From sequence record NC_052662.1: a DNA stretch of 64,000 nucleotides; one strand, 5' to 3'. The notes under the pieces were generated by a model, which was given only the letters and a program-made list of their open reading frames with translations, made no database searches and was not told where the DNA came from. Positions within the stretch are counted from its first letter, which is position 1. The number at the start of each line of letters is the position of its first letter. Origin of the DNA: Escherichia phage Mt1B1_P17. A program made the position numbers and the translations under genes. This document shows positions 1 through 64,000 of this stretch, piece by piece.

Positions 1-70
1 CAGGTGTCCGAATTCCTGGCGAGAGTTAGATAAAGTAATTCCTTTAGCCATTTAATTTAATCTCCTAAGA

Positions 71-1186
71 TTATTGTTTCTGGGCTTTTTTAAGTTCAGC
101 AGCTTTCTGACTAATCAGTTCAGAAGAAGATTTAGCTACAGGTTGAGTATTGATCACGTCAACACCACGTTCTGTTCCAAATTCTTTCTTAACTGCGTCC
201 ACTTCTGCACGTGCTTTTTCGAATGCTTTGACGATAGTTTCAGCGATATCTTTATTGTCTACCAGATATTTAACGAGAGCTTCAACTTTGTCTTCTTCTA
301 CGAAAGAATAGGATTTAACAACAGTTGTATATTCTTCTTCGATACGAGCTTGTTCAGCTTTACGAAGTTCTTCTGCTTCCTGTTCTGCCTTAGCGATTTT
401 TTCCTGTGCTTCAAGTTCTGCGGCTGCACGTGCATCTGCGGCTGCTTTTTCTACAGCTTCAGCGATCTGTGCTTTCATCAGTTCTTGGAATTCAGCAGAT
501 TTCAGGAATTCTTCTTTGTTGATATTTTCCAAAGGGGTTTCTCCTTTATTGATTCCAGTTGTGTTTGCAGATTTATCACCTGCGGGGTTAGCCTCTGCAT
601 CCACAGAGTTTGTATTAGCTTTAGCGTGAGCTTTCACTAAATAATCTTTAACTTGACTTTGTTTCAAGGAACTCTTAACGAGATTACTCAAAGCATCGTC
701 TAAAACGTCCTCAAAGAAATCAATGGAGATCATTACATCACCATCAACAACTTGATAATCAGTAACACGAACAACAGGTTTAGCAACCTCTTCAACTTCA
801 ACATTCAGTCCGTCAACTTTAAAGCCAACAGAGAACATACCGTTATCTGAACAGAAAATTGCAACGTTCGCATCGAAGTCAGCATCAATAACGTAAACCC
901 AATCCCAACCAGCTTCAAATTTTTCACGCACTTTTTCAGAAATGCGATCCATCACTTGTTGAATATAGCTTTTACGTAACTCTGTAACATCTTCTCCCAT
1001 TTTAGTGAGAGCTTCTAACTTTTCAAAAGTTATGTCTGGAGATCCGTCTGACTTAAATAAAAGGGGGGTATTGTAACCAGATGCCGCTCCACCTTGAAAA
1101 TCAAAAGTGTAAGCAATATGAGCACCTAGTGACTCTTCCGTAGCTTTTCCAGAAAAGTCTACGTTAGTTAAATATGTATTTGCCAC
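71..1186 (-). CDS. putative head scaffolding or morphogenesis protein
   Basis: 371 aa; C-terminal half is a highly charged Ala/Glu/Lys coiled-coil-like stretch (AEAEELRKAEQARIEEE); sits downstream of terminase and putative portal on the same strand. Confidence 0.35.
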   Translation of the reverse strand: MANTYLTNVDFSGKATEESLGAHIAYTFDFQGGAASGYNTPLLFKSDGSPDITFEKLEALTKMGEDVTELRKSYIQQVMDRISEKVREKFEAGWDWVYVIDADFDANVAIFCSDNGMFSVGFKVDGLNVEVEEVAKPVVRVTDYQVVDGDVMISIDFFEDVLDDALSNLVKSSLKQSQVKDYLVKAHAKANTNSVDAEANPAGDKSANTTGINKGETPLENINKEEFLKSAEFQELMKAQIAEAVEKAAADARAAAELEAQEKIAKAEQEAEELRKAEQARIEEEYTTVVKSYSFVEEDKVEALVKYLVDNKDIAETIVKAFEKARAEVDAVKKEFGTERGVDVINTQPVAKSSSELISQKAAELKKAQKQ

Positions 1187-1188
1187 GA

Positions 1189-1668
1189 TTAGTCCTTCTT
1201 GACTTTAACGCCCATTGCGCCTATACTCAAACCTTTAAGAACGCCGTCTTTACGAGCTTGATATAATTCAGGGTCGTTGAATTGGATTTTAACGAGGGGA
1301 GTTCCTTCCACAACGAGTTCGTCACCAATGTAACAATCGACTTCATTTACCCAAGCTTTAATTGGAGAAAACTTATCGGTGTTCTTCATGTGACCAAGAT
1401 TACCACTAATGTTGGTAATATTCTCATTGAAGTTGTCAACCATCTTCCTGATTTCCAAATCAGACATGCGCTCTCCGTGGAGATCGTCTTCTTCAGGTGG
1501 ACAATACAAGACCTCAATAACCTGCATCTTTTCTTCATCAAATTTATTTTGTTTGACTAGAGTTTCAGGTTTTTGAGATGGTATAGAATCTTGTTGGGAT
1601 TCAGAATTCTCTTTAAAACCAGCGAAGGTTTTGAAGAGTTCCCACAGTGTATCTTTATTGAGTTCCAT
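1189..1668 (-). CDS. hypothetical head-assembly protein
   Basis: 159 aa ORF, 3 nt from the neighbouring ORF, in the packaging/head module; no motif recognised. Confidence 0.3.
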   Translation of the reverse strand: MELNKDTLWELFKTFAGFKENSESQQDSIPSQKPETLVKQNKFDEEKMQVIEVLYCPPEEDDLHGERMSDLEIRKMVDNFNENITNISGNLGHMKNTDKFSPIKAWVNEVDCYIGDELVVEGTPLVKIQFNDPELYQARKDGVLKGLSIGAMGVKVKKD

Positions 1669-1697
1669 TTGAAACCTCTTAAAAACAGATATCCCAT

Positions 1698-1736
1698 AAA
1701 TCTTAGTCTACAGGATATTTGTTGTTTTGTCAATAG
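1698..1736 (-). promoter_or_regulatory. sigma70-like promoter (TTGACA, 17 nt spacer, TAGACT) for the 1189..1668 gene
   Basis: plus-strand ttgtcaatag at 1727..1736 reads CTATTGACAA on the minus strand; one of four copies of this motif in the window. Confidence 0.45.
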
Positions 1737-1761
1737 AAAAATTAAAAAATATTAAATATTT

Positions 1762-3327
1762 TTAATTCGACAGGTTTTGTGCTGAAGGATCTAAAGCAGA
1801 AACAGTATCAGATGTTCCAGTTCCCGCTGTAGCTAAACCATCTCCTGATCGTGAAGTTTTGTCAGGCATATAGTTATCCATGAATTCAAAGAATTTCTCT
1901 TTATTGGCAACAATATCATCAGGGATGCGATATTCAAAACCAATTTTTTCAAGAAACTCGTTAATAACTTCTGGGGTTAAAGGTATTGCACCAGAGGCTA
2001 CCAACTGCTGAATAGCTTTAGCATTTACTTCAATATCAGGATCACCCATTTCACCACTGACAAACTTAGGCATATCTTCATCAGAAAGGAAGATATTGTT
2101 TAGTCGTAGTGTTTGAGGGATCAGTTGAGAGTTTATAGCTTCTACAACAATATCTACATCTCGCTCAATAAAATGAGACAATAGTGTTTGTTTGTTGTCA
2201 GAAAGCGCAAAACTTCCTGCGTCACCATCACCCATAATCAACACACCCGCACCAAAGCGGTTATAAATATCCAGTTTACGTTGTTTGATTAGTGCTTGAG
2301 TGTCAAACTGTTTACCCGTGCCATCAACACCTTGGAATACAAGATCGTATTGACGCATCACTGTGCCTTCATAAACGTCTGAAGGCAACACCATGTAGGC
2401 TTGCTCACCAGAGTGCAGGTTAGCGATGTTGGCTTGGAGAACTCGAAGAGATTGTGCTTCATCCCCCGCAGGATCTAAAGATGCCCTGTTTAGAATGTCA
2501 CTTGGAACCTTAAGAACTGGCATACCGCCTAAATCTTTAGATACCCCAATAACCTCAAATTCCTGAATAAGAGATTTTTCACGCCAGCTACGATATACAG
2601 CTAAAAGCGGACTAACTCCTAATGGGTTATTCTCTGTAATGTTGCTACCAACAAATAAAACTTTACTGAAAGGAATTTCTTTAATACCCGTTTCTAAAGT
2701 TGTATTACCTGGAGCTAACATCGTATTGGTGATATTCTGGTTAACAGATAGAATAGAACGTCCGTCTGCCGAATATGTAAAAGGTTGAGCCATGTGAAGA
2801 GTGTCTTGTGGTCTAAAAGCCAGTTTGGTTAATCGCCAATACCCAAAGTAAGGACTTTTAGGGTCTTCATCCAACTCATAAACTTTCTCTGCGAATGCAA
2901 AACCGTATTGCTTATATGTCAAAAGTGATCTAACATATTGACGTAGAGGGGCTTGCATATTGCGCAACATGTAATCAATAAACTTAGCAGCTTTTCTTGA
3001 CTTTGCCGAGTTTACATTGTATTTTATCTTGAAATCAAAGAATGCTCTATCTACAAAGATATATGTAGCGTCAAGAGCAGTAGCTACATCAGGGTCTTCA
3101 CCCATCTCTTTAAAAGTGCGAATACATTCTGGGAAACGAGTCTCATAAGGTTGCATGAAATTCGTAAATGCTTTGATTGAGTTTAATCCGATCGTTCCTA
3201 TTTCAGGTGACAGGAGTAACGTTTTCTCTTTCTCTGCCTCTTTTGTTGGAGAGAGAGCAGCTTTATTTGCAGCACCTTTGTCCCAGTATTCTGACTTTTT
3301 AGTGTACGTTCTTTTTCCTGTTGACAC
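1762..3327 (-). CDS. putative portal protein
   Basis: 521 aa ORF immediately downstream of the large terminase on the same strand; size and position typical of a portal; no diagnostic motif read. Confidence 0.45.
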   Translation of the reverse strand: MSTGKRTYTKKSEYWDKGAANKAALSPTKEAEKEKTLLLSPEIGTIGLNSIKAFTNFMQPYETRFPECIRTFKEMGEDPDVATALDATYIFVDRAFFDFKIKYNVNSAKSRKAAKFIDYMLRNMQAPLRQYVRSLLTYKQYGFAFAEKVYELDEDPKSPYFGYWRLTKLAFRPQDTLHMAQPFTYSADGRSILSVNQNITNTMLAPGNTTLETGIKEIPFSKVLFVGSNITENNPLGVSPLLAVYRSWREKSLIQEFEVIGVSKDLGGMPVLKVPSDILNRASLDPAGDEAQSLRVLQANIANLHSGEQAYMVLPSDVYEGTVMRQYDLVFQGVDGTGKQFDTQALIKQRKLDIYNRFGAGVLIMGDGDAGSFALSDNKQTLLSHFIERDVDIVVEAINSQLIPQTLRLNNIFLSDEDMPKFVSGEMGDPDIEVNAKAIQQLVASGAIPLTPEVINEFLEKIGFEYRIPDDIVANKEKFFEFMDNYMPDKTSRSGDGLATAGTGTSDTVSALDPSAQNLSN

Positions 3328-3428
3328 TTGTTCCTCCAGTCAGGTATAAAATCGTTAAGGCAAGGCTGTATTATATACAACCTCACCTATCTAGTTATAA
3401 TACACTTTAAAGTGACTTTTGTCAACAA

Positions 3429-5504
3429 TTATCTTTTACGGACACTATACGGTTGGTGAAATCCGCTGTTCATTCTACTGTATCCTGTAGGAGCATTTGT
3501 TGTTGTAGGGATAGCTACTGCTTTGAAAGTATTCTCTTTTGACAGAGTATTAAAACAAGAGGCAGCAGCATCGGGAATGTCATCTTTAATAGTGGCTGTA
3601 GATCTTTCACCATTGAAAGATTCCAATTCTTTATAAAAGTGGGTTAAAGTTTCCACATTAGGGAAAGAATCTTCAACAATATAAACAAAACCGTTTTGAC
3701 ACGCACTACTAAAAGGCATAAAACGCTGAAGCTTTTTCTTGTTACCTGGCATAGCATCTGGTTTAACAACAAAACCTTCTAGAATAAGTTTCTTTGCAGA
3801 CTCTGTGTATTCTATTGTCCCAGCACCAGATGGGTCTTTAGGAAGCACTACTGTAACTTCTGGTCCATCAATCTTACATTGATTTAGAATCAGGTTATCC
3901 CTTTCCCCAGGTAGTCTTCGAAACCTTCCGAAAATTTTACTTTTCTCATCCACAGCATCATAATCATAGTCGCCAAAGATGTAGATATTACCATCTTGAT
4001 CTTTACCCATTTTGACAGATGTTGTATAGTCTGGATAACGGTAAGTTTCTGTAGGAACTGAAACAGCTTTATCCCATGCTCGCATTAGTTTAAGATTGTT
4101 AGGAACATCTTTATAAGATATTTTATGTAACCATTCACGTTGAAAGAAAGATTCTTTCTGGATACGTGCAAACCAACAACCGTCCAGAAGCTGTGCTCTT
4201 TTGATAGCTGTTTGTGATTTAAGCTGTGCTAAGTAATTAGGGTTAAGCCTAATGAGTTCTGGGTTATCAAATATTGTCCCACCAATAAATACGAAAGTTT
4301 GTGGTTCAATAACAACTGTCTCCCCTGTATTAGGGTTTTCCATGAAACAGTTTTCTGGATATTTTTCTTTCAGTTCTTCAGGTGTGTCAGCAAAAACAGG
4401 TTCATCGTTAACAATGATGAAATATTTTTGTTTACCACACATATCTTCTCTAGGATAACCACCCTCATCAAGATAAGGTAACACCCAATTCAAAACCCAA
4501 CTATCTGCGTCAGGGTTACATGTGCACAACATGAAACTTGTTTCTGACTCTGAACGCATACGTCCCAGAAGATAGAGCATTTCATATTGTGTGAAGTGGG
4601 TTAACTCGTCAAAACCTACCATTGAATACTGTGTACCCTGATGGTTTGTTTCTGCTGTTACGTTATCATTTTCCAAATGGTCAAATTTGAGGGTTCCACC
4701 ACCAGTGGCTTCAAAAATGATATCCATTGTACTTTCTTTTACGTGTGGTTGTAAAGGAAGATACAAACGTTTTGCTTCTGTAAACAGACCACCTGGTTTA
4801 CGGTGAGCAGTGGTGTTCTTACGGAAAAGTATTCCACCAAACAAAGGGTCTTTGTAGGCGTATTTTAAAGCTTTCAGCAATAGCAGACGAGACTTGCCGC
4901 TATTCCCAGTAACGAAGCAGTGATCGCCACGTCTAAAGACAATATAGCTGCTTGGAGTCTCAAAACAATATTTCTTATCATCTGTTGAAATAACCTCGTG
5001 TATTTTTAAGTAAGTGCTCTTTTTACCAGGTATGTTAAAAGGAACACGTTTACCGAATGGATTTTCTACATAACCTTGCAGGGGTTTTCCTATTTGCTGT
5101 AATGCAATAAGATCTCCTACAAGAATCTCGAAATGTTTCTTTGATTTCTTTTTCTTATAGAATACAAAACGGTGTTCCATACTAAGTTCTTGGAATAATC
5201 CTACACCATTTGTTATTCTGTATAGGTTATCTCCATTTAAATCGTATTCTACAAAATAAGGTGTTACCAATTCTAAACGCTTATTCTTAGGATTGTATTG
5301 GTAAATATCCTCTCCCGAATATTCACTAATCTGCCTCCAACCATCTTTTGTAAGATATTCCGTTTCAGCAGAAACACATCCAGCGGCACCACCATAAATC
5401 ATAACTTCTGGCATTAAATCCATTGCAAGAGTCTGTTTACCTGGTTGAGCCTTTACCTCAATATCTACTCCAGCTAAACTACCTGCTGCCTTTTTCTTTG
5501 CCAC
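3429..5504 (-). CDS. terminase large subunit (ATPase plus nuclease), interrupted by an in-frame mini-intein
   Basis: 691 aa; Walker B-like VGFDELTHF, LCTCNP motif; P-loop is split as GGAAG / intein / SGKS, which rejoins to GGAAGSGKS. Confidence 0.85.
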   Translation of the reverse strand: MAKKKAAGSLAGVDIEVKAQPGKQTLAMDLMPEVMIYGGAAGCVSAETEYLTKDGWRQISEYSGEDIYQYNPKNKRLELVTPYFVEYDLNGDNLYRITNGVGLFQELSMEHRFVFYKKKKSKKHFEILVGDLIALQQIGKPLQGYVENPFGKRVPFNIPGKKSTYLKIHEVISTDDKKYCFETPSSYIVFRRGDHCFVTGNSGKSRLLLLKALKYAYKDPLFGGILFRKNTTAHRKPGGLFTEAKRLYLPLQPHVKESTMDIIFEATGGGTLKFDHLENDNVTAETNHQGTQYSMVGFDELTHFTQYEMLYLLGRMRSESETSFMLCTCNPDADSWVLNWVLPYLDEGGYPREDMCGKQKYFIIVNDEPVFADTPEELKEKYPENCFMENPNTGETVVIEPQTFVFIGGTIFDNPELIRLNPNYLAQLKSQTAIKRAQLLDGCWFARIQKESFFQREWLHKISYKDVPNNLKLMRAWDKAVSVPTETYRYPDYTTSVKMGKDQDGNIYIFGDYDYDAVDEKSKIFGRFRRLPGERDNLILNQCKIDGPEVTVVLPKDPSGAGTIEYTESAKKLILEGFVVKPDAMPGNKKKLQRFMPFSSACQNGFVYIVEDSFPNVETLTHFYKELESFNGERSTATIKDDIPDAAASCFNTLSKENTFKAVAIPTTTNAPTGYSRMNSGFHQPYSVRKR
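4902..5378 (-). mobile_element. mini-intein (Hint domain, about 159 aa, no endonuclease domain) inside the terminase P-loop
   Basis: residues 43-201: starts CVSAETEYLTKDGW (block A-like), internal SMEH (block B-like), ends ...HCFVTGN followed by Ser +1; excision restores the Walker A motif. Confidence 0.7.
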
Positions 5505-5513
5505 ATTCCCTCC

Positions 5514-5858
5514 TTATTCAGCAATAATACCTTTTTCTTGCAGTGTTTTAATATATGTTTGTAAACCTAAAACCTTTCGTCTATCTTGCTCCCAAAGAGC
5601 ATTGTTTTGAGTTTGGTTGTTAACAACTTCAGATCTACTAACCCCTCTTGCAATTTGATTTTTAGTGTATGGCACAGGTGTCGATACTTTATCCATCAAG
5701 TCCGAATCTGGACCTTTAACCTTTTCTATGGCTACAGCCTTACACTCATCAATAAGAACTGGGGAAACTTTTGTTGATGATGAACAACCCGTCATCATTA
5801 GGGGCAAAGCAAGACATACTGCCAGAATTAGTTTTTGCATAATTCGTTGTATCCTCAT
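5514..5858 (-). CDS. putative o-spanin (outer-membrane lipoprotein, Rz1-like)
   Basis: 114 aa; signal peptide with lipobox LMMTGC; its start is embedded out of frame in the 3' end of the upstream i-spanin-like ORF. Confidence 0.5.
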   Translation of the reverse strand: MRIQRIMQKLILAVCLALPLMMTGCSSSTKVSPVLIDECKAVAIEKVKGPDSDLMDKVSTPVPYTKNQIARGVSRSEVVNNQTQNNALWEQDRRKVLGLQTYIKTLQEKGIIAE

Positions 5859-6141
5859 TGATCGTTTGTTTCTTCTTCTCTAAATCTGCTTTTAATTGTG
5901 CATTGTTTTTAGACAAGTTGTTTATTTGAGTATTTAATAATGCTCTTTCTTCGTCTGCTCTTTTTTGAAGAACATCAAAATCTTGTTTTGCTTTTGCTTG
6001 GGCTGCTTGATATACTTGCGTTTGATAGGCAACACCATCTTTGTAGCCAGACTCACGTATCTTGTTATAAGCAAACATTCCGGCAAGAATAAGAACAACA
6101 ATTAAAACAAAACTTAATACAGTTTTAGTCTTTAGATTCAT
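5749..6141 (-). CDS. putative i-spanin (Rz-like)
   Basis: 130 aa; N-terminal transmembrane helix (LSFVLIVVLILAGMFAY) followed by a coiled-coil region; overlaps the lipoprotein ORF. Confidence 0.5.
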   Translation of the reverse strand: MNLKTKTVLSFVLIVVLILAGMFAYNKIRESGYKDGVAYQTQVYQAAQAKAKQDFDVLQKRADEERALLNTQINNLSKNNAQLKADLEKKKQTINEDTTNYAKTNSGSMSCFAPNDDGLFIINKSFPSSY

Positions 6142-6191
6142 TATCTTCTACTTCCTCATAAAATTTTATTTTAGGAAGAGAAGGGGCGTTG

Positions 6192-6362
6192 TTAACTATC
6201 TTCTTCACTTCCATCGGTTGAGCCTCCGCTAGGATCTCTTCCCAAGTCTTCTCTGTCATCATAAAGTTCTTCCTCTAAGTTCCAAGCCCGTGTGTAATCA
6301 TTCTTTTTATCTTTATGATAAGAAGAACGGTTAAAATCATTTTTAACTACAAAATTGCGCAT
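6192..6362 (-). CDS. small acidic hypothetical protein (56 aa)
   Basis: ATG preceded by GAGGAGG; below the 60 aa cutoff of the ORF track. Confidence 0.3.
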   Translation of the reverse strand: MRNFVVKNDFNRSSYHKDKKNDYTRAWNLEEELYDDREDLGRDPSGGSTDGSEEDS

Positions 6363-6420
6363 ATTTTATCCTCCTCATATCTGATCTTATCACAAAATGA
6401 TATATAATTGCAAGCATTAA

Positions 6421-6455
6421 AAATAAAAAAGCCCCTAACCTTTCGGAGAGGGGTG
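6421..6455 (-). terminator. Rho-independent terminator after the 6503..6799 gene
   Basis: GC-rich hairpin (GCCCCTAACC...GGAGAGGGG) followed on the minus strand by a T-run (plus aaataaaaaa); second small hairpin GGGGCAAAGCCCC at 6475..6487. Confidence 0.55.
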
Positions 6456-6502
6456 TTAAAAATAACAAGGAGGAGGGGCAAAGCCCCAAGAGAGGAGAGG
6501 GA

Positions 6503-6799
6503 TTAGATTACGATCTTTTTAGGAACGTCATCTGTATTCTGCACGGCAGGGGTTTCTTCTTCCATAGCTTCATAATGTTCTTCTAACCATTCTTCTACTT
6601 GCTCTTTAATAGCTTTAGCTGCTTGGAAGCGGAGAGGTTTTGCTGCATCCTTATCATTAACAAGTTCAACAATATACCGCATAGCTTCTAAATAATGCTC
6701 TGCAAATAATTCTTTTACACTTGCTTGCGCCGCATCCATTGCGTAAATCTGTTGCATTTCGGCTGTTGGTCTTCCACGACCACGTTTTAGTTTAGGCAT
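6503..6799 (-). CDS. hypothetical protein with basic N-terminus (KRGRGRP)
   Basis: 98 aa ORF; AT-hook-like basic motif; could be a small DNA-binding protein, function unknown. Confidence 0.5.
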   Translation of the reverse strand: MPKLKRGRGRPTAEMQQIYAMDAAQASVKELFAEHYLEAMRYIVELVNDKDAAKPLRFQAAKAIKEQVEEWLEEHYEAMEEETPAVQNTDDVPKKIVI

Positions 6800-7006
6800 A
6801 ATAAAATCCTCCTAAACTTTATCTTAACATATAAAAAATAATAAGTCAAGTTTTATTCAATAGATAGCAAAAAGCCTCCAATAAGGAGGCTAATAAATAC
6901 TGTTAATTTGAAATGCTTTATTATAATTGTGCGTTAAGGAGTCGCACCCCTCCATCTTAGAAGGAACCAGGCAAGGTCTTCAAAGATACCGCTGGCAAGC
7001 GATATT

Positions 7007-7085
7007 TGGAGGCGGGAATTGGATTTGAACCAATGATCTCCAGCATATGAAACTGGCGAGGACGACCAGACTCCTCTATCCCGCT
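7007..7085 (-). tRNA. tRNA-Met (anticodon CAT; could also be Ile-lysidine or initiator)
   Basis: cloverleaf read by hand: anticodon stem CCAGT/GCTGG, loop TTCATAT, T-arm ATTGG-TTCAAAT-CCAAT, CCA encoded; position 1-72 mismatched. Confidence 0.7.
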
Positions 7086-7091
7086 ATTAGG

Positions 7092-7161
7092 TATCCCGTG
7101 CTGGATTCGAACCAGCATCACAATAAGTTGTGGAACTCTTATCCTGTAAGTCTAACGGGAA
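7092..7161 (-). tRNA. atypical tRNA-like element (possible pseudo-tRNA)
   Basis: perfect T-arm GCTGG-TTCGAAT-CCAGC and 6/7 bp acceptor stem, but only about 70 nt and no canonical anticodon arm could be folded. Confidence 0.3.
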
Positions 7162-7163
7162 AT

Positions 7164-7237
7164 TGGTTGTTTCGACAAGAATCGAACTTGTGTCTCACGA
7201 TTATCAGTCGTGGGTTCTACCATTGAACTACGAAACA
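7164..7237 (-). tRNA. tRNA-Ile (anticodon GAT)
   Basis: acceptor TGTTTCG/CGAAACA, D-arm GTTC..GAAC, anticodon stem CACGA/TCGTG with loop CTGATAA, T-loop TTCGATT, CCA encoded. Confidence 0.8.
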
Positions 7238-7243
7238 TTAAAT

Positions 7244-7320
7244 TGGTCGGAATTGCAGGATTCGAACCTGCGACCCTACGCTCCCAAAGCGTATGCTCTA
7301 CCAAACTGAGCTAAATTCCG
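7244..7320 (-). tRNA. tRNA-Pro (anticodon TGG)
   Basis: acceptor CGGAATT/AATTCCG, D-arm GCTC..GAGC, anticodon stem TACGC/GCGTA with loop TTTGGGA, T-arm GCAGG-TTCGAAT-CCTGC, CCA encoded. Confidence 0.8.
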
Positions 7321-7325
7321 TTATA

Positions 7326-7401
7326 TGGCTGGTCTGTCTGGATTTGAACCAAACCTACGACAGTCAAAGTGTCGTGTGCTACCTGACTACACTACAAACC
7401 A
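7326..7401 (-). tRNA. tRNA-Gln (anticodon TTG)
   Basis: acceptor TGGTTTG/CAGACCA (one G-U pair), anticodon stem CGACA/TGTCG with loop CTTTGAC, T-loop TTCAAAT, CCA encoded. Confidence 0.7.
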
Positions 7402-7499
7402 ATAAATCATTTAATGAAGGGCAACCAGAAGAGGTGTGAGAGAAGGAGAAAACCATGAGTAAAAGAGAAAGTTTTCTGGCAACCCTTTATTAAATAATT

Positions 7500-7573
7500 T
7501 GGAGCGTTCTACGAGGATCGAACTCGTGCCGCCGACTTGGAAGGACGGAATGCTACCGCTACACCAAGAACGC
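7500..7573 (-). tRNA. tRNA-Gly (anticodon TCC), tentative
   Basis: acceptor GCGTTCT/AGAACGC, T-arm ACGAG-TTCGATC-CTCGT, anticodon loop CTTCCAA with one T-T mismatch in the stem, CCA encoded. Confidence 0.55.
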
Positions 7574-7584
7574 CCTACCTCTTT

Positions 7585-7613
7585 ACTATACTACATTTTA
7601 CTATTGGTTGTCA
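7585..7613 (-). promoter_or_regulatory. sigma70-like promoter (TTGACA, 17 nt spacer, TATAGT) reading into the tRNA sub-cluster
   Basis: CTATTGACAA motif copy on the minus strand, about 35 nt upstream of the tRNA-Gly 5' end. Confidence 0.5.
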
Positions 7614-7887
7614 ATAGTTTTATTGAGTGGGACAGTGACGAGTATCCCATTGGGTGACTAGCCCTACGTTCGGTAAGCTAACTTAAAATAATACAAAACC
7701 AAAGTCAAATATTATTCTTCGTTGCTGTCGATGGGAGAGCCGCTTCTTCTTTTGCCCCATCCAACCCTACTCCGGTCAAGTTTCAGGTAACTCTTTTTGT
7801 GATCAACACAATACTAAGAACACTGTCTTTCGAGCAGACCTTGTGCACAGGATACGACGATCAATCACAGTGCTCTTAATGTTGTGT

Positions 7888-7962
7888 TGGTGCTCCCACT
7901 CTGAATCGAACAGAGATCCACGGATTACAAAACCGTTGTAATAGCCATTATACTATAGGAGC
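7888..7962 (-). tRNA. tRNA-Thr (anticodon TGT), tentative
   Basis: acceptor GCTCCTA/TGGGAGC, T-arm CTCTG-TTCGATT-CAGAG, anticodon loop TTTGTAA on a 4 bp stem with one U-U pair, CCA encoded. Confidence 0.5.
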
Positions 7963-7968
7963 AAAGCT

Positions 7969-8045
7969 GGGACTCGGCAGGATTCGATACCTGCAATTCC
8001 AGAAGCCTCTTGGCGACTGGGGGTTTACCTTAACTCTACAAGTCC
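7969..8045 (-). tRNA. atypical tRNA-like element with 8-nt T-loop
   Basis: 7 bp acceptor stem (GGACTTG/CGAGTCC) and T-arm GCAGG-TATCGAAT-CCTGC, but the central region folds as an extended hairpin, not a canonical anticodon arm; no CCA. Confidence 0.3.
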
Positions 8046-8052
8046 ATAATTC

Positions 8053-8138
8053 TGGCGATGAGTATAGGATTTGAACCTATATCGTTCTTTCGAACACGGA
8101 TTAACAGTCCGCCGCTTAAACCATTCAGCCAACTCATC
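8053..8138 (-). tRNA. type II (long variable arm) tRNA, anticodon loop reads GTT
   Basis: acceptor GATGAGT/ACTCATC, anticodon stem GCGGA/TCCGT with loop CTGTTAA, 15-nt variable arm hairpin GTTCGAAAGAAC, T-arm ATAGG-TTCAAAT-CCTAT, CCA encoded. Confidence 0.5.
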
Positions 8139-8144
8139 TTAATT

Positions 8145-8232
8145 TGGTGGTGAGTGATGGAGTCGAACCACCCGAATCGCAATGATAACAGATTTACAGT
8201 CTGCCCCGCTACCCCTACGGAATTAACTCACC
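8145..8232 (-). tRNA. tRNA-Tyr (anticodon GTA), type II
   Basis: acceptor GGTGAGT/ACTCACC, anticodon stem GCAGA/TCTGT with loop CTGTAAA, long variable arm, T-arm GGTGG-TTCGACT-CCATC, CCA encoded. Confidence 0.7.
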
Positions 8233-8362
8233 TAAATACTAATATTTAAATTCTTTTTAAAATAGCCAGTGTTCACACCACTAACTATGAGTTATCGGTA
8301 AGATGGTGGAGGCCATCTGCCGAAAGTTTACTCTATTAAAGTAAGCTATATTAAAAAGAACT

Positions 8363-8448
8363 TGGCGGTAGATGTAGGACTCGAACCTACACGCCGTTTC
8401 CGACTACAGTTTAGCAAACTGTCGTGGCTACCATTTCACCAATCTACC
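8363..8448 (-). tRNA. tRNA-Ser (anticodon GCT), type II
   Basis: acceptor GGTAGAT/ATCTACC, anticodon stem ACAGT/ACTGT with loop TTGCTAA, long variable arm, T-arm GTAGG-TTCGAGT-CCTAC, CCA encoded. Confidence 0.8.
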
Positions 8449-8452
8449 AATC

Positions 8453-8543
8453 TGGCGGAAGGAGGGAGAGTCGAACTCCCAAGGCTCTTTCAAGCTCGGC
8501 GGTTTTCAAGACCGTTTTCGTCGCCACGTCGATTTGCCCTTCC
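8453..8543 (-). tRNA. tRNA-Ser (anticodon TGA), type II
   Basis: acceptor GGAAGGG/TCCTTCC, anticodon loop CTTGAAA, long variable arm, T-arm GGGAG-TTCGACT-CTCCC, CCA encoded. Confidence 0.7.
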
Positions 8544-8551
8544 ATACTTAT

Positions 8552-8580
8552 AATCTAACATAAAATAATGTTAGTTGTCA
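8552..8580 (-). promoter_or_regulatory. sigma70-like promoter (TTGACA, 17 nt spacer, TAGATT) upstream of the tRNA-Ser pair
   Basis: third copy of the CTATTGACAA motif on the minus strand. Confidence 0.4.
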
Positions 8581-8777
8581 ATAGTTTTTTAAAACATTTT
8601 ACCATGAATGGTGACTCCACCAACCCCCGTTCTCAACGAACGGTGCTCTTCGAGCATTTATGTCTTCTAATATAACCGTGGCCTTTGTTTATAATGTCTG
8701 ACATACTTGCCTCATTCTCTGCCACCATGATCAGTAGTGGGTTCAAATCACTTGAGCTAATTCATGTTAAAATGTTC

Positions 8778-8852
8778 TGGTGTCTTTACAAGGAATCGAA
8801 CCTTGACTAAGAGTTTAGAAGACTCCTGTGCTATCCATTACACCATAAAGAC
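8778..8852 (-). tRNA. tRNA-Arg (anticodon TCT)
   Basis: acceptor GTCTTTA/TAAAGAC, D-arm GTGT..CAC, anticodon stem GGAGT/ACTCT with loop CTTCTAA, T-arm CAAGG-TTCGATT-CCTTG, CCA encoded. Confidence 0.8.
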
Positions 8853-8854
8853 GT

Positions 8855-8929
8855 TGGTGGCCCTGGCTGGTTTCGATCCAGCTACCTATCGGTTATGAGC
8901 CGACAGCTCTCCCATTGAGCTACAGGGCC
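8855..8929 (-). tRNA. tRNA-Met (anticodon CAT; second CAT tRNA)
   Basis: perfect acceptor GGCCCTG/CAGGGCC, D-arm GCTC..GAGC, anticodon stem GTCGG/CCGAT with loop CTCATAA, T-loop ATCGAAA, CCA encoded. Confidence 0.7.
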
Positions 8930-9133
8930 ATAAATGTGGTAACAGAGACGCTGACGATTGTAGAGAACCGCTACATTCTCTAAGACCAAGCCCAACTTTC
9001 AGCGTAAAAGTTCTTGAGCCGAGACTATTCCTTTTCCTCTTTGGTAGCTAACCTCTGAAGAAGTAGTCTCTAACACTACCGCAGTGCAAGCCCCTCTTAA
9101 CAAAAGTCAACGACCCTGTTACCACACTTGATG

Positions 9134-9167
9134 AACGTATCCTAACATATGAAGGATACGTTTGTCA
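9134..9167 (-). promoter_or_regulatory. promoter-like TTGACA box overlapping a 9-bp inverted repeat (possible operator)
   Basis: fourth CTATTGACAA copy (plus 9162..9167); downstream element is the palindrome AACGTATCC-N11-GGATACGTT (9134..9162); -10 is weak. Confidence 0.35.
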
Positions 9168-9175
9168 ATAGTTAT

Positions 9176-9490
9176 TTAAGCATATTCTGTTACTTCTTCA
9201 CTATCTTTCTTTTCTAGAAGAGCAACAACCAAAGCTTCTGCGTTAAAAGTATTAATTTCAAGATCCATCTCTCGCATCAGAGCCAAGAAATCAATAACTT
9301 TAACATCTTTAGTGATTACAATAGAAGTTGTACCATTGTTTTCAGATGTGTATTTTTCTGGATGGAAAAGAAAAACTGCATTGCCGTTACCATCTTCAAA
9401 CACGTGTTTTTCTAATAGAGACATTGTTCCTCCTAATCTGTTAGTTGTTCGTCCTCTACCAAGTTTGACACGAGAACGTCTGTTATACAT
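9176..9490 (-). CDS. hypothetical protein
   Basis: 104 aa ORF, first gene of the leftward unit upstream of the tRNA cluster. Confidence 0.5.
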   Translation of the reverse strand: MYNRRSRVKLGRGRTTNRLGGTMSLLEKHVFEDGNGNAVFLFHPEKYTSENNGTTSIVITKDVKVIDFLALMREMDLEINTFNAEALVVALLEKKDSEEVTEYA

Positions 9491-9684
9491 TGATGCTGAT
9501 AAACCCTTTCGGGACTATCATCAAAAGCCAAACCTGTGCAAATAGAACAGAGGTCTGATTCCTTGATGACTCCATTTTTATCACGTCTGGAGTGGTTTGT
9601 CAAATGCCTATTACAAGCACGGCACCTAAAATAAAAGCTATTTTGCATATATCCTTCGAACCCCAAATGGGGAGTGATCGGCAT
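9433..9684 (-). CDS. hypothetical Cys-rich protein (CxxC ... CxxC)
   Basis: 83 aa ORF overlapping the downstream ORF by 58 nt; true start may be internal. Confidence 0.3.
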   Translation of the reverse strand: MPITPHLGFEGYMQNSFYFRCRACNRHLTNHSRRDKNGVIKESDLCSICTGLAFDDSPERVYQHQCITDVLVSNLVEDEQLTD

Positions 9685-9721
9685 CTCCTCACTTCTAGTT
9701 TAGCACGAAGGATATCTTAAG

Positions 9722-9907
9722 TCAACTAGGAATAATTTTATCCTTTTTGGTTTCATAACCAGTCCAATCTAAATCCTCCCAGCCTTCATCATCGTCTAAC
9801 ACATTGTCATCATCATAAGATGCAATGTTATAAATAGAACGTGGATTACAAGACATACAATCTTTAATAGGCACATGATGCCATTTGCACGGATTCTCGC
9901 TAATCAT
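9722..9907 (-). CDS. hypothetical small Cys-containing protein
   Basis: 61 aa ORF; a TATAAATA box (plus tatttata at about 9972..9979) lies about 65 nt upstream on the minus strand. Confidence 0.45.
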   Translation of the reverse strand: MISENPCKWHHVPIKDCMSCNPRSIYNIASYDDDNVLDDDEGWEDLDWTGYETKKDKIIPS

Positions 9908-9949
9908 TGCACACCTCCATTCTTGTTAAGATGTTCCGTACTGTACTTC

Positions 9950-10140
9950 ATACTGATCTATAGATCAAGTATTATTTATAATAATTTATTATTTTATTTT
10001 TAATTGATAGAAGTTGATCTGTACGTACCAGTTCTGATACACTGTACCTGTTTGTTAGATCTAATAATTATTTATTATTAATATTTAATAATTATTAATC
10101 TAGTACAGAGTACAGTACTTGAGTACAGAGTACTACATCA
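9950..10140. repeat. AT-rich divergent intergenic region with palindromes and short direct repeats
   Basis: palindrome TGATCTATAGATCA, a roughly 45-bp AT-rich imperfect inverted repeat centred near 10075, and AGTACAG x3 with AGTACT palindromes at 10101..10135. Confidence 0.5.
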
Positions 10141-10388
10141 ACAACCTAAAACCTTAACTCGCTGCGCTCGTTAATAGATTTCTAGGGTAGCATACTTCGA
10201 ACACAAAAGTCAAGAGTTTTATTAAAAATTATTTTCTGTGTGCAAAAACCTTGCTTAAACAGGTAGCAATAGTATATCCTATAACATAAGCTTCATAAGA
10301 GGCTCGTAGAGCAAGTTCACTTACTAGGTAAGGTGATTTATCATCTTATATATAAAAAGTGCGTCAGAGACGCGTTTAGGAGGCTAGA

Positions 10389-10712
10389 ATGAGATTTACA
10401 AGACAAGAGGTAGTTGTGCTGGACGAAGCAATGACAATGATCGTCTTTTACTATGAGGATATCTTCTGTGCAGCATATCATTTAAATGACATTCAGATTG
10501 AATGGCAGCAGATAGCATTCCTGTTGGACAAGAGTAATCATTTGGATGGTTTTGAGTATTTGGAGTGGGATGGTGCAAAGGAAGTTAAAATTGTAGGGTT
10601 AAATCACGATCAGATTGTTGACATGCAATGTAAGTTGTGTCATTATCAGTTCTCAAACAAAGTCAAACTCGAAAGGCAATTGGAGGTGGTTAAAGATGAT
10701 AGCACTAATTAG
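10389..10712 (+). CDS. hypothetical protein
   Basis: 107 aa; RBS AGGAGG before the ATG; first gene of the rightward block. Confidence 0.55.
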   Translation: MRFTRQEVVVLDEAMTMIVFYYEDIFCAAYHLNDIQIEWQQIAFLLDKSNHLDGFEYLEWDGAKEVKIVGLNHDQIVDMQCKLCHYQFSNKVKLERQLEVVKDDSTN

Positions 10713-10812
10713 TGAGAATCCAGTCCTGACAACAATTGTTCTGATTTTTGCCATGTGTGTGGTTCACGATATTCTGGTAAGTTATTTTGACAACAAAGGA
10801 GGTAAGAAATGA
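10696..10812 (+). CDS. small hydrophobic protein (38 aa)
   Basis: internal ATG of track ORF 10615..10812, preceded by GGAGGTGG; single predicted transmembrane helix. Confidence 0.35.
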   Translation: MIALISENPVLTTIVLIFAMCVVHDILVSYFDNKGGKK

Positions 10813-11003
10813 AAGACGTTATTCAAATGGTATTCCGTGTAACTCTAGATGGTATACACGTTGTTAAAGGCACACAGAACTACACAGAAGCGAAAGAACA
10901 CTTCTTAGAGTGGATTGATACACTGAAGACACAAGATGTGTCCTACAGCCGTGTTACGCTTACTGGCGACCATACCCCAATCATGGAGTACGTAAAGAAA
11001 TGA
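10809..11003 (+). CDS. hypothetical protein
   Basis: 64 aa, start overlaps upstream stop, RBS AAGGAGG. Confidence 0.5.
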   Translation: MKDVIQMVFRVTLDGIHVVKGTQNYTEAKEHFLEWIDTLKTQDVSYSRVTLTGDHTPIMEYVKK

Positions 11004-11239
11004 GCAACTATCCAATTACAGGCGTAACCTATTCTTGTGTAGCAAAAGGTGGTTTATATACAGTAGTGGAATTTCCAAAACCTGCCGGAATATCTAAAGT
11101 GTTTGATCCTGTGGTTATCTATGAAGATCTTAGAACAGGTCAACGTTACTGGAGATTTGTGAATGACTTTTTAGATCGTATGGAGGTAGTAAGTGGCGAA
11201 AACACCGAAGAAGTTATCAAAGCCAAAGAACGTTACTAA
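11000..11239 (+). CDS. hypothetical protein
   Basis: 79 aa, start/stop overlap with upstream gene. Confidence 0.5.
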   Translation: MSNYPITGVTYSCVAKGGLYTVVEFPKPAGISKVFDPVVIYEDLRTGQRYWRFVNDFLDRMEVVSGENTEEVIKAKERY

Positions 11240-11546
11240 GAAACCGAAAAACGAGGTTCTCAAAGTAGCTAAATCAGTTCCTAAGAAAGATAAATTTGAT
11301 ACGGAGGCATTCGTCTTTGACACACCAATCGAGAAGATTGAAGAAGCGTTGCAACGTCTTGAGGAGCAGGAGGCAGATCCAATGGCTGAACCACTCACGG
11401 CAGACCAAATTTATTGGTGGGGAATATGGATTTTGCAACTACCAGAAGCAAAAAGAAGAGGGATGACTTCAGTTCCTACTTGTGCAAAAGAAGCGGCTGT
11501 GTTAGGTTTGTATGAGAAATCTAAAAAGAGGAGCAAAAAGAAATGA
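11193..11546 (+). CDS. hypothetical lysine-rich protein
   Basis: 117 aa, GTG start after GGAGG; N-terminus KKxxKPK repeats (histone-like basic tail). Confidence 0.45.
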   Translation: MAKTPKKLSKPKNVTKKPKNEVLKVAKSVPKKDKFDTEAFVFDTPIEKIEEALQRLEEQEADPMAEPLTADQIYWWGIWILQLPEAKRRGMTSVPTCAKEAAVLGLYEKSKKRSKKK

Positions 11547-11824
11547 TCAAGACTTTCCTGAAGTGTGTAAAAGCAACAGATAATGAGTGGTACTCTGGAT
11601 TATTCACTGCTGGCAAGAAATACGAGATCCTCAACGGGACAGGCAAGAAGTTTTCTCTCGTTGTAAACGATGAAGGCACGAAGCAAATGGTATTTGCTGA
11701 AAGTTCTGTTTATGGTATCTTTGAAGTAGTGCAAGAAGGCTCTCCAATGATTCTGGAGTATCATAGCACTAATAAACCATATACTGCTATGGATGTTATC
11801 AACAACAAGAGGAATGCAAAATGA
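11543..11824 (+). CDS. hypothetical protein
   Basis: 93 aa, overlapping start/stop, RBS GAGGAG. Confidence 0.55.
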   Translation: MIKTFLKCVKATDNEWYSGLFTAGKKYEILNGTGKKFSLVVNDEGTKQMVFAESSVYGIFEVVQEGSPMILEYHSTNKPYTAMDVINNKRNAK

Positions 11825-12003
11825 TTTTACTCTATTCCGGTAAGGCAAAATACATGCAAGGTGTTAAACGTGTAGAGGTTACTAAGACAGTAACAATCGG
11901 GAAATCTTTTATCGTTTATTATTTCCTTGTTAATGGGAAGGAGTATGCTGTAGCAAAGACCTTGGTTGATAAGGGTAAAACGTGGAAAGTGGAGGCACTA
12001 TGA
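11821..12003 (+). CDS. hypothetical protein
   Basis: 60 aa, overlapping start/stop. Confidence 0.45.
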   Translation: MILLYSGKAKYMQGVKRVEVTKTVTIGKSFIVYYFLVNGKEYAVAKTLVDKGKTWKVEAL

Positions 12004-12206
12004 TCCCTGTAGCTGGGTGGGTGGTATTGGCAACACTTAATGGGAATGTTACTGTGGAGACTAAAACCATCTTCAAAGCACCAGAAGATTGCTATAACTC
12101 CTTGGTAACTTGGCCTCGTGATGAGGATGATAAGGCAGAGTATCATTGTTTTTACATTGAGGGTAAGCCTGTAGAATTTGAGGTTAAAGTGAAGGAGGAA
12201 AAATGA
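11982..12206 (+). CDS. hypothetical protein
   Basis: 74 aa. Confidence 0.45.
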   Translation: MESGGTMIPVAGWVVLATLNGNVTVETKTIFKAPEDCYNSLVTWPRDEDDKAEYHCFYIEGKPVEFEVKVKEEK

Positions 12207-12673
12207 GAATTAAAGTAACTAAAGCTTACGATGATAACCCGAAGTTTATCTCTTTGAATAAGAGTTATGGTGTCGAAAACGGCGATGAGTTCGAGGTTAT
12301 CGATCTTTTTGAGGATCACGGGTATATTGTCAAAGCCCCAATCACAGAGCAGGCTATTATCATCTTACGCACAGAGGCTGTTGAGGTAGGTTCTGATGAA
12401 CCTCAATATGACAGCCCATACATGACAGAGTGGATTGTGGCTGTAGATGTTGGAGGCAGGGTTTCTGTATTGAAAGCTCCTAATCTCCATCCTAGTTTTA
12501 CAGAGAACGGTTTGACAGCTTTAGATTACGGGTTGCCAGAAGATGTTGAGAATACACCGCCAGGTATGTACCGTTGGATTTGCTCTTTCCATGAAGAGAA
12601 GGATTGGGAATCAGGGCTTGTAGATGATTGGCATTTTGAAGTGGAGAGTTCTTTTTTAATCATGCCAGCTTAG
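12203..12673 (+). CDS. hypothetical protein
   Basis: 156 aa, RBS AAGGAGG. Confidence 0.55.
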   Translation: MRIKVTKAYDDNPKFISLNKSYGVENGDEFEVIDLFEDHGYIVKAPITEQAIIILRTEAVEVGSDEPQYDSPYMTEWIVAVDVGGRVSVLKAPNLHPSFTENGLTALDYGLPEDVENTPPGMYRWICSFHEEKDWESGLVDDWHFEVESSFLIMPA

Positions 12674-12683
12674 AGGAGGTTAT

Positions 12684-13040
12684 ATGGGTACTATTATTTG
12701 GCTTGATGATTTACGTGATCCAAAAGATTATGGTTGTCCAGATGCAATCTGGTTTAAAACATCACAGGAACTTCTTGCCTCTCGCTACATGAATGAGGTG
12801 CAGAAGGGTTATCGTTTTGTAGACGAGTGGCATTTTGACAACGATTTGGGTGAAGATTCTGACCAAGATGGGTATGATGTTTTCCTGTGCCTGGAAGAAC
12901 TTCTGGCGTTTGGTAAACCTTGCTTTGGTTCACCTACCATTTTCGTGCATACTTCTAATCCCGCCGCTGGGGATAAATTCATGCTTGCAAAAGAATCCAT
13001 GCTGCGTTATGGTATTAAAATGATTCGTGTGCACTACTAA
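12684..13040 (+). CDS. hypothetical protein
   Basis: 118 aa, RBS GAGGAGG. Confidence 0.55.
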   Translation: MGTIIWLDDLRDPKDYGCPDAIWFKTSQELLASRYMNEVQKGYRFVDEWHFDNDLGEDSDQDGYDVFLCLEELLAFGKPCFGSPTIFVHTSNPAAGDKFMLAKESMLRYGIKMIRVHY

Positions 13041-13049
13041 GGAGAAAAC

Positions 13050-13193
13050 ATGCATCATTCGGTTTGGTCGGAACAAGAAGAGGACGAAGGTTACTTTATC
13101 TACCGAGAAGAAGAGGATTGGCCCGACACAAGTAATGATCTTTTACTTCCAGACACTAGTTTTTTCGAGGATAACTTAAGAGAGGAGGATTAG
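13050..13193 (+). CDS. small acidic hypothetical protein (47 aa)
   Basis: ATG after AAGGAG; below the ORF-track size cutoff. Confidence 0.4.
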   Translation: MHHSVWSEQEEDEGYFIYREEEDWPDTSNDLLLPDTSFFEDNLREED

Positions 13194-13199
13194 GAAACA

Positions 13200-13556
13200 A
13201 TGAGTGGTATTGAAAACAACATTTGTTACCAACCTCTTACCTGGATTGGTGAGGGTCATTATGCGCAACGTGTTATCGTCTGTGCTGCGAATAAGTATAT
13301 TTTGAATAATGGTGAAGAGTTAATTATTCCTTGTGTTCGACATGCAAATCCTGTACTATATGCACAGTTAAGCGTGTTGAAAGAAGCAGGTGTAATCAAC
13401 AAAACTTTGTGCACACCAGATAATCAAGGCTTTATCGATCAGTATTACAATTGGTGGAGTCGTGCGGATGCTTACATCATCGCGGAAAATGCTGACCAGA
13501 TCGACCATGAGCGTAATGGTCACGACCATGAATTATTTAGCGAGGGATTATACTAA
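13200..13556 (+). CDS. hypothetical protein
   Basis: 118 aa, RBS GAGGAGGA. Confidence 0.55.
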   Translation: MSGIENNICYQPLTWIGEGHYAQRVIVCAANKYILNNGEELIIPCVRHANPVLYAQLSVLKEAGVINKTLCTPDNQGFIDQYYNWWSRADAYIIAENADQIDHERNGHDHELFSEGLY

Positions 13557-14107
13557 TGTTTATTACAAGCGATTTGCATTTTATGCATAAACGTATTCGA
13601 GAGTTTGCTCCTGAATATCGTCCGTGGGAAGATATGGACCACATGACAGAAGCCTTGATCGAAGCATGGAACAAATGTGCTACTACTCCTGGTGTTAAGA
13701 TGTGGCATTTGGGCGACTTCTGTTTCGGAACTGAAGAAGATACCCGTAAAATTGCTTCCCGTCTCCAAGGAGATATCACCTACTGTGTTGGGAACCATGA
13801 CTACAGCAAACACCGAGAAGTGCTTGCAGAGTATGGAGAAGTGGTGTATTATGACGAAGTGAAATATCAGAAGCTGTTCTTCGTCTTAAGCCATTACCCT
13901 ATGGCCTCCTGGAATAAACAAGGTCGTGGATCAATCATGCTACACGGGCATTCCCACGGATCTTTCCCTGATGAAGCTTATGGTAAAATGTTAGATGTGG
14001 GTTGGGATGCACACGGAAAAATCTTGCATTTTGATGAGATAATTTCTATGATGAGTAAACGAGATATCGTGACTGTAGACCATCACAAAATAATCAAAGG
14101 AGAATAA
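13556..14107 (+). CDS. calcineurin-like metallophosphoesterase (candidate RNA end-healing phosphatase)
   Basis: 183 aa; motifs DLHFMH, GDFCFG, GNHDY, LHGHSHG; immediately followed by ligase-like and kinase genes. Confidence 0.7.
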   Translation: MFITSDLHFMHKRIREFAPEYRPWEDMDHMTEALIEAWNKCATTPGVKMWHLGDFCFGTEEDTRKIASRLQGDITYCVGNHDYSKHREVLAEYGEVVYYDEVKYQKLFFVLSHYPMASWNKQGRGSIMLHGHSHGSFPDEAYGKMLDVGWDAHGKILHFDEIISMMSKRDIVTVDHHKIIKGE

Positions 14108-14108
14108 T

Positions 14109-15041
14109 GTGGCTAAATTTAATTGCGACGATTTGGTTGAAAAAGGTTTAGTTCATAAGAAAACATATAAAGAAGGAGAGTATTCTGGTCTATCTGTTCT
14201 TAAGTATAAGAACAAAGTTTTCTGGGATAACTTATGGAGCATTGATTCTCGTCTTCTAGAATGTCGCGGAATCGTTGTTGATGCTGATGACAATGTTGTT
14301 ATTTGGCCTTTCACTAAGATTTTTAATCGTTTTGAGAATGGCACAGATCTACCAGCGGATGAACTTGTAGATGTGGTTCGTAAAGTAAATGGTTTTATGG
14401 CCTCTGTAGGTGTATATAAAGGTCAACTTATTGTATCGACAACAGGAAGCCTTGAATCAGATTTTGCAAGTATTGCAAAGAATCATATTGTTTCAGAGTG
14501 TGATGACATAGAACATTTCATCAAATGGACAGAGAGTGCAAAAGCAACTTTCCTTTTTGAAATCTGTGATCCTTCTGATCCGCATATTGTCGAAGAAGAA
14601 CCAGGTGCATACTTAATTGGTGCCAGAATTCAAAATCCTGATGGGACAAGTTTTATGTTACCTGAAGGTGCTCTTGATGGAATTGCTTCTGTCACCAAAT
14701 TTAAGCGTCCTGAAGTTCATCCAATGGTTAAGTTTTCAGATGTTGTTGAAATGTCTAAACATTGTAAACACGAAGGGTTTGTAGTTCGTGAAACAAACTA
14801 TCCGTTCAACTTACTTTTAAAAATTAAATCACCACACTATCTTACTAAGAAGTTTCTTATGCGCGGTGGAGATAAAAAGTGGGATCTGATTTGGGATAAT
14901 CCAAAAAATGCCAAACAAATGGTTGACGAAGAATATTACGCTTTGTTAGAATGGATTCGAAATAATTTTACGAAGATTCAATGGGCTGCTTTAAATCAGC
15001 AAGAGCGACGTGAAAAAATCGAAAACTTTTTTGGAGGATAA
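14109..15041 (+). CDS. putative RNA ligase-like nucleotidyltransferase
   Basis: 310 aa; KxNG motif (RKVNGF) as ligase motif I, KxK motif (LLKIKSP) as motif V; 2 nt from the upstream gene. Confidence 0.5.
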   Translation: MAKFNCDDLVEKGLVHKKTYKEGEYSGLSVLKYKNKVFWDNLWSIDSRLLECRGIVVDADDNVVIWPFTKIFNRFENGTDLPADELVDVVRKVNGFMASVGVYKGQLIVSTTGSLESDFASIAKNHIVSECDDIEHFIKWTESAKATFLFEICDPSDPHIVEEEPGAYLIGARIQNPDGTSFMLPEGALDGIASVTKFKRPEVHPMVKFSDVVEMSKHCKHEGFVVRETNYPFNLLLKIKSPHYLTKKFLMRGGDKKWDLIWDNPKNAKQMVDEEYYALLEWIRNNFTKIQWAALNQQERREKIENFFGG

Positions 15042-15446
15042 ATGAAACAACTTATCATTTTACGTGGTGTTTCAGGTGCTGGTAAATCTACAGTAGCAGA
15101 AATTATTTCTGAAGGTTATTGGCCTATCTGTGAGGCAGATCAATATCATTGCACAGAGAGTGGTGTTTACGATTGGAAGCCAGAAAATGTAGGTAAAGCA
15201 CACGCATGGTGTCAGGGTATTGTTCGTGATGCTATGGCATCTAATCTTAACAAGATTATTGTTTCTAATACTTCAACCACAGAGAAAGAACTTAAACCTT
15301 ATCTAGCTCTTGCTGAAGAGTTTGGTTATCAAGTTATCTCTTTAGTTGTTGAAAATAGGCACGGTAATGATTCAATTCACGAGGTTCCACAATATATCCG
15401 TGATCAGCAAGAGAAACGTCTTCGTGGTTCACTTAAACTTCAATAA
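15042..15446 (+). CDS. P-loop polynucleotide 5'-kinase-like protein
   Basis: 134 aa; Walker A GVSGAGKST, acidic residue in CEADQY, size and layout like the T4 Pnk kinase domain. Confidence 0.6.
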   Translation: MKQLIILRGVSGAGKSTVAEIISEGYWPICEADQYHCTESGVYDWKPENVGKAHAWCQGIVRDAMASNLNKIIVSNTSTTEKELKPYLALAEEFGYQVISLVVENRHGNDSIHEVPQYIRDQQEKRLRGSLKLQ

Positions 15447-15455
15447 GGAGAAATA

Positions 15456-15782
15456 ATGCAGATTTATACAGATGATCGTAAATATGAGACAATTTTAGAT
15501 GAAGATACTGGACGAATTACCGTTCTCCGTCACGGTGAAGAGTGGCGTGATGAAACGGGAGACAATTATATCTTGTCTCTGATTCATCTTATTGAACAAA
15601 TGCGTGATGATTACGCTGAACTGCATTATGAAAATGAGGCTAATAAAGTAAAATTTGAAAATGAATTAGAAGAGAAAGAATCCGAAATGGTATATCTAAA
15701 AGAAGAGATCTCCCGTTTGGAGGAAGAGATTGATGCTCTTCAAGAAGAGATTTACGAACTCAACAACGAACTTAACGCTTAA
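15456..15782 (+). CDS. hypothetical coiled-coil protein
   Basis: 108 aa, C-terminal heptad-like EE-rich segment. Confidence 0.5.
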   Translation: MQIYTDDRKYETILDEDTGRITVLRHGEEWRDETGDNYILSLIHLIEQMRDDYAELHYENEANKVKFENELEEKESEMVYLKEEISRLEEEIDALQEEIYELNNELNA

Positions 15783-15791
15783 GGAGGGATT

Positions 15792-15983
15792 ATGAAAAAA
15801 GATATCGTTGTTGTTGGTTGGCTGACTTGCCCTTGTGGTAGTAATGACATAACTGTAAACACAGAGGGTGATAAAAATTATTTATTCTACGGGGATAAAA
15901 TCACTTGCAATACCTGCGGACGTGTTGGTATTATAGAAACCGATGATTGTTGTGCTTTTGAATCTTGGGATGAAGAAGAATGA
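15792..15983 (+). CDS. small zinc-ribbon protein
   Basis: 63 aa; CPCG ... CNTCG pairs. Confidence 0.5.
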   Translation: MKKDIVVVGWLTCPCGSNDITVNTEGDKNYLFYGDKITCNTCGRVGIIETDDCCAFESWDEEE

Positions 15984-16201
15984 GTACTGCATTTTATGTT
16001 CGTAGCGGAGACGAGGATTTTTTAGCTACTTTTGATGACGGTGATCTTGAAGATATGTATGAAGATATGCTTGACTATGCCAAAGGGCAAGGTTTCACAA
16101 GCATTGATTACATGTTGGCAACATCTACAACGTTACTCGACGCAGATTTGGATGAAGTGTGTAACAGATTGAAAATTTCAGTTTTTAAATGGGAGGACTA
16201 A
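15980..16201 (+). CDS. hypothetical acidic protein
   Basis: 73 aa. Confidence 0.45.
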   Translation: MSTAFYVRSGDEDFLATFDDGDLEDMYEDMLDYAKGQGFTSIDYMLATSTTLLDADLDEVCNRLKISVFKWED

Positions 16202-17316
16202 TGCAACAAACAAATCAAACGCTGTATGGTAAAGATTCAAAAGGAAAACTTAAACAGTGGACAGTGTATACAGATGGTGCAGTTGTTACTGTAGCTCATG
16301 GAAGAGTAGGTGGAAAAATCACAGAAAAATCTTATACAGCAGAAGCAAAAAACATTGGTCGCTCCAATGAAACAACACCGGAAGAACAAGCTGAACTTGA
16401 AGCTTTTGCCAAATGGACAAAACAGTTAAAGAATGGTTATTATAAAACAAAAGAAGAAGCTGAAAACCATGTTCCTTCCACACCAATGAAATGCCAGGAT
16501 TATAAAGATTATCCTGAAAGGGTTGTGTTCCCTGGTTATGCACAATACAAACTGAACGGGTTACGTTCTATGATTAACATGAAAGGAGAGTGTTTATCAA
16601 AAGCTGGGGAAGTGTATAACCTGCCACCTCATTGGAAAGGTATTCCAAACTTTATTAGTGAAGTTGTTGGTCATCCTCTTGATGGTGAAGTGTTTGCTGG
16701 GTTAGGTGTCCTTAGTCTGCAACAAATTAACAGCGCCTGGAAGAAGCATAATGCAAATACACCTTTGCTGAATTATTACGTATACGATATTCCAGTTCCA
16801 GATCTACCGTTTGAAAAACGTGTTGATGTTCTTGCTGCTCTTAAGGCAGTAGTTGAAGATTATGGTCTTGATGAGCTTATTTGTGTAGTTCATACAGAGT
16901 ATATTGAAAACCAAGAACAGTTTGATGCTTTCTATGAAAAAGCTTTACTTGAGAAAGCTGAAGGTGTAGTATATCGTAATGCTCACGGAGTTTACGAATT
17001 TGATAAACGTTCTTATGACGTTATTAAACGTAAGCCTCGCCATACCCTTGAAGTTAAAGTAACAAATTCAAAAAGTGATAAAAATGGCGATGGAGTGTTG
17101 ACAGGTGAGATGGAAAATGGTAAAGTAGTCGAATTCTTAATGCGTAAAGATGCTCATGAGACTATCAATTATCGTAAAGCAGAGAATGCTTCTACCTTGA
17201 TTAATCAGTTTGTTGAAATAGAGTATGAAGAATTTTCAGATGAAGGTATTCCAACAAAACCTGTTGGTGTTCGTATTCGAGAAATGATCCCAGGCACTTG
17301 GGAACCAGCAGAATAA
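16189..17316 (+). CDS. ATP-dependent DNA ligase
   Basis: 375 aa; motif I KLNGLR (KxDG-type), later KxK motif (VIKRKP); size matches small phage-type ligases. Confidence 0.6.
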   Translation: MGGLMQQTNQTLYGKDSKGKLKQWTVYTDGAVVTVAHGRVGGKITEKSYTAEAKNIGRSNETTPEEQAELEAFAKWTKQLKNGYYKTKEEAENHVPSTPMKCQDYKDYPERVVFPGYAQYKLNGLRSMINMKGECLSKAGEVYNLPPHWKGIPNFISEVVGHPLDGEVFAGLGVLSLQQINSAWKKHNANTPLLNYYVYDIPVPDLPFEKRVDVLAALKAVVEDYGLDELICVVHTEYIENQEQFDAFYEKALLEKAEGVVYRNAHGVYEFDKRSYDVIKRKPRHTLEVKVTNSKSDKNGDGVLTGEMENGKVVEFLMRKDAHETINYRKAENASTLINQFVEIEYEEFSDEGIPTKPVGVRIREMIPGTWEPAE

Positions 17317-17325
17317 GGAGGAAAA

Positions 17326-17520
17326 ATGTTCTTAGCCATTTTAATCGTTTTCAGTGTGCTTTCTTTTTATTGTATGAATGCTTCGGAAAGCTTTCCTAAG
17401 AATTCAAAGAAAAGAACCGTATGTATTGCGATTGATTCATGTATGTCTGGAGTTGGGTATGCGGTAGTTTCTTGTTTCTTAGCTTATCATTGTGCAAAAT
17501 ACCTGGAGGCATTTTTATGA
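17326..17520 (+). CDS. small membrane protein
   Basis: 64 aa, hydrophobic N-terminus. Confidence 0.4.
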   Translation: MFLAILIVFSVLSFYCMNASESFPKNSKKRTVCIAIDSCMSGVGYAVVSCFLAYHCAKYLEAFL

Positions 17521-17699
17521 TAATTTTAGCAACAATTCTTATGATGTTGATAGCCATTGCTATTGTAATTCTGGCATCTTTTCCGGCGGATAAATGGTAT
17601 TTCAATATTCCACGTATGCTTGTTTTCGGTTTCGCAGGAATTTACATGGGTGAGACTGTAGTAAATATTAGCAACTTTCTAGAAAGCTATTTTAAATAA
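17517..17699 (+). CDS. small membrane protein
   Basis: internal ATG of track ORF 17439..17699; two hydrophobic helices. Confidence 0.4.
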   Translation: MIILATILMMLIAIAIVILASFPADKWYFNIPRMLVFGFAGIYMGETVVNISNFLESYFK

Positions 17700-17708
17700 G
17701 GAGTTATA

Positions 17709-18434
17709 ATGATCGAGAATTTTTTTAAAGATATTAAATTCGATACTGAATTTTTCAAAAATGCAGCAAAGCACGTAATTGATTGGAATGCCAAAGCACG
17801 AGGTGGTGAACAACCTGAATTCACTCAAGAGTTATTTATGTCCCAAATCGGGTTCGTTCGTGAAGAGCTTAAAGAGTATGAAACAGCCGCGAAAGTAAAC
17901 GATCATGTAGAACTCTTGGATGCAGCAGCGGATATTTTTGTAGTATCCAGTTATCTGACTTACATGTTCTTTGGTGAAGAACATACGATGAATTTCTTGG
18001 ACTATGCTGTAGGCGATGTTTTTACTCCAACTGTGTATACTGATTTTGATGCTTTGGAACAAACATTTACAGAGCCAGTTCAAATGGCACTAATGGCTGC
18101 TGGTATTATGCGTATGTCTCGTGACACTCTAATCCGTTCAAAATATCCAGAAAAGAAAGTTATTAAAGAGGTATTGAAAAGTAATGATTCCAAGTATCCA
18201 ACTAAACAACAGTTGCTGAAAACTTGGAAAACTTCGGATATCGATTCAGCCATTGCACAAGAATGCGCTGCAATTGAAGAACGAAATGCCAATCGTCCAG
18301 AAGGGGCATACACTGGTGTTCATGCTGTTTATAATGAAAAACAGAAAGTGTATGTGTTCTTTGATGATAAAGGTAAGATCATGAAACCATCGACCTTTGT
18401 CAAACCTAATATTGCAGGTATTATTAACAAGTAA
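17709..18434 (+). CDS. MazG-like nucleoside triphosphate pyrophosphohydrolase domain protein
   Basis: 241 aa; EELKEYETAAKVNDHVELLDAAADIF resembles the MazG ExxExxE ... D metal-binding helix pair. Confidence 0.45.
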   Translation: MIENFFKDIKFDTEFFKNAAKHVIDWNAKARGGEQPEFTQELFMSQIGFVREELKEYETAAKVNDHVELLDAAADIFVVSSYLTYMFFGEEHTMNFLDYAVGDVFTPTVYTDFDALEQTFTEPVQMALMAAGIMRMSRDTLIRSKYPEKKVIKEVLKSNDSKYPTKQQLLKTWKTSDIDSAIAQECAAIEERNANRPEGAYTGVHAVYNEKQKVYVFFDDKGKIMKPSTFVKPNIAGIINK

Positions 18435-18442
18435 TGTTGTAA

Positions 18443-18462
18443 GCCGCCCTTTACGGGCGGTA
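18443..18462 (+). terminator. hairpin after the MazG-like gene (weak terminator)
   Basis: GCCGCCC-TTTAC-GGGCGG stem-loop, no clear T-run. Confidence 0.35.
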
Positions 18463-18490
18463 ATGTGAGATGTATTAAATAGGAGGAAAC

Positions 18491-19369
18491 ATGTTTGTAA
18501 AATCTTTTAAATCCGCTCTGCCTATGGTTGTTGGTGACGATGCTTCTGTAGCATCCCTTAACAGCATTACAGATATTCCTCTGGAATTTGTAACAGCAGA
18601 AGGCTCCCAGTCACACACTATCGGTCTTGTTCGTTTCGAAGATGACTCTAAATTTGTAAAAGAGTTTTCAGATCTTGAACTGCTTAATGTAGGTCAATCT
18701 GTGAAGAAGGTAGATAAAAAGAAAGTTAAACGTATTCTGAATGAACGTCTAGAAGAAATGCGTCAGGACATGGAGAGCGAAGGTAAAGAGTTTTATGTCG
18801 ATAAAGAAGTAGTCAAAGCAATGAAGGAAGATATTGAATTTGCACTATTGCCTGAAACAGAACCTGAAGATTTCTTTAACTATGTTGTCTTGGATAAAAC
18901 TACGAATCTTCTTTATGTTCTTAATGGAAGTAAAAAGGTTGCAGAAGAGATTACTTCTTTCCTCCGTTCCGTTCTGGGGACTTTCCCTTCGGTAGGTTTT
19001 AGTGTGCACGAAGAAGCTATTGTAAAAGGTTTTGGTGAATTGCTGGAGAATCACGAAGCAGATCGTATTACTCTCGGAAATTATATCAAAATGGAGGATA
19101 GCGAGGGCGTTGTTGTTTGGAGTAAAGAATCCCTATACGAGTCTAAAGCTGTCGAACTAAAAGAAGATGGTAAAGATGTTGTTGCAATCGGTCTTGAATA
19201 TGACGGTGTTGTAGATTTTGTAGTGGATAAAGAGTTTAAACTTTCTAAACTACGTTTTCCGAAATATTTTGCAGACGAAGAAGGTAGTATTGAAGCTTCG
19301 GTCCTTCTGTGCTTCAATGAGATTCGAGGTCTGATGGAAGATTTAACCAAAGCAACAATCCTTAAATAA
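18491..19369 (+). CDS. hypothetical acidic protein
   Basis: 292 aa, RBS AGGAGGA. Confidence 0.6.
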   Translation: MFVKSFKSALPMVVGDDASVASLNSITDIPLEFVTAEGSQSHTIGLVRFEDDSKFVKEFSDLELLNVGQSVKKVDKKKVKRILNERLEEMRQDMESEGKEFYVDKEVVKAMKEDIEFALLPETEPEDFFNYVVLDKTTNLLYVLNGSKKVAEEITSFLRSVLGTFPSVGFSVHEEAIVKGFGELLENHEADRITLGNYIKMEDSEGVVVWSKESLYESKAVELKEDGKDVVAIGLEYDGVVDFVVDKEFKLSKLRFPKYFADEEGSIEASVLLCFNEIRGLMEDLTKATILK

Positions 19370-19373
19370 GTTC

Positions 19374-19402
19374 TTGACTTGCGGGATTAGTTATGATATT
19401 AT
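19374..19402 (+). promoter_or_regulatory. sigma70-like promoter (TTGACT, 17 nt spacer, TATTAT)
   Basis: near-consensus boxes with exact 17-nt spacing; followed by leader hairpin GCCTACCT...AGGTAGGC plus TTTTT at 19403..19431. Confidence 0.5.
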
Positions 19403-19441
19403 GCCTACCTACTTAATGAGGTAGGCTTTTTAGGAGGCGTT

Positions 19442-19651
19442 ATGAAAAAGATTCTGACAGTCGTTCTTTTAGCTTTTAGTTTCACAGTAGCAGCAGGTCA
19501 AATTACTTTAATCTTGTCTGATTCTGAAGTTAATGGCAATACAAAATATTGCTACTATTCTAACGCTAACCAAGATGAAGTTATAGCAATCCCGAAAAGT
19601 CGTCAATGTCCGTATACTAAAACATTCTCAACAGAGGATGACGATGAATAA
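19442..19651 (+). CDS. small secreted protein
   Basis: 69 aa; signal peptide MKKILTVVLLAFSFTVAAGQ; stop TAA is in frame with the following long open frame. Confidence 0.5.
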   Translation: MKKILTVVLLAFSFTVAAGQITLILSDSEVNGNTKYCYYSNANQDEVIAIPKSRQCPYTKTFSTEDDDE

Positions 19652-20092
19652 TTAGGGGGAAATATTAGCGGTTATATTTTAATTAAACCTGAAGATCTTC
19701 ATTTATATGTCAACGAAGAAACAATAGCTGCAATTGATTATGATCAGATCGCTTTCCAAGCAGCGTCTGCGTTAGAGAAAAGAACAATCATTGCGAAGCA
19801 CATCCCTTCAGGTGCTCAAAAGGAATTTAAAAATAAGACAGAGTTTTGGGGTAAAAGCAAGACTAAAATTGGAGGTTGGCTAGGAGATACAAATGCAGAA
19901 AGAGCCTCCAAAAACAAACGTCCCTTCACAAAGGAAGAGTTCGAAATCATTGATAAGCAATACCCGCCAGAAGATATCGGACACACCTTCCAAGCAGCTA
20001 AAACAAAAGTCTTAGGTATTCTAAAACATCTACGTTTAGAAAAATATTGCGGAGTTATTGGCGTAGGAAAAACTTTCAGACACGCCTTCAAA

Positions 20093-20782
20093 ATGCCTGT
20101 AGAATATAAATCTGAACGATTAGATATCAAACCACTTCAGCTTTCAGAAACCAAAGATTATCTTGTGGAGTTCCACAATGGTGATGTTGTTACTGTAATA
20201 GAAGCTGATGATGAGTTAGAGAAGTATGGTTTCCAAGGTTATAAAGATTATAAAAGGACGGGTAAATTTTCTTATATCGTTGTATCTATAGATAAAGATA
20301 GTTTACATACTCCTAGTATCCTTTTTAATTTCTACAAAGAGGATGGAGTATTTAAAAATCCAGATATAATTCTTATTGACGAGTCTATTGGCGATATATG
20401 GATCGTAGATAAAGGTAAAAAGAAAGAAGTTAAAGGTTGGGGCAGTTACTGGTTAGCATATCAGATGCTAATGGGAGATAAAACAGATAGTATCCGACCT
20501 TATCAAGATTTTGATATTAAGTTCGGAGATATTACTTGTTTTAATCTTCTTTCAGCTTGTAAAACTCAAGCAGAACTTTTCCAAACAGTTAAAGATACTT
20601 ACTACTCGTGGTTCCCAGATGGTGTTAATTTTACTTCTTGGGATGGAGAAGAAGTCCATATGACAACAGATGAATGGATAGAAACAATTTTCCAGTTGGT
20701 ATACATGAAACGCTGGGATAATGACGATACAACATTTGAGAGTATGCTTCAGTCATACATCTCACAACAGGAGGCAGAGTGA
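20093..20782 (+). CDS. hypothetical protein (ORF stays open upstream to 19652 without ATG/GTG/TTG)
   Basis: 229 aa from first ATG; the same frame is stop-free for 147 codons upstream and is in frame with the 19442..19651 ORF. Confidence 0.5.
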   Translation: MPVEYKSERLDIKPLQLSETKDYLVEFHNGDVVTVIEADDELEKYGFQGYKDYKRTGKFSYIVVSIDKDSLHTPSILFNFYKEDGVFKNPDIILIDESIGDIWIVDKGKKKEVKGWGSYWLAYQMLMGDKTDSIRPYQDFDIKFGDITCFNLLSACKTQAELFQTVKDTYYSWFPDGVNFTSWDGEEVHMTTDEWIETIFQLVYMKRWDNDDTTFESMLQSYISQQEAE

Positions 20783-21738
20783 GCAGATTAACAGAAGAGC
20801 AGAAAGCAGATATCCTTAGTATGAGTGCAGAGGGTATGTCTTCTCGTAATATTGCAGCAATTGTTTTAGGTAGCCCAACAAGAAAAAGCACAGTAAATGA
20901 TTTCCTTGCACGTTTCAGTGGAAGTAAACAAGAACCCGTTAAAAAGAAACAACCAGTTATTAAAATTATTGATGTTGAAACTGCACCAGAGATTGCATAT
21001 ACTTTCCGTCGATTCAAAGCCTTCATTTCTCCAGACCAGGTGATTCGCAGAGGTTATTTGTTATCCTACTCTTCTGCTGACCTATATACTGGTGAAGTGG
21101 AAGGTAAGAACTTGTCTTCTTATCCTCTTTTTGATATTGATCATACAGATGATTGGGAGCTTTGCCAAGATCTTTGGAACCTTCTGAATGAGGCAGATGT
21201 AGTTGTGGCACACAACGGATATAAGTTTGACCGTGCATACATTAACCAACGATTTGCATATCACGATATGGCTCCTCCTTCTAATTATGTAGTCGTTGAT
21301 ACATTGAAGGCAGCTAAGAAACAATTTGCACTTCCTTCCAACTCCCTTAAAGAAATGGGAGCATATTTCGAAACAGAAAGTGAAAAACTGGATAACGAGG
21401 GGTTCCCTTTATGGAAAGCATGTTGTGAAGGTGATCGTGATGCTTTTGAACGTATGCAGATTTACAATGATGGCGATGTTGTTTCACTCCGTGATTTGTA
21501 TATGAAAATCCTTCCGTGGATTCCACAGCATCCTAACTTATCCGCTTATTACCCAGATGAGAAAGTCCGTTGTTCTCGTTGCGGCAGTGATCATGTTCAC
21601 GTTGTTACTGGTAAGCAATACCACACTGCGGTAAGTTCTTTCGATATCATTCGTTGTGAATCTTGTGGAGGTTTGTCACGTAGTAGAGCAAACACCAGAT
21701 CCAAAGATAAACGAGCAGCAACTATTATTGGAATCTAA
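20779..21738 (+). CDS. DnaQ-like 3'-5' exonuclease with N-terminal HTH and C-terminal zinc ribbon
   Basis: 319 aa; Exo I IDVETA, Exo II VVVAHNGYKFD, Exo III-like YNDGD; Cys pairs CSRCG/CESCG at the C-terminus. Confidence 0.5.
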   Translation: MSRLTEEQKADILSMSAEGMSSRNIAAIVLGSPTRKSTVNDFLARFSGSKQEPVKKKQPVIKIIDVETAPEIAYTFRRFKAFISPDQVIRRGYLLSYSSADLYTGEVEGKNLSSYPLFDIDHTDDWELCQDLWNLLNEADVVVAHNGYKFDRAYINQRFAYHDMAPPSNYVVVDTLKAAKKQFALPSNSLKEMGAYFETESEKLDNEGFPLWKACCEGDRDAFERMQIYNDGDVVSLRDLYMKILPWIPQHPNLSAYYPDEKVRCSRCGSDHVHVVTGKQYHTAVSSFDIIRCESCGGLSRSRANTRSKDKRAATIIGI

Positions 21739-21744
21739 TAATCA

Positions 21745-21770
21745 GGGAGCTTATTGCTCCCTTTTTTTAT
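21745..21770 (+). terminator. Rho-independent terminator
   Basis: GGGAGC-TTATT-GCTCCC followed by TTTTTTTAT. Confidence 0.7.
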
Positions 21771-21825
21771 TGACAAAAATTTGATATTAGTGTATACTCT
21801 GCTAACCACAATAAAAGGAGGAAAT

Positions 21826-22053
21826 ATGAGCATTACATTAACAGGTAACGAAATTTTCGAACTGTTTGAAATGTTAGGTCTAAACTATACCATCGAGAAA
21901 GACCCAGATTTACTTGACGTTGAAATAACAATTCAAGAAGATACAGCAATCTACAATGATGATGGTGATGTTATCTATCAAGGTAGGGTAGCTTATTATA
22001 CAGACTACCCAGAAGAAGGCGCAGTAGGAATTCAGGAGGAAAATTATGTCTAA
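21826..22053 (+). CDS. hypothetical protein
   Basis: internal ATG of track ORF 21754..22053, preceded by AAAGGAGG. Confidence 0.5.
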   Translation: MSITLTGNEIFELFEMLGLNYTIEKDPDLLDVEITIQEDTAIYNDDGDVIYQGRVAYYTDYPEEGAVGIQEENYV

Positions 22054-22447
22054 TGCTTTTGATAATCAGGTTGACGGTGATCACTACACAAAAATGGCAA
22101 TGCAACCTATTGAACTAGCTTATTTGGTTGGTGGTACGCCTTGTTTTTGCAAATTGGCAAAATACGCAACACGTATTAAAGGTGAACGTCAGATTAACCT
22201 AGATAAAGCTATTCATTGTATTGAACTAGAAAGAACCCTTATGCAAAATAACACGTATATGGTTCGTGAAAATTATCCATCTATGACAAATGCAGCTAAA
22301 CATGATCAAGCTATGCTTCTTATTGATTTCTTCACAAAAGATCCTTTAGTACGAGTAGCACTGAAACACATGTATAACTCTTCTTATGTAGATGCAATCG
22401 AAGCTATTAAACAACTTAAGGAACGTATTAGTGGCGAGCAATACTAA
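22046..22447 (+). CDS. hypothetical protein
   Basis: 133 aa, RBS GGAGGA. Confidence 0.55.
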   Translation: MSNAFDNQVDGDHYTKMAMQPIELAYLVGGTPCFCKLAKYATRIKGERQINLDKAIHCIELERTLMQNNTYMVRENYPSMTNAAKHDQAMLLIDFFTKDPLVRVALKHMYNSSYVDAIEAIKQLKERISGEQY

Positions 22448-22537
22448 ACAATATGGAGCAGGAGAAGTTTATAAAATATTCAACCGAAAAGGTGATAAAC
22501 TTTTACTAACTTTGACTATTCCAGAAACAATGTGCAA

Positions 22538-22566
22538 GGCGGGGTTAGACCGCCTTTTGTTTTTTA
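22538..22566 (+). terminator. Rho-independent terminator
   Basis: GGCGGGG-TTA-GACCGCC followed by TTTTGTTTTTT. Confidence 0.7.
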
Positions 22567-22614
22567 AACACAATATCCCACCAGGGGAATATACAGCTAA
22601 AAAGGTGAGCAATA

Positions 22615-23190
22615 TTGGCAGGTGAACCAAAAATAATGTGGGGTGAAGGAACACCCTGGAAAACACAAGCTGAATTTTATACTTATCTTAGGGGATGTTT
22701 TAGAAAAGCATGGATGAGACACCCTAATAAAATTAAGGTTATCAATGCAAGGCGTTTTAAAGTTGATCGAGTAGATAAAGACGGCAATGTGATGATAGAC
22801 AAGAAAACTGGAAAACCAAAACAAGTTTGGAATTGTGAGTGCGAAATATGTGGACATAGAGGAGGAATGAAAGACTTCCAAGTGGATCATATTCACGCAG
22901 CAAAACAACTTCAATGTTTTGATGATATTCCTCTTTTTGTTTTCCGTTTAATCTATGTGAAAGAAGAAGATTTGCGAATGGTTTGTAAATTGTGCAACTC
23001 TATTCTTGCTTATGCAGACAAGCAAGGTATATCTTTTGAAGAAGCGAAAGCTGAAAAAGAAGCGATAGCTTTGTGCAGAGCTAAGAAAGATAAAGCATGG
23101 CTGAAGAAGCGTAAAATAGAACCTGAAAGCACAGTAGCGAAACGCCGCAAACAAATAGTCAAAATCCTATTGCAGGAAATTGAAAGTTAG
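22615..23190 (+). CDS. putative HNH (His-Me finger) endonuclease
   Basis: 191 aa (TTG start; ATG at 22636 also possible); CECEICGHRGG ... DHIH motif plus later CKLCN. Confidence 0.4.
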   Translation: MAGEPKIMWGEGTPWKTQAEFYTYLRGCFRKAWMRHPNKIKVINARRFKVDRVDKDGNVMIDKKTGKPKQVWNCECEICGHRGGMKDFQVDHIHAAKQLQCFDDIPLFVFRLIYVKEEDLRMVCKLCNSILAYADKQGISFEEAKAEKEAIALCRAKKDKAWLKKRKIEPESTVAKRRKQIVKILLQEIES

Positions 23191-23226
23191 TATAAGATAA
23201 CTATACTAAAAGAGAGAGGAGGTTTT

Positions 23227-23835
23227 ATGCAGATAGTATGTGATTGGGATTTAGTTGTGGCTCCATTAGATGTTGCTTGGTTAGAATGGTTGAATAAGAT
23301 TAGTGGACTTGGTGTTAAGATAGACACATTCACAAAAAATGCAGACTATGATCTTACCAACTACTTTCCTGGTTTCAGGGAGGAGTTCAATATAGATCCT
23401 TACGGATTTCTGGATAATCCTCATCTCTATGATACAATGGGTTTTGTTCCAGGTATGCCAGATTTCTTAAAGTATGTTTCAAGGAAAGGTAGCAATCTTT
23501 TGATCGCAAGTGTGACAAAAGGTGGTCACTTAAGTTCTAAACATAAGCATGTTTTAAGAACATTAGATACGATTGATTTTAGCAAAGGATCTGGCAACGG
23601 CTTTTTTGCTACGAAAGAAAAATACTTATTGCCTTGTGATATAGCAATAGATGACAGGGCTGATAACCTACTATATTTTCCAGATGAAGTGGTTAAAATA
23701 TATTTTAATACGCCTTATAAAGATAACCATCTAGAAGAACTAAAGAAAAAACCAAATGTTGTGATCACAGGTTTAGAAGATCAGTGGCTAACATGTTTGG
23801 ATGTTTTTAACACTTTGAACAATTTTAAAAACTAA
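23227..23835 (+). CDS. HAD-like 5'(3')-nucleotidase (tentative)
   Basis: 202 aa; N-terminal CDWDLVVA resembles HAD motif I DxDx(T/V). Confidence 0.4.
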   Translation: MQIVCDWDLVVAPLDVAWLEWLNKISGLGVKIDTFTKNADYDLTNYFPGFREEFNIDPYGFLDNPHLYDTMGFVPGMPDFLKYVSRKGSNLLIASVTKGGHLSSKHKHVLRTLDTIDFSKGSGNGFFATKEKYLLPCDIAIDDRADNLLYFPDEVVKIYFNTPYKDNHLEELKKKPNVVITGLEDQWLTCLDVFNTLNNFKN

Positions 23836-23844
23836 GGAGAAAAA

Positions 23845-24843
23845 ATGACAAAACAGATTTCGGCTAGTATTATTGCGCATTCCATCACTGAAGACGGAAA
23901 AGAGATTGTAACTTTTGAACTAGAATATCCACGTATTATTCATTCAGAATTGATGACTCACCGCCTGTTCAGTCGTAATGCTGCTTCTAGCCGTGCTATA
24001 CCTGTTAAAACACTGATTGAAATGGTGCGAAATCAACCTGCTCGTCCTTATCGTTTTGGGGCTAACCAACCTGGTATGCAGGATAAAGGTGTTGATCATG
24101 ACGCTCTTATTGATGCAGGTTATACTGCTCAAGAGTGGTGGGATCTTGCCGCGCTTAGTGCAGCACGTTTTGCAGAAGAATTCTCTTTGGCAGGGTACCA
24201 CAAACAAGTTGCAAACCGTCTTCTGGAACCTTTCCAACGAATTAAAACAGTTCTGACAGCAACAGAATATGAAAATTTCTGGTGGCTGCGTGATGACAAA
24301 GAAGCCGATCCTACTATCGAAGCTTTGGCTAAAGAGATGCACAAAGAGTATGAAGGATCTACACCAGAAGTGCTGAAACCAGGGCAATGGCACACACCTT
24401 ATGTAGACCATTTCTATGATACTATTGGCACAGAAGGTGACGATCATTTTGTTTTTGGTGGATACTACGTTCAAGATGAATCTGGAGAAGTTGTTGTGCT
24501 TACTTTGGAAGAAGCCAAAGCTATTTCAGCTTCGTGTTGTGCACAGGTTAGCTATCGTCGTTTGAATGCAACTAAAGATAAAGCTTTAGATATCTATGGT
24601 CGTTTGCTGACTGGGCGCAAGGTTCATGCTTCTCCGTTTGAACATCAAGCCACTCCAATGCAAGAAACATACGAACAATATGGAGAGAACTGTTTTGAAG
24701 ATTTGTTTATCAATGCTCCTTGGGATTTTAACTCTTGGGAGCCAGGCATTACCCATGTAGATCGTAATGGTAAGTTTTGGTCTGGCAATTTCAAAGGCTG
24801 GATTCAACATCGTCAACTTTTAACAAATCATACTAAATGGTGA
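23845..24843 (+). CDS. thyX: flavin-dependent thymidylate synthase ThyX
   Basis: 332 aa; ThyX signature RHR-x7-S (HSELMTHRLFSRNAASSRA). Confidence 0.75.
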   Translation: MTKQISASIIAHSITEDGKEIVTFELEYPRIIHSELMTHRLFSRNAASSRAIPVKTLIEMVRNQPARPYRFGANQPGMQDKGVDHDALIDAGYTAQEWWDLAALSAARFAEEFSLAGYHKQVANRLLEPFQRIKTVLTATEYENFWWLRDDKEADPTIEALAKEMHKEYEGSTPEVLKPGQWHTPYVDHFYDTIGTEGDDHFVFGGYYVQDESGEVVVLTLEEAKAISASCCAQVSYRRLNATKDKALDIYGRLLTGRKVHASPFEHQATPMQETYEQYGENCFEDLFINAPWDFNSWEPGITHVDRNGKFWSGNFKGWIQHRQLLTNHTKW

Positions 24844-24941
24844 TCTGTTTAAATAGTTATTGACTTTAGTATTAGTTTTAGTATAATATAGCACAATACT
24901 GGGAGGAGGTGAGTCCTCCCATTCAAAATGAAGGAGAAAAT

Positions 24942-25352
24942 ATGTCATTAGTAAATACTACAACTTGGGCTACCGTAAGCATGTCTACTGTAATGTCTAC
25001 CCCTATCTGGAAACTAGAATCAAATAAACACAATGGTAATATCCCACACGAGAAACAAAATGCTGTTATTAGAGCGTCGCTTGTAATGCTGGGTATGGCT
25101 GAAGATTCACACTATTCTGTTGAGCGTAATGTGAATATCCGAAGCAATAACGATAAGCGAGTAGTGTTTGCAAATACAACGCTTTTCACTTTCCCTGTTT
25201 CACCTAATTGTGGTTTTAAACGAATCTATCAAGAAAATGATATTTTTCATTTTGGTGATGAAGAATTTACAGGTTGGGGTGCGTCACATATTAAGATGGA
25301 TGATTTCGGTAACTCTTATGATCCTGCGAAAGCAGATGATACTAATCAATGA
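24942..25352 (+). CDS. hypothetical protein
   Basis: internal ATG of track ORF 24909..25352, after AAGGAG. Confidence 0.5.
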   Translation: MSLVNTTTWATVSMSTVMSTPIWKLESNKHNGNIPHEKQNAVIRASLVMLGMAEDSHYSVERNVNIRSNNDKRVVFANTTLFTFPVSPNCGFKRIYQENDIFHFGDEEFTGWGASHIKMDDFGNSYDPAKADDTNQ

Positions 25353-25603
25353 GAGGGACAATGACTGATAATAAATATGAAGGCTGTGAAATCGAAGTCT
25401 ATTTTGATGAAACTGTTGGTTGTAATGTAACTGTAATTCTAGACACTTCAAAACGTTTATCTCCTAAAAGACAAGAAGCAGACCGTCGAGCAAAAGCAAA
25501 AGGGTTTGATGACATAACTCATTTTGAAGGTTTTCTATATGCTAATGGACTTTTTAATGAAATGAAGTTCGGTTATGATGTAGATGTTTTGAATATGCAT
25601 TAA
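25349..25603 (+). CDS. hypothetical protein
   Basis: 84 aa, overlapping start/stop. Confidence 0.5.
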   Translation: MRGTMTDNKYEGCEIEVYFDETVGCNVTVILDTSKRLSPKRQEADRRAKAKGFDDITHFEGFLYANGLFNEMKFGYDVDVLNMH

Positions 25604-25619
25604 TAATAGGGAGGAGAAG

Positions 25620-27860
25620 TTGATTCGTTTTGTAACTAAATCTAACGGTAAGACAGAGGAGTTTAATCCAGAAAAACTTCGCAAGTGGTCTGAATTTGCA
25701 GCAGGTAAACTAAACTGGTCTGAAATTGAATTAGAAGCTGTGAAGCGGTGTTATGACGGTGTGTCTACACGTGATCTGCATAAAGCAATGATTGCAGCGT
25801 GTATTGACAAGAAAACACAAGCTTACAGTGATATGGCAGGAAGACTTCTTCTGGGTATGATTTACAAACAGGCTCATGGGGGATACCACAGTATCCCTTC
25901 ACTGAATACCTTTTATCATGATATGGTAGAACGTGGACATTGGGCTAAAATGGATTATACTGATGAAGAGATCAAAGAAATCGGTAAGATTGTAAAGCAT
26001 AATAAAAATCTAACTTATGGTTATTCTGTTTTACGTCAGATGGTAGATAAATATCTTATTCGAGATGCAGTAAACGATGTGGTGCATGAGTCTCCACAGT
26101 TTCTTTTCATTGGTATCGCAATGAAGGTTATGGAGATCCAACCAAAAGAACGCCGTATAGAAGATATTAAAAAACTTTATACTTATGTTAGCGATCTTAA
26201 GATTAATCTGCCATCGCCGTATCTGACAACTCTACGAACTCCAATCAAAGGAAGTGCGTCTTGTTGTTTATTCCGTGCAGACGATACGGCAGAATCTTTA
26301 GCCATTGCTAATTACTTAGCTCATGAGTATACGTTGAATAACGCAGGTATTGGTGTTAATCTTCAAACTCGTGCCACAGGTCAAGGTGTTAAGAATAATC
26401 GTATTATTCATGGTGGTCTTCTTCCGTATCTGAAATGGATGGAAGATAGTGTTGGAGCTTCGAAGCAAGCAAGCCGTGGAGGTAGTGCTACAGTTACCTT
26501 TACCATACTTGAACCAGACTTCGACGATCTGATTCGACTGAAGAATCCAACAACACCTATAGATAAACGAGTAGACAAACTGGATTATTCTATTGTTGTT
26601 AACCGTTCGTTCTTGCGTCGAGCAGCAAAAAACGAAGATTGGATGTTAGTTAGTTGTGATGATGCTCCTGAACTTTATGAAGCTTTGTATAAAAGTGAAG
26701 AAGAGTTTGATGCAGTTTATGACAAAGTAAGCCGTCGTCGCATTAAGAAAAAATTTGTTAAGGCTCGTGATCTTCTGACAGAGATTATTGTTCAACGTGC
26801 AGAAACAGGACGTATTTACATGTTCTTTGCTGACAACGTTAACAACCATACACCTTTCCTGGATACGGTGTATCAATCAAACCTGTGTCAAGAGATCTTC
26901 TTACCAACTAAAGCTTTCCACAGTATGCCGGATCTCTTTACTGGTGAGAATACAGAAGATCAAGAATTGGCTTTATGCTTCTTATCTTCTATTGTTGCTG
27001 GTCGTGTATTACCTGAAGAATATGAAGATGTTGCATACTACACTGTATTGACAATTGACAACGTTATTGAAACAATGGATTATCCATTTAAACATAACGA
27101 AATAACTGCTAAAGCACGTAGATCTATTGGTGTAGGCATTACAAACTTAGCGCATTACTTGGCAAGTAATTTTGTAAATTATTCAGATGCTTATGCTAAA
27201 AAATTAATGCATGAACTTGCAGAACGTCATTACTTTTGGTTGGCAAAAGCCTCTCTGCGTCTGGCTAAGGAAAAAGGTAATGCGGAGTGGATCGATAAGA
27301 CCAAATGGCCTCAAGGTTGGCTACCAATTGACACTTATGCTAAAACAGTAGATAGTATCGGTAATTTTGATCTTAAAATGGACTGGGAAGGCTTACGTGC
27401 TGAAATCATTGAACAAGGTGGTATCCGTAACAGTGTCTTGGCTGCTATTGCACCTAATGAGTCCAGCAGTTTGGTAAGCAATACTACTAACTCTCTGTAC
27501 CCTGTTCGTGATACTATTATGTATAAACAAAGTCAGAAAGGTAGTGTATTATTTATTGTTCCAGACTACGAAAAACTGAAAATGTTCTACCAATCTGCCT
27601 GGGATACTCCGGCTAAAGATCTTGCAGAAATGTATGGTATTTTTACCAAGTTTACGGACCAAGGAATTTCTTGTGATTCTTGGTTAGATTATTCTAAATT
27701 GGTAGGGGGACGTTTATCAGTTAAAGAAGAGATGAAATTTATTTTGAACTTTGCTAGACTGGGTGGTAAGTCATTGTATTACCTTAATAGTAGAACAAAA
27801 TCAGCAGATTCTTTAGCACAAGAAGATTCTGATGGTGGTTGTGAAGCTTGCAAGATGTGA
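25620..27860 (+). CDS. nrdA: ribonucleotide reductase class I alpha subunit with ATP-cone
   Basis: 746 aa, TTG start after GGGAGGAG; N-terminal ATP-cone; catalytic NLCQEI motif; C-terminal Cys pair CEAC. Confidence 0.9.
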   Translation: MIRFVTKSNGKTEEFNPEKLRKWSEFAAGKLNWSEIELEAVKRCYDGVSTRDLHKAMIAACIDKKTQAYSDMAGRLLLGMIYKQAHGGYHSIPSLNTFYHDMVERGHWAKMDYTDEEIKEIGKIVKHNKNLTYGYSVLRQMVDKYLIRDAVNDVVHESPQFLFIGIAMKVMEIQPKERRIEDIKKLYTYVSDLKINLPSPYLTTLRTPIKGSASCCLFRADDTAESLAIANYLAHEYTLNNAGIGVNLQTRATGQGVKNNRIIHGGLLPYLKWMEDSVGASKQASRGGSATVTFTILEPDFDDLIRLKNPTTPIDKRVDKLDYSIVVNRSFLRRAAKNEDWMLVSCDDAPELYEALYKSEEEFDAVYDKVSRRRIKKKFVKARDLLTEIIVQRAETGRIYMFFADNVNNHTPFLDTVYQSNLCQEIFLPTKAFHSMPDLFTGENTEDQELALCFLSSIVAGRVLPEEYEDVAYYTVLTIDNVIETMDYPFKHNEITAKARRSIGVGITNLAHYLASNFVNYSDAYAKKLMHELAERHYFWLAKASLRLAKEKGNAEWIDKTKWPQGWLPIDTYAKTVDSIGNFDLKMDWEGLRAEIIEQGGIRNSVLAAIAPNESSSLVSNTTNSLYPVRDTIMYKQSQKGSVLFIVPDYEKLKMFYQSAWDTPAKDLAEMYGIFTKFTDQGISCDSWLDYSKLVGGRLSVKEEMKFILNFARLGGKSLYYLNSRTKSADSLAQEDSDGGCEACKM

Positions 27861-27866
27861 TGAAAC

Positions 27867-27890
27867 TAGGGGCTTCGGCCCCTTTTTATT
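27867..27890 (+). terminator. Rho-independent terminator
   Basis: AGGGGC-TTCG-GCCCCT followed by TTTTTATT. Confidence 0.7.
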
Positions 27891-27904
27891 GAGGAGAATT
27901 TTAA

Positions 27905-28990
27905 ATGGCAGCAATTAATTTACACAATGAAGTTTACAAAACAGGAAAATATCCAGTATTTTTGGGGGAGCAATTAGGGATCTTTGATTCTGTTAACGTA
28001 ACTTATCCAGAAATGCACAAACTCTACAAACTTCAAAAAGCACAAGATTGGGATGAAAACGAAGTTAATCTGGATCAGACACGTAAAGATTTCGTAGCTT
28101 GTTCTAAAAACAACTATGATGTTATGATTAAAAACTTATCGTTCCAATGGGAAAATGATTCTCTTGCAAAATCAATAATCACTTTGTTCTCTCCATTCTT
28201 GAGTAACAATGAAGCCTGTGCTATGATGATGAAGCAGAGTGAAATGGAAGTTCTCCATGCGTTAACGTATTCTGAAATAATCCGTCAATGTACTCCAGAT
28301 CCAATTGAAGTCATCAATCAGATTATGATTAATGATAAAATTTTCAATCGTATGGGTATCATTGCTGATATCATGGGTCAGTTGGAAGAAGCTGGTCATA
28401 AGTATGCTCTAGGATTGATTGAAGCTAACGATGAACTTCGCTTGTTGATTCTTAAAGGGATGGTAGCCCTGATTGGATTAGAAGGTATTCAGTTTATATC
28501 TTCCTTCTCTGCTACTTTTGCTATGGCAGAACAACAACTGTTTGTTGGGGCTTGTAAACTGATCCAGAAAATTATGCTAGATGAAATCTTGCATGTTAAG
28601 ATGGATTATGCTGTAATTGATGCATTGATGCATGACCCAATTTGGCGTAAAATTTACGAAGATAATATTGAAGAGTTGACTTTGATCCTCGACACTGTTG
28701 TTGAACAAGAGGAACAGTGGTGTGACTACCTGTTTAGTGAAGGTCGTTTTATTGTAGGTCTTAACGCCGAATTGTCTAAACAGTGGGTTTATTTCAATGC
28801 TGCTCCTATTTATCGTCGATTGAAAATGAAAGCCAAGTTTAAAGCACCTAAACATAGTCCTTTAGCTTGGATGGAAAAATGGTTGAATCCTGATTTGATT
28901 CAGTCAGCAGCCCAAGAGATTCAGTTAACTAATTACAAATTGAATTCAGCTAACAAAGATCTCTCTGATGATGAGGAGCTTGACTTCTAA
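27905..28990 (+). CDS. nrdB: ribonucleotide reductase class I beta subunit
   Basis: 361 aa; ferritin-like ExxH motifs (MEVLHALTYSE, LDEILHVK); directly follows nrdA. Confidence 0.8.
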   Translation: MAAINLHNEVYKTGKYPVFLGEQLGIFDSVNVTYPEMHKLYKLQKAQDWDENEVNLDQTRKDFVACSKNNYDVMIKNLSFQWENDSLAKSIITLFSPFLSNNEACAMMMKQSEMEVLHALTYSEIIRQCTPDPIEVINQIMINDKIFNRMGIIADIMGQLEEAGHKYALGLIEANDELRLLILKGMVALIGLEGIQFISSFSATFAMAEQQLFVGACKLIQKIMLDEILHVKMDYAVIDALMHDPIWRKIYEDNIEELTLILDTVVEQEEQWCDYLFSEGRFIVGLNAELSKQWVYFNAAPIYRRLKMKAKFKAPKHSPLAWMEKWLNPDLIQSAAQEIQLTNYKLNSANKDLSDDEELDF

Positions 28991-29199
28991 TGATTTTGAG
29001 ATGTGTTGGTATAATCGACACATTCAAAGACGTTTTTGACAAAGGGGCTTCTTATGAAGCCTCCGAAATGAAGAATGGTTTTTGTGATGTATTCGGTAAA
29101 CGCCCGAAGAAAAACGGCGATCCTTGGCTAGGAGTTATGTCTTGTGGTCATATTATTGTAAATGGTGTTGCCAAGTTTGAAATAATTAAGGAGGAATAA
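28990..29199 (+). CDS. hypothetical protein
   Basis: 69 aa. Confidence 0.4.
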   Translation: MILRCVGIIDTFKDVFDKGASYEASEMKNGFCDVFGKRPKKNGDPWLGVMSCGHIIVNGVAKFEIIKEE

Positions 29200-29352
29200 T
29201 GGCTGAAAAACTTATTTTTTGTCCTGTGTGCGGTGGGACTGGACAGATGGAAGTGGAAATTATGGTAACATTTCCTTGCCTGAATTGTCATGGTGAGGGA
29301 CGAGTAGTAATCTTTGAAAAAGAAGGGTTGGAGGTAGAAGATGGAGAGTGAA
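29200..29352 (+). CDS. small zinc-ribbon protein (about 50 aa)
   Basis: ATG after AAGGAGG; CPVCGG ... CLNCHG; below ORF-track cutoff. Confidence 0.4.
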
Positions 29353-29494
29353 AAAGAGTATGTTCGCATTCCACGAGAATTAACAGATCACATTGCAGAA
29401 GCAATAGCTTTCGAAGCTAGATGCTGTGGAGGCATTGCTTACGATATTTATGAAGCAATTATTAAAGCTGCTCAAGAAGAGGAGGAGATGAAAA

Positions 29495-29821
29495 ATGGGT
29501 ATTGATATCGAATGGCGTATGTTACAGGGTGCACCTTTTAATAAGTGGGAAGAGGCTGTAGGAGAAGATCCTAGAATTGAAGAAGAATTTGATGGAGATT
29601 TTAACTGGTTCTTACAAGAAGGTCTTGACTTAAGCCGCATCTCTCCTTTCTACGATGCAGATGAGTCTTATTGCATATATGGCCTTGATTTAGAAGGTGG
29701 AGAAGGAAGCATAGCTGTAGATCTTGAGCAATTGAATGAGAATGCAAAAGAAGCCTATGCAGAGCTACTTGAAAAATATAACATTAAAACGGAAACTATT
29801 ATTTCTCAACATGTCTGGTAA
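29495..29821 (+). CDS. hypothetical acidic protein
   Basis: 108 aa, RBS GAGGAGGAG. Confidence 0.5.
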   Translation: MGIDIEWRMLQGAPFNKWEEAVGEDPRIEEEFDGDFNWFLQEGLDLSRISPFYDADESYCIYGLDLEGGEGSIAVDLEQLNENAKEAYAELLEKYNIKTETIISQHVW

Positions 29822-29830
29822 GGAGAGAAA

Positions 29831-30397
29831 ATGAAAGTAGAAAAAACAAAAATTGAAGGTGCGGTAATTATCAAACCAGACGTTTATAAAGATGATCGTG
29901 GTTTCTTTTTAGAAACATACAATGAACAAAAATACGAAGATATCATTGGTAAACAAACTTTCGTTCAAGATAATATGTCTAAATCAAACTTCGGTGTTTT
30001 GCGAGGAATGCACTTTCAAACAAATAATCCGCAAGGTAAGCTTGTTCGTTGTGTAAGTGGGGAAGTATTGGATTTCGCTGTAGACTTACGTAAAGACAGT
30101 CCAACTTACGGTGCTTGGGACGGTGTTGTTCTTCGTGCACGACACCATACGCAGTTTTGGCTTCCTCCTGGTTTGGCACATGGCTTTATAGTTTTGAGTA
30201 TGGATGCGATCTTTGAATACAAATGCACAACTCCATACGACCCTTCTAGTGAACAAAGTTTACGTTGGGATGATCCTGACATAGGGATCGATTGGGGCTT
30301 CGATATGATTTTTGACGAAGGTTTTAAACCTATCTTATCAACAAAAGATGCAATGGCTAAATCTTTTCAACAGTTACGTAGCGAGGGTGTATGCTAA
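29831..30397 (+). CDS. dTDP-4-dehydrorhamnose 3,5-epimerase (RmlC-like cupin)
   Basis: 188 aa; RmlC motifs GVLRGMHFQ and LPPGLAHGF. Confidence 0.75.
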   Translation: MKVEKTKIEGAVIIKPDVYKDDRGFFLETYNEQKYEDIIGKQTFVQDNMSKSNFGVLRGMHFQTNNPQGKLVRCVSGEVLDFAVDLRKDSPTYGAWDGVVLRARHHTQFWLPPGLAHGFIVLSMDAIFEYKCTTPYDPSSEQSLRWDDPDIGIDWGFDMIFDEGFKPILSTKDAMAKSFQQLRSEGVC

Positions 30398-31233
30398 CAT
30401 ATCTGGTATTGGGCGGTAATGGACAACTGGGACAAGCTTTACGTAAAGTGGTTCCTTCAAATGTATCTTTAATTTATCCTAAAGAACGTGTAGATATTAC
30501 AAATTTTGAAGCTGTGCGAAACGCTATTGTTGAAGATTATGTAGATGGTGTTATTAATTGCGCCGCTTATACGGCTGTAGATAAAGCAGAACATGATTTT
30601 GCTACTGCTTTGGCTGTTAATGCGTATGGACCTGCAAATATTGCGGCAGTGTGCAGCAAACTTAAAATTGATTTTGTGCATATTTCTACAGATTATATTT
30701 TTAATTATTCTCATCCTATTTTTGAAGATACTACACCTAACCCAATAAACAATTATGGGTATACGAAAGAACTTGGTGAAAAAATGGTGCGAGGAGTTAA
30801 CCCAAATGCATATATTATTCGAACAACCTCGGTATATAGCGAATTTGGAAATAACTTTCTAAAAACCATGTTGTCTCGCTATAATGATGGACAACGTGAT
30901 TTTATTATTGTTGCTGATCAGTTCTCTTGTCCAACATATGCTCCAGATTTAGCAGAAGCTATTTTTGAAGTATTAAAAACAGGTTGGTCAAGGTCTGTTA
31001 AGACTTACCATTTTGCAGGAAGCCATCTTATTTCTTGGGCGGAGTTTGCGGAAAAGATCTTGACACAGATGCCAGAACCTGTTAAGATATCGGCGGTATC
31101 AGCTTCAACCTATAATGCTCCAGCAGCACGTCCGGTGAAGTCACAACTAGTAACCAGTCACTATCTTACAAAATCAGATTTAAATAAAGGTATTGAACAG
31201 TCTTTAGCAGTATTACTTAATAAGGAGAGGTAA
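30391..31233 (+). CDS. dTDP-4-dehydrorhamnose reductase (RmlD-like)
   Basis: 280 aa; Rossmann LVLGGNGQLG and catalytic YGYTKELGE. Confidence 0.7.
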   Translation: MLTYLVLGGNGQLGQALRKVVPSNVSLIYPKERVDITNFEAVRNAIVEDYVDGVINCAAYTAVDKAEHDFATALAVNAYGPANIAAVCSKLKIDFVHISTDYIFNYSHPIFEDTTPNPINNYGYTKELGEKMVRGVNPNAYIIRTTSVYSEFGNNFLKTMLSRYNDGQRDFIIVADQFSCPTYAPDLAEAIFEVLKTGWSRSVKTYHFAGSHLISWAEFAEKILTQMPEPVKISAVSASTYNAPAARPVKSQLVTSHYLTKSDLNKGIEQSLAVLLNKER

Positions 31234-31493
31234 TGGAATTTGTAATTTTTGGTAAACCTAACTGTCAATTTTGCGAAATGTCAAAACAACTATTAACCAT
31301 GCGCAATAAACAGTTTGAATATTTAAGTCTTGATCAAGACTATGATTTAGAATCAATGACTAAAACAGTTGTTGATCTTACCGGAGTTCCTCCACGCACA
31401 TTTCCACAAATTCTGTCTGAAGTGAACGGGGAGGTAACATACGTAGGCGGTTTTACCGAACTGCGTGATCTCATGGCTCAAATTGCGGAGTAA
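31233..31493 (+). CDS. glutaredoxin/thioredoxin-like protein (NrdC-like)
   Basis: 86 aa; CxxC active site in GKPNCQFCEMSK. Confidence 0.65.
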   Translation: MEFVIFGKPNCQFCEMSKQLLTMRNKQFEYLSLDQDYDLESMTKTVVDLTGVPPRTFPQILSEVNGEVTYVGGFTELRDLMAQIAE

Positions 31494-31655
31494 CAATTAT
31501 GAAAAGTAAACAGAAACGTAAGATCTTTTCTCGTGCTTTGGCAAATGAGCTGAAGTCCAACATAAAGAAAACGAAACCAAAACGTGAAACTTCTCCAGAA
31601 CATCTGTTGTTTAACGAGTTGGATCACGGAGTAGGAGACGACGAATAGGAAGTAA

Positions 31656-32156
31656 ATGGCTAAAGTAGTAGATGAGTTTGATATGCTACGAGTCGATGAA
31701 GGACTGAAGCTTACTGTTTATCAAGACCATCTTGGTTATTGGACAGTCGGCATAGGACACCTTCTGACTAAAATAAAAGATAAAGCAAAGGCTATTCAAA
31801 TCTTAGATAATCTTCTTGGTCGTAAGACTAATGGAGTTATCACAGAAAAAGAAGCCCGTCAAATCTTTGCTGACGATGTTGCAAAAGTGAAGAGAGACAT
31901 AAAAAACAGTACTATCTTATCACCAATCTATGATAAGGTTAGTGATACTCGTAAATTGGGAATAATTAACATGGTTTTCCAGTTGGGGTTAAAAGGTGCT
32001 GAAGGGTTTCAAAATAGCTTGACTTTAATCAGCAATGCATATTATACTCAAGCAGGTAAAAACATGCGTAAAAGCCGATGGTATAGCCAGACGCCAAACC
32101 GTGCTGAACGAGTAATTAAAGTTCTGACTTCTGGAACTTTAGATGCTTACAACTAA
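31656..32156 (+). CDS. T4-type lysozyme (GH24 endolysin)
   Basis: 166 aa; near-identity to T4 lysozyme landmarks: LRVDEGLKLTVYQDHLGYWTVGIGHLL, NMVFQLG, KSRWYSQTPNRAERVI. Confidence 0.9.
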   Translation: MAKVVDEFDMLRVDEGLKLTVYQDHLGYWTVGIGHLLTKIKDKAKAIQILDNLLGRKTNGVITEKEARQIFADDVAKVKRDIKNSTILSPIYDKVSDTRKLGIINMVFQLGLKGAEGFQNSLTLISNAYYTQAGKNMRKSRWYSQTPNRAERVIKVLTSGTLDAYN

Positions 32157-32160
32157 TAAA

Positions 32161-32180
32161 GGGGCTTCGGCCCCTTCTAA
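32161..32180 (+). terminator. hairpin terminator after the lysozyme gene
   Basis: GGGGC-TTCG-GCCCC followed by ttctaaaa. Confidence 0.5.
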
Positions 32181-32193
32181 AAGGAGTGCTACT

Positions 32194-32952
32194 ATGGGAA
32201 ATAAAACCGCAGCTAAAACACAACGGCAGAAACTGGCTAATTCAGCAAAGATTGAAAGCCGTTATGCAGCAAAAGCGGTAGGTAATGACGATTACCGTTT
32301 AGATGAATTTATGCCTGAAGGGGACCAAAATAAGATTGTTCAAAGCATGATCTGGAATGATCTGACTGTTGTAAATGCTCCGGCAGGGACTGGTAAAACC
32401 TCTGTTGCTTTATGGAAAGCTTTGCAGATGCTTCGTTCAGGAGACTTCCGTAAACTACTTTTTATCAAGAACCCTACTGAAGTCGGAGATGACCAGATTG
32501 GTTTCTTGTCTGGGGATAAAACAGATAAACTAGCAGCACACTATGAATCTACAAAACGTATTTTCCAGCAATTCATGACAGCCAACAAATTGGAAAACGA
32601 TATTGGATCAGGTAAGATCGAATTGAATATTCCTAACTATTTGTTGGGGGCTACCCTGGATAATACAATCGTCATTATTGACGAAGCACAACTTATGTCA
32701 ACAGAAACACTTAAACTTCTTATTGAACGTGCAGGTATTAATACGCATGTTATTGTATTAGGCGATGTTCGCCAGACATATGCAATTAAAAAACGTAGCA
32801 ATGGTCTGCATCAAATTTTGGAACTTTTATATCCAGAGAATGAAGAAGGTGTTCGTGAGCCAATTGTAGATTTTATTGGATATGTTGAACTGACAACGGA
32901 CGATAATAAACGTGGACGTTTGTCTAAACTGATTACTGAAGTGTTTATTTAA
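32194..32952 (+). CDS. phoH: PhoH-like ATPase
   Basis: start moved to internal ATG after AAAGGAG (track ORF 32143 would run through the terminator hairpin); Walker A NAPAGTGKTS, Walker B IVIIDEAQ. Confidence 0.7.
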   Translation: MGNKTAAKTQRQKLANSAKIESRYAAKAVGNDDYRLDEFMPEGDQNKIVQSMIWNDLTVVNAPAGTGKTSVALWKALQMLRSGDFRKLLFIKNPTEVGDDQIGFLSGDKTDKLAAHYESTKRIFQQFMTANKLENDIGSGKIELNIPNYLLGATLDNTIVIIDEAQLMSTETLKLLIERAGINTHVIVLGDVRQTYAIKKRSNGLHQILELLYPENEEGVREPIVDFIGYVELTTDDNKRGRLSKLITEVFI

Positions 32953-32984
32953 TAATGTGGCAGGGAAGCCATTTATAAGGAGGA

Positions 32985-33488
32985 TTGATGGGTGTAGCAA
33001 CAATAGCTATCGGAAGAAGCGGTATAGATGAGTGCTATCAAACGGGACTCGTAAAACCTAACGAATTTCGTCAAATTTGTGTAAACCATATTGAAAAAGA
33101 GATTGCTCTTACTTTAGAGAATATGACCCTCCGAGATAAACTGGAAATGTTTAAATGTTGGTGTCTAGGAGAAGATTGGCTTTTAAACCATTTTCAAGAA
33201 CTTTCTGATAGTAAAGAAAGCTTGTTTGATTGTATAATAGGAATAGCTGGCTCCGATCCTAGCCTTCTGCACATAACAGAAGAAGAGGCGAAGTTACTGT
33301 TCTTAAGTAATTTGTTTAATAAGAAAGCACTGCTTGTTCGTGATTGCAGTGATCTTCTTAATAACCCGCTCGCAACGTCTGATCAAATTTTTGTTGACAA
33401 AGAGACACTACGTGCGATAGAATACATCTGCAAATACGTGAATGGCGGGAAAGCGGTTCTTAAAACATTAACAGAGGAGGAAGAATAG
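32985..33488 (+). CDS. hypothetical protein
   Basis: 167 aa, RBS AAGGAGGA. Confidence 0.5.
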   Translation: MMGVATIAIGRSGIDECYQTGLVKPNEFRQICVNHIEKEIALTLENMTLRDKLEMFKCWCLGEDWLLNHFQELSDSKESLFDCIIGIAGSDPSLLHITEEEAKLLFLSNLFNKKALLVRDCSDLLNNPLATSDQIFVDKETLRAIEYICKYVNGGKAVLKTLTEEEE

Positions 33489-34180
33489 TGACGACAATTA
33501 TTGCAACCAAAAATAAGATTTTGAGTGACGGTAAGGTAACTTTTGGTGGACGTGTAGATTCTATTAATTTCAAAAAGGTCCGAAAAATTGGAGATTACCT
33601 TGTAGGTGGTGCTGGTCGTCTGACCTCCGTGCTTTCTTTCTTTCAATGGTTTGAACAAAATCTACAGTGCGAAGCAGCACGTGATGCTGTCCCTGGTTTG
33701 ATGATTCACTCTGATCCAGATAAAGAAGATGAAGAGTTTATTGCACTTGTTGTTCATCCAGACGGACGTATTTTCCTGCACGAAGGTAACAACCCAACAC
33801 GTGCATATCCGATTGATGAAGAATATTATGCAGTAGGGAGTGGGTCAGATTTTGCTTTAGCTGCTCTTGATGCAGGGGCAACACCAGAACAGGCTATGGA
33901 AGTAGCTAAAAAGCGAGATGCTTTTTCTGGTGGTGAAACATTTATTGAAGAACAAGACGAGATTATTGAATTAACAGATGATGATTTAGAAAACTTCTCC
34001 AAAGAAGAATTGATCAATCTTTTGAAATTCGGTAATCCCTACGGTGAAGAAGAACCTCGTAACGTGGCAGGTAACGAGGCGGATACTGAAGAAAAATCTG
34101 TTGCAGAAAACAACTTGACTTCTAAATCTGAAAATATTAATCTCGTAAATGTGGCGGATTTCGAAGGAACCGCTATTTAA
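33488..34180 (+). CDS. HslV/proteasome beta-like Ntn peptidase with acidic C-terminal extension
   Basis: 230 aa; mature N-terminus would be TTIIA (Thr nucleophile), GGAGR and GSGSDFALAALDAG motifs match HslV landmarks. Confidence 0.55.
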   Translation: MTTIIATKNKILSDGKVTFGGRVDSINFKKVRKIGDYLVGGAGRLTSVLSFFQWFEQNLQCEAARDAVPGLMIHSDPDKEDEEFIALVVHPDGRIFLHEGNNPTRAYPIDEEYYAVGSGSDFALAALDAGATPEQAMEVAKKRDAFSGGETFIEEQDEIIELTDDDLENFSKEELINLLKFGNPYGEEEPRNVAGNEADTEEKSVAENNLTSKSENINLVNVADFEGTAI

Positions 34181-34185
34181 CAAAC

Positions 34186-34208
34186 TGCCCCTTCGGGGGC
34201 ATTTCTTA
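34186..34208 (+). terminator. hairpin terminator
   Basis: GCCCC-TTCG-GGGGC followed by a T-rich tail. Confidence 0.5.
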
Positions 34209-34225
34209 AACATAGGAGATTAATA

Positions 34226-34660
34226 ATGTTACAAGTTCCTGCTAAGTTTGTTGAAGGCGCTATCCACTCTTACCGTCAAACATGTAAGAGGGCAAGAAAC
34301 TGTTTAGATGGTCTGGTGGCAAAAACCTATACTGTTGAAAAGAAGAAACGTTGGTTTGGCAAAGATGTTTATGAAGTTAATATTTTTGGTGAACATAAAC
34401 TAAACCATGACACTCCTGAAAACATGTTAGAAATATTTCTAAGAGATGACAAAATATCTCCTATGGATTACCAACTTTTAAAATTTTATGATTCTTCTTT
34501 GGCTATTGATAAGTTTGTTGAAGATATTCTGTCTAGAAAAACAGATAAAAACACTTATCCTCTAGAAGCTGATCAAATAGGATTATTAAACGAGATTTCA
34601 TCCTTCAAAGAGTTGGATAATATTACAAAAGAGGAGATTTTAGATGGCATTAGATTATGA
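34226..34660 (+). CDS. hypothetical protein
   Basis: 144 aa, RBS AGGAGA. Confidence 0.5.
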   Translation: MLQVPAKFVEGAIHSYRQTCKRARNCLDGLVAKTYTVEKKKRWFGKDVYEVNIFGEHKLNHDTPENMLEIFLRDDKISPMDYQLLKFYDSSLAIDKFVEDILSRKTDKNTYPLEADQIGLLNEISSFKELDNITKEEILDGIRL

Positions 34661-35153
34661 TCGCCCAACGAGCGATTATTATCCGACACCGCAAAAAGCA
34701 ATCAATAGTTTGTTTAGTGTTATAGATTTCAAAAATCTAAAGGAAGAAGGTTGGGTTTTTGCAGAACCTTGCAGAGGTGAAGCTGAAGCGATTTATCGCC
34801 ATTTTCCTGAAGGTTCAGAATATTGCGAACTTGAAGAAGGTAAAGATTATTTTAGTCATGAATGGGAAAATCGTCCCGACATTATAATCACAAATCCTCC
34901 ATTTAAGTTAGCAATGGAGTTCTTGGAAAAGAGCTTAAAAGAGGCGGATGTTTGTATTTATCTTCTTCGGTTGGGCTTCTTGGAGTCAAAGAAACGACGA
35001 GAGTTCCATCAAAAGAATCCACCAACAAACCTTATAGTCCTTTCAGAACGGCCTTCGTTTGTTGCAGGTGGAACAGATAAGACAGCATACGCTTGGTATG
35101 TATACGACCCAAAGAATCGTTTGGGCCTCTCTCAACCATTTTATTTTGTTTAA
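34644..35153 (+). CDS. putative N6-adenine DNA methyltransferase (small)
   Basis: 169 aa; motif IV IIITNPPF; short for a full methyltransferase so the call is tentative. Confidence 0.4.
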   Translation: MALDYDRPTSDYYPTPQKAINSLFSVIDFKNLKEEGWVFAEPCRGEAEAIYRHFPEGSEYCELEEGKDYFSHEWENRPDIIITNPPFKLAMEFLEKSLKEADVCIYLLRLGFLESKKRREFHQKNPPTNLIVLSERPSFVAGGTDKTAYAWYVYDPKNRLGLSQPFYFV

Positions 35154-35165
35154 GGAGTGTGAACT

Positions 35166-35402
35166 ATGGGTAAACTAATTATGACAGTGGCTATTGATTT
35201 TGATGAAGTAGATGAAAGCCTCAACCTTTCACTTTCTACTGACGTAGATGGCGAAATGGATAATATTGAAGCAGCTACTGCTCTTTTCTTCAAAAAAGCC
35301 ATTGAAGTTTATGCCGAACATGCTGCAAATCAGGCAGTAGATTACGGTGGTATCGTGCGAGCTTTAGTTCACTCTACCGAGGGCAATGACTGGGAAGATT
35401 AA
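35166..35402 (+). CDS. hypothetical protein
   Basis: 78 aa. Confidence 0.5.
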   Translation: MGKLIMTVAIDFDEVDESLNLSLSTDVDGEMDNIEAATALFFKKAIEVYAEHAANQAVDYGGIVRALVHSTEGNDWED

Positions 35403-35605
35403 TGGCTTACAATTATTACTGCATTTATGCACATGAAAAGAAAAAAGGTGACACTGGGACTAACGTTTATGCGGAGTCCGAATCTCATGCAAAAGAGATT
35501 GGTGCTATCCTTTTATCACGCTGGACTGGAAATAATTACAGTGCAGAAGATATGTTTGCAGAAGTGGATTCTAGTATCCAAGAAGACAACATAACAACTA
35601 CGTGA
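35402..35605 (+). CDS. hypothetical protein
   Basis: 67 aa, start overlaps upstream stop. Confidence 0.5.
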   Translation: MAYNYYCIYAHEKKKGDTGTNVYAESESHAKEIGAILLSRWTGNNYSAEDMFAEVDSSIQEDNITTT

Positions 35606-35614
35606 TATACTTAT

Positions 35615-35640
35615 ACTCCCTTTTCGGAGGGAGTATTTTA
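35615..35640 (+). terminator. hairpin terminator
   Basis: ACTCCC-TTTTCG-GAGGGAGT followed by ATTTTA. Confidence 0.5.
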
Positions 35641-44956: not shown

Positions 44957-45238
44957 TCAAGCCTTAGCGTAGAAAAACTTCTCATATTCAGATTTTGTTA
45001 CGATTGTGGGGCAATCTTTTGTTCCATCCTCGATAACAGGGGCTTCTACCATTCTGGTGTTGAATAAGCAATAAGTTCCACGCATGTAAATACCCAGTTT
45101 TGTTTCTACGATGTGCTCTTTACTTACGCTTGAAAACTTAATCTCACCATCGGAGTCTCTTATAGCAATAAGCGCATGTTCGGGCCAATCTTTTCCTTTT
45201 GCTCCTAAAGCATTATACAATTCTTGAACGAGTTCCAT
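44957..45238 (-). CDS. hypothetical protein
   Basis: 93 aa. Confidence 0.45.
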   Translation of the reverse strand: MELVQELYNALGAKGKDWPEHALIAIRDSDGEIKFSSVSKEHIVETKLGIYMRGTYCLFNTRMVEAPVIEDGTKDCPTIVTKSEYEKFFYAKA

Positions 45239-45250
45239 ATGACCTCCTTA

Positions 45251-45451
45251 TTAAATAACAAATTTTTCTTCTTCTGGCTTATCGTAATCTGGAGAATAAA
45301 CATGTGCGGGATTAAAACCTTTAAAATTTCCGCGACCTTTACGTGGACAGTTGAATGTGCGAGCTTGATGATCCCCAAAAGATTTCCCACAATGCATACA
45401 TTTAAAATCAGTGCGTTTAGTCATGCCATATCTCCTTTTAAAAGGCTGCAC
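45251..45451 (-). CDS. small zinc-binding protein
   Basis: 66 aa; CMHCG ... NCPRKG. Confidence 0.45.
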   Translation of the reverse strand: MQPFKRRYGMTKRTDFKCMHCGKSFGDHQARTFNCPRKGRGNFKGFNPAHVYSPDYDKPEEEKFVI

Positions 45452-45476
45452 CTATTGAAGATGCAGCTTTGATAGA

Positions 45477-45578
45477 TTATTTAGATGAGTCTAAAATGTC
45501 TTTTACTTTTGCCGTGATAACGTCTTGATATTTGTTAATAAGATAGCCTACAACTACACCTACGATAAATGAAACCAT
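45477..45578 (-). CDS. small single-pass membrane protein (33 aa)
   Basis: ATG after AAGGAG; hydrophobic core FIVGVVVGYLI; below ORF-track cutoff. Confidence 0.3.
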   Translation of the reverse strand: MVSFIVGVVVGYLINKYQDVITAKVKDILDSSK

Positions 45579-45587
45579 TATTTCTCC

Positions 45588-46196
45588 TTATTTAAGTGGT
45601 GAGAGAACAATCTCTCGGTTTTTTAAGAACCAAAGCACGTCATCTTGGTCATAGTCTGATCCCTCTGTAGTAGAATTTTTGATAGAATCAAAAAACCAAC
45701 GAGGTATACCAAAACAACTTCCAGATGACTGCATGTCTTTCTGCGACATTTTAAATGTAATTGGAAAATCACAATTATCAATCTCTCGGATATCTGCTGA
45801 AGATAAGATTGTAACTTCAACCAGTTCGTCGTTAGATGTAGTATCGTTGTCTTCCTGAATAATGTCAAATGCTTTTTGCACATCTTTTGCATCTAATGTT
45901 AAACCTGTGGCTTTCTGAAAAGCCGAAACAAAAATTAGAGCTTCTTCAGAGCAAGGGGCTTCCAGCAAATGAGCCATAATAGGTGACAAGCAAATGTTAA
46001 GATCTTTGTCATACCAACGAACAATCCACACAGGCGTTGCTCCGTTTTGTTTGTCACGAGCCAAAATTGTAACGTGCTGACCTTCTTCTGGTATATGATA
46101 CAAACCAGAAAAACCAGGACCTGTAGTAGATTTTTTGACACGCGCTACGTGTCCAACTTCTAAAGGATCTTTACCATCCCAAATCTTCTCTTCCAT
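45588..46196 (-). CDS. hypothetical protein
   Basis: 202 aa. Confidence 0.5.
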   Translation of the reverse strand: MEEKIWDGKDPLEVGHVARVKKSTTGPGFSGLYHIPEEGQHVTILARDKQNGATPVWIVRWYDKDLNICLSPIMAHLLEAPCSEEALIFVSAFQKATGLTLDAKDVQKAFDIIQEDNDTTSNDELVEVTILSSADIREIDNCDFPITFKMSQKDMQSSGSCFGIPRWFFDSIKNSTTEGSDYDQDDVLWFLKNREIVLSPLK

Positions 46197-46204
46197 ATAA
46201 CCTC

Positions 46205-46468
46205 CTAAATAACATCTTTGAAATAGTGAATCACTTCAATATTATGGTACAAAGTGCTTCGCTCTTTTGTGTACTCTGTTTTAGTAACAAACACTTTTGC
46301 AATACCGTACTTATGCGCTGGTAGGCTTGGATTGGTTTGCATAATTTCTTTCACTACACTTATAGTTTCGTGCTCGGATTCCCAATAAGTGAAGTAACCC
46401 TCACTATCAACGATTAAAGACTCGTTTTCAAGATCTACAAAACAGAAAAATATTGACGGATGGCTCAT
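46205..46468 (-). CDS. hypothetical protein
   Basis: 87 aa. Confidence 0.45.
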   Translation of the reverse strand: MSHPSIFFCFVDLENESLIVDSEGYFTYWESEHETISVVKEIMQTNPSLPAHKYGIAKVFVTKTEYTKERSTLYHNIEVIHYFKDVI

Positions 46469-46632
46469 TCTTTTTCTTCAACCTTCCTCAAAGCTTTTTG
46501 ATCGAATATGGCGTGTTGCAATTCCCCGTTTTCATCGAACCAAGTTACTTTACAAGATTCACCATAACTTTCTATTACTGTCATTTGTTTGTTTGCACCT
46601 TTAAGGCAAACCACATCACCTACTTGCATCAT
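46465..46632 (-). CDS. small hypothetical protein (55 aa)
   Basis: ATGA start/stop overlap with the downstream gene; below ORF-track cutoff. Confidence 0.35.
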   Translation of the reverse strand: MMQVGDVVCLKGANKQMTVIESYGESCKVTWFDENGELQHAIFDQKALRKVEEKE

Positions 46633-47078
46633 GATTGAGTTCCTTTTTGTTTTTCAATAGCTGCACGAATTTCTGCTAAAGGTTCTGCTACCAAGTCTTC
46701 AACTTCTTGGATTTGTTCATTCATCACATCACGAACCATTTGAATACGCTCTTCAAGGGAAACAGCAAGTTCATCTGCATAAGCCATATTAAGAACGTGG
46801 TAGAAATTTTCTTGTGCACTTAAAGCACCAGATAACAAATAATCCTGATCTTCCTCTGGTAAAAGCATGTGTTGCTCATATTCAGCAAAAGTGTTTTTGT
46901 TAATCTCAAGCAAAGCACCCATCATAACATCATACTGATAATCTTTATGACCAGGGTTGTTTAAAATAACATCTTCAAAGATATTAAGAAGAATCTTAGT
47001 AACAAAAGCATTGTTTTCGGCACCTTCCATCTGACGGATTACCGTGATTACTTCTTTTTCTTTAGCGTTTTGGCTCAT
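46629..47078 (-). CDS. hypothetical protein
   Basis: 149 aa. Confidence 0.5.
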   Translation of the reverse strand: MSQNAKEKEVITVIRQMEGAENNAFVTKILLNIFEDVILNNPGHKDYQYDVMMGALLEINKNTFAEYEQHMLLPEEDQDYLLSGALSAQENFYHVLNMAYADELAVSLEERIQMVRDVMNEQIQEVEDLVAEPLAEIRAAIEKQKGTQS

Positions 47079-47268
47079 AGTGTTTCTCCTCTGATTCTAT
47101 TTGGATATAACCTGTGGTTTTGCACGGGTTACACTCGTAAATTTGACCTACGTCCGCCATAACATATCCTGCACCACCACAATAGGGGCAAGGCATAGGA
47201 GGACAAGGTATGGACGTAGTGATTGTTACGACATTATCAATTTCCAACATTTTCGCCATTATTACCAT
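47062..47268 (-). CDS. small zinc-ribbon protein
   Basis: 68 aa; CPPMPCPYCGG ... CNPCKTTG. Confidence 0.45.
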   Translation of the reverse strand: MVIMAKMLEIDNVVTITTSIPCPPMPCPYCGGAGYVMADVGQIYECNPCKTTGYIQIESEEKHYEPKR

Positions 47269-47510
47269 TCCGCTATTAACGTCAAACCAAGTGCATCGTT
47301 AAAACGCTCAACATTTGAGTATAGGTATGGAGGGGTTATTTGCTCTAAAATTTGTGCTGCTTCCACTTGGTGTTCTATGTTTTGAGAAGTTCGGGCATAA
47401 ACTAAGACACCCATTTTATTCAAAATAAAAACAGAATCAGACCCATCCAGCTTATCAACGGCTGCATACATTTTAGTCATATCTTCTCCTGGATTACCAT
47501 TCAGCAACAA
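47262..47510 (-). CDS. hypothetical protein
   Basis: 82 aa. Confidence 0.45.
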   Translation of the reverse strand: MLLNGNPGEDMTKMYAAVDKLDGSDSVFILNKMGVLVYARTSQNIEHQVEAAQILEQITPPYLYSNVERFNDALGLTLIAEW

Positions 47511-47709
47511 GACTAGGATTCATAGCAAAAGCTTTGAAAGTTGTTATGTCATGACTAACATTAAAACTAACACCTTTTACTTTCTCTAGTATTTGAACTT
47601 TTGTCTCTCCGTCCCACGGTAGTATGATAACACCATCTCCTGTGATCAACCACCAATGGTTCTCTCCATCTCGTGAATCTTTTGCTTTGTATAGAAAATT
47701 GGAACTCAT
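47494..47709 (-). CDS. hypothetical protein
   Basis: 71 aa. Confidence 0.45.
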   Translation of the reverse strand: MSSNFLYKAKDSRDGENHWWLITGDGVIILPWDGETKVQILEKVKGVSFNVSHDITTFKAFAMNPSLVAEW

Positions 47710-47829
47710 TCTTCCTCCTGTTCGGTATTATTCACCTGTGAGACACAATGTAACACAAGCTTTGTGAGTTTGTCAAGGATCTAATTACATTCTACAGAAG
47801 AAGAGGGTTAATAACTATAGGAATAGTCT

Positions 47830-47900
47830 TACTATAGGTGCAATACTAGTTAAGACTTAGATTGATAGGTAAGACTTATCTTAAACAGATAATTGATAGG
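47830..47900. repeat. short direct repeats in an intergenic region
   Basis: ATTGATAGGT at 47861 and 47891, TAAGACTTA at 47851 and 47871, related CTATAGGT at 47832. Confidence 0.45.
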
Positions 47901-47988
47901 TGAATCAGCATTGACTTTTTCAAAAAAATATGGTACCCTAAACATATGTTTACGAGCGATAGCGAGTAGTAGATTTCTATATAATAAT

Positions 47989-48022
47989 GTTTCATGTTAC
48001 TCACGATAGTGAGGTATGAAAC
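47989..48022 (-). terminator. nested-palindrome hairpin, likely terminator of the 48070..48279 gene
   Basis: GTTTCAT-GTTACTCAC-GATA-GTGAGG-TATGAAAC, followed on the minus strand by an AT-rich tail. Confidence 0.45.
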
Positions 48023-48069
48023 GTAAGTGAAGGTAGATAAACTATGATCATCTATCTACCATCTATTAA

Positions 48070-48279
48070 TCAATATAGATCTAATGTTAGACTAACAGTT
48101 ATCCAACAAACAATAGCAGTCCATATAACAAGTAATGATCTACAAACTACATCCCATTCAAATACATTGTATGTTAACCATTCTCCCATCACAACAGAAG
48201 AACCCAACCAACATCCAACAACAACTATAATCCAATAAAAGAATCCTACAGTAGAGTATACAGCAAAAGCTTTTAACAT
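48070..48279 (-). CDS. small membrane protein (two predicted transmembrane helices)
   Basis: 69 aa; hydrophobic segments FYWIIVVVGCWLGSSVV and LLVIWTAIVCWITV. Confidence 0.4.
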   Translation of the reverse strand: MLKAFAVYSTVGFFYWIIVVVGCWLGSSVVMGEWLTYNVFEWDVVCRSLLVIWTAIVCWITVSLTLDLY

Positions 48280-48692
48280 CTTTCCTCCAGAAGTTGTTCA
48301 ACAGTTTGACGAGTATGATTGTCCCAGTAAACCTTAGTGAAGTCAAGAGTTCCTTGTTCGTTTCTCTTAGTTTCGAAGAAGTATCCGCCTTCTCTTTCTA
48401 CTCTGTCTCTAATGTGCTCTATAAGGTGCTTTTTACAAGATGCTGATAAACAATAGTCATACTCCCCACGAAGCAATGCTATAGCTGCAAGTCTGTTATC
48501 ACCAACTTGAGATATTGTCCAAGAAAGCATACTACCTTCTATACCTAAAGGTGTTTGTCGAATGGAATATCCACCATGCCGACTGATAGAAATTATGGCA
48601 AGTGGTTCTCCTGTTAGGGATCTTCCTAATGCACCTTCTGTTGGACTTCCTTCAATAACACGTTTGAAAAAAGCTTTGATCTTACCTAACAT
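48273..48692 (-). CDS. hypothetical protein
   Basis: 139 aa. Confidence 0.5.
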   Translation of the reverse strand: MLGKIKAFFKRVIEGSPTEGALGRSLTGEPLAIISISRHGGYSIRQTPLGIEGSMLSWTISQVGDNRLAAIALLRGEYDYCLSASCKKHLIEHIRDRVEREGGYFFETKRNEQGTLDFTKVYWDNHTRQTVEQLLEERC

Positions 48693-48711
48693 AAGTCCCC
48701 CCCTTAAAAAC

Positions 48712-48846
48712 TTACTTGTTTAAAGTATCTCTTACTTGTTCTGCTTGACGTTTAGTAATAAAAGTCCCAACCGAAACGTTAAATTCATTGACTACAGAGA
48801 ACGATCCATCACGATTCTCACGAATATTAAACAATTTCTTACTCAT
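48712..48846 (-). CDS. small hypothetical protein (44 aa)
   Basis: ATG after GGAGG; below ORF-track cutoff. Confidence 0.35.
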   Translation of the reverse strand: MSKKLFNIRENRDGSFSVVNEFNVSVGTFITKRQAEQVRDTLNK

Positions 48847-49042
48847 TTCTACCTCCTTCGATGCTTTGTGCCGTACCATCCCAAGCCATTAGAATATTTG
48901 CCAATAGTTCACGAGGCTCTTTAAACCAAACTTCCATTTCATCAAGAATCTCGTCCGTGTCGTAAGTATAACCTGGAACACCAAGTTCGCATTTCTTAAG
49001 ATAGCTTTCTAACCAGCGGTGATAATTCTTAACCCCATTCAT
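48839..49042 (-). CDS. hypothetical protein
   Basis: 67 aa. Confidence 0.45.
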   Translation of the reverse strand: MNGVKNYHRWLESYLKKCELGVPGYTYDTDEILDEMEVWFKEPRELLANILMAWDGTAQSIEGGRNE

Positions 49043-49415
49043 ACTGTGCTACCTTTTCTTTTACCCAATCTACACGATCTTTATCATAATGTTGAGTGCC
49101 AAGGAAAAGACCATTGTGGAAACTTTCCTCACCGAAAGGATAAATTGGATCTAAACCATCTTCTTCAAACAACATTTTTAATCGATTTGATGTAGATTTC
49201 TTAGTTTCTGAGTTGTAGTTTGTGGTTATAAGCCAATCTTCCAAACAACGACACAAACCTTGACGAGAATCCCAAGGAAAAACACAATCTCCGATAGGAG
49301 CTTGTTCCGCCCATTTCAACCAGCCTTTAAAAAAGTTATACAGTATATAGTCTTCAGTGTAATACATTATCTCCTCCTTTACGTATACAATAACACCCCG
49401 AAGAACGGGGTGCAA
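49029..49415 (-). CDS. paralog family A member (divergent)
   Basis: 128 aa; shares F-x-x-W-L ... GLC ... PF ... R-V-x-WVKEK with six other ORFs. Confidence 0.5.
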   Translation of the reverse strand: MHPVLRGVIVYVKEEIMYYTEDYILYNFFKGWLKWAEQAPIGDCVFPWDSRQGLCRCLEDWLITTNYNSETKKSTSNRLKMLFEEDGLDPIYPFGEESFHNGLFLGTQHYDKDRVDWVKEKVAQYEWG

Positions 49416-49418
49416 CTG

Positions 49419-50030
49419 TTATTTAATCTGTTTAAAAATTTCGTTTGGAACGGTACCGTTTAAAATACCTTCTACGATCTCTTGTGCAGACGTGTAAGAG
49501 AGTCCAAAAGAAGCTACGCCTAAAATTGCCTCCTTCAAAGGATCTGGCAGGGGTTCAAAATTACCTGCAACAAAGCCACCTGCACAAGCAGCGCCTTCAT
49601 CATCCCAGAAAACAACTGCTACATCGTTACCATGCGAAGTTGTGCGATGTGCAATAACTTCAACTTCGGTGCCTTCTTTAGGAACAGAATAAGAACTGTC
49701 CCAAGAATATCTTTCCAAATCAGGAACAAAGATAACCTTTTCACCTACTGGCGGCAGTTCACAACGATAATACCAAGAATTTTTTTCGTTCATTGTTTTA
49801 TTTTCCTCCACGTCTTCAAAAGTAACGATCCAATCGTAGCCGTAAGAAAACGGATATTTTAGATCTAAAGAATAAGTTTGACCTAGATCGTCCTCAACAA
49901 GAACCATCCTGTCAAAGTTTGCGATGTTAGGATTATGTTTAATGATAGGGTATGTTTCCCCTACAGTAAATTGTCCCAAATGGTAAAGTTCATCTCTCCA
50001 AGTAATTTGGATATGAGTGCATTGAATCAT
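49419..50030 (-). CDS. hypothetical protein
   Basis: 203 aa. Confidence 0.5.
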   Translation of the reverse strand: MIQCTHIQITWRDELYHLGQFTVGETYPIIKHNPNIANFDRMVLVEDDLGQTYSLDLKYPFSYGYDWIVTFEDVEENKTMNEKNSWYYRCELPPVGEKVIFVPDLERYSWDSSYSVPKEGTEVEVIAHRTTSHGNDVAVVFWDDEGAACAGGFVAGNFEPLPDPLKEAILGVASFGLSYTSAQEIVEGILNGTVPNEIFKQIK

Positions 50031-50034
50031 AAAA

Positions 50035-50307
50035 TCACCCCCAAGAAATATTTATATATCTTACAATGTTTGCACTGTCTAAAGCCATGTTTGCACCACA
50101 CCCACGCTCGCGCCAGTAACTAACAATACCTTCGCAGATACTTTCTTGTATCTTCTTATCACTTGGCATTTCTAGTATAAGACTTGGATTGTGGATGTTT
50201 ATGTTATAATATCCTTCCTCTGCGGCTTGAGCTACCAATTTACTTACTTTTTCAAAGTACGGGGAATTAGTGGCATCTGCCATTGTTTTTAAGGTTTGTC
50301 TATCCAT
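50035..50307 (-). CDS. hypothetical protein
   Basis: 90 aa. Confidence 0.45.
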   Translation of the reverse strand: MDRQTLKTMADATNSPYFEKVSKLVAQAAEEGYYNINIHNPSLILEMPSDKKIQESICEGIVSYWRERGCGANMALDSANIVRYINISWG

Positions 50308-50705
50308 TATTCTGCCTCATCATAGAAGAAATCCAACTCTTGTTCCAGTTGTTTAACTCGATCCTTAACCCACTGTACACGTTTTTCATTAAACATGCAA
50401 CGTTTTTCCTTACACTCTTGCTCAAAAGATTTTGCTGTGTTAAATGGGAAAGTTGTATCTAAGCCAGCGTTTTCAAAACTGGCTAATTGCATACCATAAA
50501 CAGAATATGCTAGAGAATGCTCTGCCCGAAATTCATCACTTATATACATACGCAGACCTCGGCATAAGCCAACATCAGCGTAACCACTTTCTCTTGGAAA
50601 GAGACGGAGGTGTTCTAACCAATTATTATAGAAATCTAAAAGAATCCTCTTACACTTCAAATCGATTGTCATAAAAAGTTTCTCCTTCATCAAACAAGTT
50701 GGCAA
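50307..50705 (-). CDS. paralog family A member
   Basis: 132 aa; FYNNWL ... GLC ... FPFN ... RVQWVKDRV. Confidence 0.5.
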   Translation of the reverse strand: MPTCLMKEKLFMTIDLKCKRILLDFYNNWLEHLRLFPRESGYADVGLCRGLRMYISDEFRAEHSLAYSVYGMQLASFENAGLDTTFPFNTAKSFEQECKEKRCMFNEKRVQWVKDRVKQLEQELDFFYDEAE

Positions 50706-51072
50706 GATTGTTCACGGCAATCTGGGTGGAAAGAAGACAACTGTTTGCAGACACATAAGCACGAGCTATTTTGTAAACATAAACTTTCGTATTACAATTG
50801 TCTAGGATCGGAAGACTTTCGTCGATAGCATCTATAACACTAAACATCACATCTAAAACTTTAATGGTGAGTGTTGTATTTGTATCTTCGTAACCTTTTT
50901 CAATCAGACCTGAATAGAAGGTATAGTCCTCAACAGTTCGTCGTTTAAATTGGCGCATAAAATCGGAACCATCTGTAGCAGAATTGAACAAATTTTCAAA
51001 AAATACGTCCCATCCTGCAAAAAGGGCTGATAGCATGATTAAGTGATCTATAGATTCATTTTCTTGTTTCAT
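50650..51072 (-). CDS. hypothetical protein
   Basis: 140 aa; overlaps the upstream gene by 56 nt, start may be internal. Confidence 0.45.
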   Translation of the reverse strand: MKQENESIDHLIMLSALFAGWDVFFENLFNSATDGSDFMRQFKRRTVEDYTFYSGLIEKGYEDTNTTLTIKVLDVMFSVIDAIDESLPILDNCNTKVYVYKIARAYVSANSCLLSTQIAVNNLANLFDEGETFYDNRFEV

Positions 51073-51080
51073 ATCCTCTC

Positions 51081-51758
51081 CTATTTAATGTTCAGTCTGG
51101 CACACAAACGAGAAACAGTCTTAGCATCCCATTTACCACCACGTGCTGTTGCTATTTTCTTACTATTGAATTTTTCAGCAATAGTTTTGTAAGGTGTATT
51201 TAAATCTCTAAGGATCTCCAAACGTTCACGAAATGTCTCTGCAAAAGCGTCTGCTTTAACAGAGTTGTATTCCATTTTTCCTTTTCTACGTGCAGCGGCA
51301 GTTTTAGGATTAGCACTGCCTAATAAAACACCTTTGCTTTTTGCTACAGCAAGACCCTTTTTAATACGATCAGCAATACCTCTAACTTCTTGTTCAGCCA
51401 GAACAGATAGAAGCTGTATAACCATTTTATCTGCGTCTGGCATGATGGCTATCTTAACATCGATCATCTCCAGAAGAGTTGCTACGGAGGCGTTGTTACG
51501 ACCCAAGCGGTCAACTTTAGCTACCAATAAAGTTGCTCCGGTAGCTTTACACATTTCAACCGCTTTGACCAGTTCTTTACGTTGCTTCCAATCGCCCTTA
51601 CCCGAATAGTATTCAGAAAATTGACCAATAACTTCAGCATCAGGCACAGAGTCTAAGAAGTAACGGATATCGTTCTCTTGGCTCTCCATACCATATTGTG
51701 CCTCACCTTTTTTCTGTTTAGAAAGACGACTGTAAACAACAAACTTTTTCATAACCAC
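51081..51758 (-). CDS. serine recombinase (resolvase/invertase family)
   Basis: 225 aa; catalytic-domain motifs VVYSRLS (Ser nucleophile) and LLVAKVDRLGRN; C-terminal HTH-like region. Confidence 0.65.
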   Translation of the reverse strand: MVMKKFVVYSRLSKQKKGEAQYGMESQENDIRYFLDSVPDAEVIGQFSEYYSGKGDWKQRKELVKAVEMCKATGATLLVAKVDRLGRNNASVATLLEMIDVKIAIMPDADKMVIQLLSVLAEQEVRGIADRIKKGLAVAKSKGVLLGSANPKTAAARRKGKMEYNSVKADAFAETFRERLEILRDLNTPYKTIAEKFNSKKIATARGGKWDAKTVSRLCARLNIK

Positions 51759-51822
51759 TCCTAAACTATTACTGTATTCTCACTTTACAAAACGAATAAA
51801 CACTTGTCAAGGTATTTATTAT

Positions 51823-52035
51823 TTACAGCCATTCTACTCTTAAGCAGTATTCCTCGACATGTTGTTTACGCTTGTTTTTGTCTATGTAAGTGTATTCAAC
51901 AAATGTCCCAAGATAGTCCTTGTCTACATTGTGTGGGCTATTGATTGGACATTTAGTACGACAAACCCGTTGCCACTGACGAAGAATTACGGCTTTGTTT
52001 TTAGGATCAAAGGGATGAGGGTAATGTGCCTTCAT
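51823..52035 (-). CDS. hypothetical protein
   Basis: 70 aa. Confidence 0.45.
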   Translation of the reverse strand: MKAHYPHPFDPKNKAVILRQWQRVCRTKCPINSPHNVDKDYLGTFVEYTYIDKNKRKQHVEEYCLRVEWL

Positions 52036-52359
52036 TCACGACTCCTGTTTTAGTCGAAAAATATTTTGAATAACGAGAGATGTATAGTTATCACCTAGTC
52101 CCATAAGTTCTACTTCCAAGTTTCGAATATCTTCCACCGTAGGAGGATATGTTGGTAAAAATGCTTGAGCATTGCCAGATCCAACCTCATTACTGTAAGC
52201 AGTTGTAAAATTGTAAGATACAAAACATGAAACACCTTTTTGTCGGTACCCGATTAATCGACGAATACACCAGATAAGAGCCAAGCCTATGAGAACACCT
52301 CCTAAACCAGCTAACAAGAAGGATAAGTTCATAATAGCTTCGTTAACAACTGCTTGCAT
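52036..52359 (-). CDS. hypothetical membrane protein
   Basis: 107 aa; N-terminal transmembrane helix LSFLLAGLGGVLIGLALIWCI. Confidence 0.45.
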   Translation of the reverse strand: MQAVVNEAIMNLSFLLAGLGGVLIGLALIWCIRRLIGYRQKGVSCFVSYNFTTAYSNEVGSGNAQAFLPTYPPTVEDIRNLEVELMGLGDNYTSLVIQNIFRLKQES

Positions 52360-52369
52360 TCTTTTCTCC

Positions 52370-52669
52370 TTAGTTATGTAAACCCAAATGTGCTACAACT
52401 TCTCTACGATAAGATAACTGCATAGCGATTTTATAGCCAGGATGAAAACCATTTACATCAATGTCATCAAACCAAACCTCAAACGAACCGTGCTTAAGAG
52501 TCATTAAGTTGATATACCATTCGATAGTATAATGATCGTCAGCAATACCTTCGATGTAAAACTCTCGGCAACAATGAGATAAATCTTCACTTGTTTCACG
52601 TTTCCAGTCTTTGATAGCACCCTTCTCTTTAGCTTTATTCAGAATGTGGATCAGGTCTTCAACTTGCAT
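52370..52669 (-). CDS. hypothetical protein
   Basis: 99 aa. Confidence 0.45.
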   Translation of the reverse strand: MQVEDLIHILNKAKEKGAIKDWKRETSEDLSHCCREFYIEGIADDHYTIEWYINLMTLKHGSFEVWFDDIDVNGFHPGYKIAMQLSYRREVVAHLGLHN

Positions 52670-52722
52670 ATCTATCTCCTTTGTGGTTAATCTTTATATT
52701 TTAAATATTGTACCGTCTTCTG

Positions 52723-53136
52723 TCAAATAGCTTCTTTCTCTAAAACAACCCTTTGGATCACAACATCTTCAATGTTTGCCAAACAATGACCCAAAGTCAA
52801 TCCTGCCTTGAAAGGTGCTTGTAGTTTGGATTCGGCTTCTACGCGAACAGAATGTTCCGCTCCGCACATGGTGTAATCTACACGGTAAACGTTTAAACCT
52901 AAGAACATAGATTCTTCTTCCTCACAACAAGGATTGAGTTCAGCCCAGTCCCAAGCATCTCCTTCTAAAGCAAATGGAGTGTTGTAATTGAAGAAAGTGC
53001 AGCGCGGATATTCCCCGTTGAAAGAATCTTTCAGCAGAATATATTTCTTACCGTTTGCATGGAAGAGTTCTCCTTTGATAACCTTACCTACAAGGATATC
53101 ACTGTTAGTGGAACGGGTGCAAATAAACTTTTTCAT
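52723..53136 (-). CDS. hypothetical protein
   Basis: 137 aa. Confidence 0.5.
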   Translation of the reverse strand: MKKFICTRSTNSDILVGKVIKGELFHANGKKYILLKDSFNGEYPRCTFFNYNTPFALEGDAWDWAELNPCCEEEESMFLGLNVYRVDYTMCGAEHSVRVEAESKLQAPFKAGLTLGHCLANIEDVVIQRVVLEKEAI

Positions 53137-53190
53137 GATTTTCTCCTCTCTGTTTCGATGAGATGATTATGACAAAGACAGATCCTTCTG

Positions 53191-53517
53191 TCAACCAATT
53201 ATTTCTTCTGCTACACGTTCTTTTACCCAGTTCACACGATCCACATTCAAATGACAACGGCTTTTTTCCGCTTCTAAGGTGTACTTTCCAAAATTACTGT
53301 TGAAAGGCAACACCATAACCAAACCTTTGAGGTAGAACTGCTCATGCATTTCATCCAGTACAGGTTCGTATCGTTCGCTTTCTCCTATGTCGTAAAAATC
53401 ATAGAGGTTCGTGCACAAACCTGTGCAACGGGTGAACGGTTCACCTTCAGGAGCACCAGCTTCCAACCATGCCAAATACGTGCGGTAAAATGTTAATAGT
53501 TCTTCGCTCATTTCCAC
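53191..53517 (-). CDS. paralog family A member
   Basis: 108 aa; FYRTYLAWLEAGAP ... GLC ... LPFN ... HLNVDRVNWVKERV. Confidence 0.55.
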   Translation of the reverse strand: MEMSEELLTFYRTYLAWLEAGAPEGEPFTRCTGLCTNLYDFYDIGESERYEPVLDEMHEQFYLKGLVMVLPFNSNFGKYTLEAEKSRCHLNVDRVNWVKERVAEEIIG

Positions 53518-53720
53518 TCTCCTTCGTGATAGTAAACCTCAAAAGAATAGTAAGTGAACATGCTCATTGTAACACCTGCCATTTCTGGATCAAAGGGGGT
53601 GTTGTTATACATGTCAACTACTGCCTGACCCGCTGCTTTGGCATGTGCTGCTGAATCACATGCACAAACATCTTTCTCCCACGGAAACTTGCCATCATAC
53701 TTAAGACGGACAATCCACAT
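53508..53720 (-). CDS. hypothetical protein
   Basis: 70 aa. Confidence 0.45.
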   Translation of the reverse strand: MWIVRLKYDGKFPWEKDVCACDSAAHAKAAGQAVVDMYNNTPFDPEMAGVTMSMFTYYSFEVYYHEGEWK

Positions 53721-53722
53721 GC

Positions 53723-53950
53723 TTATTCCTCCATCTCAAACCATTCAGGGAACACTTTATGGAAGACACGGGTTGTTTCCAAAAGGAATTCCAATTCTTT
53801 TTCCAGATCTGCGTTCCAATCGTGCACTTTAACATTGATTGCCAATGCACTTGCACGGCGACTTAATTCTTGACAGATTGGATCACGCAGAACTATTGAG
53901 TCGTAAAACTGACAAACGGCCTCAAGTTCATACCAGTTATAATCCGACAT
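53723..53950 (-). CDS. hypothetical protein
   Basis: 75 aa. Confidence 0.45.
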   Translation of the reverse strand: MSDYNWYELEAVCQFYDSIVLRDPICQELSRRASALAINVKVHDWNADLEKELEFLLETTRVFHKVFPEWFEMEE

Positions 53951-54276
53951 TATTCATCCTCCTCTGCAATACGATCTCTTACCCAATTAATCCTGTCCAC
54001 GTTCAGGTGACATACCTCTGCATCTGATTCTAAGACATATGCATCGTAGTTCTCATTGAAAGGGAGTTCTTGACTCAACCCTTTGTAGTAAAACTGTGAG
54101 TGCATTTCGTCTGACAAGGTTGTTATAAGGAGATTGTAGCCATCTGCGTGCACATAATCGAACAAGTTGGCACACAAACCGCAATCTCGCCGAAAAGGTT
54201 TACCATCAGGAGCACCAACATCAATCCATGCTAGATAAATTTTATAAAACTCCATCAACCCTGCGCTTGTTTTCAT
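53950..54276 (-). CDS. paralog family A member
   Basis: 108 aa; FYKIYLAWIDVGAP ... GLC ... LPFN ... HLNVDRINWVRDRI. Confidence 0.55.
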   Translation of the reverse strand: MKTSAGLMEFYKIYLAWIDVGAPDGKPFRRDCGLCANLFDYVHADGYNLLITTLSDEMHSQFYYKGLSQELPFNENYDAYVLESDAEVCHLNVDRINWVRDRIAEEDE

Positions 54277-54514
54277 TTAGCCACCTCGTTAGTTTTTCTT
54301 GCTCTTTGTTTGCGCGTTCTAAGCTTCTAAACTTTAAACAAAGGGAACGAGAATCCCTACCCATGCACAAGCTTTCATCTAAGCTGTGCTCCCCAACCAA
54401 CCAAAGAGAATATGTTTGAACATCTAACCCATAGTTTCTGTCTTTCCATAATCTCACCCCAAGAACATCAAAAGGCGCTTCCGCGACTAAAGAAAGAAAC
54501 CGATCTTTATTCAT
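54242..54514 (-). CDS. hypothetical protein
   Basis: 90 aa. Confidence 0.4.
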   Translation of the reverse strand: MNKDRFLSLVAEAPFDVLGVRLWKDRNYGLDVQTYSLWLVGEHSLDESLCMGRDSRSLCLKFRSLERANKEQEKLTRWLNENKRRVDGVL

Positions 54515-54576
54515 ATTACACCACCTTTCTCACGTTGATAATGTATGTATACCATACATAAAATAAATGTCAAGGC

Positions 54577-54777
54577 TTATCGACACAGATAGTTGTAACG
54601 ATCTGCTTTATCCTCTGCTTTAGCAAAGTCAGCAATCAAGGAAGTTTTGAGTTCTTCCAACTCTTTCACCCAAGAGTCGTAATCGTCCTGTGTTTCTCCA
54701 ATAGTTTGGAGAAAACAATCGTCGTAGCCAATAGACATGGCTAGCTCGATAATACGTTCCAGTTTTTCTTCCATCAT
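54577..54777 (-). CDS. hypothetical acidic protein
   Basis: 66 aa. Confidence 0.45.
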   Translation of the reverse strand: MMEEKLERIIELAMSIGYDDCFLQTIGETQDDYDSWVKELEELKTSLIADFAKAEDKADRYNYLCR

Positions 54778-55136
54778 TTCTCTCCTTCTACAGGCTTCTG
54801 TTTAACATAAAAGTAAGCACCACGAGCAAGATACAAATCATGTTCAATATCGCTCACAGGAAAACCATCTGGATTTTTAAAACCATCTTCTACAGCCAAA
54901 ATGAGAGATCGTAAACTGATAGCTAACAACTCCATTTGATCTTGTAGTTTTCTATTTTCTGCGTAAAGGTTTTTGCATTTTTGTTCTGCATTTTTCCATT
55001 GTTCTAATGCATGATCATAGCGGTGCATAAGAATAGCTTTTTCTTGTTCACGCTTAAAAGTTTCTTCGCAAATGAAACCTGTGCCTAAACCAGTTTCTTC
55101 GTCTTTGACAAACACTTCAACAAAATCTTTAGACAT
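54774..55136 (-). CDS. hypothetical coiled-coil protein
   Basis: start moved to internal ATG (MSKDFVEV) preceded by AGGAG, which removes the overlap with the upstream ORF. Confidence 0.45.
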   Translation of the reverse strand: MSKDFVEVFVKDEETGLGTGFICEETFKREQEKAILMHRYDHALEQWKNAEQKCKNLYAENRKLQDQMELLAISLRSLILAVEDGFKNPDGFPVSDIEHDLYLARGAYFYVKQKPVEGEK

Positions 55137-55137
55137 A

Positions 55138-55401
55138 TTATCTCCTATTTGCTTTCGGATACTCCCAACCCTCTGGGAGATCTTCTTTACACATCCACTC
55201 AAAAGGCCAGCGACAATAACTGTGCCACTTTCCATTGAGATACAAACAATCTTCATCTACTGGTCCACAAGGGTTGATAACTACAACACACCCTTTTGCT
55301 CGCCAATATTGAACTATTTCAGGGTAAAAACAAGAAACGTCGGTCCACTCCCAAATACGTTCATCATTCAAACGGTATGCTGCTGGCAATGTCTCTTTCA
55401 T
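55138..55401 (-). CDS. hypothetical Cys/Trp-rich protein
   Basis: 87 aa; multiple Cys and Trp (CFYPEIVQYWRAKGC, CGPVDEDC). Confidence 0.45.
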   Translation of the reverse strand: MKETLPAAYRLNDERIWEWTDVSCFYPEIVQYWRAKGCVVVINPCGPVDEDCLYLNGKWHSYCRWPFEWMCKEDLPEGWEYPKANRR

Positions 55402-55405
55402 ATTA

Positions 55406-55861
55406 TTAAACCTCTGTCAAAGAGAAACGCCAATCCTTACTACTACCTACGCCAAGGAAGATATAGTCTCCGGTACTAACGGAAATACGCCAAGCGGGAA
55501 TCCAATCAGGAATCTCTGGCTTATGGCTGTAACCATAACGATCACCATCCGAGTCTGTTGCAATATAATTAACAAATTCAGGAACATCTAAAGTTTCACC
55601 TTGATACTCTACACGCTTGAAGCCATCTTCCACTTCTTTCTCACCTTCTACCAGACAAGCAAGAAGTTTGATGTGAGGGCAAGTGAAATCTTGTCCTGGA
55701 TAACGTGAACGGATATCGGTTAACAATGCGATCACAGCATCCGATAACTCTTTATAATCCTCATATCTTACAAATGTGCCTTCTGTCGGATCATCAGGAC
55801 ACAAACGCCAAACATCGTTGCAGTTTACAGCATAATGTCGCACTTTAGTCATAAATACCAC
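55406..55861 (-). CDS. hypothetical protein
   Basis: 151 aa. Confidence 0.5.
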   Translation of the reverse strand: MVFMTKVRHYAVNCNDVWRLCPDDPTEGTFVRYEDYKELSDAVIALLTDIRSRYPGQDFTCPHIKLLACLVEGEKEVEDGFKRVEYQGETLDVPEFVNYIATDSDGDRYGYSHKPEIPDWIPAWRISVSTGDYIFLGVGSSKDWRFSLTEV

Positions 55862-55862
55862 C

Positions 55863-56261
55863 TTATCGTTGCGTACAATCAGCTTCTAGAGTAAGAACAT
55901 TCGTTATTGTTTTATCATTTTTTAGAAATGCAAACCAAGCTAAAGTGTCTCGATACTCTGTGCGCATCATTACTACTTCAGTAGTGCCAATAAACTGTTG
56001 TGAACCATACATAGCACTACCATCTTTACTTTTTTCTCCTGTGTGTTGCAGAATGCCACTCATCAAAGCACCACCTGAATTTTTAAGGATAAAGGAGTTA
56101 TCTTTATTAATGACAACAGAAGCCATTTTCTTAGGACCAGAAATCACTTCACCTTTCAGATTTTTAACAACCACATCTGACACACACTCATAAACTTGAG
56201 ACGCATTTGCTGTTCCGAGTGATGCAATGAGTAACAATAAACCTACGATGATCTTTTTCAT
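55863..56261 (-). CDS. secreted hypothetical protein
   Basis: 132 aa; signal peptide MKKIIVGLLLLIASLGTANA. Confidence 0.5.
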   Translation of the reverse strand: MKKIIVGLLLLIASLGTANASQVYECVSDVVVKNLKGEVISGPKKMASVVINKDNSFILKNSGGALMSGILQHTGEKSKDGSAMYGSQQFIGTTEVVMMRTEYRDTLAWFAFLKNDKTITNVLTLEADCTQR

Positions 56262-56356
56262 ATAAACTCTCCTCTTTATTTACCCGACGCGCCCCTGTTG
56301 GGCGGAAAGGGTTGTACGCAAAATTTTTAGCTCCAATCGTCGGGTGTCCCGACTCC

Positions 56357-56563
56357 TTACGCTTTTAATGTTTTAACAGAATGACAAGCTTTGCAAACCA
56401 TCACCGGAACAAGTTCATCTCCATTATCCGAATAAATCACTGTTTTCTTCATTCTGCCACCACATGAACAATACTCCGTATGATCCACTGGAATATTAAA
56501 TATTCCGTAATCACTTTCATACTGTTTCTTACATATGGACACTGCTTTTGTAAAACAAGACAT
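56357..56563 (-). CDS. small zinc-binding protein
   Basis: 68 aa; two Cys pairs. Confidence 0.45.
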   Translation of the reverse strand: MSCFTKAVSICKKQYESDYGIFNIPVDHTEYCSCGGRMKKTVIYSDNGDELVPVMVCKACHSVKTLKA

Positions 56564-56565
56564 AC

Positions 56566-56787
56566 CTACTCCGAAAGAACATTCACTTCATCAGAGAAAA
56601 ATACGTAATCACAACCTTCCCAAACATCTTCTTCAAACCACTCCCATCCCTCAACTTTGGACATTTCTTCTATCGTAACAAAGAATGTTGTCATATCATC
56701 GCTAACAAGATGTGCTTCAACAACAAAAGGAATCTGAACATTCTCAAAACCAACATAACCCAATACATCACAAACTCTAATTTTCAT
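56566..56787 (-). CDS. paralog family B member
   Basis: 73 aa; MKIR ... EGWEWFEEDVWEGCDYVFF, similar to the 62193..62423 ORF. Confidence 0.5.
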   Translation of the reverse strand: MKIRVCDVLGYVGFENVQIPFVVEAHLVSDDMTTFFVTIEEMSKVEGWEWFEEDVWEGCDYVFFSDEVNVLSE

Positions 56788-56788
56788 A

Positions 56789-56989
56789 TTATGCTCCTTT
56801 GTAGATTATGTTGGTGCGTTCACACTCTGCTACCAGCAAGCGATTAGCGATGTTGTCCATAGGAACATCAATCTCTACGCTCCAGGCGTTGATATACACT
56901 TCTTCAATCTTTGCTCCAAGCGTTTGTGCGATCAGGGCAACAGCCCCAGCATATTCAAGTTTAATCTCAATTACCATTTTGCACCTCAA
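56789..56989 (-). CDS. hypothetical protein
   Basis: 66 aa. Confidence 0.45.
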   Translation of the reverse strand: MRCKMVIEIKLEYAGAVALIAQTLGAKIEEVYINAWSVEIDVPMDNIANRLLVAECERTNIIYKGA

Positions 56990-56991
56990 GG

Positions 56992-57228
56992 TTATTTATC
57001 TTGCTTGTATCTTACAAGGCGATCACACTCTAGGTCAAGAAATTTCTCCGCATTTCGTTCATGTTTGAGCACAATACATTGTTCTTTCCAGTCTGTAGCT
57101 CTTTGCTGCGCTGCTCCTGGGTCAAAATCCCAAAGCCATGCCGCGAAAAGAACAACCATAACAATTACTAAGAAACTAAACACTATTGGCATTGCACATC
57201 CTCCTGTGTAGCATGGTCTTTTACCCAT
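56992..57228 (-). CDS. small membrane protein
   Basis: 78 aa; transmembrane helix IVFSFLVIVMVVLFAAWLW. Confidence 0.45.
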   Translation of the reverse strand: MGKRPCYTGGCAMPIVFSFLVIVMVVLFAAWLWDFDPGAAQQRATDWKEQCIVLKHERNAEKFLDLECDRLVRYKQDK

Positions 57229-57497
57229 TTTATACGGGCAGCATTCAAATGCAATAGCCCGTTTCTTTGTGCAAAATCATATTTAAACCAGTCTCCGTCA
57301 TCAAACGGGTATTCTTCAGACAATCCTGCCTCACGGAATTGCATTTGCATTTCATAATTTAGATCATCATAACCTCCAGTCCAAAGGTAGAGGCAACTAC
57401 ATAATCCTTTATCATGCCAGAAAGGATTATTATCTGGAGCACCAGCTAATAGCCAGTTATGATATGCCTGATAAAATTCTTTAAGTTCTTCTGACAT
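57183..57497 (-). CDS. paralog family A member
   Basis: 104 aa; FYQAYHNWLLAGAP ... GLC ... YPF ... HLNAARIKWVKDH. Confidence 0.5.
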   Translation of the reverse strand: MSEELKEFYQAYHNWLLAGAPDNNPFWHDKGLCSCLYLWTGGYDDLNYEMQMQFREAGLSEEYPFDDGDWFKYDFAQRNGLLHLNAARIKWVKDHATQEDVQCQ

Positions 57498-57674
57498 TTA
57501 ACCTCCTGTATACAGTGTTGAAAGATACACAGCAAAAGCATTCTCGGCTGTTTTCACCTCCTCTTCAAGATCTTCACGCTCTGCTGGCGTTAATGCATTC
57601 CGCACAGCAGCGTCTGCTTCTCGGATTTTTCTTACTAAACGTGAAACATCTTTCAGTTGTTGAAAAGTAGCCAT
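57498..57674 (-). CDS. small hypothetical protein (58 aa)
   Basis: ATG after AGGAG; below ORF-track cutoff. Confidence 0.4.
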   Translation of the reverse strand: MATFQQLKDVSRLVRKIREADAAVRNALTPAEREDLEEEVKTAENAFAVYLSTLYTGG

Positions 57675-57689
57675 AATCTTTCTCCTGTT

Positions 57690-58049
57690 TTAGTTAGTGT
57701 CACGCCATTCGGCAATCTCTTCGGCTAAACGATCACAAGAATCGAAAGCCACTTTACCTTCACTAGGGTAGTTCCAGAAGACACCCCGTGAATCTGTAAT
57801 ATTTATATGATACTTGTCCCACATCTCTTTTGCAAGTGGTCGATCAACATATCCTTCAAAATATACTTCAGTTTCTGCTGAATACGGAGTGTAATCGCTT
57901 GCAGCAAAAACGTCCTGGAAGATGACCATCACGTTACGTGTTGTGCTTGGGTACATCAATTGGTGAAATTTCAACAACCTTCCGTTGATCCTAACAACAT
58001 CTCCTTCAAACAAGGAGATATCTTTTACTTTACGAAATTCTCCGCTCAT
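57690..58049 (-). CDS. hypothetical protein
   Basis: 119 aa. Confidence 0.5.
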   Translation of the reverse strand: MSGEFRKVKDISLFEGDVVRINGRLLKFHQLMYPSTTRNVMVIFQDVFAASDYTPYSAETEVYFEGYVDRPLAKEMWDKYHINITDSRGVFWNYPSEGKVAFDSCDRLAEEIAEWRDTN

Positions 58050-58058
58050 TTTACCCCC

Positions 58059-58250
58059 TTAATACACATCTCCTACAAACCAGATTTCTGGATCGCCATA
58101 CTGATCCTTCTCGTAAGATTTATAGACACTACAGCAATATTTCAAAACACCATCGACAAAGATTGTTGATCTTTCTTCTGGAATCTCTGTGATTTCACCT
58201 TTACGGGTTTCGAAGATGGTATCACCATTTTCAATTAGTCTGATTTTCAT
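58059..58250 (-). CDS. hypothetical protein
   Basis: 63 aa. Confidence 0.45.
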   Translation of the reverse strand: MKIRLIENGDTIFETRKGEITEIPEERSTIFVDGVLKYCCSVYKSYEKDQYGDPEIWFVGDVY

Positions 58251-58449
58251 ATCGTACTTCCTTCAATGCGAGTAATGCATTCACCAGATTATCAACACCT
58301 TGATCATCCAGTGCAATAACATCAAAGTTAAACCCTGTATCAGTTGGGACTTTACGTTTTATGGTGTAATAGTCTCCTTCATGACGTTCAACATCCGCGT
58401 ATGGGTAACTGCTGTTTGGATCATGTTTTACGCGAATAGATGTTTTCAT
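58231..58449 (-). CDS. hypothetical protein
   Basis: 72 aa. Confidence 0.45.
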   Translation of the reverse strand: MKTSIRVKHDPNSSYPYADVERHEGDYYTIKRKVPTDTGFNFDVIALDDQGVDNLVNALLALKEVRYENQTN

Positions 58450-58940
58450 GTTTTGTTCTCCTCTTTAATTGCAATACGGAGCTTATTAGCTTCTCTCACC
58501 TGGAACATGAAGTCTTTCTTCTTCATAATGCCAATAGACATTTCATCCAGTTCTTCTGGGTGAATCTGAAGATTACGGCGATCAGACAGGAACCAAGTTT
58601 TCTCCCACCAGAAGCGTTGATCCTCCTCTTCGTGATATTTATATGTCTCTTTTTCTTCTTCTGTGAGAAGTTTGAATCGGTTTTTCGCTTCGTACCTCAT
58701 TGGGGTATGAAAAGGAATGCCATTATCACCATTATACACCGCAGACGTACCCAGACAATAACCAGTTTCTGCGTCGATCATTTGGTAGTGAAACTCACAC
58801 TCCAGTTCAACATACTCTAAATCCCCATAAAAATCACTAATCAAGAAAGCAATGTAAGTTTCACCGTGTTCGGGAACAAATTCTTGCTTTGTCAACATCT
58901 CCAGTTTCAAACCTGCCATTGCTTTCTCCTTTTTAGTCAA
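58446..58940 (-). CDS. hypothetical protein
   Basis: 164 aa. Confidence 0.5.
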   Translation of the reverse strand: MTKKEKAMAGLKLEMLTKQEFVPEHGETYIAFLISDFYGDLEYVELECEFHYQMIDAETGYCLGTSAVYNGDNGIPFHTPMRYEAKNRFKLLTEEEKETYKYHEEEDQRFWWEKTWFLSDRRNLQIHPEELDEMSIGIMKKKDFMFQVREANKLRIAIKEENKT

Positions 58941-59232
58941 ACCAGTTGTATTCAGAAGGGTAACGAGCGTAGTTTGGCTTGTACCCCAGCCTTTTCATCT
59001 TAACAGACATACGAGTGAAGCCAAAGGTTGTTTTGCCCTTAGACATAAACTTCTTCCCACTCTTCATTGGCTTCTTAGGGTCTTTGATCGTCTGGTGTAA
59101 CGCTCGCGCAAGCCACAAAGTGTATGCGCTCGGCACTTGATTAACTTTCATCTTGTTACCTTTCATCGAAACCTCCTCAGTGAACTTCGTGCCAAGTGCC
59201 AAACTCTTCTGCTGATACTTTAGGAACGGCAT
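58933..59232 (-). CDS. hypothetical basic protein
   Basis: 99 aa, Lys-rich. Confidence 0.45.
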   Translation of the reverse strand: MPFLKYQQKSLALGTKFTEEVSMKGNKMKVNQVPSAYTLWLARALHQTIKDPKKPMKSGKKFMSKGKTTFGFTRMSVKMKRLGYKPNYARYPSEYNWFD

Positions 59233-59386
59233 GAGTTTCTCGGTATTTGTTTAAAGCTTTCTCAACGGCTGTAGCAAAAACATCTTGAGATTTGTGAGGC
59301 ATATAATAAGCGCGTCCCATATATGCCAGTGCATCACGTAATTCTTCTGCTTGCTCTTGTGTAACTGTCAACGTGATAGTAACCAT
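59177..59386 (-). CDS. hypothetical protein
   Basis: 69 aa. Confidence 0.4.
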   Translation of the reverse strand: MVTITLTVTQEQAEELRDALAYMGRAYYMPHKSQDVFATAVEKALNKYRETHAVPKVSAEEFGTWHEVH

Positions 59387-59628
59387 TATTCAATTGCCTC
59401 CAATATAAAGTAAGTAATAAGAACCACAACCCAAGAACACGCTAAAGTTAAAAACATATTGATCCAATGTCTTTGCCTTTCTTTTGCTGTGCGTCTTCGG
59501 TAGCCTACAAGTCTATCGTATACATAAGGTCCATCTTCCAAAGAGAAAATCAAAACAATAACGGGAGTAACGAAAAAGACTGCTATAAACAAAACAATCT
59601 CTGCAAGCATTATTTCACCTCGGACCAA
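59386..59628 (-). CDS. membrane protein (two predicted transmembrane helices)
   Basis: 80 aa; hydrophobic segments at both ends. Confidence 0.45.
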   Translation of the reverse strand: MVRGEIMLAEIVLFIAVFFVTPVIVLIFSLEDGPYVYDRLVGYRRRTAKERQRHWINMFLTLACSWVVVLITYFILEAIE

Positions 59629-59909
59629 TCAATAGTGATCCACTCGTATGCCCCGTTCAGATCCATTTCTTTATAAACAACAAGCCCACGCTCACGAAGA
59701 ATTGCTACTGCTTCATCCATCCATTTCACCTGATTGTAGATTTCCCCTGGGTGAGTAGGAGAATTATCCAAACCAAAATCAGATGGCGTGAAATTTCTTG
59801 AAGAGTTTCCCGCTCGTGCTTCAGCAAAACATGTCTCGATCACTTCTTCAACAGGGAAGTTGAAGGAAGCTTCTTTTGCAATACGGCGTAACTGTTCGGT
59901 CAGATTCAT
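59610..59909 (-). CDS. hypothetical protein
   Basis: 99 aa. Confidence 0.45.
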   Translation of the reverse strand: MNLTEQLRRIAKEASFNFPVEEVIETCFAEARAGNSSRNFTPSDFGLDNSPTHPGEIYNQVKWMDEAVAILRERGLVVYKEMDLNGAYEWITIDWSEVK

Positions 59910-59936
59910 CTTATTCTCCTTTCGTTGTGCGAAACA

Positions 59937-60374
59937 TTACAGCAGATCTAATGCTTTCAACTCTTCTTTCAATGATTCAGGCAAGTCACATTCAATGTCA
60001 ATCAGAGATAACAAGTGACCAACAATGCCTTCCAGATGTTGATACTCACTATAACTTATAAATTCAGAATTGTAAACAGAAACATCCTTAGTTTCTTTCA
60101 CAACTTCCCCCGCAGACACGCACATAAAAAAGTTACGCTCTCCGCGAGCTAACAATATCTCCCAACTTCTGAACGGATACTGTCCAGCTTCAATAATATC
60201 CCCGCTGTCCAATAAAGTCAATGAGCAAACAGACCCTGATTCACTAACATCTTCGACGCGGAAACAAGACCCTTCAATCAAAGCCGCCATTTTGAAATTT
60301 TCATCAGAGATCATAGAGAAAGCTTCACAGGCAGCTTTACTTTTGAAACAGTAAACAGCATTAACTTTAAACAT
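59937..60374 (-). CDS. paralog family C member (N-terminal domain only)
   Basis: 145 aa; N-terminal region resembles the two upstream tandem ORFs (VY-x-F ... G ... F-x-V ... G). Confidence 0.45.
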   Translation of the reverse strand: MFKVNAVYCFKSKAACEAFSMISDENFKMAALIEGSCFRVEDVSESGSVCSLTLLDSGDIIEAGQYPFRSWEILLARGERNFFMCVSAGEVVKETKDVSVYNSEFISYSEYQHLEGIVGHLLSLIDIECDLPESLKEELKALDLL

Positions 60375-60386
60375 AACATTCCCCTT

Positions 60387-60842
60387 TTAAACAAAAGATA
60401 CGCCGATGGTAGCAACAACCAAACGTTTATAAACTTCAACCTCTTCTGTAGGATTAGCCATTTTATGCTCTGCTGCTTCTTTCAAAGCTTCTTCATAACT
60501 TTCAAATCCAGAAATACAGGTGTCATCAGTCATTACAACATACCACTCTTCTTTTGTTGTATCAACAGGTTCTTCTTGGGGTTTTCCACGACCACCACGA
60601 ATACCACCGTCAACAAAATAATCTATATGAGCAGAATTGATTATGTAACGATCCCCATCACTAGCAGTGATAACACCGTCTCTCCCTATCACAACAATTG
60701 ACAAGATATTACCATTTGCATCAGTGCTCAACACCTCGAAAAAATTCTCTCCAATGATAGCAGCAATACTGTTATCAAAGGTAGAATATAATCGCATATA
60801 ATCTTCATCCTGGAAACGGTAGACATGACCTTCTTTGAACAT
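60387..60842 (-). CDS. paralog family C member
   Basis: 151 aa; shares N-terminal and C-terminal (EEWYVVMTDD ... EVEVYKRLVVA) regions with 60848..61348. Confidence 0.5.
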   Translation of the reverse strand: MFKEGHVYRFQDEDYMRLYSTFDNSIAAIIGENFFEVLSTDANGNILSIVVIGRDGVITASDGDRYIINSAHIDYFVDGGIRGGRGKPQEEPVDTTKEEWYVVMTDDTCISGFESYEEALKEAAEHKMANPTEEVEVYKRLVVATIGVSFV

Positions 60843-60847
60843 TGGCT

Positions 60848-61348
60848 TTACTCCTTATCAATAGTGATTGTGGCGTTTGCTACTGCAACACGAGCGTAAA
60901 TCTCAACCGTCTTCGACGGATAATCCTTCTTAGCTTTTGTAGCGACTTCAGAAGCTTTTTCAAAACTAGAACAAACATCTACACACTCTGATCCTACGAT
61001 CACAACATGCCATTGTGGTTCTGCTTTACCCATTGTTTCCTCCTTTACTTCTTCAAAATATTTAAATTCTTCGTTATCAATCAAATAAGTATACGAATTA
61101 AACCCTGGGGTAACACCTGCTGTATAGAGGGTACCGTTGATATAAAACTCAAGAACATGACCATACTTATCATCTGTATTCATAACTTTGAAAACTTCGT
61201 TTCCAATCGCTTGGCAAACAGCAATATTTGCTTTGTCATGTGTTGCCATATCTCCTTGGTCAGCAACGCTTTTGAATTTATAAGTAAACCCTACTTTAAA
61301 CACGATGTGCTCCTTCTTGTTCAAGAGTAAAAGGAATGATTTCACCAT
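60848..61348 (-). CDS. paralog family C member
   Basis: 166 aa; C-terminal PQWHVVIVGSEC ... VEIYARVAVA aligns with the downstream paralog. Confidence 0.5.
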   Translation of the reverse strand: MVKSFLLLLNKKEHIVFKVGFTYKFKSVADQGDMATHDKANIAVCQAIGNEVFKVMNTDDKYGHVLEFYINGTLYTAGVTPGFNSYTYLIDNEEFKYFEEVKEETMGKAEPQWHVVIVGSECVDVCSSFEKASEVATKAKKDYPSKTVEIYARVAVANATITIDKE

Positions 61349-61490
61349 AGCTGTATTGCATGGTATTCACTTCTGCTTCTGCACGTTGTGCTAGTTCTAA
61401 TGTTGCACAGATCTTGTAAGGAACAGTGCTGCATTGGCTCCAGCCTGGGGTATTCTTTGTTACTAAATATACAGTAGTTCCTTTATTCAT
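61296..61490 (-). CDS. hypothetical protein
   Basis: 64 aa. Confidence 0.4.
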   Translation of the reverse strand: MNKGTTVYLVTKNTPGWSQCSTVPYKICATLELAQRAEAEVNTMQYSYGEIIPFTLEQEGAHRV

Positions 61491-61944
61491 AACTTTCTCC
61501 TCCTAACTCATCATACCATTTCAAAGCGTCTTTTGGAAGCATACCAAAATCTTCTTTCAGTTCTTTTTCAATCTCTTCTTGCATTTCCATCAGCGTTTTC
61601 AGTTGACGGACTTTTTTGTGCATAGCCACATTCCTTTCATTAAGGTTTGTCACTACATTATTTGCACGACTCGGTGGAAATGACAAAGGTTTCACGGGAA
61701 GATAATCTTCGATATTATCTAGTGCGTTACGAAAATTATGATCCAAGAAACGCACATCTACACGATTGTAATCGGCAGCTACAACAGTGAACACTTTAAA
61801 CGGCACATTGGATAAAGTATGTTGCACACAGACAGTACCCATATTACCTTCAATTTTACTGGTAACTTCCAGCAAACCTGTATGAGCACTAACATAATCG
61901 TGAACACATTGCACATAAGCTGCCAGTATAGTGAATTGTCTCAT
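61483..61944 (-). CDS. hypothetical protein
   Basis: 153 aa. Confidence 0.5.
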   Translation of the reverse strand: MRQFTILAAYVQCVHDYVSAHTGLLEVTSKIEGNMGTVCVQHTLSNVPFKVFTVVAADYNRVDVRFLDHNFRNALDNIEDYLPVKPLSFPPSRANNVVTNLNERNVAMHKKVRQLKTLMEMQEEIEKELKEDFGMLPKDALKWYDELGGESYE

Positions 61945-62189
61945 TTTCTACCTCCCCATAATGCTAACATTTTATTGAAAATGGAAACGCGTCGTGCGCG
62001 AGATGCCATATCATAGTTCATTCTTTCCGTCTCTGCAAGAAATTGATCTACTGTAATCAACGCTTCTGTTTTCTCTTTCAGAGTTTGCATATTCATCCAT
62101 TCACATTCGGAGTACCAATTATCGAAATACAAACTATCAAGAAGATCCATTGCTGCTTCGTTCTGTTGTGGTGTGATCATTGCACACAA
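61941..62189 (-). CDS. hypothetical protein
   Basis: 82 aa. Confidence 0.45.
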   Translation of the reverse strand: MCAMITPQQNEAAMDLLDSLYFDNWYSECEWMNMQTLKEKTEALITVDQFLAETERMNYDMASRARRVSIFNKMLALWGGRK

Positions 62190-62192
62190 CCT

Positions 62193-62423
62193 TTAATAGA
62201 CAATTTCATATTCGTGAGGAAAGAAAACATAATCTTCCCCTTCTCGTGCATCTATCTCGTCCCAAAACCACTCCTGCACTTCCATCATCTTCGAGAATCG
62301 CACATGAGCAAGCCCACTGTATTCCACTGTAGCTTCCAACACAAGTGGAAATTTTGCATGTGCCAATCCTTTATAACCACCATCATTCTCAATACGAATT
62401 TTCATACGTTTCATGTTATGCAT
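62193..62423 (-). CDS. paralog family B member
   Basis: 76 aa; MKIRIEN ... EWFWDEIDAREGEDYVFF. Confidence 0.5.
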   Translation of the reverse strand: MHNMKRMKIRIENDGGYKGLAHAKFPLVLEATVEYSGLAHVRFSKMMEVQEWFWDEIDAREGEDYVFFPHEYEIVY

Positions 62424-62625
62424 CTTTCATATTCTCCACGAAGTGACGAGCAACAGGATTCCCGTGGAAATATTCATTGATGAAATCGATCACACACGTT
62501 TCACTGCCTGTCACAACGGACGGTGCGAAGTTTCGGAACTGCACGAGTACACGACTTGCATTAGCAAGGGTGTGCACACGATCAGTGTTAGCTAAATACA
62601 AGGATACAGTTTTCATATTTGACAT
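62416..62625 (-). CDS. hypothetical protein
   Basis: 69 aa. Confidence 0.45.
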   Translation of the reverse strand: MSNMKTVSLYLANTDRVHTLANASRVLVQFRNFAPSVVTGSETCVIDFINEYFHGNPVARHFVENMKDA

Positions 62626-62684
62626 TTCAATCTCCTCATTGGCTATCTGTTATGCGCGGTATGCAAACTATCATACAGACATTT

Positions 62685-63053
62685 TTATTCAATGCAAGCA
62701 TTATTTGCATCTTCAATTCTGTCTTTCACCCATTGAAGACGTAACGTGTTGGTATGACACGCCAAGTTTATACACTCTGAAAGGTAATCCATGCAATCTG
62801 CATTGAACGGAAGATTGTAGTCCAACCCTGCACATGTAAATTGTTTCCTCATTTCATATTTCAAACGGTCCAACAAACTATCCCGCCATCTTCTATCTTC
62901 TTCTCTAGTTGTCTCACCAACAAAATCATTTACATAATCTACCAGACAACCACATAAGCCACTCGTTGTGCGATTCATTGCAGGATAGTTGGCAATCCAT
63001 GCTTTATAGAAGCGAAGCAATGTTGCACTGCTCAACGGAATACTATTTGTCAT
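62685..63053 (-). CDS. paralog family A member
   Basis: 122 aa; FYKAWIANYP ... SGLCGC ... LPFN ... RLQWVKDRI. Confidence 0.55.
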   Translation of the reverse strand: MTNSIPLSSATLLRFYKAWIANYPAMNRTTSGLCGCLVDYVNDFVGETTREEDRRWRDSLLDRLKYEMRKQFTCAGLDYNLPFNADCMDYLSECINLACHTNTLRLQWVKDRIEDANNACIE

Positions 63054-63387
63054 TTTTCTCTCCTTCGTAATCTTGAATTCTATCTAGCACCCATTGTATA
63101 CGATGTTTGTTTTTATAGCAAATAAGTTTTTTATGTTCGAAGGTGTATTCTTCATAACCACCTTCATTAAACGGGAAATTGTAATCCAATCCTGCACTAA
63201 TAAACTGTGATTTCATCTCCTGTTGTAGACGAGGTAACAGTTCATCAGGATATGTTCCCTCTACATACTTAATCAAACATATGCACAAGCCACTCGTTGT
63301 GTGACCTTCTACCTCACCAGCAAGCCAAGCTTTGTAAAACTTCATTAGACGTAAACTACTCAACGGAACATTTTTACTCTCTTGCAT
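63043..63387 (-). CDS. paralog family A member
   Basis: 114 aa; FYKAWLAGEV ... SGLCIC ... FPFN ... RIQWVLDRI; first gene of the leftward block. Confidence 0.55.
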   Translation of the reverse strand: MQESKNVPLSSLRLMKFYKAWLAGEVEGHTTSGLCICLIKYVEGTYPDELLPRLQQEMKSQFISAGLDYNFPFNEGGYEEYTFEHKKLICYKNKHRIQWVLDRIQDYEGEKNDK

Positions 63388-63399
63388 GATAATCTCCTC

Positions 63400-64000: not shown

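Follow-up and report, generated by a model that had tools for sequence, protein, structure and literature searches.

The stretch between positions 9950 and 10140 of the DNA analysed here, 64,000 nucleotides from Escherichia phage Mt1B1_P17 (NC_052662.1; referred to as the window), is probably the central part of a conserved region that controls transcription where two gene blocks diverge, as judged from the sequence and its relatives. Mt1B1_P17 belongs to the genus Phapecoctavirus and is a phAPEC8-like coliphage with a genome of ~150 kb. On the left, the region is bordered by a leftward block consisting of a 61-aa ORF (9722–9907), two further small ORFs and a tRNA cluster (7010–8929), and on the right by a rightward block of small early ORFs that begins at 10389. 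A preliminary description of this DNA had noted about 430 bp without an ORF and a number of motifs, and had proposed a cluster of divergent promoters or a replication origin. The ORF list bears out the gene-free gap at a corrected length of 481 bp (9908–10388), and all of the motifs were found inside it. The proposed cluster of divergent promoters is well supported, as six diverged genomes carry σ70-type promoters at the corresponding sites.

Phapecoctaviruses go into phage-therapy cocktails, and the control region carries no annotation in the records examined (anhysbys and ESCO13). Rfam gave no family match for the gap, for unit B or for the leader of the chromosomal islands (both described below); a sub-threshold match to RyhB at 6866–6920 is merely a terminator hairpin. 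An IMG/VR protein search with the first rightward gene as query returned no matches, and Pfam and PHROG searches of ten flanking proteins revealed no function tied to replication or DNA binding. We also considered the gap as genome terminus or packaging site. Phage BME3 has 342-bp terminal repeats (PMC12210895), which sit in another non-coding region of ~1.5 kb, equivalent to 137.9–139.1 kb in ESCO13, and such a role for the gap was rejected on this ground.

To locate σ70-type promoters, we scored 127,930 positions of the window with a promoter weight matrix (PWM). Sites scoring at least 13 are oriented with the local genes in 18 of 19 cases, so that the matrix is meaningful in the Mt1B1_P17 genome. 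The three best sites in the gap, P_L2, P_R1 and P_L1, all rank within the top 0.07% (Table 1). A simple consensus scan, in comparison, found three promoter-like sites versus 4.2 expected from shuffles, i.e. no excess, and the –35 hexamers of P_L1 and P_R1 are non-consensus (TTGATC) in Mt1B1_P17. We compared five diverged relatives (phiWec188, phi92, KKP3264, FKP3 and Tr1). At orthologous positions in the six diverged genomes, hexamers and spacing of the promoters are kept while the spacer sequence varies. The gap sites thus share with E. coli σ70 promoters a TTGACA-like –35 and a TAnnnT –10 hexamer, separated by 16–18 bp, that score above background, and they are conserved between orthologous loci.

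Table 1 Predicted features of the control region and the second copy of the promoter-plus-box unit
Feature	Position	Strand	Basis or remark
Gene-free control region	9908..10388	none	ORF list, anhysbys and ESCO13 annotations, tRNAs
P_L1, predicted σ70-type promoter	9940..9968	–	PWM 9.7, top 0.064%
Palindrome TGATCTATAGATCA	9954..9967	none	Right half overlaps P_L1 –35
AT tract A, 45 bp, 91% A+T	9969..10013	none	Between back-to-back –35 hexamers
TATAAATA match	9973..9980	–	Inside AT tract
P_R1, predicted σ70-type promoter	10014..10043	+	PWM 10.9, top 0.034%; aligned block in comparison A2
AT-centred palindrome, 76 bp	10041..10116	none	Folding; core phAPEC8 lineage only
GTACAG/AGTACT repeat block	10102..10134	+	AGTACAGAGTAC twice, 20 nt apart
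P_L2 (unit A), predicted promoter plus box	10158..10213	–	PWM 11.3, top 0.026%; invariant block in comparison A2
P_R3, predicted promoter	10316..10344	+	PWM 8.6; just 5′ of first rightward gene
5′-UTR stem-loop GCGTC-aga-GACGC	10361..10373	+	Just 5′ of RBS AGGAGG
Unit B, second promoter-plus-box copy	47911..47966	+	TTGACT-17-TGG-TACCCTAAA-N10-CGAGCGATAGCGAG

P_L1 combines a –35 TTGATC (9968–9963) with a –10 TACAGT (9945–9940) over a 17-bp spacer. Its orthologues, TTGAC(T/C)-17/18-TAxAxT, score 11.5–12.5 in all five relatives, and BI-EHEC and KKP3954 carry the better –10 TACAAT instead of TACAGT. The predicted start (~9933, minus strand) lies ~26 nt from the ribosome-binding site of the 61-aa ORF, a GGAGG 7 nt upstream of the ATG. 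P_R1 has an extended –10 (TTGATC, 18-bp spacer, TGA-TACACT; –10 to +1 CACTGTAC), a predicted start at ~10050 on the plus strand and orthologues in other genera that score 9.2–10.3. P_L2 (TTGACT, 18-bp spacer, TGC-TACCCT) scores 11.3–12.8 in all relatives; its hexamers span 10213..10184, an A/T-rich, UP-like tract lies upstream (10214–10240) and the predicted start is ~10177 (minus strand). P_R1 and P_L2 hence face each other with predicted starts ~127 bp apart. Between the –35 of P_R1 and the –10 of unit A there are 170 bp in Mt1B1_P17 and 133–140 bp in other genera. P_R3 (TTCACT, 17-bp spacer, TATCAT; predicted start ~10351, plus strand) corresponds to TTGACA-17-TATCAT in FKP3 and TTGACT-17-TACCAT in Tr1. 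The stem of the stem-loop that follows it is preserved with differing sequence, as GCTC-gttaca-GAGC in phi92, GCTC-acaga-GAGC in Tr1 and with a G-T pair in phiWec188. Two other observations were set aside. A 68-bp “deletion” in the nieznany record, which might have marked P_R1 as dispensable, reflects either faulty assembly or a heterogeneous population, since the full sequence is present at the other end of the record. A BoxA/nut-like reading of CGCTCGTTAA, made by eye, was dropped because its TTAA part is unconserved in phi92, FKP3 and Tr1.

AT tract A has an equivalently placed counterpart in every genus (43–57 bp, 82–95% A+T) and is the most easily melted DNA nearby. In the whole window, 40-mers with at least 97.5% A+T occur solely at 9970 and 10059–10063. 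Where gene blocks diverge a second time in the genome, there is no AT tract, which argues that the tract is not merely a requirement of divergent promoters. The palindrome TGATCTATAGATCA and the left-facing TATAAATA box near 9972, both part of the preliminary description, are present. The left half of TGATCTATAGATCA shows at least three different changes among eight aligned relatives, and ATAGATCAAG is invariant. TATAAATA as a T4-type late promoter was rejected: its six copies in the window (4.5 expected) are scattered over both strands at chance frequency. Likewise, we discarded the four GATC sites within 107 bp as a SeqA/Dam signature, a density that is not unusual in the window, where denser clusters occur elsewhere; relatives have one to five sites.

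Between the convergent promoters lies the 76-bp palindrome, whose inner part is the ~45-bp AT-rich imperfect inverted repeat noted before: the arms 10062–10079 and 10080–10097 are 89% complementary, and the repeat extends to about 10056–10102. ACTGTACCTGT and ACAGAGTACAGT form the outer arms of the palindrome. DNA folding gave z = –4.1 versus shuffles for 10054–10104 and z = –4.4 for 10040–10145, which holds the entire palindrome, with none of 200 shuffles as good. The inner palindrome is nearly invariant in nine core genomes while adjacent bases vary, and the 76-bp palindrome is missing from phiWec188, phi92, FKP3 and Tr1. The three AGTACAG repeats interleaved with AGTACT were recovered as described (AGTACAG at 10102, 10109 and 10122, AGTACT at 10114 and 10129, plus strand), and a fourth AGTACAG on the minus strand (9941–9947) forms the –10 of P_L1. 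The window holds six AGTACAG versus 6.3 expected, four of them within 188 bp. The right-hand repeats are confined to the core phAPEC8 lineage, and their block varies more between close relatives than any other segment; none of the eight aligned relatives has AGTACAG at 10102, where AGTACGG or another variant stands instead.

The GTAC tetramer is depleted three- to fourfold genome-wide, yet clustered at the control region. It occurs 59 times in 64 kb versus 180–224 expected; ten of these copies fall in 9938–10133, and any other 200-bp window has at most three. In BI-EHEC, seven of the ten sites of the cluster are changed, and most of those in the repeat block read GTAT or ATAC. A genome that purges GTAC and keeps this cluster in most isolates, together with a lineage that is losing the sites, offers a natural experiment on restriction avoidance versus functional constraint. 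Promoter function alone does not explain the palindrome and the GTAC cluster.

From sequence and conservation we infer that these sites work as promoters, where they start, and which roles the UP-like element and the palindrome have. P_L1, a host-type σ70 promoter, would drive transcription of the leftward block, into its three small ORFs and on to the tRNA cluster. Back to back with it, P_R1, likewise host-type, would drive rightward transcription, with tract A as a shared UP-like upstream element for both. P_L2 would fire leftward, towards P_R1, and P_R3 with its conserved 5′-UTR hairpin would serve the first rightward gene. The 76-bp palindrome and the right-hand AGTACAG repeats are a lineage-specific insert between convergent promoters, which would be transcribed from both sides. 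Its likeliest role is that of a hairpin, in RNA or DNA, or of a protein site peculiar to the lineage, by which the P_R1 and P_L2 transcripts are modulated.

Each genome furthermore holds exactly three copies, P_L2 among them, of a conserved unit in which such a promoter is followed by a “mini-hairpin” box. In unit A, a short palindrome at about +1 precedes the box CGAGCGCAGCGAG (core GCGCAGC). Unit B (predicted start ~47946, plus strand) lies in antisense orientation in a gap of 360 bp between minus-strand genes and is conserved in Justusliebigvirus and Tr1 although the flanks diverge; unit C is located near replication genes and corresponds to 129,8xx (minus strand) in ESCO13. All unit copies contain the mini-hairpin DNA motif, defined as GCGNAGC / GCGNNAGC (PMC13037366), in the forms GCGCAGC, GCGAAGC, GCGATAGC, GCGGGAGC and GCGTAAGC. 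The promoter-plus-box unit is also present in integrase-bearing chromosomal islands of enterobacteria, namely integrase/primase islands in Citrobacter, Buttiauxella and Scandinavium, those of Citrobacter and Buttiauxella being of the integrase/DUF5906 type. This three-copy unit, common to several genera and to islands, is a defined candidate for a special signal in regulation or replication, and possibly hints at phage–satellite relations.

The control region might also be used as a replication origin. In the GC-skew analysis that the preliminary description had suggested, the cumulative skew has its minimum at ~10 kb, but the sign of the skew tracks the coding strand in eight of eight gene blocks of the genome; since each change of coding strand is mirrored in it, the skew cannot locate an origin and is uninformative here. 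DnaA boxes are absent from the region except for one relaxed match at 10239, there is no match to the IHF consensus, and no LexA boxes were seen by eye. Conserved iterons (at least three) were not found, the sole direct repeat being a 12-mer present twice and variable among relatives, and no initiator gene was recognised adjoining the region; polymerase and primase-helicase genes lie at a distance of over 40 kb. The palindrome and the AGTACAG repeats, which had been read as signs of an origin, are specific to one lineage and vary. DNA suited to an AT-rich unwinding element is present in the two tracts with the extreme 40-mers, and unit A is a promoter that fires into it, as in transcription-primed origins. 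The junction might also be an origin of the kind of T7 phi1.1A/B, T4 oriF/oriG or ColE1, with units B and C as further origins, a proposal that we consider improbable. RNA from P_L2 would enter AT-rich DNA, stay hybridised as an R-loop and prime leading-strand synthesis; the start-site palindrome and the GCGNAGC mini-hairpin of the displaced strand would hold the loop open or load the T7-gp4-like primase-helicase. The aim of the promoter at the two most AT-rich 40-mer sites of the window speaks for it, as does the layout kept across genera, in which the unit A start (~10177) is 75–120 bp from the AT palindrome and 165–210 bp from tract A. So does unit B, antisense in a gene-free gap with no obvious mRNA to serve and in this reminiscent of T7 phiOL/phiOR, and so does a phage that encodes primase/helicase and DNA polymerase and no recognised initiator. 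CCGAGCGCAGCGAG, moreover, presumably occurs in pBR322 near the ColE1 ssi site. ColE1 provides a precedent with an ssi site that is exposed on the displaced strand downstream of the primer promoter (PMC3167613), and the box core matches GCGNAGC / GCGNNAGC in every copy (C, A, AT, GG and TA variants), a motif known from the G4, St-1 and alpha3 primase start sites and RSF1010 ssiA (PMC13037366). Against it, units B and C lack extreme AT tracts downstream, and unit C, as well as unit B in EmilieFrey, is directly 5′ of same-strand genes like ordinary promoters. On its own, the 7–8-nt motif GCGN(1-2)AGC occurs at chance frequency in the window (21 versus 19.9 expected), and when the units were folded with nearest-neighbour DNA parameters, they did no better than shuffles (z –1.35 to +0.6). 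Such parameters probably miss the special stability of G-A mini-hairpins. Even less probable is the wider proposal that all three units are transcription-primed origins of Stephanstirmvirinae and that the Citrobacter, Buttiauxella and Scandinavium islands are satellites. Host RNA polymerase would then start inside the small palindrome, mini-hairpins with GNA loops on the displaced strand would hold the R-loop open and load the primase-helicase, and the AT tract at the junction would be the unwinding element; the islands would have copied the unit to be fired by, or together with, Stephanstirmvirinae phages.

The remaining explanations concern the insert and its repeats. Six GTACAG copies could be an array of operators to which a phage protein binds, switching P_L1, P_R1 and P_L2 read-through on or off in the course of infection, which is unlikely in our view. 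Three copies face left (9941, 10019 and 10042) and three face right (10103, 10110 and 10123), symmetrically about the AT palindrome; this dyad-symmetric order gathers six of the 11 GTACAG copies of the window within 200 bp, and two copies extend into the –10 or +1 of P_L1 and P_R1. The recurrence of the 12-mer AGTACAGAGTAC after about two helical turns and the retention of GTAC at the cluster despite its depletion elsewhere point in the same direction. However, the array is absent in sister lineages with the same promoters, no other segment varies as much between close relatives, most of its GTAC sites are altered in BI-EHEC, and no DNA-binding domain was detected in the ten flanking proteins. 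The palindrome and right-hand repeats could also be functionless in themselves, derived from partial inverted duplication of the P_L1 region and from slippage in low-complexity AT DNA, and tolerated as part of a long leader. In favour of this, the insert is lineage-specific, GATCAGTATGAAGTACAGTAC, which is the P_L1 region in reverse complement, resembles 10097–10118 (AATCTAGTACAGAGTACAGTAC), 9955–9993 and 10058–10096 are 72% identical, the repeats drift in relatives, and the length of tract A varies. Such an origin of the insert without function is doubtful, given the near invariance of the inner palindrome next to variable bases and the persistence of ten GTAC sites in non-coding DNA of a GTAC-purging genome. 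Searches of the literature turned up neither transcript maps nor replication maps for any member of the subfamily Stephanstirmvirinae. The divergent promoters remain our preferred explanation, and their map at the main divergence point provides testable starts for early transcription and tRNA-cluster expression.

The layout of a promoter directed into AT-rich DNA is shared with the origins of T7 (phi1.1A/B and an AT-rich region), T4 (oriF/oriG, a middle promoter and an unwinding element) and ColE1 (RNA II and ssiA), as is hairpin-prone sequence on the would-be displaced strand. The T7-like primase-helicase and the lack of a recognised initiator add to this likeness to transcription-primed systems. 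In contrast to these origins, the Mt1B1_P17 promoter is of the host σ70 type and its origin role is only a candidate one, units B and C are without an AT-rich segment, and at least one of them heads an ordinary operon. The temperate phages 186 (pR/pL) and P2 (Pe/Pc) use face-to-face promoters as switches. P_R1 and P_L2 are alike in being opposed promoters ~95–130 bp apart with conserved spacing, whereas Mt1B1_P17 is virulent, has no repressor or lysogeny genes adjoining, and any interference is putative. The invariant box CGAGCG-(N1-2)-AGCGAG contains the motif of the mini-hairpins of G4, St-1, alpha3, RSF1010 ssiA and the N4 virion RNA polymerase promoters (PMC13037366). Ahead of the mini-hairpin box, the units have another short hairpin, whose loop is often GAA. 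Unlike in the known cases, the motif lies 15–28 nt 3′ of a σ70-type –10 in double-stranded DNA, and its hairpin is putative. A close parallel in layout of the promoters is the related large virulent coliphage rV5, for which bidirectional promoters have been described at the equivalent junction (genes 10/11) and in which the skew likewise follows the coding strand, GC and AT skew switches matching transcription switches (PMC3606486). Host-type promoters, many with an extended –10, stand back to back at the divergence in rV5 and, as predicted ones, in Mt1B1_P17. Beyond what is described for rV5, Mt1B1_P17 carries a 45-bp tract of 91% A+T between the promoters, a third predicted promoter that fires back and a lineage-specific 76-bp palindrome.

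The window derives from a Phapecoctavirus, that is, a phAPEC8-like virulent E. coli myophage of the subfamily Stephanstirmvirinae with a genome of ~150 kb; 69 phage records match window positions 9000-11500, the best of them with 99.8% identity. According to the ORF list and the annotations of relatives, the gene-free gap is 481 bp long rather than the about 430 bp given in the preliminary description. The whole side to its left is encoded on the minus strand and contains a 61-aa ORF, two more small ORFs, the tRNA cluster and, farther left, the structural genes, while a plus-strand series of small ORFs of unknown function starts at 10389. With four strand switches per genome (ESCO13 coordinates), the gap is one of two divergent junctions.

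A 118-aa cREC_REC-domain protein (cyclic-phosphate-processing receiver) is encoded downstream of the junction's tRNA-cluster side and upstream of metallophosphatase and RNA ligase genes (relatives' annotation); together, these genes look like an RNA-repair module. After the last tRNA, an Rfam match to RyhB (6866-6920, minus strand) reaches 29.4 bits, below the 55-bit threshold, and was rejected because the alignment is essentially the terminator hairpin AGCCTCC...GGAGGCTTTTT. The junction region is also matched by records named for Campylobacter, Acinetobacter, Pseudomonas and Klebsiella phages (B15, ABPW7, PsgM04F, ZCKP1), at 84-99% identity with PsgM04F lowest, and their host labels deserve caution. 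Both ends of the phage nieznany record (MN850598.1) lie inside this junction and overlap (fetched pieces L003 1-120 and L006 1290-1499). One end lacks 68 bp that the other retains (window 9976-10042); probably, the assembly broke within the AT-rich palindromic DNA.

A scan with a σ70 weight matrix, including a spacer penalty and a bonus for an extended –10, predicted two leftward (P_L1, P_L2) and two rightward promoters (P_R1, P_R3) in the gap. The matrix is informative in this genome, because 18 of the 19 window sites scoring at least 13 are oriented with the local genes; P_L2, P_R1 and P_L1 are among the best 0.07% of the window's 127,930 positions. A simple consensus promoter scan of the gap returned three sites vs 4.2 expected, and we found no transcript mapping in the literature on Stephanstirmvirinae.

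Features of the junction and of the recurring promoter unit (window coordinates unless indicated)
Feature	Coordinates	Strand	Description
tRNA cluster	7010-8929	minus	left block
61-aa ORF	9722-9907	minus	first gene left of gap
Gene-free gap	9908-10388		481 bp
P_L1 (predicted)	9968..9940	minus	TTGATC-17-TACAGT, score 9.7
P_R1 (predicted)	10014..10043	plus	TTGATC-18-TGA-TACACT, score 10.9
Palindrome	10041-10116		76 bp
P_L2 (predicted)	10213..10184	minus	TTGACT-18-TGC-TACCCT, score 11.3
P_R3 (predicted)	10316..10344	plus	TTCACT-17-TATCAT, score 8.6
Stem-loop	10361-10373	plus	before first rightward gene
cREC_REC gene	12684-13037	plus	118 aa
Unit A	10158-10213	minus	P_L2 plus box
Direct repeats	47780-47905		upstream of unit B
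Unit B	47911-47966	plus	antisense, in 360-bp gap of minus-strand block
Unit C	ESCO13 129,854..129,799 (L023, rest of ESCO13, 13500-13555)	minus	115 nt upstream of same-strand gene

Homologues of the first rightward gene occur in phi92-like phages (Justusliebigvirus), Klebsiella phage FKP3 and Citrobacter phage Tr1, in all of which this is likewise the first gene of a divergent junction. Reading and aligning these junctions revealed a common layout: a TTGAC(T/C) box facing left; 43-57 bp of AT tract (82-95% A+T); a TTGxxA box facing right, followed after 17 bp by TAGTAT or TATAGT; a variable stretch of ~100 bp that includes a conserved TGTCTGTTAGATCT; and the invariant block CTCGCTKCGCTCG - N12-15 - TTAGGGTAGCATA - N - GTCAA. 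The top-scoring sites in the gap are exactly the elements of this layout. Orthologous P_L1, P_R1, P_L2 and P_R3 are found in most other genomes with different spacer sequences, and the P_R1 –35 and the P_L2 –10 lie 170 bp apart in the window, compared with 133-140 bp in four other lineages. The four sites are well-supported predictions, and the cluster of divergent promoters suggested previously holds at the level of predicted sites. The best-supported reading is that the junction would be a conserved hub of σ70-type promoters, both divergent and convergent, sharing an AT-rich upstream tract; as a kind of feature, this is ordinary.

Because matrix sites and conserved layout coincide, the motifs of the preliminary description, all of which lie where it placed them, resolve into promoter parts. 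The leftmost AGTACAG is the –10 of predicted P_L1, whose –35 is the conserved half of TGATCTATAGATCA; CACTGTAC is the –10/+1 of predicted P_R1; and the first AT tract is the upstream region common to the two predicted back-to-back promoters. In relatives, the left half of TGATCTATAGATCA shows at least three different changes and the right half is invariant. The leftmost AGTACAG is altered in BI-EHEC and KKP3954 such that TACAGT becomes TACAAT, a better –10. Just before the ribosome-binding site of the first rightward gene lies a stem-loop, which is kept in phi92 and Tr1 with other stem sequences and also scored terminator-like on the minus strand.

Segment by segment, positions 10144-10388 and the inner AT palindrome show almost no change across nine core Phapecoctavirus genomes; the first AT tract differs in length, and the AGTACAG/AGTACT block is the most variable segment. 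The diverged Phapecoctavirus subgroup of phiWec188, phiWec179 and phiWec190 matches at the DNA level only from 10148 rightwards.

The AT-rich inverted repeat (folding vs shuffles, z = –4.1) is the core of a longer 76-bp palindrome with the outer arms ACTGTACCTGT and ACAGAGTACAGT; for 10040-10145, z is –4.4 and none of 200 shuffles folds equally well. Within the window, 40-mers of at least 97.5% A+T occur only inside the two AT tracts, TATAAATA is present at chance frequency (6 vs 4.5 expected), and the GATC cluster at the junction is not exceptional. AGTACAG occurs six times in the 64 kb, as expected by chance, with four copies inside 188 bp; its clustering at the junction is real. The three copies originally listed are present, but the one at 10102 is AGTACGG or another variant in all eight aligned relatives, and a fourth copy on the opposite strand (9941-9947) had been overlooked. 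The tetramer GTAC underlies this signal: the window contains 59 GTAC, where a Markov model predicts ~180 and base composition alone 224, and 10 of these 59 fall in 9938-10133, while every other 200-bp window holds at most three.

GTACAG copies are placed symmetrically about the palindrome centre, including three mirror-image copies on the left (9941, 10019, 10042), so that the arrangement resembles an array of operators, or an origin flanked by binding sites, but it drifts among close relatives. The palindrome and the three right-hand AGTACAG copies are bounded by the conserved TGTCTGTTAGATCT block on one side and the conserved box on the other, and have no counterpart in the aligned junctions of phiWec188, phi92, FKP3 and Tr1; the phAPEC8 lineage carries an added AT-centred palindrome with GTAC-containing arms. 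Convergent P_R1 and P_L2 have predicted starts at ~10050 and ~10177; palindrome and right-hand repeats lie in between and therefore would be transcribed from both sides. A long A-U hairpin could form in either RNA.

Genome-wide, GTAC reaches 0.24-0.44 of the Markov expectation (window plus the rest of ESCO13, L022 and L023; BI-EHEC, L108); CCGG, GGCC and CTAG are also depleted, GATC is not. BI-EHEC has changed 7 of the 10 junction sites and, outside the junction, lost 8 of 16 sites in 38 kb, mostly by a change to GTAT; its overall divergence is only 1.2%. Since the loss extends beyond the junction, this one lineage is purging GTAC genome-wide, and since its junction sites were changed as well, any function that the region may have tolerates GTAT. 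The pattern suggests active selection, or a mutational process, acting at GTAC, and a GTAC cluster inside a GTAC-purging genome is worth an experiment.

P_L2 is not an ordinary promoter: the predicted site is part of a composite unit, TTGAC(T/A) - N15 - TGn - TACCCT - A(A/G)N - short palindrome - CGAGCG-(N1-2)-AGCGAG, present in exactly three copies per genome (units A-C). Unit A lies outside the interval 9950-10140 singled out in the preliminary description. Different Stephanstirmvirinae genera have retained the unit, exactly three copies are present in each of three complete IMG/VR genomes (149-153 kb), and unit B is the sole conserved island of its otherwise diverged gap in Justusliebigvirus and Tr1. 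Two copies head ordinary operons. Upstream of unit B, we noted the direct repeats TTAAGACTTAGATTGATAGGTAAGACTTA and ATAATTGATAGGTGAATC.

Scanning bacterial genomes for the full unit identified it in the chromosomes of Citrobacter sp. OP27, two Buttiauxella MAGs and one Scandinavium MAG; one 22.8-kb IMG/VR contig carries it too. In all five sequences (L111, L110, L116, L118, L069), more than 170 nt of conserved non-coding DNA come after the unit, with hairpins that keep their stems via compensatory changes (TCTCCTGAAAGGAGA, TATCCCGAAGGGATA, TCTCTCGAAGAGAGA); an Rfam search of this leader gave no match. At the Citrobacter locus (L111 3580-4130), the one read for gene content, an island with genes for a tyrosine integrase and a DUF5906 protein has the unit at its edge, directly after the integrase gene; beyond the unit lie LysE and amidase genes of the chromosome. 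This distribution shows that the unit is a mobile, reusable module, which may serve either as a promoter whose leader is structured or as a signal for replication. Possibly, the island is a phage satellite that makes use of a helper-type signal. Both the three-copy unit and its presence in integrase islands are worth an experiment. An unrelated environmental viral family carries two inverted CTATACCCTATCCCCCCCAACGAGCGAAGCGAGTGGG copies ~100 bp apart (L026 2020-2165 and about 20 similar IMG/VR contigs, including L027, L029, L038 and L042), in L026 upstream of terminase and SU10-type portal genes.

The short palindrome is centred 6-8 nt past the –10, at the predicted start site, and varies in sequence by copy (TAAACA/TGTTTA, ACCT-gaa-AGGT, ACCC-cgaa-GGGT, CAC-gaa-GTG and others), with a summed best-stem length of 51 vs 36.7 ± 2.8 in shuffles. 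All variants of the box centre (C, A, AT, GG, TA) give GCGNAGC or GCGNNAGC, which defines the “mini-hairpin DNA” motif (PMC13037366). Palindrome and box centre thus point to a putative nucleic-acid structure. By standard energies the unit folds no better than shuffles, and the 7-8-nt motif by itself is about as frequent in the window as expected (21 vs 19.9).

This promoter-plus-mini-hairpin unit lends some circumstantial support to the junction as a replication origin, as do the extreme AT tracts and a predicted promoter firing into them at a conserved distance. The AT tract is not a by-product of divergence, because the other divergent junction, with overlapping promoters, does without one. 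The cumulative GC skew, proposed earlier as a check, indeed has its minimum at ~10 kb, but in each of the genome's eight gene blocks the sign of the skew matches the coding strand, as likewise reported for rV5 (PMC3606486), so this test cannot decide on an origin. Against an origin, the junction contains a single relaxed DnaA-box match, no IHF site and no conserved iterons, none of the flanking proteins has a recognisable function, and the replication genes are >40 kb away. Part of the defining features thus appears to be missing, and the origin remains a candidate. A genome end at the junction was rejected: in the phi92-like phage BME3, the reported terminal repeats of 342 bp (PMC12210895) map elsewhere, to a ~1.5-kb non-coding stretch with repeats resembling Fur boxes. 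Packaging or replication signals might alternatively reside in that stretch. Fur-box-like sequences, e.g. GATAATGATTATCATTTGCAT and AATGATAATCATTCTCATT, are seen at the BME3 start (L018 1-1480), and the ESCO13 equivalent (137.9-139.1 kb; L023 21572-22833) additionally contains repeated AAAATTTAAAGTTT motifs.

As for known systems, pBR322 probably also contains CCGAGCGCAGCGAG, a couple of hundred bases past its origin, in the area said to hold the PriA-dependent ssiA site. The existence of a PriA-dependent ssiA site is confirmed (PMC3167613). The mini-hairpin motif is known at the primase start sites of G4, St-1 and alpha3, and also in RSF1010 ssiA and the N4 virion-polymerase promoters (PMC13037366).

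Follow-up and report, generated by a model that had tools for sequence, protein, structure and literature searches.

A flap-endonuclease-like gene of phAPEC8-like phages that probably starts at a conserved near-cognate ATT codon and is truncated in annotated records

In the 64-kb stretch of phage DNA analysed here, referred to as the window, a predicted flap-endonuclease-like 5'-3' exonuclease gene of 372 aa (19664..20782, + strand, stop TGA 20780-82) appears to be intact although it has no ATG, GTG or TTG start. Comparison of start regions among relatives indicates that its translation very probably begins at the near-cognate codon ATT at 19664..19666 (+). The 147 start-less codons in front of ATG 20093, the first canonical start of this frame, were shown to be coding and to form the true front third of the nuclease gene. 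Since translation most likely starts from this rare codon, gene finders and the records that we examined cut the nuclease short. The window belongs to a phAPEC8-like Phapecoctavirus (Stephanstirmvirinae), and about 60 GenBank phages match its region 19380-20800 at 99.5-99.8% identity.

The initial annotation had described 19652..20092 as a run of 147 codons without any stop and without ATG, GTG or TTG, lying in the same frame as a 69-aa ORF (19442..19651, +) with TAA 19649-19651 between them, and both its coordinates and its content were found to be right. The run continues uninterrupted into the 229-codon ORF at 20093..20782, giving 376 codons in all. It had also been considered unlikely to arise by chance. 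Given the trinucleotide frequencies of the window, the expected number of runs of 147 codons or more that lack stops as well as canonical starts is 2e-4 per 64-kb window (both strands), and 200 shuffles produced no such run; a run free of stops only is expected about once by chance in a window of this size. The argument therefore holds for the run that is free of stops and starts, but not for the lack of stops alone, and the exceptional feature is the absence of starts together with the total length of 376 codons. Among the window's open frames of at least 100 codons, only the nuclease frame has a start-free leader of more than 75 codons. No other near-cognate start was found in the window, other long-leader frames being low-complexity shadow sequence. 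ATA does occur 4 nt after AGGAGG in two other genes (33485, + strand, and 53953, - strand), with GTG or ATG directly after it; these cases, in which the ATA lies at the preferred spacing and the canonical start at 7 nt, are probably insignificant.

Searching the 376-aa translation by tblastn against 50,697 phage records returned matches spanning 91-100% of the query, namely genes of about 370 aa annotated as 'putative exodeoxyribonuclease' in the rV5-, PVP-SE1-, ICP1-, PAK_P- and other myovirus groups. The exonuclease family phrog_107 matched both halves of the protein separately, with E-values of 5e-7 for the N-terminal 143 aa and 6e-43 for the C-terminal 229 aa. Codon-usage scoring, one of the checks proposed initially, gave the N-terminal 143 codons a score of 0.27 in their own frame and scores of -0.27 to -1.03 in the five alternative ones, the reference values being 0.38 +/- 0.08 for the genes of the window and -0.91 for off-frame sequence. 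When these 143 codons were compared with those of six relatives, pN was 0.16-0.26 and pS 0.67-0.82 (saturated). Comparison of orthologous loci, also proposed, revealed no stop-rich spacer at this position: all relatives, to identities of about 30%, have an open frame here, and the arrangement is kept down to about 50% protein identity. Coding constraint begins right at the start codon, as a comparison of the window with phi92 over the first 11 codons after it shows five synonymous differences and a single non-synonymous one; the conserved protein sequence begins at codon 2 of the ATT-started frame.

The AlphaFold2 model of the protein, built with 20 homologues, places both parts together in one compact domain (mean pLDDT 92.5). 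Its best matches in the PDB by Foldseek were E. coli ExoIX (3zdc/3zda) and the T5 D15 flap endonuclease (5hml), with a probability of 1.0, E-values of 5e-5 to 5e-4 and TM-scores of 0.36-0.59. Sequence searches against solved structures using the single protein and a narrow alignment (A1) gave nothing useful, and A1 aligned only weakly with T5 D15 in hhalign (E 0.061); a profile of 24 homologues (A2) aligned with it at E 2.9e-5. More specifically, this hhalign alignment pairs K149 and R152 with the arch residues K83 and R86 of T5, E180 and D182 of the E180-A-D-D183 motif with E128 and D130, D210 and D212 with D153 and D155, and D272 and D275 of the G-D272-x-x-D275 motif with D201 and D204 of the H3TH motif. 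Residues D25, E180, D182, D183, D210, D212, D272 and D275 are invariant in 24 sequences and Asp27 is nearly so. The equivalent of T5 D68 is not conserved, Val134 being aligned with it. D25 is presumably the equivalent of T5 D26, judging from its position at the end of strand 1 and not from the alignment.

No Pfam match to PF02739 was found for the nuclease at E < 0.1, and distant homologues reached 24-27 bits against a cutoff of 34.3. Because the PF02739 gathering score is not reached, the protein was filed by fold and motifs, as a predicted FEN-like, PIN-like 5' nuclease of a divergent branch. It resembles the FEN family (T5 D15, ExoIX and the 5' nuclease domain of Pol I; PF02739/PF01367) in its modelled fold and aligned catalytic residues, but it has about 80-100 more residues, carries insertions in its N-terminal third and has an additional region at the C-terminus, and the TM-scores and Pfam scores given above set it apart. 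The N-terminal 143 codons (19664..20092, +) encode Asp25 and Asp27 (IDYDQ) and most of the FEN core before the equivalent of T5 K83. In the hhalign alignment, Met144, encoded by the internal ATG at 20093..20095 (+), immediately precedes the equivalents of T5 K83 and R86, so a 229-aa product starting there would lack the first third of the FEN core, strand 1 and Asp25 included.

We then turn to the start site itself. The proposed initiation codon ATT 19664 is preceded by TTAGGGGGA and lies 4 nt after a Shine-Dalgarno (SD) sequence, AGGGGG (19654..19659, +), and 12 nt after the TAA of the small ORF. This SD was read directly in the window; most relatives have AGGAGG, and pairing of AGGGGG with the anti-SD involves one G-U pair. 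Between the TAA and the ATT there are only TTA GGG GGA AAT, four codons that all differ from ATG by more than one mismatch; since the conserved protein sequence follows right after, the start can lie only at or next to 19664. A spacing of 4 nt is short of the E. coli textbook optimum. It is nevertheless the modal one for the genes of the window and hence the normal geometry of this phage: AGGAGG or AGGGGG followed by exactly 4 nt was found at 20 of the 36 SD-led ATG starts and 5 of the 7 GTG starts, both neighbouring genes included. The internal ATG 20093 has no SD, its upstream sequence being GACACGCCTTCAAA, and Met144 is not conserved (Leu or Thr in several relatives). Folding of the RNA at 19620-19720 gave a z-score of -1.2, which is not significant, and an Rfam E-value scan of 19300-20200 returned chance-level matches only, so neither gives a hint of a special initiation mechanism.

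Start regions were compared among relatives from GenBank, IMG/VR, metagenomes and Logan, representing 36 distinct proteins. The codon at the start position is ATT in 13 of them (the window, phi92, PaulScherrer, the Klebsiella phages KP13-16 and FBKp34, and several metagenomic lineages), ATC in 10 (phiWec179 and a large metagenomic group), ATA in five metagenomic lineages and CTG in one (L015). TTG is found in three (rV5, L034 and L063) and ATG in four (PVP-SE1-like and more distant relatives). All 36 codons are thus AUG or one mismatch away from it, whichever amino acid they would encode. They lie 4-6 nt past an SD in 36/36 cases, with the near-cognate and TTG lineages confined to 4 or 5 nt. 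In L013, L025, L026 and L028 an in-frame TAA directly precedes the ATC, and in L063 an in-frame TAG directly precedes the TTG, so that translation cannot begin further upstream in these five loci. A megablast search of L013 against GenBank phages found no close relative. In a neighbour-joining tree, the window's clade comprises 29 near-cognate starts, two TTG and no ATG or GTG, and implies at least eight start-codon substitutions, none of which ended at ATG or GTG. This comparative start-codon evidence favours the suggestion, made initially, of non-canonical initiation at ATT 19664 behind a GGGGGA SD-like sequence. In a subclade of 55-57% identity (L058 ~577-603, L061 ~43-72 and L062 ~574-603), an SD-less ATG lies nine codons past the ATT or ATA and was chosen by gene callers; the nine codons in between are conserved at the protein level. 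The downstream ATG could be used instead of ATT or ATA in these three loci.

The nuclease gene lies in an operon with the small ORF and a DnaQ-like gene. A sigma-70-like promoter (TTGACT, 17 nt, TATTAT with a TG extension; 19374..19402, +) precedes this operon, as a pattern match only, scoring 10/12 in a consensus scan. It is followed by a G+C-rich hairpin and a T run (19403..19426, +) resembling a terminator for rdgC, a rho-independent terminator being annotated in ASO2A; this hairpin would end rdgC transcription and form a 5' stem-loop of the next transcript. The 69-aa ORF (phrog_4641) has AGGAGG 4 nt before its ATG and encodes an N-terminal signal peptide, its phi92 homologue being annotated with a SignalP probability of 1.000; the protein also has two conserved Cys and an acidic C-terminus. 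In most of the near-cognate clade this is the gene immediately before the nuclease; an exception is L058, where a methyltransferase gene is found. Downstream, the DnaQ-like 3'-5' exonuclease gene (20779..21738, +; PF13482 RNase_H_2, E 9.5e-10) begins at a GTG that shares bases with the nuclease stop (GTGA) and has AGGAGG 4 nt before it. A terminator-like hairpin and T run at 21744..21762 (+) marks the operon end, where ASO2A likewise has an annotated terminator.

Two other explanations had been offered initially for the start-less run, stop-codon readthrough and recent inactivation of a longer gene. Readthrough of TAA 19649-51 would fuse the 69-aa signal-peptide protein to the nuclease. As in programmed readthrough fusions, an in-frame ORF lies upstream across a single stop in the window's genome, as it does in L012, L021, L024, L027 and L029, and one public gene call, P0005 (444 aa), is a fusion of the small ORF and the nuclease. 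Unlike in such systems, however, the two ORFs do not keep the same frame relation: they are out of frame with each other in phi92, PaulScherrer, phiWec179, KP13-16 and FBKp34, two in-frame stops lie between them in L013, L025, L026, L028 and L032, and L058 has the methyltransferase gene in place of the small ORF. P0005 is a gene-calling artefact, the residue that the caller gave as Q being a TAG in the contig. Biologically, it would make no sense for a DNA nuclease to carry a Sec signal peptide, and UAAU, the stop context at this TAA, is the strongest terminator context in E. coli, which counts against readthrough. We therefore rejected the fusion, which is scarcely conceivable on this evidence, and consider the shared frame emphasised in the earlier title to be coincidental. 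If the gene were instead decaying or split, only the 229-aa product from ATG 20093 would be made and the upstream 147 codons would be a relic. This would agree with all four phAPEC8-type annotations examined, which start at ATG 20093, and with automatic callers finding no start upstream. Against it, the N-terminal 143 codons are under purifying selection with in-frame codon usage (pN and pS as given above), are open in every relative down to about 30% identity in an arrangement kept to about 50%, and hold the invariant Asp25 and core strands of what is modelled as a single FEN-like domain, while ATG 20093 is without an SD and encodes a residue replaced by Leu or Thr elsewhere. A recently inactivated gene was thus rejected as very improbable.

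Two further readings accept ATT 19664 as the start and concern how it is used and why it persists. The start could depend on termination-reinitiation from the small ORF and not on independent 30S binding, a variant of the mechanism favoured here that does not compete with it and that we find doubtful in this strict form. In most lineages of the clade the upstream stop lies about 8-20 nt before the start and abuts or overlaps the SD, and the small ORF itself has a strong SD and an ATG. However, a full SD at the spacing usual for this phage is retained in all lineages, suggesting that de novo initiation matters; in L061, a locus truncated 69 nt ahead of the called gene, the closest in-frame stop on the upstream side is at a distance of 33 nt, and in L058 the upstream gene is the methyltransferase. 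As re-initiation needs fMet-tRNA and is lowered by IF3 overexpression (PMC2268962), it would not by itself relax the choice of codon. The near-cognate start might also be without regulatory meaning, i.e. neutral or slightly deleterious and tolerated, with AT-biased mutation keeping it at ATH and with ATG dispensable because the SD is strong and little of the enzyme is required; we regard this as possible, though less likely than not. In its support, G is rare at four-fold degenerate third positions in the clade (7.4%), and 5 of 26 invariant four-fold columns (19%) are without G in 29 sequences. Because G is rare at synonymous third positions, the absence of ATG from the clade is not significant by itself (empirical p ~0.19 in a test for ATG avoidance). 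On the other hand, ATG prevails among the window's other SD-led genes in spite of this bias (36 ATG, 7 GTG), and the near-cognate state has outlasted saturated synonymous divergence and at least eight substitutions, each ending one mismatch from AUG. The opposite proposal, that the AUU/AUC/AUA/CUG start is a selected regulatory device through which nuclease synthesis reads out the cell's initiation fidelity (IF3 versus 30S), is in our view rather unlikely; if it were true, nuclease synthesis could depend on translation of the small secreted-protein ORF and be confined to a specific stage or level.

For initiation at ATT 19664, we propose that the strong SD AGGGGG at 19654-59 would position the 30S subunit and that initiator fMet-tRNA would pair with the AUU that follows after 4 nt, the third codon position being mismatched. 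Initiation would then be of the kind seen at the AUU starts of infC and pcnB, to our knowledge the only AUU starts in E. coli. Decoding of this AUU by fMet-tRNA would give the N-terminal peptide (M)SGYILIKPEDLHLYVNEETIAAIDYDQIAFQAASALEK, in which Met, or a processed Ser, replaces the encoded Ile. Ribosomes that terminate at the TAA of the small ORF, 12 nt before the AUU, would probably add some re-initiation, and coupling to this ORF is thus likely to contribute. Near-cognate starts generally reach a few per cent of AUG and IF3 rejects non-canonical starts; because they are weak and rejected in this way, the likely outcome would be low, IF3-sensitive synthesis of the nuclease, and low expression may be the purpose of the AUU start.

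The closest parallel is infC, the gene for IF3: its start is AUU or AUC throughout the bacteria, and IF3 thereby controls its own synthesis (PMC5499595). In one systematic study, AUA, AUC, AUU and CUG initiated at about 1-2% of AUG, and at higher levels in optimised contexts (PMC5499595). Only a few nt separate the infC start from the preceding gene's stop codon, and re-initiation and de novo initiation together make up infC translation; in reporters with closely spaced cistrons, the infC-type UAA GGU AUU junction included, about half of translation came from re-initiation (PMC3592434). The phage nuclease shares with infC and pcnB a near-cognate AUH start behind an SD that is kept near-cognate among relatives, as theirs is kept as AUU or AUC, and not AUG, across orthologues (PMC5499595), and it shares with infC a start a few nt after the preceding gene's stop (PMC3592434). 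By analogy, low and IF3-sensitive initiation would be expected in the phage as well. Unlike infC, the phage gene encodes a DNA nuclease and not a translation factor, so that there is no obvious autoregulatory loop, and unlike in infC and pcnB its start also varies to AUA and CUG.

Several tRNAs encoded in the window were considered in this regard. A 79-nt tRNA-Met(CAU) at 7007-7085 (-) is initiator-like, with an A1xC72 mismatch and an A11:U24 pair, both features of initiator tRNAs. It has only one, G30:C40, of the three anticodon-stem G:C pairs that are typical of bacterial initiators and are inspected by IF3. Close copies are found across Stephanstirmvirinae, with weaker matches in Erwinia, Caulobacter and other phages. 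As an extension of the reading of the start as a selected device, a link between the phage's own initiator-like tRNA-Met and the near-cognate start would be more speculative still; a specific tie was set aside, as this tRNA also occurs in phages outside the clade (Erwinia phiEa104-like, Caulobacter). A phage tRNA reading AUH at initiation was likewise discounted, tRNA-Ile(GAU) at 7164-7237 being an ordinary elongator. A second tRNA called as Met(CAT), at 8855-8929 (-), resembles an ileX-type tRNA-Ile2 (GGCCC... acceptor end, CUCAUAA anticodon loop), and would in that case presumably read AUA after lysidine modification.

The nuclease is truncated in 9/9 GenBank or RefSeq annotations examined. 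In phAPEC8, ASO2A, MirsaeidiM_Esher1 and EF1-1 the annotated start is the internal ATG 20093, and 143 of 372 residues are lost. An internal GTG was chosen in phi92 and PaulScherrer (28 residues lost), an internal TTG in phiWec179 (11 residues) and another internal TTG in KP13-16 and FBKp34 (22 residues). The phi92 record comments on this gene: "No RBS identified; weak Prodigal statistics". In RefSeq phAPEC8 a 40-aa 'hypothetical protein', YP_007348489.1 (L001 2014-2136; window 19893..20015, +), is called in another frame inside the nuclease gap and is almost certainly a spurious call filling the apparent gap. The fusion P0005 corresponds to L021 1501-2835 (Logan contig SRR30397360_28145), with the in-frame TAG translated as Gln; genes on this short contig were apparently called under a recoded genetic code, and a missing canonical start can thus mislead code inference. 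The rV5 ORF94 'putative exodeoxyribonuclease' and its PVP-SE1-type orthologues, of about 370-380 aa, are full-length and have the same SD geometry, but start with TTG in rV5 and ATG in the PVP-SE1-like phages where the phAPEC8-like gene has ATT, and were therefore found whole by gene callers. Prodigal, PHANOTATE and GeneMark consider ATG, GTG and TTG only, so the truncation will recur; about 130 GenBank phage records hold the nuclease gene at 60% protein identity or more by tblastn. Our literature searches found no report of the start codon of this gene and no proteomics or ribosome profiling of these phages.

Overall, a core replication/recombination nuclease is systematically misannotated in these phages. 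Near-cognate initiation is in itself a known phenomenon of the infC/pcnB type, to which the phage nuclease adds; what stands out is the depth of its conservation, its variation among single-mismatch codons and the systematic annotation error that accompanies it. Very few bacterial-type genes are known to have conserved AUH starts, and the nuclease gene would join them as a deep, clade-wide example from phages. It may also offer a natural system in which to ask whether a virus sets the level of a potentially harmful nuclease via initiation fidelity.

Follow-up and report, generated by a model that had tools for sequence, protein, structure and literature searches.

An Exact rmlB-rmlA Deletion Points to Probable Host Feeding of dTDP-L-Rhamnose Synthesis in phAPEC8-like Escherichia coli Phages

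Introduction

In Enterobacterales dTDP-4-keto-6-deoxy-D-glucose is made by RmlA and RmlB, encoded in rhamnose-containing O-antigen clusters, and the same intermediate is produced, essentially universally, by RffH and RffG of the enterobacterial common antigen (ECA) pathway. Viruses can also decorate their virions with enzymes of their own, as in the rhamnose-containing glycans of Mimivirus and the chloroviruses and the capsid and tail glycosylation of mycobacteriophages. Among phages related to the one considered here, rmlB, rmlA, rmlC and rmlD lie in that order between nrdB and the glutaredoxin gene (grx) in phAPEC8, ESCO25, SKA64, tuntematon, TSP7_1, phiWec179 and phi92 and, judging from this shared gene order, rmlB-rmlA-rmlC-rmlD is the ancestral phage operon. 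A role of the rml genes in DNA modification has been proposed, prompted by their DNA-metabolism neighbors (PMC7552041), and the proposal has since been repeated (PMC10844046).

Here we describe an rml locus in a stretch of 64,000 nucleotides, referred to as the window, from a Phapecoctavirus (Stephanstirmvirinae), a phAPEC8-like virulent E. coli myovirus; the phage origin of the genes, assumed in an earlier sequence-only reading of the same DNA, was thus correct. Compared with phage 536P1 the window is a mosaic, with 89-100% identity segment by segment. Its rmlC and rmlD genes are already known, being 100% identical to those of deposited genomes, where they are annotated, and having been discussed in the literature. 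As in phAPEC8 and other Stephanstirmvirinae (phi92, tuntematon, ESCO5) they sit between nrdB and the glutaredoxin gene, downstream of small ORFs, and within the genus the nucleotide identity to the phAPEC8-type operon is 97-100% for rmlC and 98-100% for rmlD. The phAPEC8-type operon, however, carries rmlB and rmlA as well, both of which the window lacks through an exact 1876-bp deletion. What is new here, on the basis of alignment, is that this specific deletion explains the missing rmlA and rmlB.

Results and Discussion

Gene Context and the rmlB-rmlA Deletion

The rmlC and rmlD genes are two overlapping ORFs in the ORF list of the window, with a 7-nt overlap between rmlD and the rmlC stop and with the other end of rmlD abutting the glutaredoxin start. 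The features of the block are as follows.

25620-27860, + strand: nrdA, class Ia ribonucleotide reductase (ORF list; so annotated in phAPEC8 and nepoznato)
27905-28990, + strand: nrdB, class Ia ribonucleotide reductase (ORF list; so annotated in phAPEC8 and nepoznato)
28990-29821, + strand: four small conserved ORFs of unknown function (69, 50, 54 and 108 aa) in the nrdB-rmlC interval (ORF list)
29822-29826, + strand: GGAGA Shine-Dalgarno microhomology at the junction of the 1876-bp rmlB-rmlA deletion (alignment to both rmlB-rmlA ends in phAPEC8)
29831-30397, + strand: rmlC, dTDP-4-dehydrorhamnose 3,5-epimerase, 188 aa (PF00908, TIGR01221, 1DZR alignment)
30391-31233, + strand: rmlD, dTDP-4-dehydrorhamnose reductase, 280 aa (PF04321, TIGR01214, 3SC6/1VL0)
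31233-31493, + strand: glutaredoxin, 86 aa, its start overlapping the rmlD stop (PF00462, E 1.8e-9)

The rmlCD pair is therefore flanked by nrdAB, upstream in the same gene block, and by the glutaredoxin gene, which is the neighborhood that the sequence-only reading had described. The four small ORFs upstream of rmlC are tightly packed on one strand and present in all relatives compared; a Pfam scan of three of them (69, 54 and 108 aa) gave no matches, and the 108-aa ORF matches phrog_15453, a family of unknown function. The operon structure is taken from gene packing only, and a scan for promoters and terminators around it returned sites no more numerous than in shuffled sequence.

Tblastn searches of the window with the phAPEC8 proteins establish that RmlA and RmlB are absent, as the earlier reading had stated, the sole match being that of RmlB onto rmlD, an expected cross-match between short-chain dehydrogenases. 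That reading had also suggested a search beyond the window, and neither gene was found in the complete genomes of 536P1 and nepoznato, the closest two-gene relatives, and the absence of both from ESCO37 has been reported (PMC10269720). The full four-enzyme phage dTDP-L-rhamnose pathway is thus found neither in the window nor in 536P1 or nepoznato. The deletion junction, CTGGTAAGGAGAGAAAATG, is identical in 10 of 10 two-gene genomes examined, the others being 536P1, ESCO37, nepoznato, ZCKP1, ECO340P1, SF1-1, WPEC2, ABPW7 and iGC_PHA_EC001, and at the junction a hybrid ribosome-binding site has been kept, spacing included. Since the rmlCD locus occurs in 71 phage records (at least 80% identity) and rmlBA in 48 (at least 86%), approximately one-third of Phapecoctavirus records have lost rmlBA.

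Identity of the Two Encoded Enzymes

The identification of the two products as RmlC and RmlD by the sequence-only reading holds up well, with the ORFs exactly where it had placed them, both proteins scoring above the curated NCBIfam cut-offs and the motifs that it had listed found at residues 58 (RGMHFQ) and 112 (PPGLAHGF) of RmlC and residues 8 (GGNGQLG) and 122 (YGYTKELGE) of RmlD. Residues 5-180 of RmlC cover positions 1-167 of the 168 of the PF00908 dTDP_sugar_isom (cupin) profile, that is, its full length (E 7.8e-67), and the S. enterica enzyme 1DZR is matched with E 7.6e-56. Phage residues H61, K70, Y130 and D173 align with H63, K73, Y133 and D170 of 1DZR, which we take from the 1DZR literature to be the catalytic His/Asp dyad (H63/D170), the Tyr acid (Y133) and the catalytic Lys (K73), and they are invariant in five phage homologues of 42-99% identity. 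RmlD matches PF04321 (RmlD_sub_bind) with E 6.4e-73. Its NAD(P)H motif GxxGxxG is formed by G8, G11 and G14 and its Thr/Tyr/Lys triad by T100, in ISTDYIF, and Y122xxxK126, in YGYTKELGE (T104, Y128 and K132 in S. enterica), and these motifs align with those of the best solved relatives, 3SC6 from B. anthracis (E 3.7e-44) and 1VL0 from C. acetobutylicum. Alignment, on which the earlier reading would have had the catalytic residues judged, finds those of both enzymes kept.

In their full-length domains, equivalog-level scores and catalytic residues the phage proteins resemble bacterial RmlC and RmlD (1DZR, 1KBZ, 3SC6), from which the pair differs in being encoded by a virulent phage and in having no adjacent rmlA or rmlB. 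The phage RmlD is, moreover, nearer to the Firmicutes/Bacteroidota type (154 bits, 3SC6) than to that of the enterobacterial host (104 bits, 1KBZ). The best cellular relatives of RmlD, mostly from Bacteroidota, are only 36-44% identical, and on this ground we reject a recent acquisition from E. coli as host.

This distance from cellular relatives, together with the narrow margin of ∼12 bits by which RmlD clears TIGR01214 (236.5 bits, cut-off 224.05), raises the question of whether a different 6-deoxyhexose is produced, either because the RmlD homologue forms dTDP-6-deoxy-L-talose or because the RmlC homologue is a mono-epimerase, and RmlC-fold mono-epimerases (NovW and the 3-epimerase of the D-allose pathway) are indeed among the PDB matches. 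These are recovered, however, at E values of only 1e-25 to 1e-29, as against 1e-56 for bona fide RmlCs, RmlC exceeds the TIGR01221 equivalog cut-off by 70 bits (225.3 bits, curated cut-off 155.75, NCBIfam), all four of its catalytic residues are kept and the ancestral operon is the canonical rmlBACD set, so that we regard a different sugar as very improbable.

Selection on rmlC and rmlD

With half of the pathway missing from the two-gene genome type, rmlC and rmlD might be functionless remnants that have been heading for decay since the loss of rmlB-rmlA. Both genes are, however, intact in 16 of 16 genomes examined, with no frameshifts or stops in the ten two-gene genomes, and synonymous differences prevail among their polymorphic codons (18 against 2 amino-acid-changing for rmlC; 21 against 12 for rmlD). 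Values of pN/pS in two-gene phages, 0.015 for rmlC and 0.145 for rmlD, are not higher than the corresponding 0.025 and 0.174 in four-gene phages, although part of the low pN/pS in the two-gene group could stem from variation recombined in from four-gene phages. Where present, rmlB and rmlA are also constrained (pN/pS of 0.086 and 0.152). Preservation of the hybrid ribosome-binding site and spacing argues further against decay, as does the occurrence of RmlC in 63 of 63 Phapecoctavirus-level records. At the level of codon comparisons, these data show that rmlC and rmlD are under purifying selection and because of this selection we reject the decaying-remnant reading, which is largely refuted and to which we give next to no weight.

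A Glycosyltransferase Cassette in Relatives

The earlier reading had suggested that glycosyltransferases be sought elsewhere in the genome, and four consecutive genes for such enzymes are indeed found in the closest complete genomes, nepoznato (positions 104046-107190) and 536P1, upstream of primase/helicase. The cassette lies outside the window, and its presence in the window's own phage would follow from that in these relatives; glycosyltransferase partners, whose absence had been put forward as grounds for abandoning the earlier reading, are therefore at hand in relatives. In tblastn searches at an identity of at least 60% the tally is 129 phage records for one member, GT3, and 130 for RmlC, with both restricted to Stephanstirmvirinae, and at an identity of at least 95% it is 63 for each, although the explanation for this co-distribution could simply be that both belong to the core gene set of a single subfamily. 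With RmlC as query IMG/VR yielded two loci only, and searches for glycosyltransferase homologues returned only sequences on phage-sized contigs. In a distant relative a gene resembling an NDP-hexose 4,6-dehydratase directly adjoins homologues of GT2 and GT3. Because its phage distribution matches that of RmlC, the four-gene cassette likely encodes the users of dTDP-rhamnose.

The four proteins themselves gave weak or sub-threshold matches only with Pfam, no match with NCBIfam and no match in sequence searches of the PDB. GT2 has an invariant DDD motif, and its AlphaFold2 model (pLDDT 89) has a GT-A fold for which a fold search recovered generic GT-A folds only (TM 0.3-0.45).

Is DNA the Acceptor?

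By analogy with the glucosylated hmC of T4 or with TET-associated glycosyltransferases, at least one of the phage glycosyltransferases might transfer rhamnose to a modified base of the phage DNA, perhaps sparsely or in a restricted sequence context. Here, as in the T-even and TET-associated systems, phage glycosyltransferases occur together with nucleotide-metabolism genes and a replication region, the rml genes and the cassette both lying in DNA-metabolism/replication blocks, and nepoznato is annotated with several DNA methyltransferases, one of them Dcm-like. GT2 shows a weak likeness to PHROG-842 of the T-even beta-glucosyl-HMC alpha-glucosyltransferase (E 7e-6) and a sub-threshold one to the TET-associated glycosyltransferase family PF20691 (E 0.0011, 19.3 bits, cut-off 27.5). 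These matches, however, span only ∼40 residues around the generic DXD of GT-A enzymes (∼37 residues in the case of PF20691), and a family-2 glycosyltransferase model matches the same stretch. The donor would also differ, a dTDP-sugar here and a UDP-sugar in the T-even and TET systems.

Neither a TET/JBP enzyme nor a ThyA-type hydroxymethylase (dCMP/dUMP) was found in 20 Pfam-scanned ORFs of the window or among the genes that RefSeq annotates in nepoznato, many small ORFs being unannotated; what these two sets do contain is only a ThyX-like thymidylate synthase. The Vequintavirinae and relatives, including the phi92-like and phAPEC8 groups, have been described as 'exceptionally susceptible' to restriction-modification, 'despite a putative dTDP glycosylation machinery' in the phi92-like phages (PMC8594841), so that the group differs from the T-even and TET systems in being restriction-sensitive rather than resistant. 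Druantia III and ARMADA II, which spare the hypermodified Straboviridae, act on the Stephanstirmvirinae Bas61 and Bas62 (PMC13463889). Searching the literature for rhamnosylated DNA in phages retrieved nothing relevant, and no nucleoside analysis came to light. Because no base-hydroxymethylating enzyme was found and because of the published sensitivity to restriction and to modification-sparing defenses, DNA glycosylation is disfavored and we consider it unlikely; of the three uses that the sequence-only reading had offered for the genes, glycosylation of modified DNA bases emerges as the least supported.

A Proposed Host-Fed Pathway

The explanation that we favor, with moderate confidence and from comparison of the genes, is that RmlC and RmlD are active, that rmlBA has been lost, that the substrate is supplied by the host and that the resulting dTDP-L-rhamnose serves as donor for the four phage glycosyltransferases. 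From the ancestral rmlB-rmlA-rmlC-rmlD operon the window's lineage has precisely lost rmlB-rmlA. With these two genes gone and rmlCD intact and selected, the substrate is likely to be the dTDP-4-keto-6-deoxyglucose of the host, for which, given the established pathways, the lineage would now depend on its host. The phage RmlC and RmlD, predicted to be active, would carry this intermediate through the last two steps of the pathway to dTDP-L-rhamnose, most likely the donor for the conserved cassette beside primase/helicase.

An alternative that involves no phage acceptor is metabolic sabotage, in which RmlC and RmlD drain dTDP-4-keto-6-deoxyglucose from the synthesis of dTDP-Fuc4NAc and hence of ECA, a receptor for this group of phages, or else raise dTDP-rhamnose so that the RmlA of the host is feedback-inhibited and dTTP is saved for replication. 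The two-gene state would, from established pathway knowledge, use up an intermediate from which the host also makes ECA, and the rml genes do reside in a dNTP-supply block with nrdAB, the ThyX-like gene and grx. The phi92-like phages have, in addition, been called bona fide ECA-targeting (PMC8594841), yet the ECA-targeting Vequintavirinae sensu stricto are without the genes, with RmlC matches among coliphages confined to Stephanstirmvirinae. Moreover, the four-gene state, which is ancestral and common to this day, makes more of the intermediate and consumes dTTP, the opposite of draining or sparing, and the close match in distribution with four glycosyltransferases suggests a use for the product. 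Sabotage is, in our view, improbable.

Returning to the host-fed pathway, with bulk DNA disfavored as acceptor what would be left are the proteins of the virion or, in the infected cell, a glycoconjugate of the envelope. We suggest, tentatively, that a rhamnose-containing glycan is built on such a non-DNA target, in the case of the envelope for example masking LPS-core or ECA receptors, and that the rmlBA-deleted third of Phapecoctavirus may be natural auxotrophs fed by the ECA or O-antigen precursor of the host. As in the Mimivirus, chlorovirus and mycobacteriophage systems, sugar-nucleotide enzymes and several glycosyltransferases occur in one virus, and GT3 has distant tblastn matches (25% identity) to actinophage glycosyltransferases. 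In contrast to those virion-decorating viruses, the Stephanstirmvirinae cassette is located in the replication rather than the structural module, and the likeness drawn here is one of genes alone.

Concluding Remarks

The label 'rhamnose DNA modification' that the literature has attached to these phages is so far unsupported and should be used with caution. Every Phapecoctavirus-level record keeps rmlC and rmlD, while rmlA and rmlB are dispensable. The rhamnose genes are a conserved, selected feature of a subfamily that has found wide use in therapy cocktails and whose host range is unusually broad. Their purpose has so far been guesswork. The question is now directly testable, with two-gene and four-gene phages occurring in nature as near-isogenic variants and open to comparison on hosts mutated in their sugar pathways.

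Identity and setting of rmlC and rmlD

The sequence-only reading had placed RmlC and RmlD, with quoted signature motifs, beside ribonucleotide reductase (RNR) and glutaredoxin genes. The motifs are found in both proteins, and domain and cut-off scores identify the two ORFs as follows.

29831-30397 (+): rmlC, dTDP-4-dehydrorhamnose 3,5-epimerase, 188 aa (PF00908, TIGR01221)
30391-31233 (+): rmlD, dTDP-4-dehydrorhamnose reductase, 280 aa (PF04321, TIGR01214)

The ORFs overlap by 7 nt. The first matches the dTDP-sugar 3,5-epimerase family over its full length (PF00908, E 7.8e-67), and its TIGR01221 score is 225 bits (curated cut-off 156); RmlD matches PF04321 with E 6.4e-73 and TIGR01214 with 236.5 bits (cut-off 224). 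When phage RmlC is aligned to Salmonella RmlC (PDB 1DZR, E 7.6e-56), residues H61, K70, Y130 and D173 coincide with its catalytic residues H63, K73, Y133 and D170, and all four are unchanged among phage homologues with identities down to 42%. The RmlD motifs G8xxG11xxG14, T100 and Y122xxxK126 have counterparts that line up in solved RmlDs. Judged by these alignments and scores, the predicted annotation is correct and the original observation is confirmed.

The gene order is nrdA, nrdB, four small ORFs of no assigned function, rmlC, rmlD and glutaredoxin, the start of the last overlapping the rmlD stop; the neighbours are those named in the sequence-only reading. No rmlA or rmlB is found in the window, as had been said. 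Two CxxC pairs occur in a 50-aa ORF just upstream of rmlC (29199-29351, +), which is kept in all relatives and labeled 'DnaJ-like' in SKA64 and phi92 (gp070). Elsewhere in the window there are 10 clustered tRNA genes (7007-8929, -; Met x2, Ile, Pro, Gln, Gly, Thr, Asn, Ser, Arg) and a terminase large subunit encoded by a single 691-aa ORF (3429-5504, -). In Escherichia phage nepoznato (NC_052658.1, 3553-6597) this subunit is made up of two CDS with an HNH endonuclease gene between them, which suggests a mobile intervening element.

Relatives and prior knowledge

The whole window is a mosaic of phAPEC8-like phages of the subfamily Stephanstirmvirinae. The rml locus is 100% identical to that of Phapecoctavirus 536P1, 99.9% to Escherichia phage ESCO37 and 98-99% to dozens of phAPEC8-like myoviruses. 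Both genes are annotated as dTDP-4-dehydrorhamnose 3,5-epimerase and reductase in the relatives' records, phage rml genes were discussed by Olsen et al., a 'putative dTDP glycosylation machinery' was mentioned by Maffei et al. 2021 (PMC8594841), and a 2023 paper described ESCO37 as being without thymidylyltransferase and dehydratase genes (PMC10269720); as far as gene content goes, the finding is therefore already known. Four modest additions are made here: a precise microhomology deletion of rmlBA, evidence for selection on rmlCD in its absence, an implied dependence of two-gene phages (rmlC-rmlD only) on a host intermediate, and a co-distributed cassette of four putative glycosyltransferases.

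Deletion of rmlBA and retention of rmlCD

In seven relatives (phAPEC8, ESCO25, SKA64, tuntematon, TSP7_1, the more distant phiWec179, and phi92) the order at this position, with nrdB to one side and glutaredoxin to the other, is rmlB-rmlA-rmlC-rmlD; phi92 belongs to the sister genus Justusliebigvirus. The four-gene arrangement is therefore ancestral for the subfamily, whereas the window keeps rmlC-rmlD only. Exactly 1876 bp (rmlB-rmlA) are missing, with the breakpoint inside a GGAGA common to the rmlB and rmlC ribosome-binding sites. The Shine-Dalgarno now preceding rmlC (29822-29826) is thus a hybrid, yet it is intact and its distance from the gene is normal. The junction is identical in 10/10 two-gene genomes examined, and in an rmlCD tree these genomes group together with one four-gene phage nested nearby, a pattern compatible with one deletion event spread by recombination; deletion may also have recurred at the GGAGA microhomology. 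With rmlCD in 71 phage records (at least 80% identity) and rmlBA in 48 (at least 86%), about one third are two-gene, counted over records with RefSeq duplicates included. The complete genomes of 536P1 and nepoznato contain no rmlA or rmlB elsewhere.

Both remaining genes are intact in 16/16 genomes compared, and their polymorphism is given below, to be read with the caveat that recombination with four-gene phages could bring in already selection-filtered variation:

rmlC: pN/pS 0.015 (two-gene), 0.025 (four-gene); two-gene polymorphic codons, 18 synonymous versus 2 amino-acid-changing
rmlD: pN/pS 0.145 (two-gene), 0.174 (four-gene); two-gene polymorphic codons, 21 synonymous versus 12 amino-acid-changing

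Where present, rmlB (0.086) and rmlA (0.152) are also constrained. RmlC occurs in 63/63 Phapecoctavirus-level records; rmlCD is thus retained and rmlBA dispensable.

To our knowledge, enterobacterial hosts always produce the RmlC substrate, dTDP-4-keto-6-deoxy-D-glucose, and have their own RmlC and RmlD only where a rhamnose O-antigen cluster is present. Two enzyme pairs can make this substrate: RffH/RffG, which belong to enterobacterial common antigen (ECA) synthesis, and RmlA/RmlB, which many serotypes have as well. On this pathway rationale the host-made intermediate would feed phage RmlC/RmlD in two-gene phages. Recent capture of the genes from a host is ruled out, since in 185,579 species genomes the closest cellular RmlD proteins reach only 36-44% identity and come mostly from Bacteroidota, and solved Firmicutes enzymes outscore Salmonella RmlD.

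A glycosyltransferase cassette

A search for glycosyltransferases in the rest of the genome had been called for, and in nepoznato and 536P1 it was positive, with four adjacent genes. They are consecutive in the two-gene phage nepoznato (NC_052658.1, 104046-107190, RefSeq annotation; 4046-7190 under our label L023), where primase/helicase and DNA polymerase genes follow closely downstream, and all four occur in 536P1 (OZ035728.1, about 49149-52260), outside the window.

Cassette proteins
187 aa: unclassified
227 aa: GT2, GT-A, invariant DDD motif, model pLDDT 89
about 315 aa each: two GT-B paralogues, 41% identical to each other

None of the four has a clear transmembrane segment, an NCBIfam match or a PDB match by sequence, and a fold search with the GT2 model returned generic GT-A matches only; the families are essentially phage-specific, with no names assigned. 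In tblastn searches at 60% identity or more, GT3, another cassette member, turns up in 129 phage records, against 130 for RmlC, and at 95% or more the count is 63 for each; among coliphages both are confined to Stephanstirmvirinae. The host labels of five records look doubtful on sequence comparison: Campylobacter phages B15 (MG065650.1), A150 (MG065639.1) and A110a (MG065689.1), Acinetobacter phage ABPW7 (OP562383.1) and Pseudomonas phage PsgM04F (OR584014.1). B15, ABPW7 and PsgM04F share 93-99% nucleotide identity with tested E. coli Phapecoctavirus/Justusliebigvirus loci, and A150 and A110a are similar to tested loci at Justusliebigvirus level.

In a distant relative (L104, a 135.6 kb metagenome contig, Logan SRR24146891) GT2 and GT3 homologues have as their immediate neighbour a gene of NDP-hexose 4,6-dehydratase type (2667-5319), upstream of primase/helicase and PolA; the dehydratase-like product scores 171 bits against TIGR01181, below cut-off. 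The case that the sugar-nucleotide enzymes supply the cassette is circumstantial but consistent.

Use of the sugar

The sequence-only reading had suggested, among other uses, glycosylation of modified DNA bases. Both the rml and glycosyltransferase modules do lie among DNA-metabolism genes, but 20 window ORFs and the annotation of one relative show neither a TET/JBP nor a ThyA-type hydroxymethylase, the thymidylate synthase present is ThyX-like only, and GT2 resembles TET-associated and T-even DNA glycosyltransferases at sub-threshold level, in the generic DXD region alone. Published work calls Vequintavirinae and relatives, the phi92-like and phAPEC8 groups among them, 'exceptionally susceptible' to restriction-modification systems (PMC8594841). 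Druantia III and ARMADA II, two defences that leave hypermodified phages alone, do act on Stephanstirmvirinae (PMC13463889). All of this except the gene setting argues against DNA glycosylation, currently the weakest option.

Two regions of the window bear describing here. A 332-aa ORF (23845-24843, +) carries the label FAD-dependent thymidylate synthase in relatives, but its match to the ThyX Pfam model is weak (33 bits, partial profile), so its product is ThyX-like and divergent. It is closely preceded by a gene for an NT5C-like deoxynucleotidase (23227-23835). The segment 41528-44250 (+) corresponds, by position only, to a Dcm-like methyltransferase gene of nepoznato; three ORFs at 41528-43450 (+) have no Pfam matches, a Sir2-family gene occupies 43435-44250 (+), and no TET/JBP domain is detected in the segment.

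A pure drain of ECA precursor, or sparing of dTTP, fits poorly with the presence of RmlA and RmlB in the ancestral operon. With this role a poor fit and DNA glycosylation disfavored, virion-protein glycosylation and envelope-glycan remodelling are the leading candidates. DNA modification is the popular reading, and the role of phage-made dTDP-rhamnose is a testable question.

Follow-up and report, generated by a model that had tools for sequence, protein, structure and literature searches.

The open reading frame at positions 33488–34180 of the Escherichia phage Mt1B1_P17 DNA analysed here (64,000 nucleotides of NC_052662.1, referred to below as the window) encodes a proteasome/HslV-like Ntn peptidase of 230 amino acids. 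Sequence and model comparison place it, in a long form, among the compact phage proteasome homologs of the 'PPH' type, an assignment made by proxy with short phage forms in place of the published PPH reference WP_042125023.1. Sequence comparison also indicates that it is not an HslV ortholog. Its most likely role, towards which we lean with modest confidence, is that of a stand-alone early/middle-phase protease, the C-terminal module of which would recruit partners or substrates.

The window is 99.5% identical at the nucleotide level to phAPEC8 and belongs to Phapecoctavirus. The peptidase family is already known: phAPEC8 gp175 is annotated as 'peptidase HslV family', and members are annotated in many phage genomes. 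The preliminary description of this DNA thus concerned a real and correctly read peptidase, which is an already annotated family member and not a discovery. The gene and its parts are as follows.

33488–34180, + strand: coding sequence of the 230-residue proteasome/HslV-like Ntn peptidase, equivalent to phAPEC8 gp175
33474–33480, + strand: Shine–Dalgarno sequence GAGGAGG, 7 nt 5' of the GTG start, read directly from the sequence
33491–33493, + strand: codon for Thr2, predicted to be the nucleophile and, as Thr1, the N-terminal residue after Met removal
33488–33967, + strand: Ntn core, residues 1–160, from the HslV alignment, the AF2 model and Foldseek
33971–34030, + strand: conserved helical hairpin, residues 162–181, LTDDDLENFSKEELINLLKF, from column statistics and AF2
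34031–34177, + strand: disordered acidic tail, residues 182–230, net charge -8, from AF2 pLDDT and homolog composition

Gene, fold and catalytic residues

The sequence evidence that this is a real gene and not a chance ORF consists of a match to phrog_1040 ('peptidase HslV family') that covers residues 1–229 with E = 1.6e-63, a match to Pfam PF00227 above the gathering score (25.6 bits versus a GA of 22.4, E = 1.1e-5), and homologs in 232 phage records and 2334 cluster representatives at E <= 1e-3. PF00227 also matches 40 of 51 long-form homologs. The GTG codon is the earliest possible start past the upstream in-frame stop, so that no propeptide is possible, and it shares 1 nt with the TAG of the upstream ORF (TAGTG). 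The translated 230-residue protein has the M-TTIIA N-terminus that was noted initially, followed in the order given there by GSG (G117-S118-G119) and ALAALDAG (A123-LAALDAG-130). The sequence M-T-T-I is (nearly) invariant among homologs. Methionine aminopeptidase prefers small P1' residues, and on the basis of this preference we infer that the initiator Met is removed.

The HslV/proteasome-like reading is upheld by the sequence profiles, the predicted fold and the conservation of the catalytic positions. A search of PDB sequences retrieves HslV chains down to E = 4.9e-9. The AF2 monomer model (pLDDT 83.7 overall and mostly >90 over the core) shows the alpha-beta-beta-alpha Ntn fold, and not the non-Ntn fold that would have spoken against the original assignment. 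Its best PDB matches in Foldseek are HslV (6kui, 8.9e-11), BPH (5ovt) and archaeal and eukaryotic 20S beta subunits, all with a probability of 1.00, and the top matches reach TM 0.65–0.69 on the target.

In the alignment with E. coli HslV, the core residues D14, K30, G43 and G117-S118-G119 correspond to Asp17, Lys33, Gly45 and Gly123-Ser124-Gly125. The equivalents of the Thr/Lys/Ser triad, the loss of which had been named as a reason to abandon the reading, are therefore kept, and that of Asp17 as well. Thr2, K30, G43, G117 and G119 are invariant in 51 long forms at 26–58% identity, and D14 and S118 are at least 90% conserved in the same set. Across a set of 63 homologs the catalytic positions are likewise invariant or at least 90% conserved.

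Relationship to HslV and other proteasome homologs

The likeness to HslV (ClpQ) is considerable. The fold is the same, Thr1 would be exposed by Met removal in both, the equivalents of Asp17, Lys33, Gly45 and Ser124 are present, and the best-scoring solved structures are HslV chains. The peptidase differs in that it is only 27% identical to E. coli HslV and carries an extra C-terminal module, and its model lacks helix H2. The NCBIfam HslV equivalog models give 32.2 bits against a cut-off of 137 (NF003964) and 31.4 against 157.75 (TIGR03692), which is about four-fold under the cut-offs.

The pocket of HslV that receives the C-terminal tail of HslU includes Ala79 and Lys80 from helix H2 as well as Gln114 (PMC6429459). 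In our model a single long helix H1 (residues 45–67) is followed, at the position of H2 (residues 68–83, VPGLMIHSDPDKEDEE), by a Pro/Gly-rich coil. The pocket residues F54, F57 and Q114 of E. coli and H. influenzae (Ec/Hi) HslV align with L49, F52 and Y107, and A79/K80 are without a counterpart. With H2 absent from the model there is no complete HslU-tail pocket, and the canonical docking site appears not to be preserved, which makes a partnership with host HslU less likely. The NCBIfam scores, together with the absence of H2 and the changed residues in the pocket, make a canonical HslV that works with host HslU unlikely.

It is on the same grounds unlikely that the peptidase hijacks host HslU (ClpY) to form a hybrid ATP-dependent protease of altered specificity. 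HslU is present in E. coli, HslV chains are the closest relatives with a solved structure, and two pocket positions on H1 remain hydrophobic as in HslV (F54 to L49 and F57 to F52), but the coil in place of H2, the replacement of Q114 by Y107 and the low equivalog scores argue against it. No HslU, Clp, Lon or FtsH is annotated across the 148-kb phAPEC8 genome. HslV without HslU is a poor protease (PMC6429459), and an unpartnered phage ring might therefore be nearly inactive.

The core is closer to the short phage forms of ~140 amino acids (64–82 bits, versus 41 bits for E. coli HslV). It is 31–36% identical to them and shares with them three indels relative to HslV. PPH has been described as a phage proteasome homolog of ~140 residues, and both PPH and RPC are without helix H2 (Fuchs et al. 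2021; PMC8665760). The peptidase resembles PPH in being phage-encoded, in its compact Ntn core, in having Thr1 straight after Met and in lacking both H2 and an HslU-type partner. It differs in length, with 230 amino acids against ~140, divided into a core of ~160 and a C-terminal module of 70 amino acids. RPC likewise combines a PPH-like core without H2 with a C-terminal extension, the fold of which is unknown. RPC has been reported from Proteobacteria only and not from phages (Fuchs et al. 2021; PMC8665760), whereas the long form is found here on phage contigs only, and the likeness to RPC is drawn from its description in place of the reference sequence WP_140207863. BPH (PDB entries 5OVS and 5OVT) is the second-best fold match and is also a stand-alone proteasome-like ring protease for which no ATPase partner is known. 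However, the peptidase is only 20–22% identical to BPH with a lower TM (0.52–0.55), and BPH, a cellular protein, forms a heptameric double ring, as HslV forms a hexameric one (dodecamer), while the peptidase is known here from its sequence and a monomer model.

The hairpin and the acidic disordered tail set apart a long-form subgroup, which occurs in a clade of myoviruses of ~100–155 kb. Long forms make up about 60 of the top 150 homolog representatives. All long-form loci found lie on phage contigs. A scan of 185,579 species genomes with a single peptide pattern returned one contig of 425 bp, 100% identical over residues 68–208, which is probably phage carry-over, and by these sequence searches the long form appears to be phage-restricted. 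Viral structural relatives number 47, and metagenomic clusters run into the thousands. Phage-encoded proteasome homologs are thus widespread, and the searched collection has them in 232 phage genomes. In the literature searched we found neither a characterised phage-encoded proteasome homolog nor experimental work on phage members of this family.

C-terminal hairpin and acidic tail

The last 70 residues had been described as one strongly acidic tail. The acidity stands, with a net charge of -13 over residues 161–230 and of -16 over residues 155–230 (21 acidic and 5 basic residues), but the segment is not uniform, as residues 162–181 form a conserved and confidently predicted helical hairpin. 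Its two helices in the AF2 model (164–169 and 172–181) have pLDDT values of 86–89. In 51 long-form representatives the hairpin follows an acidic segment and has the motif L-T-[RKE]-E-x-[LA]-x-x-[ML]-[ST]-K-E-E-L-[LI]-x-x-[LI]-F-[GP]. A search of PDB sequences with the hairpin profile gave nothing significant, HslU included, the best match being MafG with E = 0.043.

Beyond the hairpin, residues 189–214 have pLDDT <50. The tail sequence is hypervariable even between close relatives, and it is the acidic composition that is kept instead: 42 of 43 homolog tails of at least 15 amino acids are net negative, with a median D+E content of 24%. We rejected the C-terminus as a mimic of the HslU tail, given that the extreme C-termini are unconserved and the hairpin profile retrieved no HslU from the PDB sequences. 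A HeH/SAP assignment for the C-terminal blocks of other long forms was also discarded, there being only two marginal Pfam matches, to Rho_N and to Ish1, each in a single member. In the peptidase itself the block of those other long forms is absent or degenerate.

The added module bears on a further reading, in which the protein is an Ntn enzyme with sequence specificity that acts on one defined target, as a processing peptidase, a connectase-like transpeptidase/ligase or an amidohydrolase, and performs no bulk proteolysis. The peptidase may then be a monomer that recognises its target through the hairpin and tail. Ring formation may not extend to all proteasome homologs, and one of them, connectase, is a ligase (Fuchs et al.; PMC8665760); connectase is both monomeric and specific (PMC7980362, PMC8665760). 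Stacked rings may be incompatible with the missing H2 and the additional C-terminal modules, and the extra C-terminal domains vary among long forms, which suggests targeting. On the other hand, the core is closest to the ring-forming HslV and BPH and keeps the full HslV-type catalytic set, and no candidate target is consistently encoded beside the peptidase. We regard this reading, too, as unlikely.

Genomic setting and proposed function

In keeping with the initial remark that the gene has no unfoldase next to it, the genes around it encode PhoH, two orphans and a DNA methyltransferase. The features of the window that bear on function are the following.

32143–32952, + strand: PhoH-like P-loop ATPase, SF1-helicase-like (PF02562, E = 1.2e-36), two genes upstream of the peptidase
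32985–33488, + strand: phAPEC8 gp174, an all-helical orphan of 167 amino acids, upstream of the peptidase and translationally coupled to it
34226–34660, + strand: phAPEC8 gp176, a downstream orphan of 144 amino acids (phrog_15078, unknown function)
1189–1668, - strand: Peptidase_S78_2/XkdF-type protease (E = 1.4e-11), the gene after the portal

The gene gp175 sits in a block with RNR, ThyA, Grx, PhoH, methyltransferase and phosphatase genes, ~30 kb from the head genes. The upstream gp174 is a candidate partner or regulator of the peptidase. The downstream gp176 has no Pfam match and is present only in 16 Stephanstirmvirinae-like loci. PADLOC gave no match that would assign the peptidase to defence or anti-defence. 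PhoH lies on the same strand 0.5–4.2 kb upstream in 33/33 long-form loci with enough flank. This linkage holds down to 34% peptidase identity with variable intervening genes, and PhoH is not found beside short forms. It looks like shared synteny, and since synteny in the phage clade extends to the entire RNR-Grx-lysin-PhoH-peptidase-ligase block it may only reflect common descent.

While the identity and fold of the protein, its catalytic residues, its architecture and the setting of its gene are established, we infer the oligomeric state, activity, substrates and role of the tail as follows. The peptidase would be made in the early/middle phase, alongside the nucleotide-metabolism and DNA-modification genes. 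Host methionine aminopeptidase would strip the initiator Met and expose Thr1, without any propeptide. Thr1 is then predicted to act as the nucleophile, aided by the equivalents of Asp17, Lys33 and Ser124 in the manner of HslV and the 20S beta subunits, and the subunits probably assemble into HslV-like rings around the active sites. The enzyme would work without a dedicated AAA+ unfoldase and would degrade or trim those proteins of host or phage that are unfolded, loosely folded or specifically recruited. The hairpin may be the conserved element to which a partner, a substrate or the neighbouring subunit docks, while the tail may act by charge, either attracting basic (for example nucleic-acid-binding) proteins or holding the pore region open. 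If active alone, the peptidase would represent a self-contained, minimal form of proteasome-like protease that serves the takeover of the host, and its hairpin and tail would reveal a route for substrates into the chamber that requires no unfoldase.

A distinctly more doubtful proposal is that the hairpin and acidic tail are a built-in substitute for the ATPase cap. HslU C-terminal peptides switch on HslV. In a first version of the proposal, a tethered amphipathic helix would dock on the face of H1 exposed by the loss of H2 and so switch on the ring. In a second, the module would couple the peptidase ring to PhoH, giving a new phage ATP-dependent machine that degrades proteins or RNPs.

It is more improbable still that the peptidase simply partners a phage ring ATPase, either the upstream PhoH or the AAA protein gp014. 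For PhoH, there is its constant presence upstream of the long forms and absence beside the short ones, PhoH2 is reported to be hexameric (PMC7390352), and the PhoH N-termini are basic (+3 to +11) as opposed to the acidic peptidase tail. However, the conserved synteny of the block may explain the linkage by common descent, and the PhoH family is RNA helicase/RNase-associated and does not comprise protein unfoldases. The protein gp014 matches PF00004 above the cut-off, but it is encoded ~105 kb from the peptidase gene and has no obvious aromatic pore loop. It is found mostly in phages of Enterococcus, Bacillus, Staphylococcus and Lactococcus, and the leading organisms for the peptidase include none of these. 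We rejected gp014 as the unfoldase partner on the 105 kb distance and the mismatched phage distribution.

That the peptidase is a decoy, which sequesters HslU or co-assembles with host HslV and so shields phage proteins from degradation, is very improbable. It does resemble HslV, and the neutralisation of host proteases by phages is common, but the invariance of the catalytic residues in distant homologs points to selection for catalytic function, the pocket for HslU lacks conservation, and mixed rings are unlikely at 27% identity to E. coli HslV. A role in prohead or virion maturation, suggested by the fact that a tailed phage encodes the protease, is rejected as extremely unlikely: the gene lies in the wrong module, the slot after the portal is held by the separate Peptidase_S78_2 protein, which handles head maturation, and the peptidase goes unmentioned in the phi92 virion structure paper.

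Two deposited sequences depart from the usual form. P0023 is an N-terminally mis-started annotation and was rejected as a natural variant; it is not a tail-less form. The deposited VEcB genome contains a PhoH–peptidase fusion without Thr1, Asp17 and Lys33, and this deletion of 1.2 kb (NC_052663.1 compared with OZ035773.1), if real, would make the peptidase dispensable for growth on a laboratory host.

Gene, fold and active site

The open reading frame encoding the 230-residue peptidase is a genuine gene, as the preliminary description had it, and its GTG is the earliest start available 3′ of the in-frame upstream stop.

Peptidase gene and its ribosome-binding site
33474–33480, + strand: Shine–Dalgarno sequence GAGGAGG, 7 nt before the GTG
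33488..34180, + strand: peptidase CDS, 230 aa, GTG start

The start shares one base (TAGTG) with the TAG that ends the 167-aa ORF before it, and the two genes are therefore probably translationally coupled. An 8 kb stretch around the gene is 99.4–99.7% identical to phAPEC8-type E. coli myoviruses (Phapecoctavirus, Stephanstirmvirinae), where the counterpart is phAPEC8 gp175. The peptidase is 99.6% identical to 'peptidase HslV family' products of RefSeq phages (anhysbys, ZCKP1 and nepoznato among them), and homologs of 66–77% identity, including phi92 (gene 058), carry the same label. Since it is annotated in phage genomes and its family has been described bioinformatically, the gene was already known and the finding, although real and correctly read at the outset, is not new. 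In the literature searched it is mentioned only in genome descriptions, which remark on an HslV without HslU, and no work on the function of a phage proteasome homolog was found there.

The proposed HslV/proteasome-like Ntn fold is borne out by Pfam, PHROG, PDB sequence and structure comparisons alike. The peptidase scores 25.6 bits against PF00227 (Proteasome; gathering score 22.4) and matches phrog_1040 ('peptidase HslV family') over residues 1–229 (E = 1.6e-63). Among solved structures, HslV chains come closest in sequence (1m4y, E = 4.9e-9); 20S β5 and the proteasome homolog BPH match far more weakly. The AlphaFold2 model (63 homologs as input) has a mean pLDDT of 83.7, mostly above 90 in the core. 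Foldseek retrieves from the PDB HslV (6kui, 8.9e-11; target-normalised TM-scores for HslV 0.65–0.69), BPH (5ovt) and archaeal and eukaryotic 20S β subunits, each with probability 1.00. Of the viral proteins in BFVD, 47 share this fold (E ≤ 0.001), and those that are named are all uncharacterised.

The product reads M-TTIIATKNK..., thus carrying the TTIIA N-terminus noted earlier, and the GSG and ALAALDAG segments are likewise present (G117-S118-G119 and A123-LAALDAG-130). T2, D14 and K30 align with Thr1, Asp17 and Lys33 of E. coli HslV, G43 with Gly45, and G117-S118-G119 with Gly123-Ser124-Gly125. Among 51 representatives of the long form, in which the core is followed by a C-terminal module (26–58% identity), M1, T2, K30, G43, G117 and G119 never vary, and conservation is 90% or higher at T3, D14 and S118. 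As the fold matches and the catalytic positions are conserved, we find neither a non-Ntn fold nor a loss of catalytic residues. The specificity of methionine aminopeptidase is known; with Thr directly after Met and no start upstream, this enzyme would expose the nucleophile in an HslV-like manner.

The peptidase is not an HslV ortholog. It reaches 32.2 and 31.4 bits against the NCBIfam HslV equivalog models, compared with cut-offs of 137 and 157.75. In HslV, the pocket for the HslU C-terminus includes Phe54 and Phe57 (H1), Ala79 and Lys80 (H2) and Gln114 (PMC6429459). The alignment here puts L49 and F52 opposite the two Phe, nothing opposite Ala79 and Lys80, and Y107 opposite Gln114, and the model has a single long helix (45–67) followed by coil at the position of H2 (68–83; VPGLMIHSDPDKEDEE). 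The missing helix and pocket weaken the idea that the peptidase uses host HslU, which we consider unlikely. We give the same low probability to a specific, possibly non-ring Ntn enzyme, for example a processing peptidase or a connectase-like ligase.

The core is closer to short phage homologs of ∼140 aa (64–82 bits, 31–36% identity) than to E. coli HslV (41 bits, 27% identity), and shares three indels with them: the NGHV hairpin, the H1–H2 segment and the RALLENTE insert. Proteins of the PPH kind were described by Fuchs et al. (PMC8665760), together with RPC, a PPH relative with a C-terminal extension and not known outside Proteobacteria, and AAH, which likewise occurs in phages. Set against the published description of PPH, the peptidase shares its core features and comes from a phage as well, but differs in length.

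The C-terminal module

Searched exhaustively, 1.84 billion cluster representatives yielded 2334 matches at E ≤ 1e-3, of which 123 reached E ≤ 1e-10. Short forms (∼130–155 aa) align to residues 1–150, while in long forms (180–330 aa; about 60 of the best 150) the alignment reaches residue ∼180–210. The C-terminus had been described as an acidic tail. Residues 155–230 are indeed strongly acidic (21 acidic versus five basic residues, net −16), but they do not form a uniform tail: the module has two parts, a helical hairpin and an acidic run. In the column statistics of the 51 long forms, the last core strand is followed by an acidic segment, the motif L-T-[RKE]-E-x-[LA]-x-x-[ML]-[ST]-K-E-E-L-[LI]-x-x-[LI]-F-[GP] and a second acidic run. 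The motif is modelled as two short helices (164–169 and 172–181, pLDDT 86–89); pLDDT falls below 50 at residues 189–214. About eight long forms terminate just past the hairpin, which makes it the conserved unit. Beyond it even close relatives differ greatly in sequence, but composition is conserved: 42 of the 43 tails that are 15 aa or longer are net-negative (median 89 aa, net charge −11, 24% D+E). A hairpin profile found nothing significant among PDB sequences (top match MafG, E = 0.043) and did not retrieve HslU. Neither this hairpin and tail nor the constant position of the long form downstream of PhoH was found described in the literature searched. That the module is a built-in activator or couples the enzyme to PhoH appears rather improbable.

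Long forms of Vibrio, Aeromonas and Klebsiella phages carry extra C-terminal blocks.

Long forms with extra C-terminal blocks (loci and proteins compared)
L005, 4001–4834
L001, 5001–5867
L006, 4001–4885
L007, 4001–4915
Proteins P0061–P0063

Among these blocks is a HeH/SAP-like segment (DLKxxAxxLGIKFxHNIG...), with marginal Pfam matches to Rho_N and Ish1 in one member each; some metagenomic long forms have Cys-x2-Cys and Trp-rich domains. The extra blocks are missing from the peptidase studied here, which either lost them or never had them. When one genome per bacterial species was scanned, the sole long-form match was a 425 bp contig (L042; JAPMLR010000072.1, Lysobacteraceae bacterium JHOS43, draft assembly) that is 100% identical to residues 68–208 and is probably coliphage carry-over in the assembly. 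The long form thus seems phage-restricted.

Directly 5′ of its long-form gene, Aeromonas phage 4L372D encodes a second, divergent proteasome-like protein of 183 aa (L006, 3432–3983), which starts M-TCIIAL, has G-C-G in place of G-S-G and matches phrog_1040 (E = 9.6e-26). The same tandem is expected in loci L032, L033 and L035, and hetero-oligomeric rings are a possibility in such phages.

Genomic setting and candidate partners

The gp175 block is a long early/middle metabolism block on one strand, comprising RNR, thymidylate synthase, glutaredoxin, T4-type lysozyme, PhoH, two DNA methyltransferases, a Ser/Thr phosphatase and Sir2, and lies ∼30 kb from the head genes. PADLOC gave no match that would assign the peptidase to a defence system. 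Just 5′ of the glutaredoxin–lysozyme–PhoH–peptidase cluster lies a seemingly complete dTDP-rhamnose pathway (RmlA/B/C/D-like, phAPEC8 gp166–gp169; 30391..31233, + strand, and upstream genes).

As previously noted, no AAA+ unfoldase adjoins the peptidase gene, and the full phAPEC8 annotation lists neither Clp nor Lon, FtsH or HslU. Partnership with an ATPase of the phage itself, for instance PhoH or gp014, has a very low probability. gp014, the sole generic ATPase of phAPEC8, is encoded outside the window, ∼105 kb from the peptidase. It scores 29.9 bits against PF00004 (GA 21.2), and its matches to Rix7/VCP-type chains are weak; no aromatic-hydrophobic-Gly pore loop was seen in it. Its homologs occur mainly in phages of Enterococcus, Bacillus, Staphylococcus and Lactococcus, genera that do not overlap with the leading organisms for the peptidase.

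The gp014-type ATPase is widespread in myoviruses of Gram-positive hosts. In the gp014–gp013 locus (L041, 39005–41404) this 379-aa AAA-family protein (PF00004) adjoins a 394-aa protein annotated 'endonuclease' that has four CapR-homology repeats and a treble-clef zinc finger.

PhoH gene upstream of the peptidase
32143..32952, + strand: PhoH (PF02562, E = 1.2e-36)

PhoH lies 0.5–4.2 kb upstream on the same strand in each of the 33 long-form loci whose flank is long enough, including Aeromonas and Vibrio phages with 34–38% peptidase identity and varying intervening genes. Among the loci compared it is absent beside short or other peptidase forms. The whole order RNR–glutaredoxin–lysin–PhoH–peptidase–ligase is conserved throughout the long-form clade, so the linkage is explicable by common descent without functional coupling. 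The PhoH proteins adjoining the peptidase (here and in loci L001–L036) have basic N-terminal extensions (net +3 to +11 before Walker A); Vibrio phage 424E50-1 has a 464-aa PIN–PhoH (PhoH2-type) protein instead.

In the deposited VEcB genome (MT932211.1/NC_052663.1, 147 702 bp), PhoH residues 1–∼112 run in frame into the peptidase at about its residue 65, giving a single 267-aa product (P0066, 21498–22298) that lacks Thr1, Asp17, Lys33, all of gp174 (the 167-aa ORF) and the PhoH C-terminus. The peptidase gene is intact in the other VEcB record (OZ035773.1, 148 885 bp, 1183 bp longer). The ∼1.2 kb deletion reflects either a knockout, arisen in nature or in the laboratory, or a mistake in assembly; if genuine, the PhoH–gp174–peptidase trio is dispensable for growth on a laboratory host.

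Possible mode of action

Given the identity, fold, catalytic set, two-part C-terminal module and genomic setting established here, with no dedicated unfoldase, we favour the following picture. Removal of Met would expose Thr1, and the subunits would assemble into HslV-like rings. In the early/middle phase, and without an ATPase of their own, these may act on host or phage proteins that are unfolded or have been recruited. The hairpin could serve as a docking element, and the tail may work through its charge, which could, for instance, draw in basic nucleic-acid-binding proteins or keep access to the entrance free. Taken together, we consider this combination somewhat likelier to be right than wrong. 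A decoy against host HslVU is disfavoured by the invariant catalytic residues and is very improbable.

That the peptidase is the prohead protease is the least credible reading. A better candidate for that role follows the portal gene.

Candidate prohead protease gene
1189..1668, − strand: gene directly after portal (phAPEC8 gp117, 159 aa), Peptidase_S78_2/XkdF-type serine protease

Its product matches Pfam Peptidase_S78_2 (E = 1.4e-11) and head-maturation-protease PHROGs; gp117 is therefore probably the prohead protease, mis-annotated as 'DNA methyltransferase' in RefSeq and phrog_1530.
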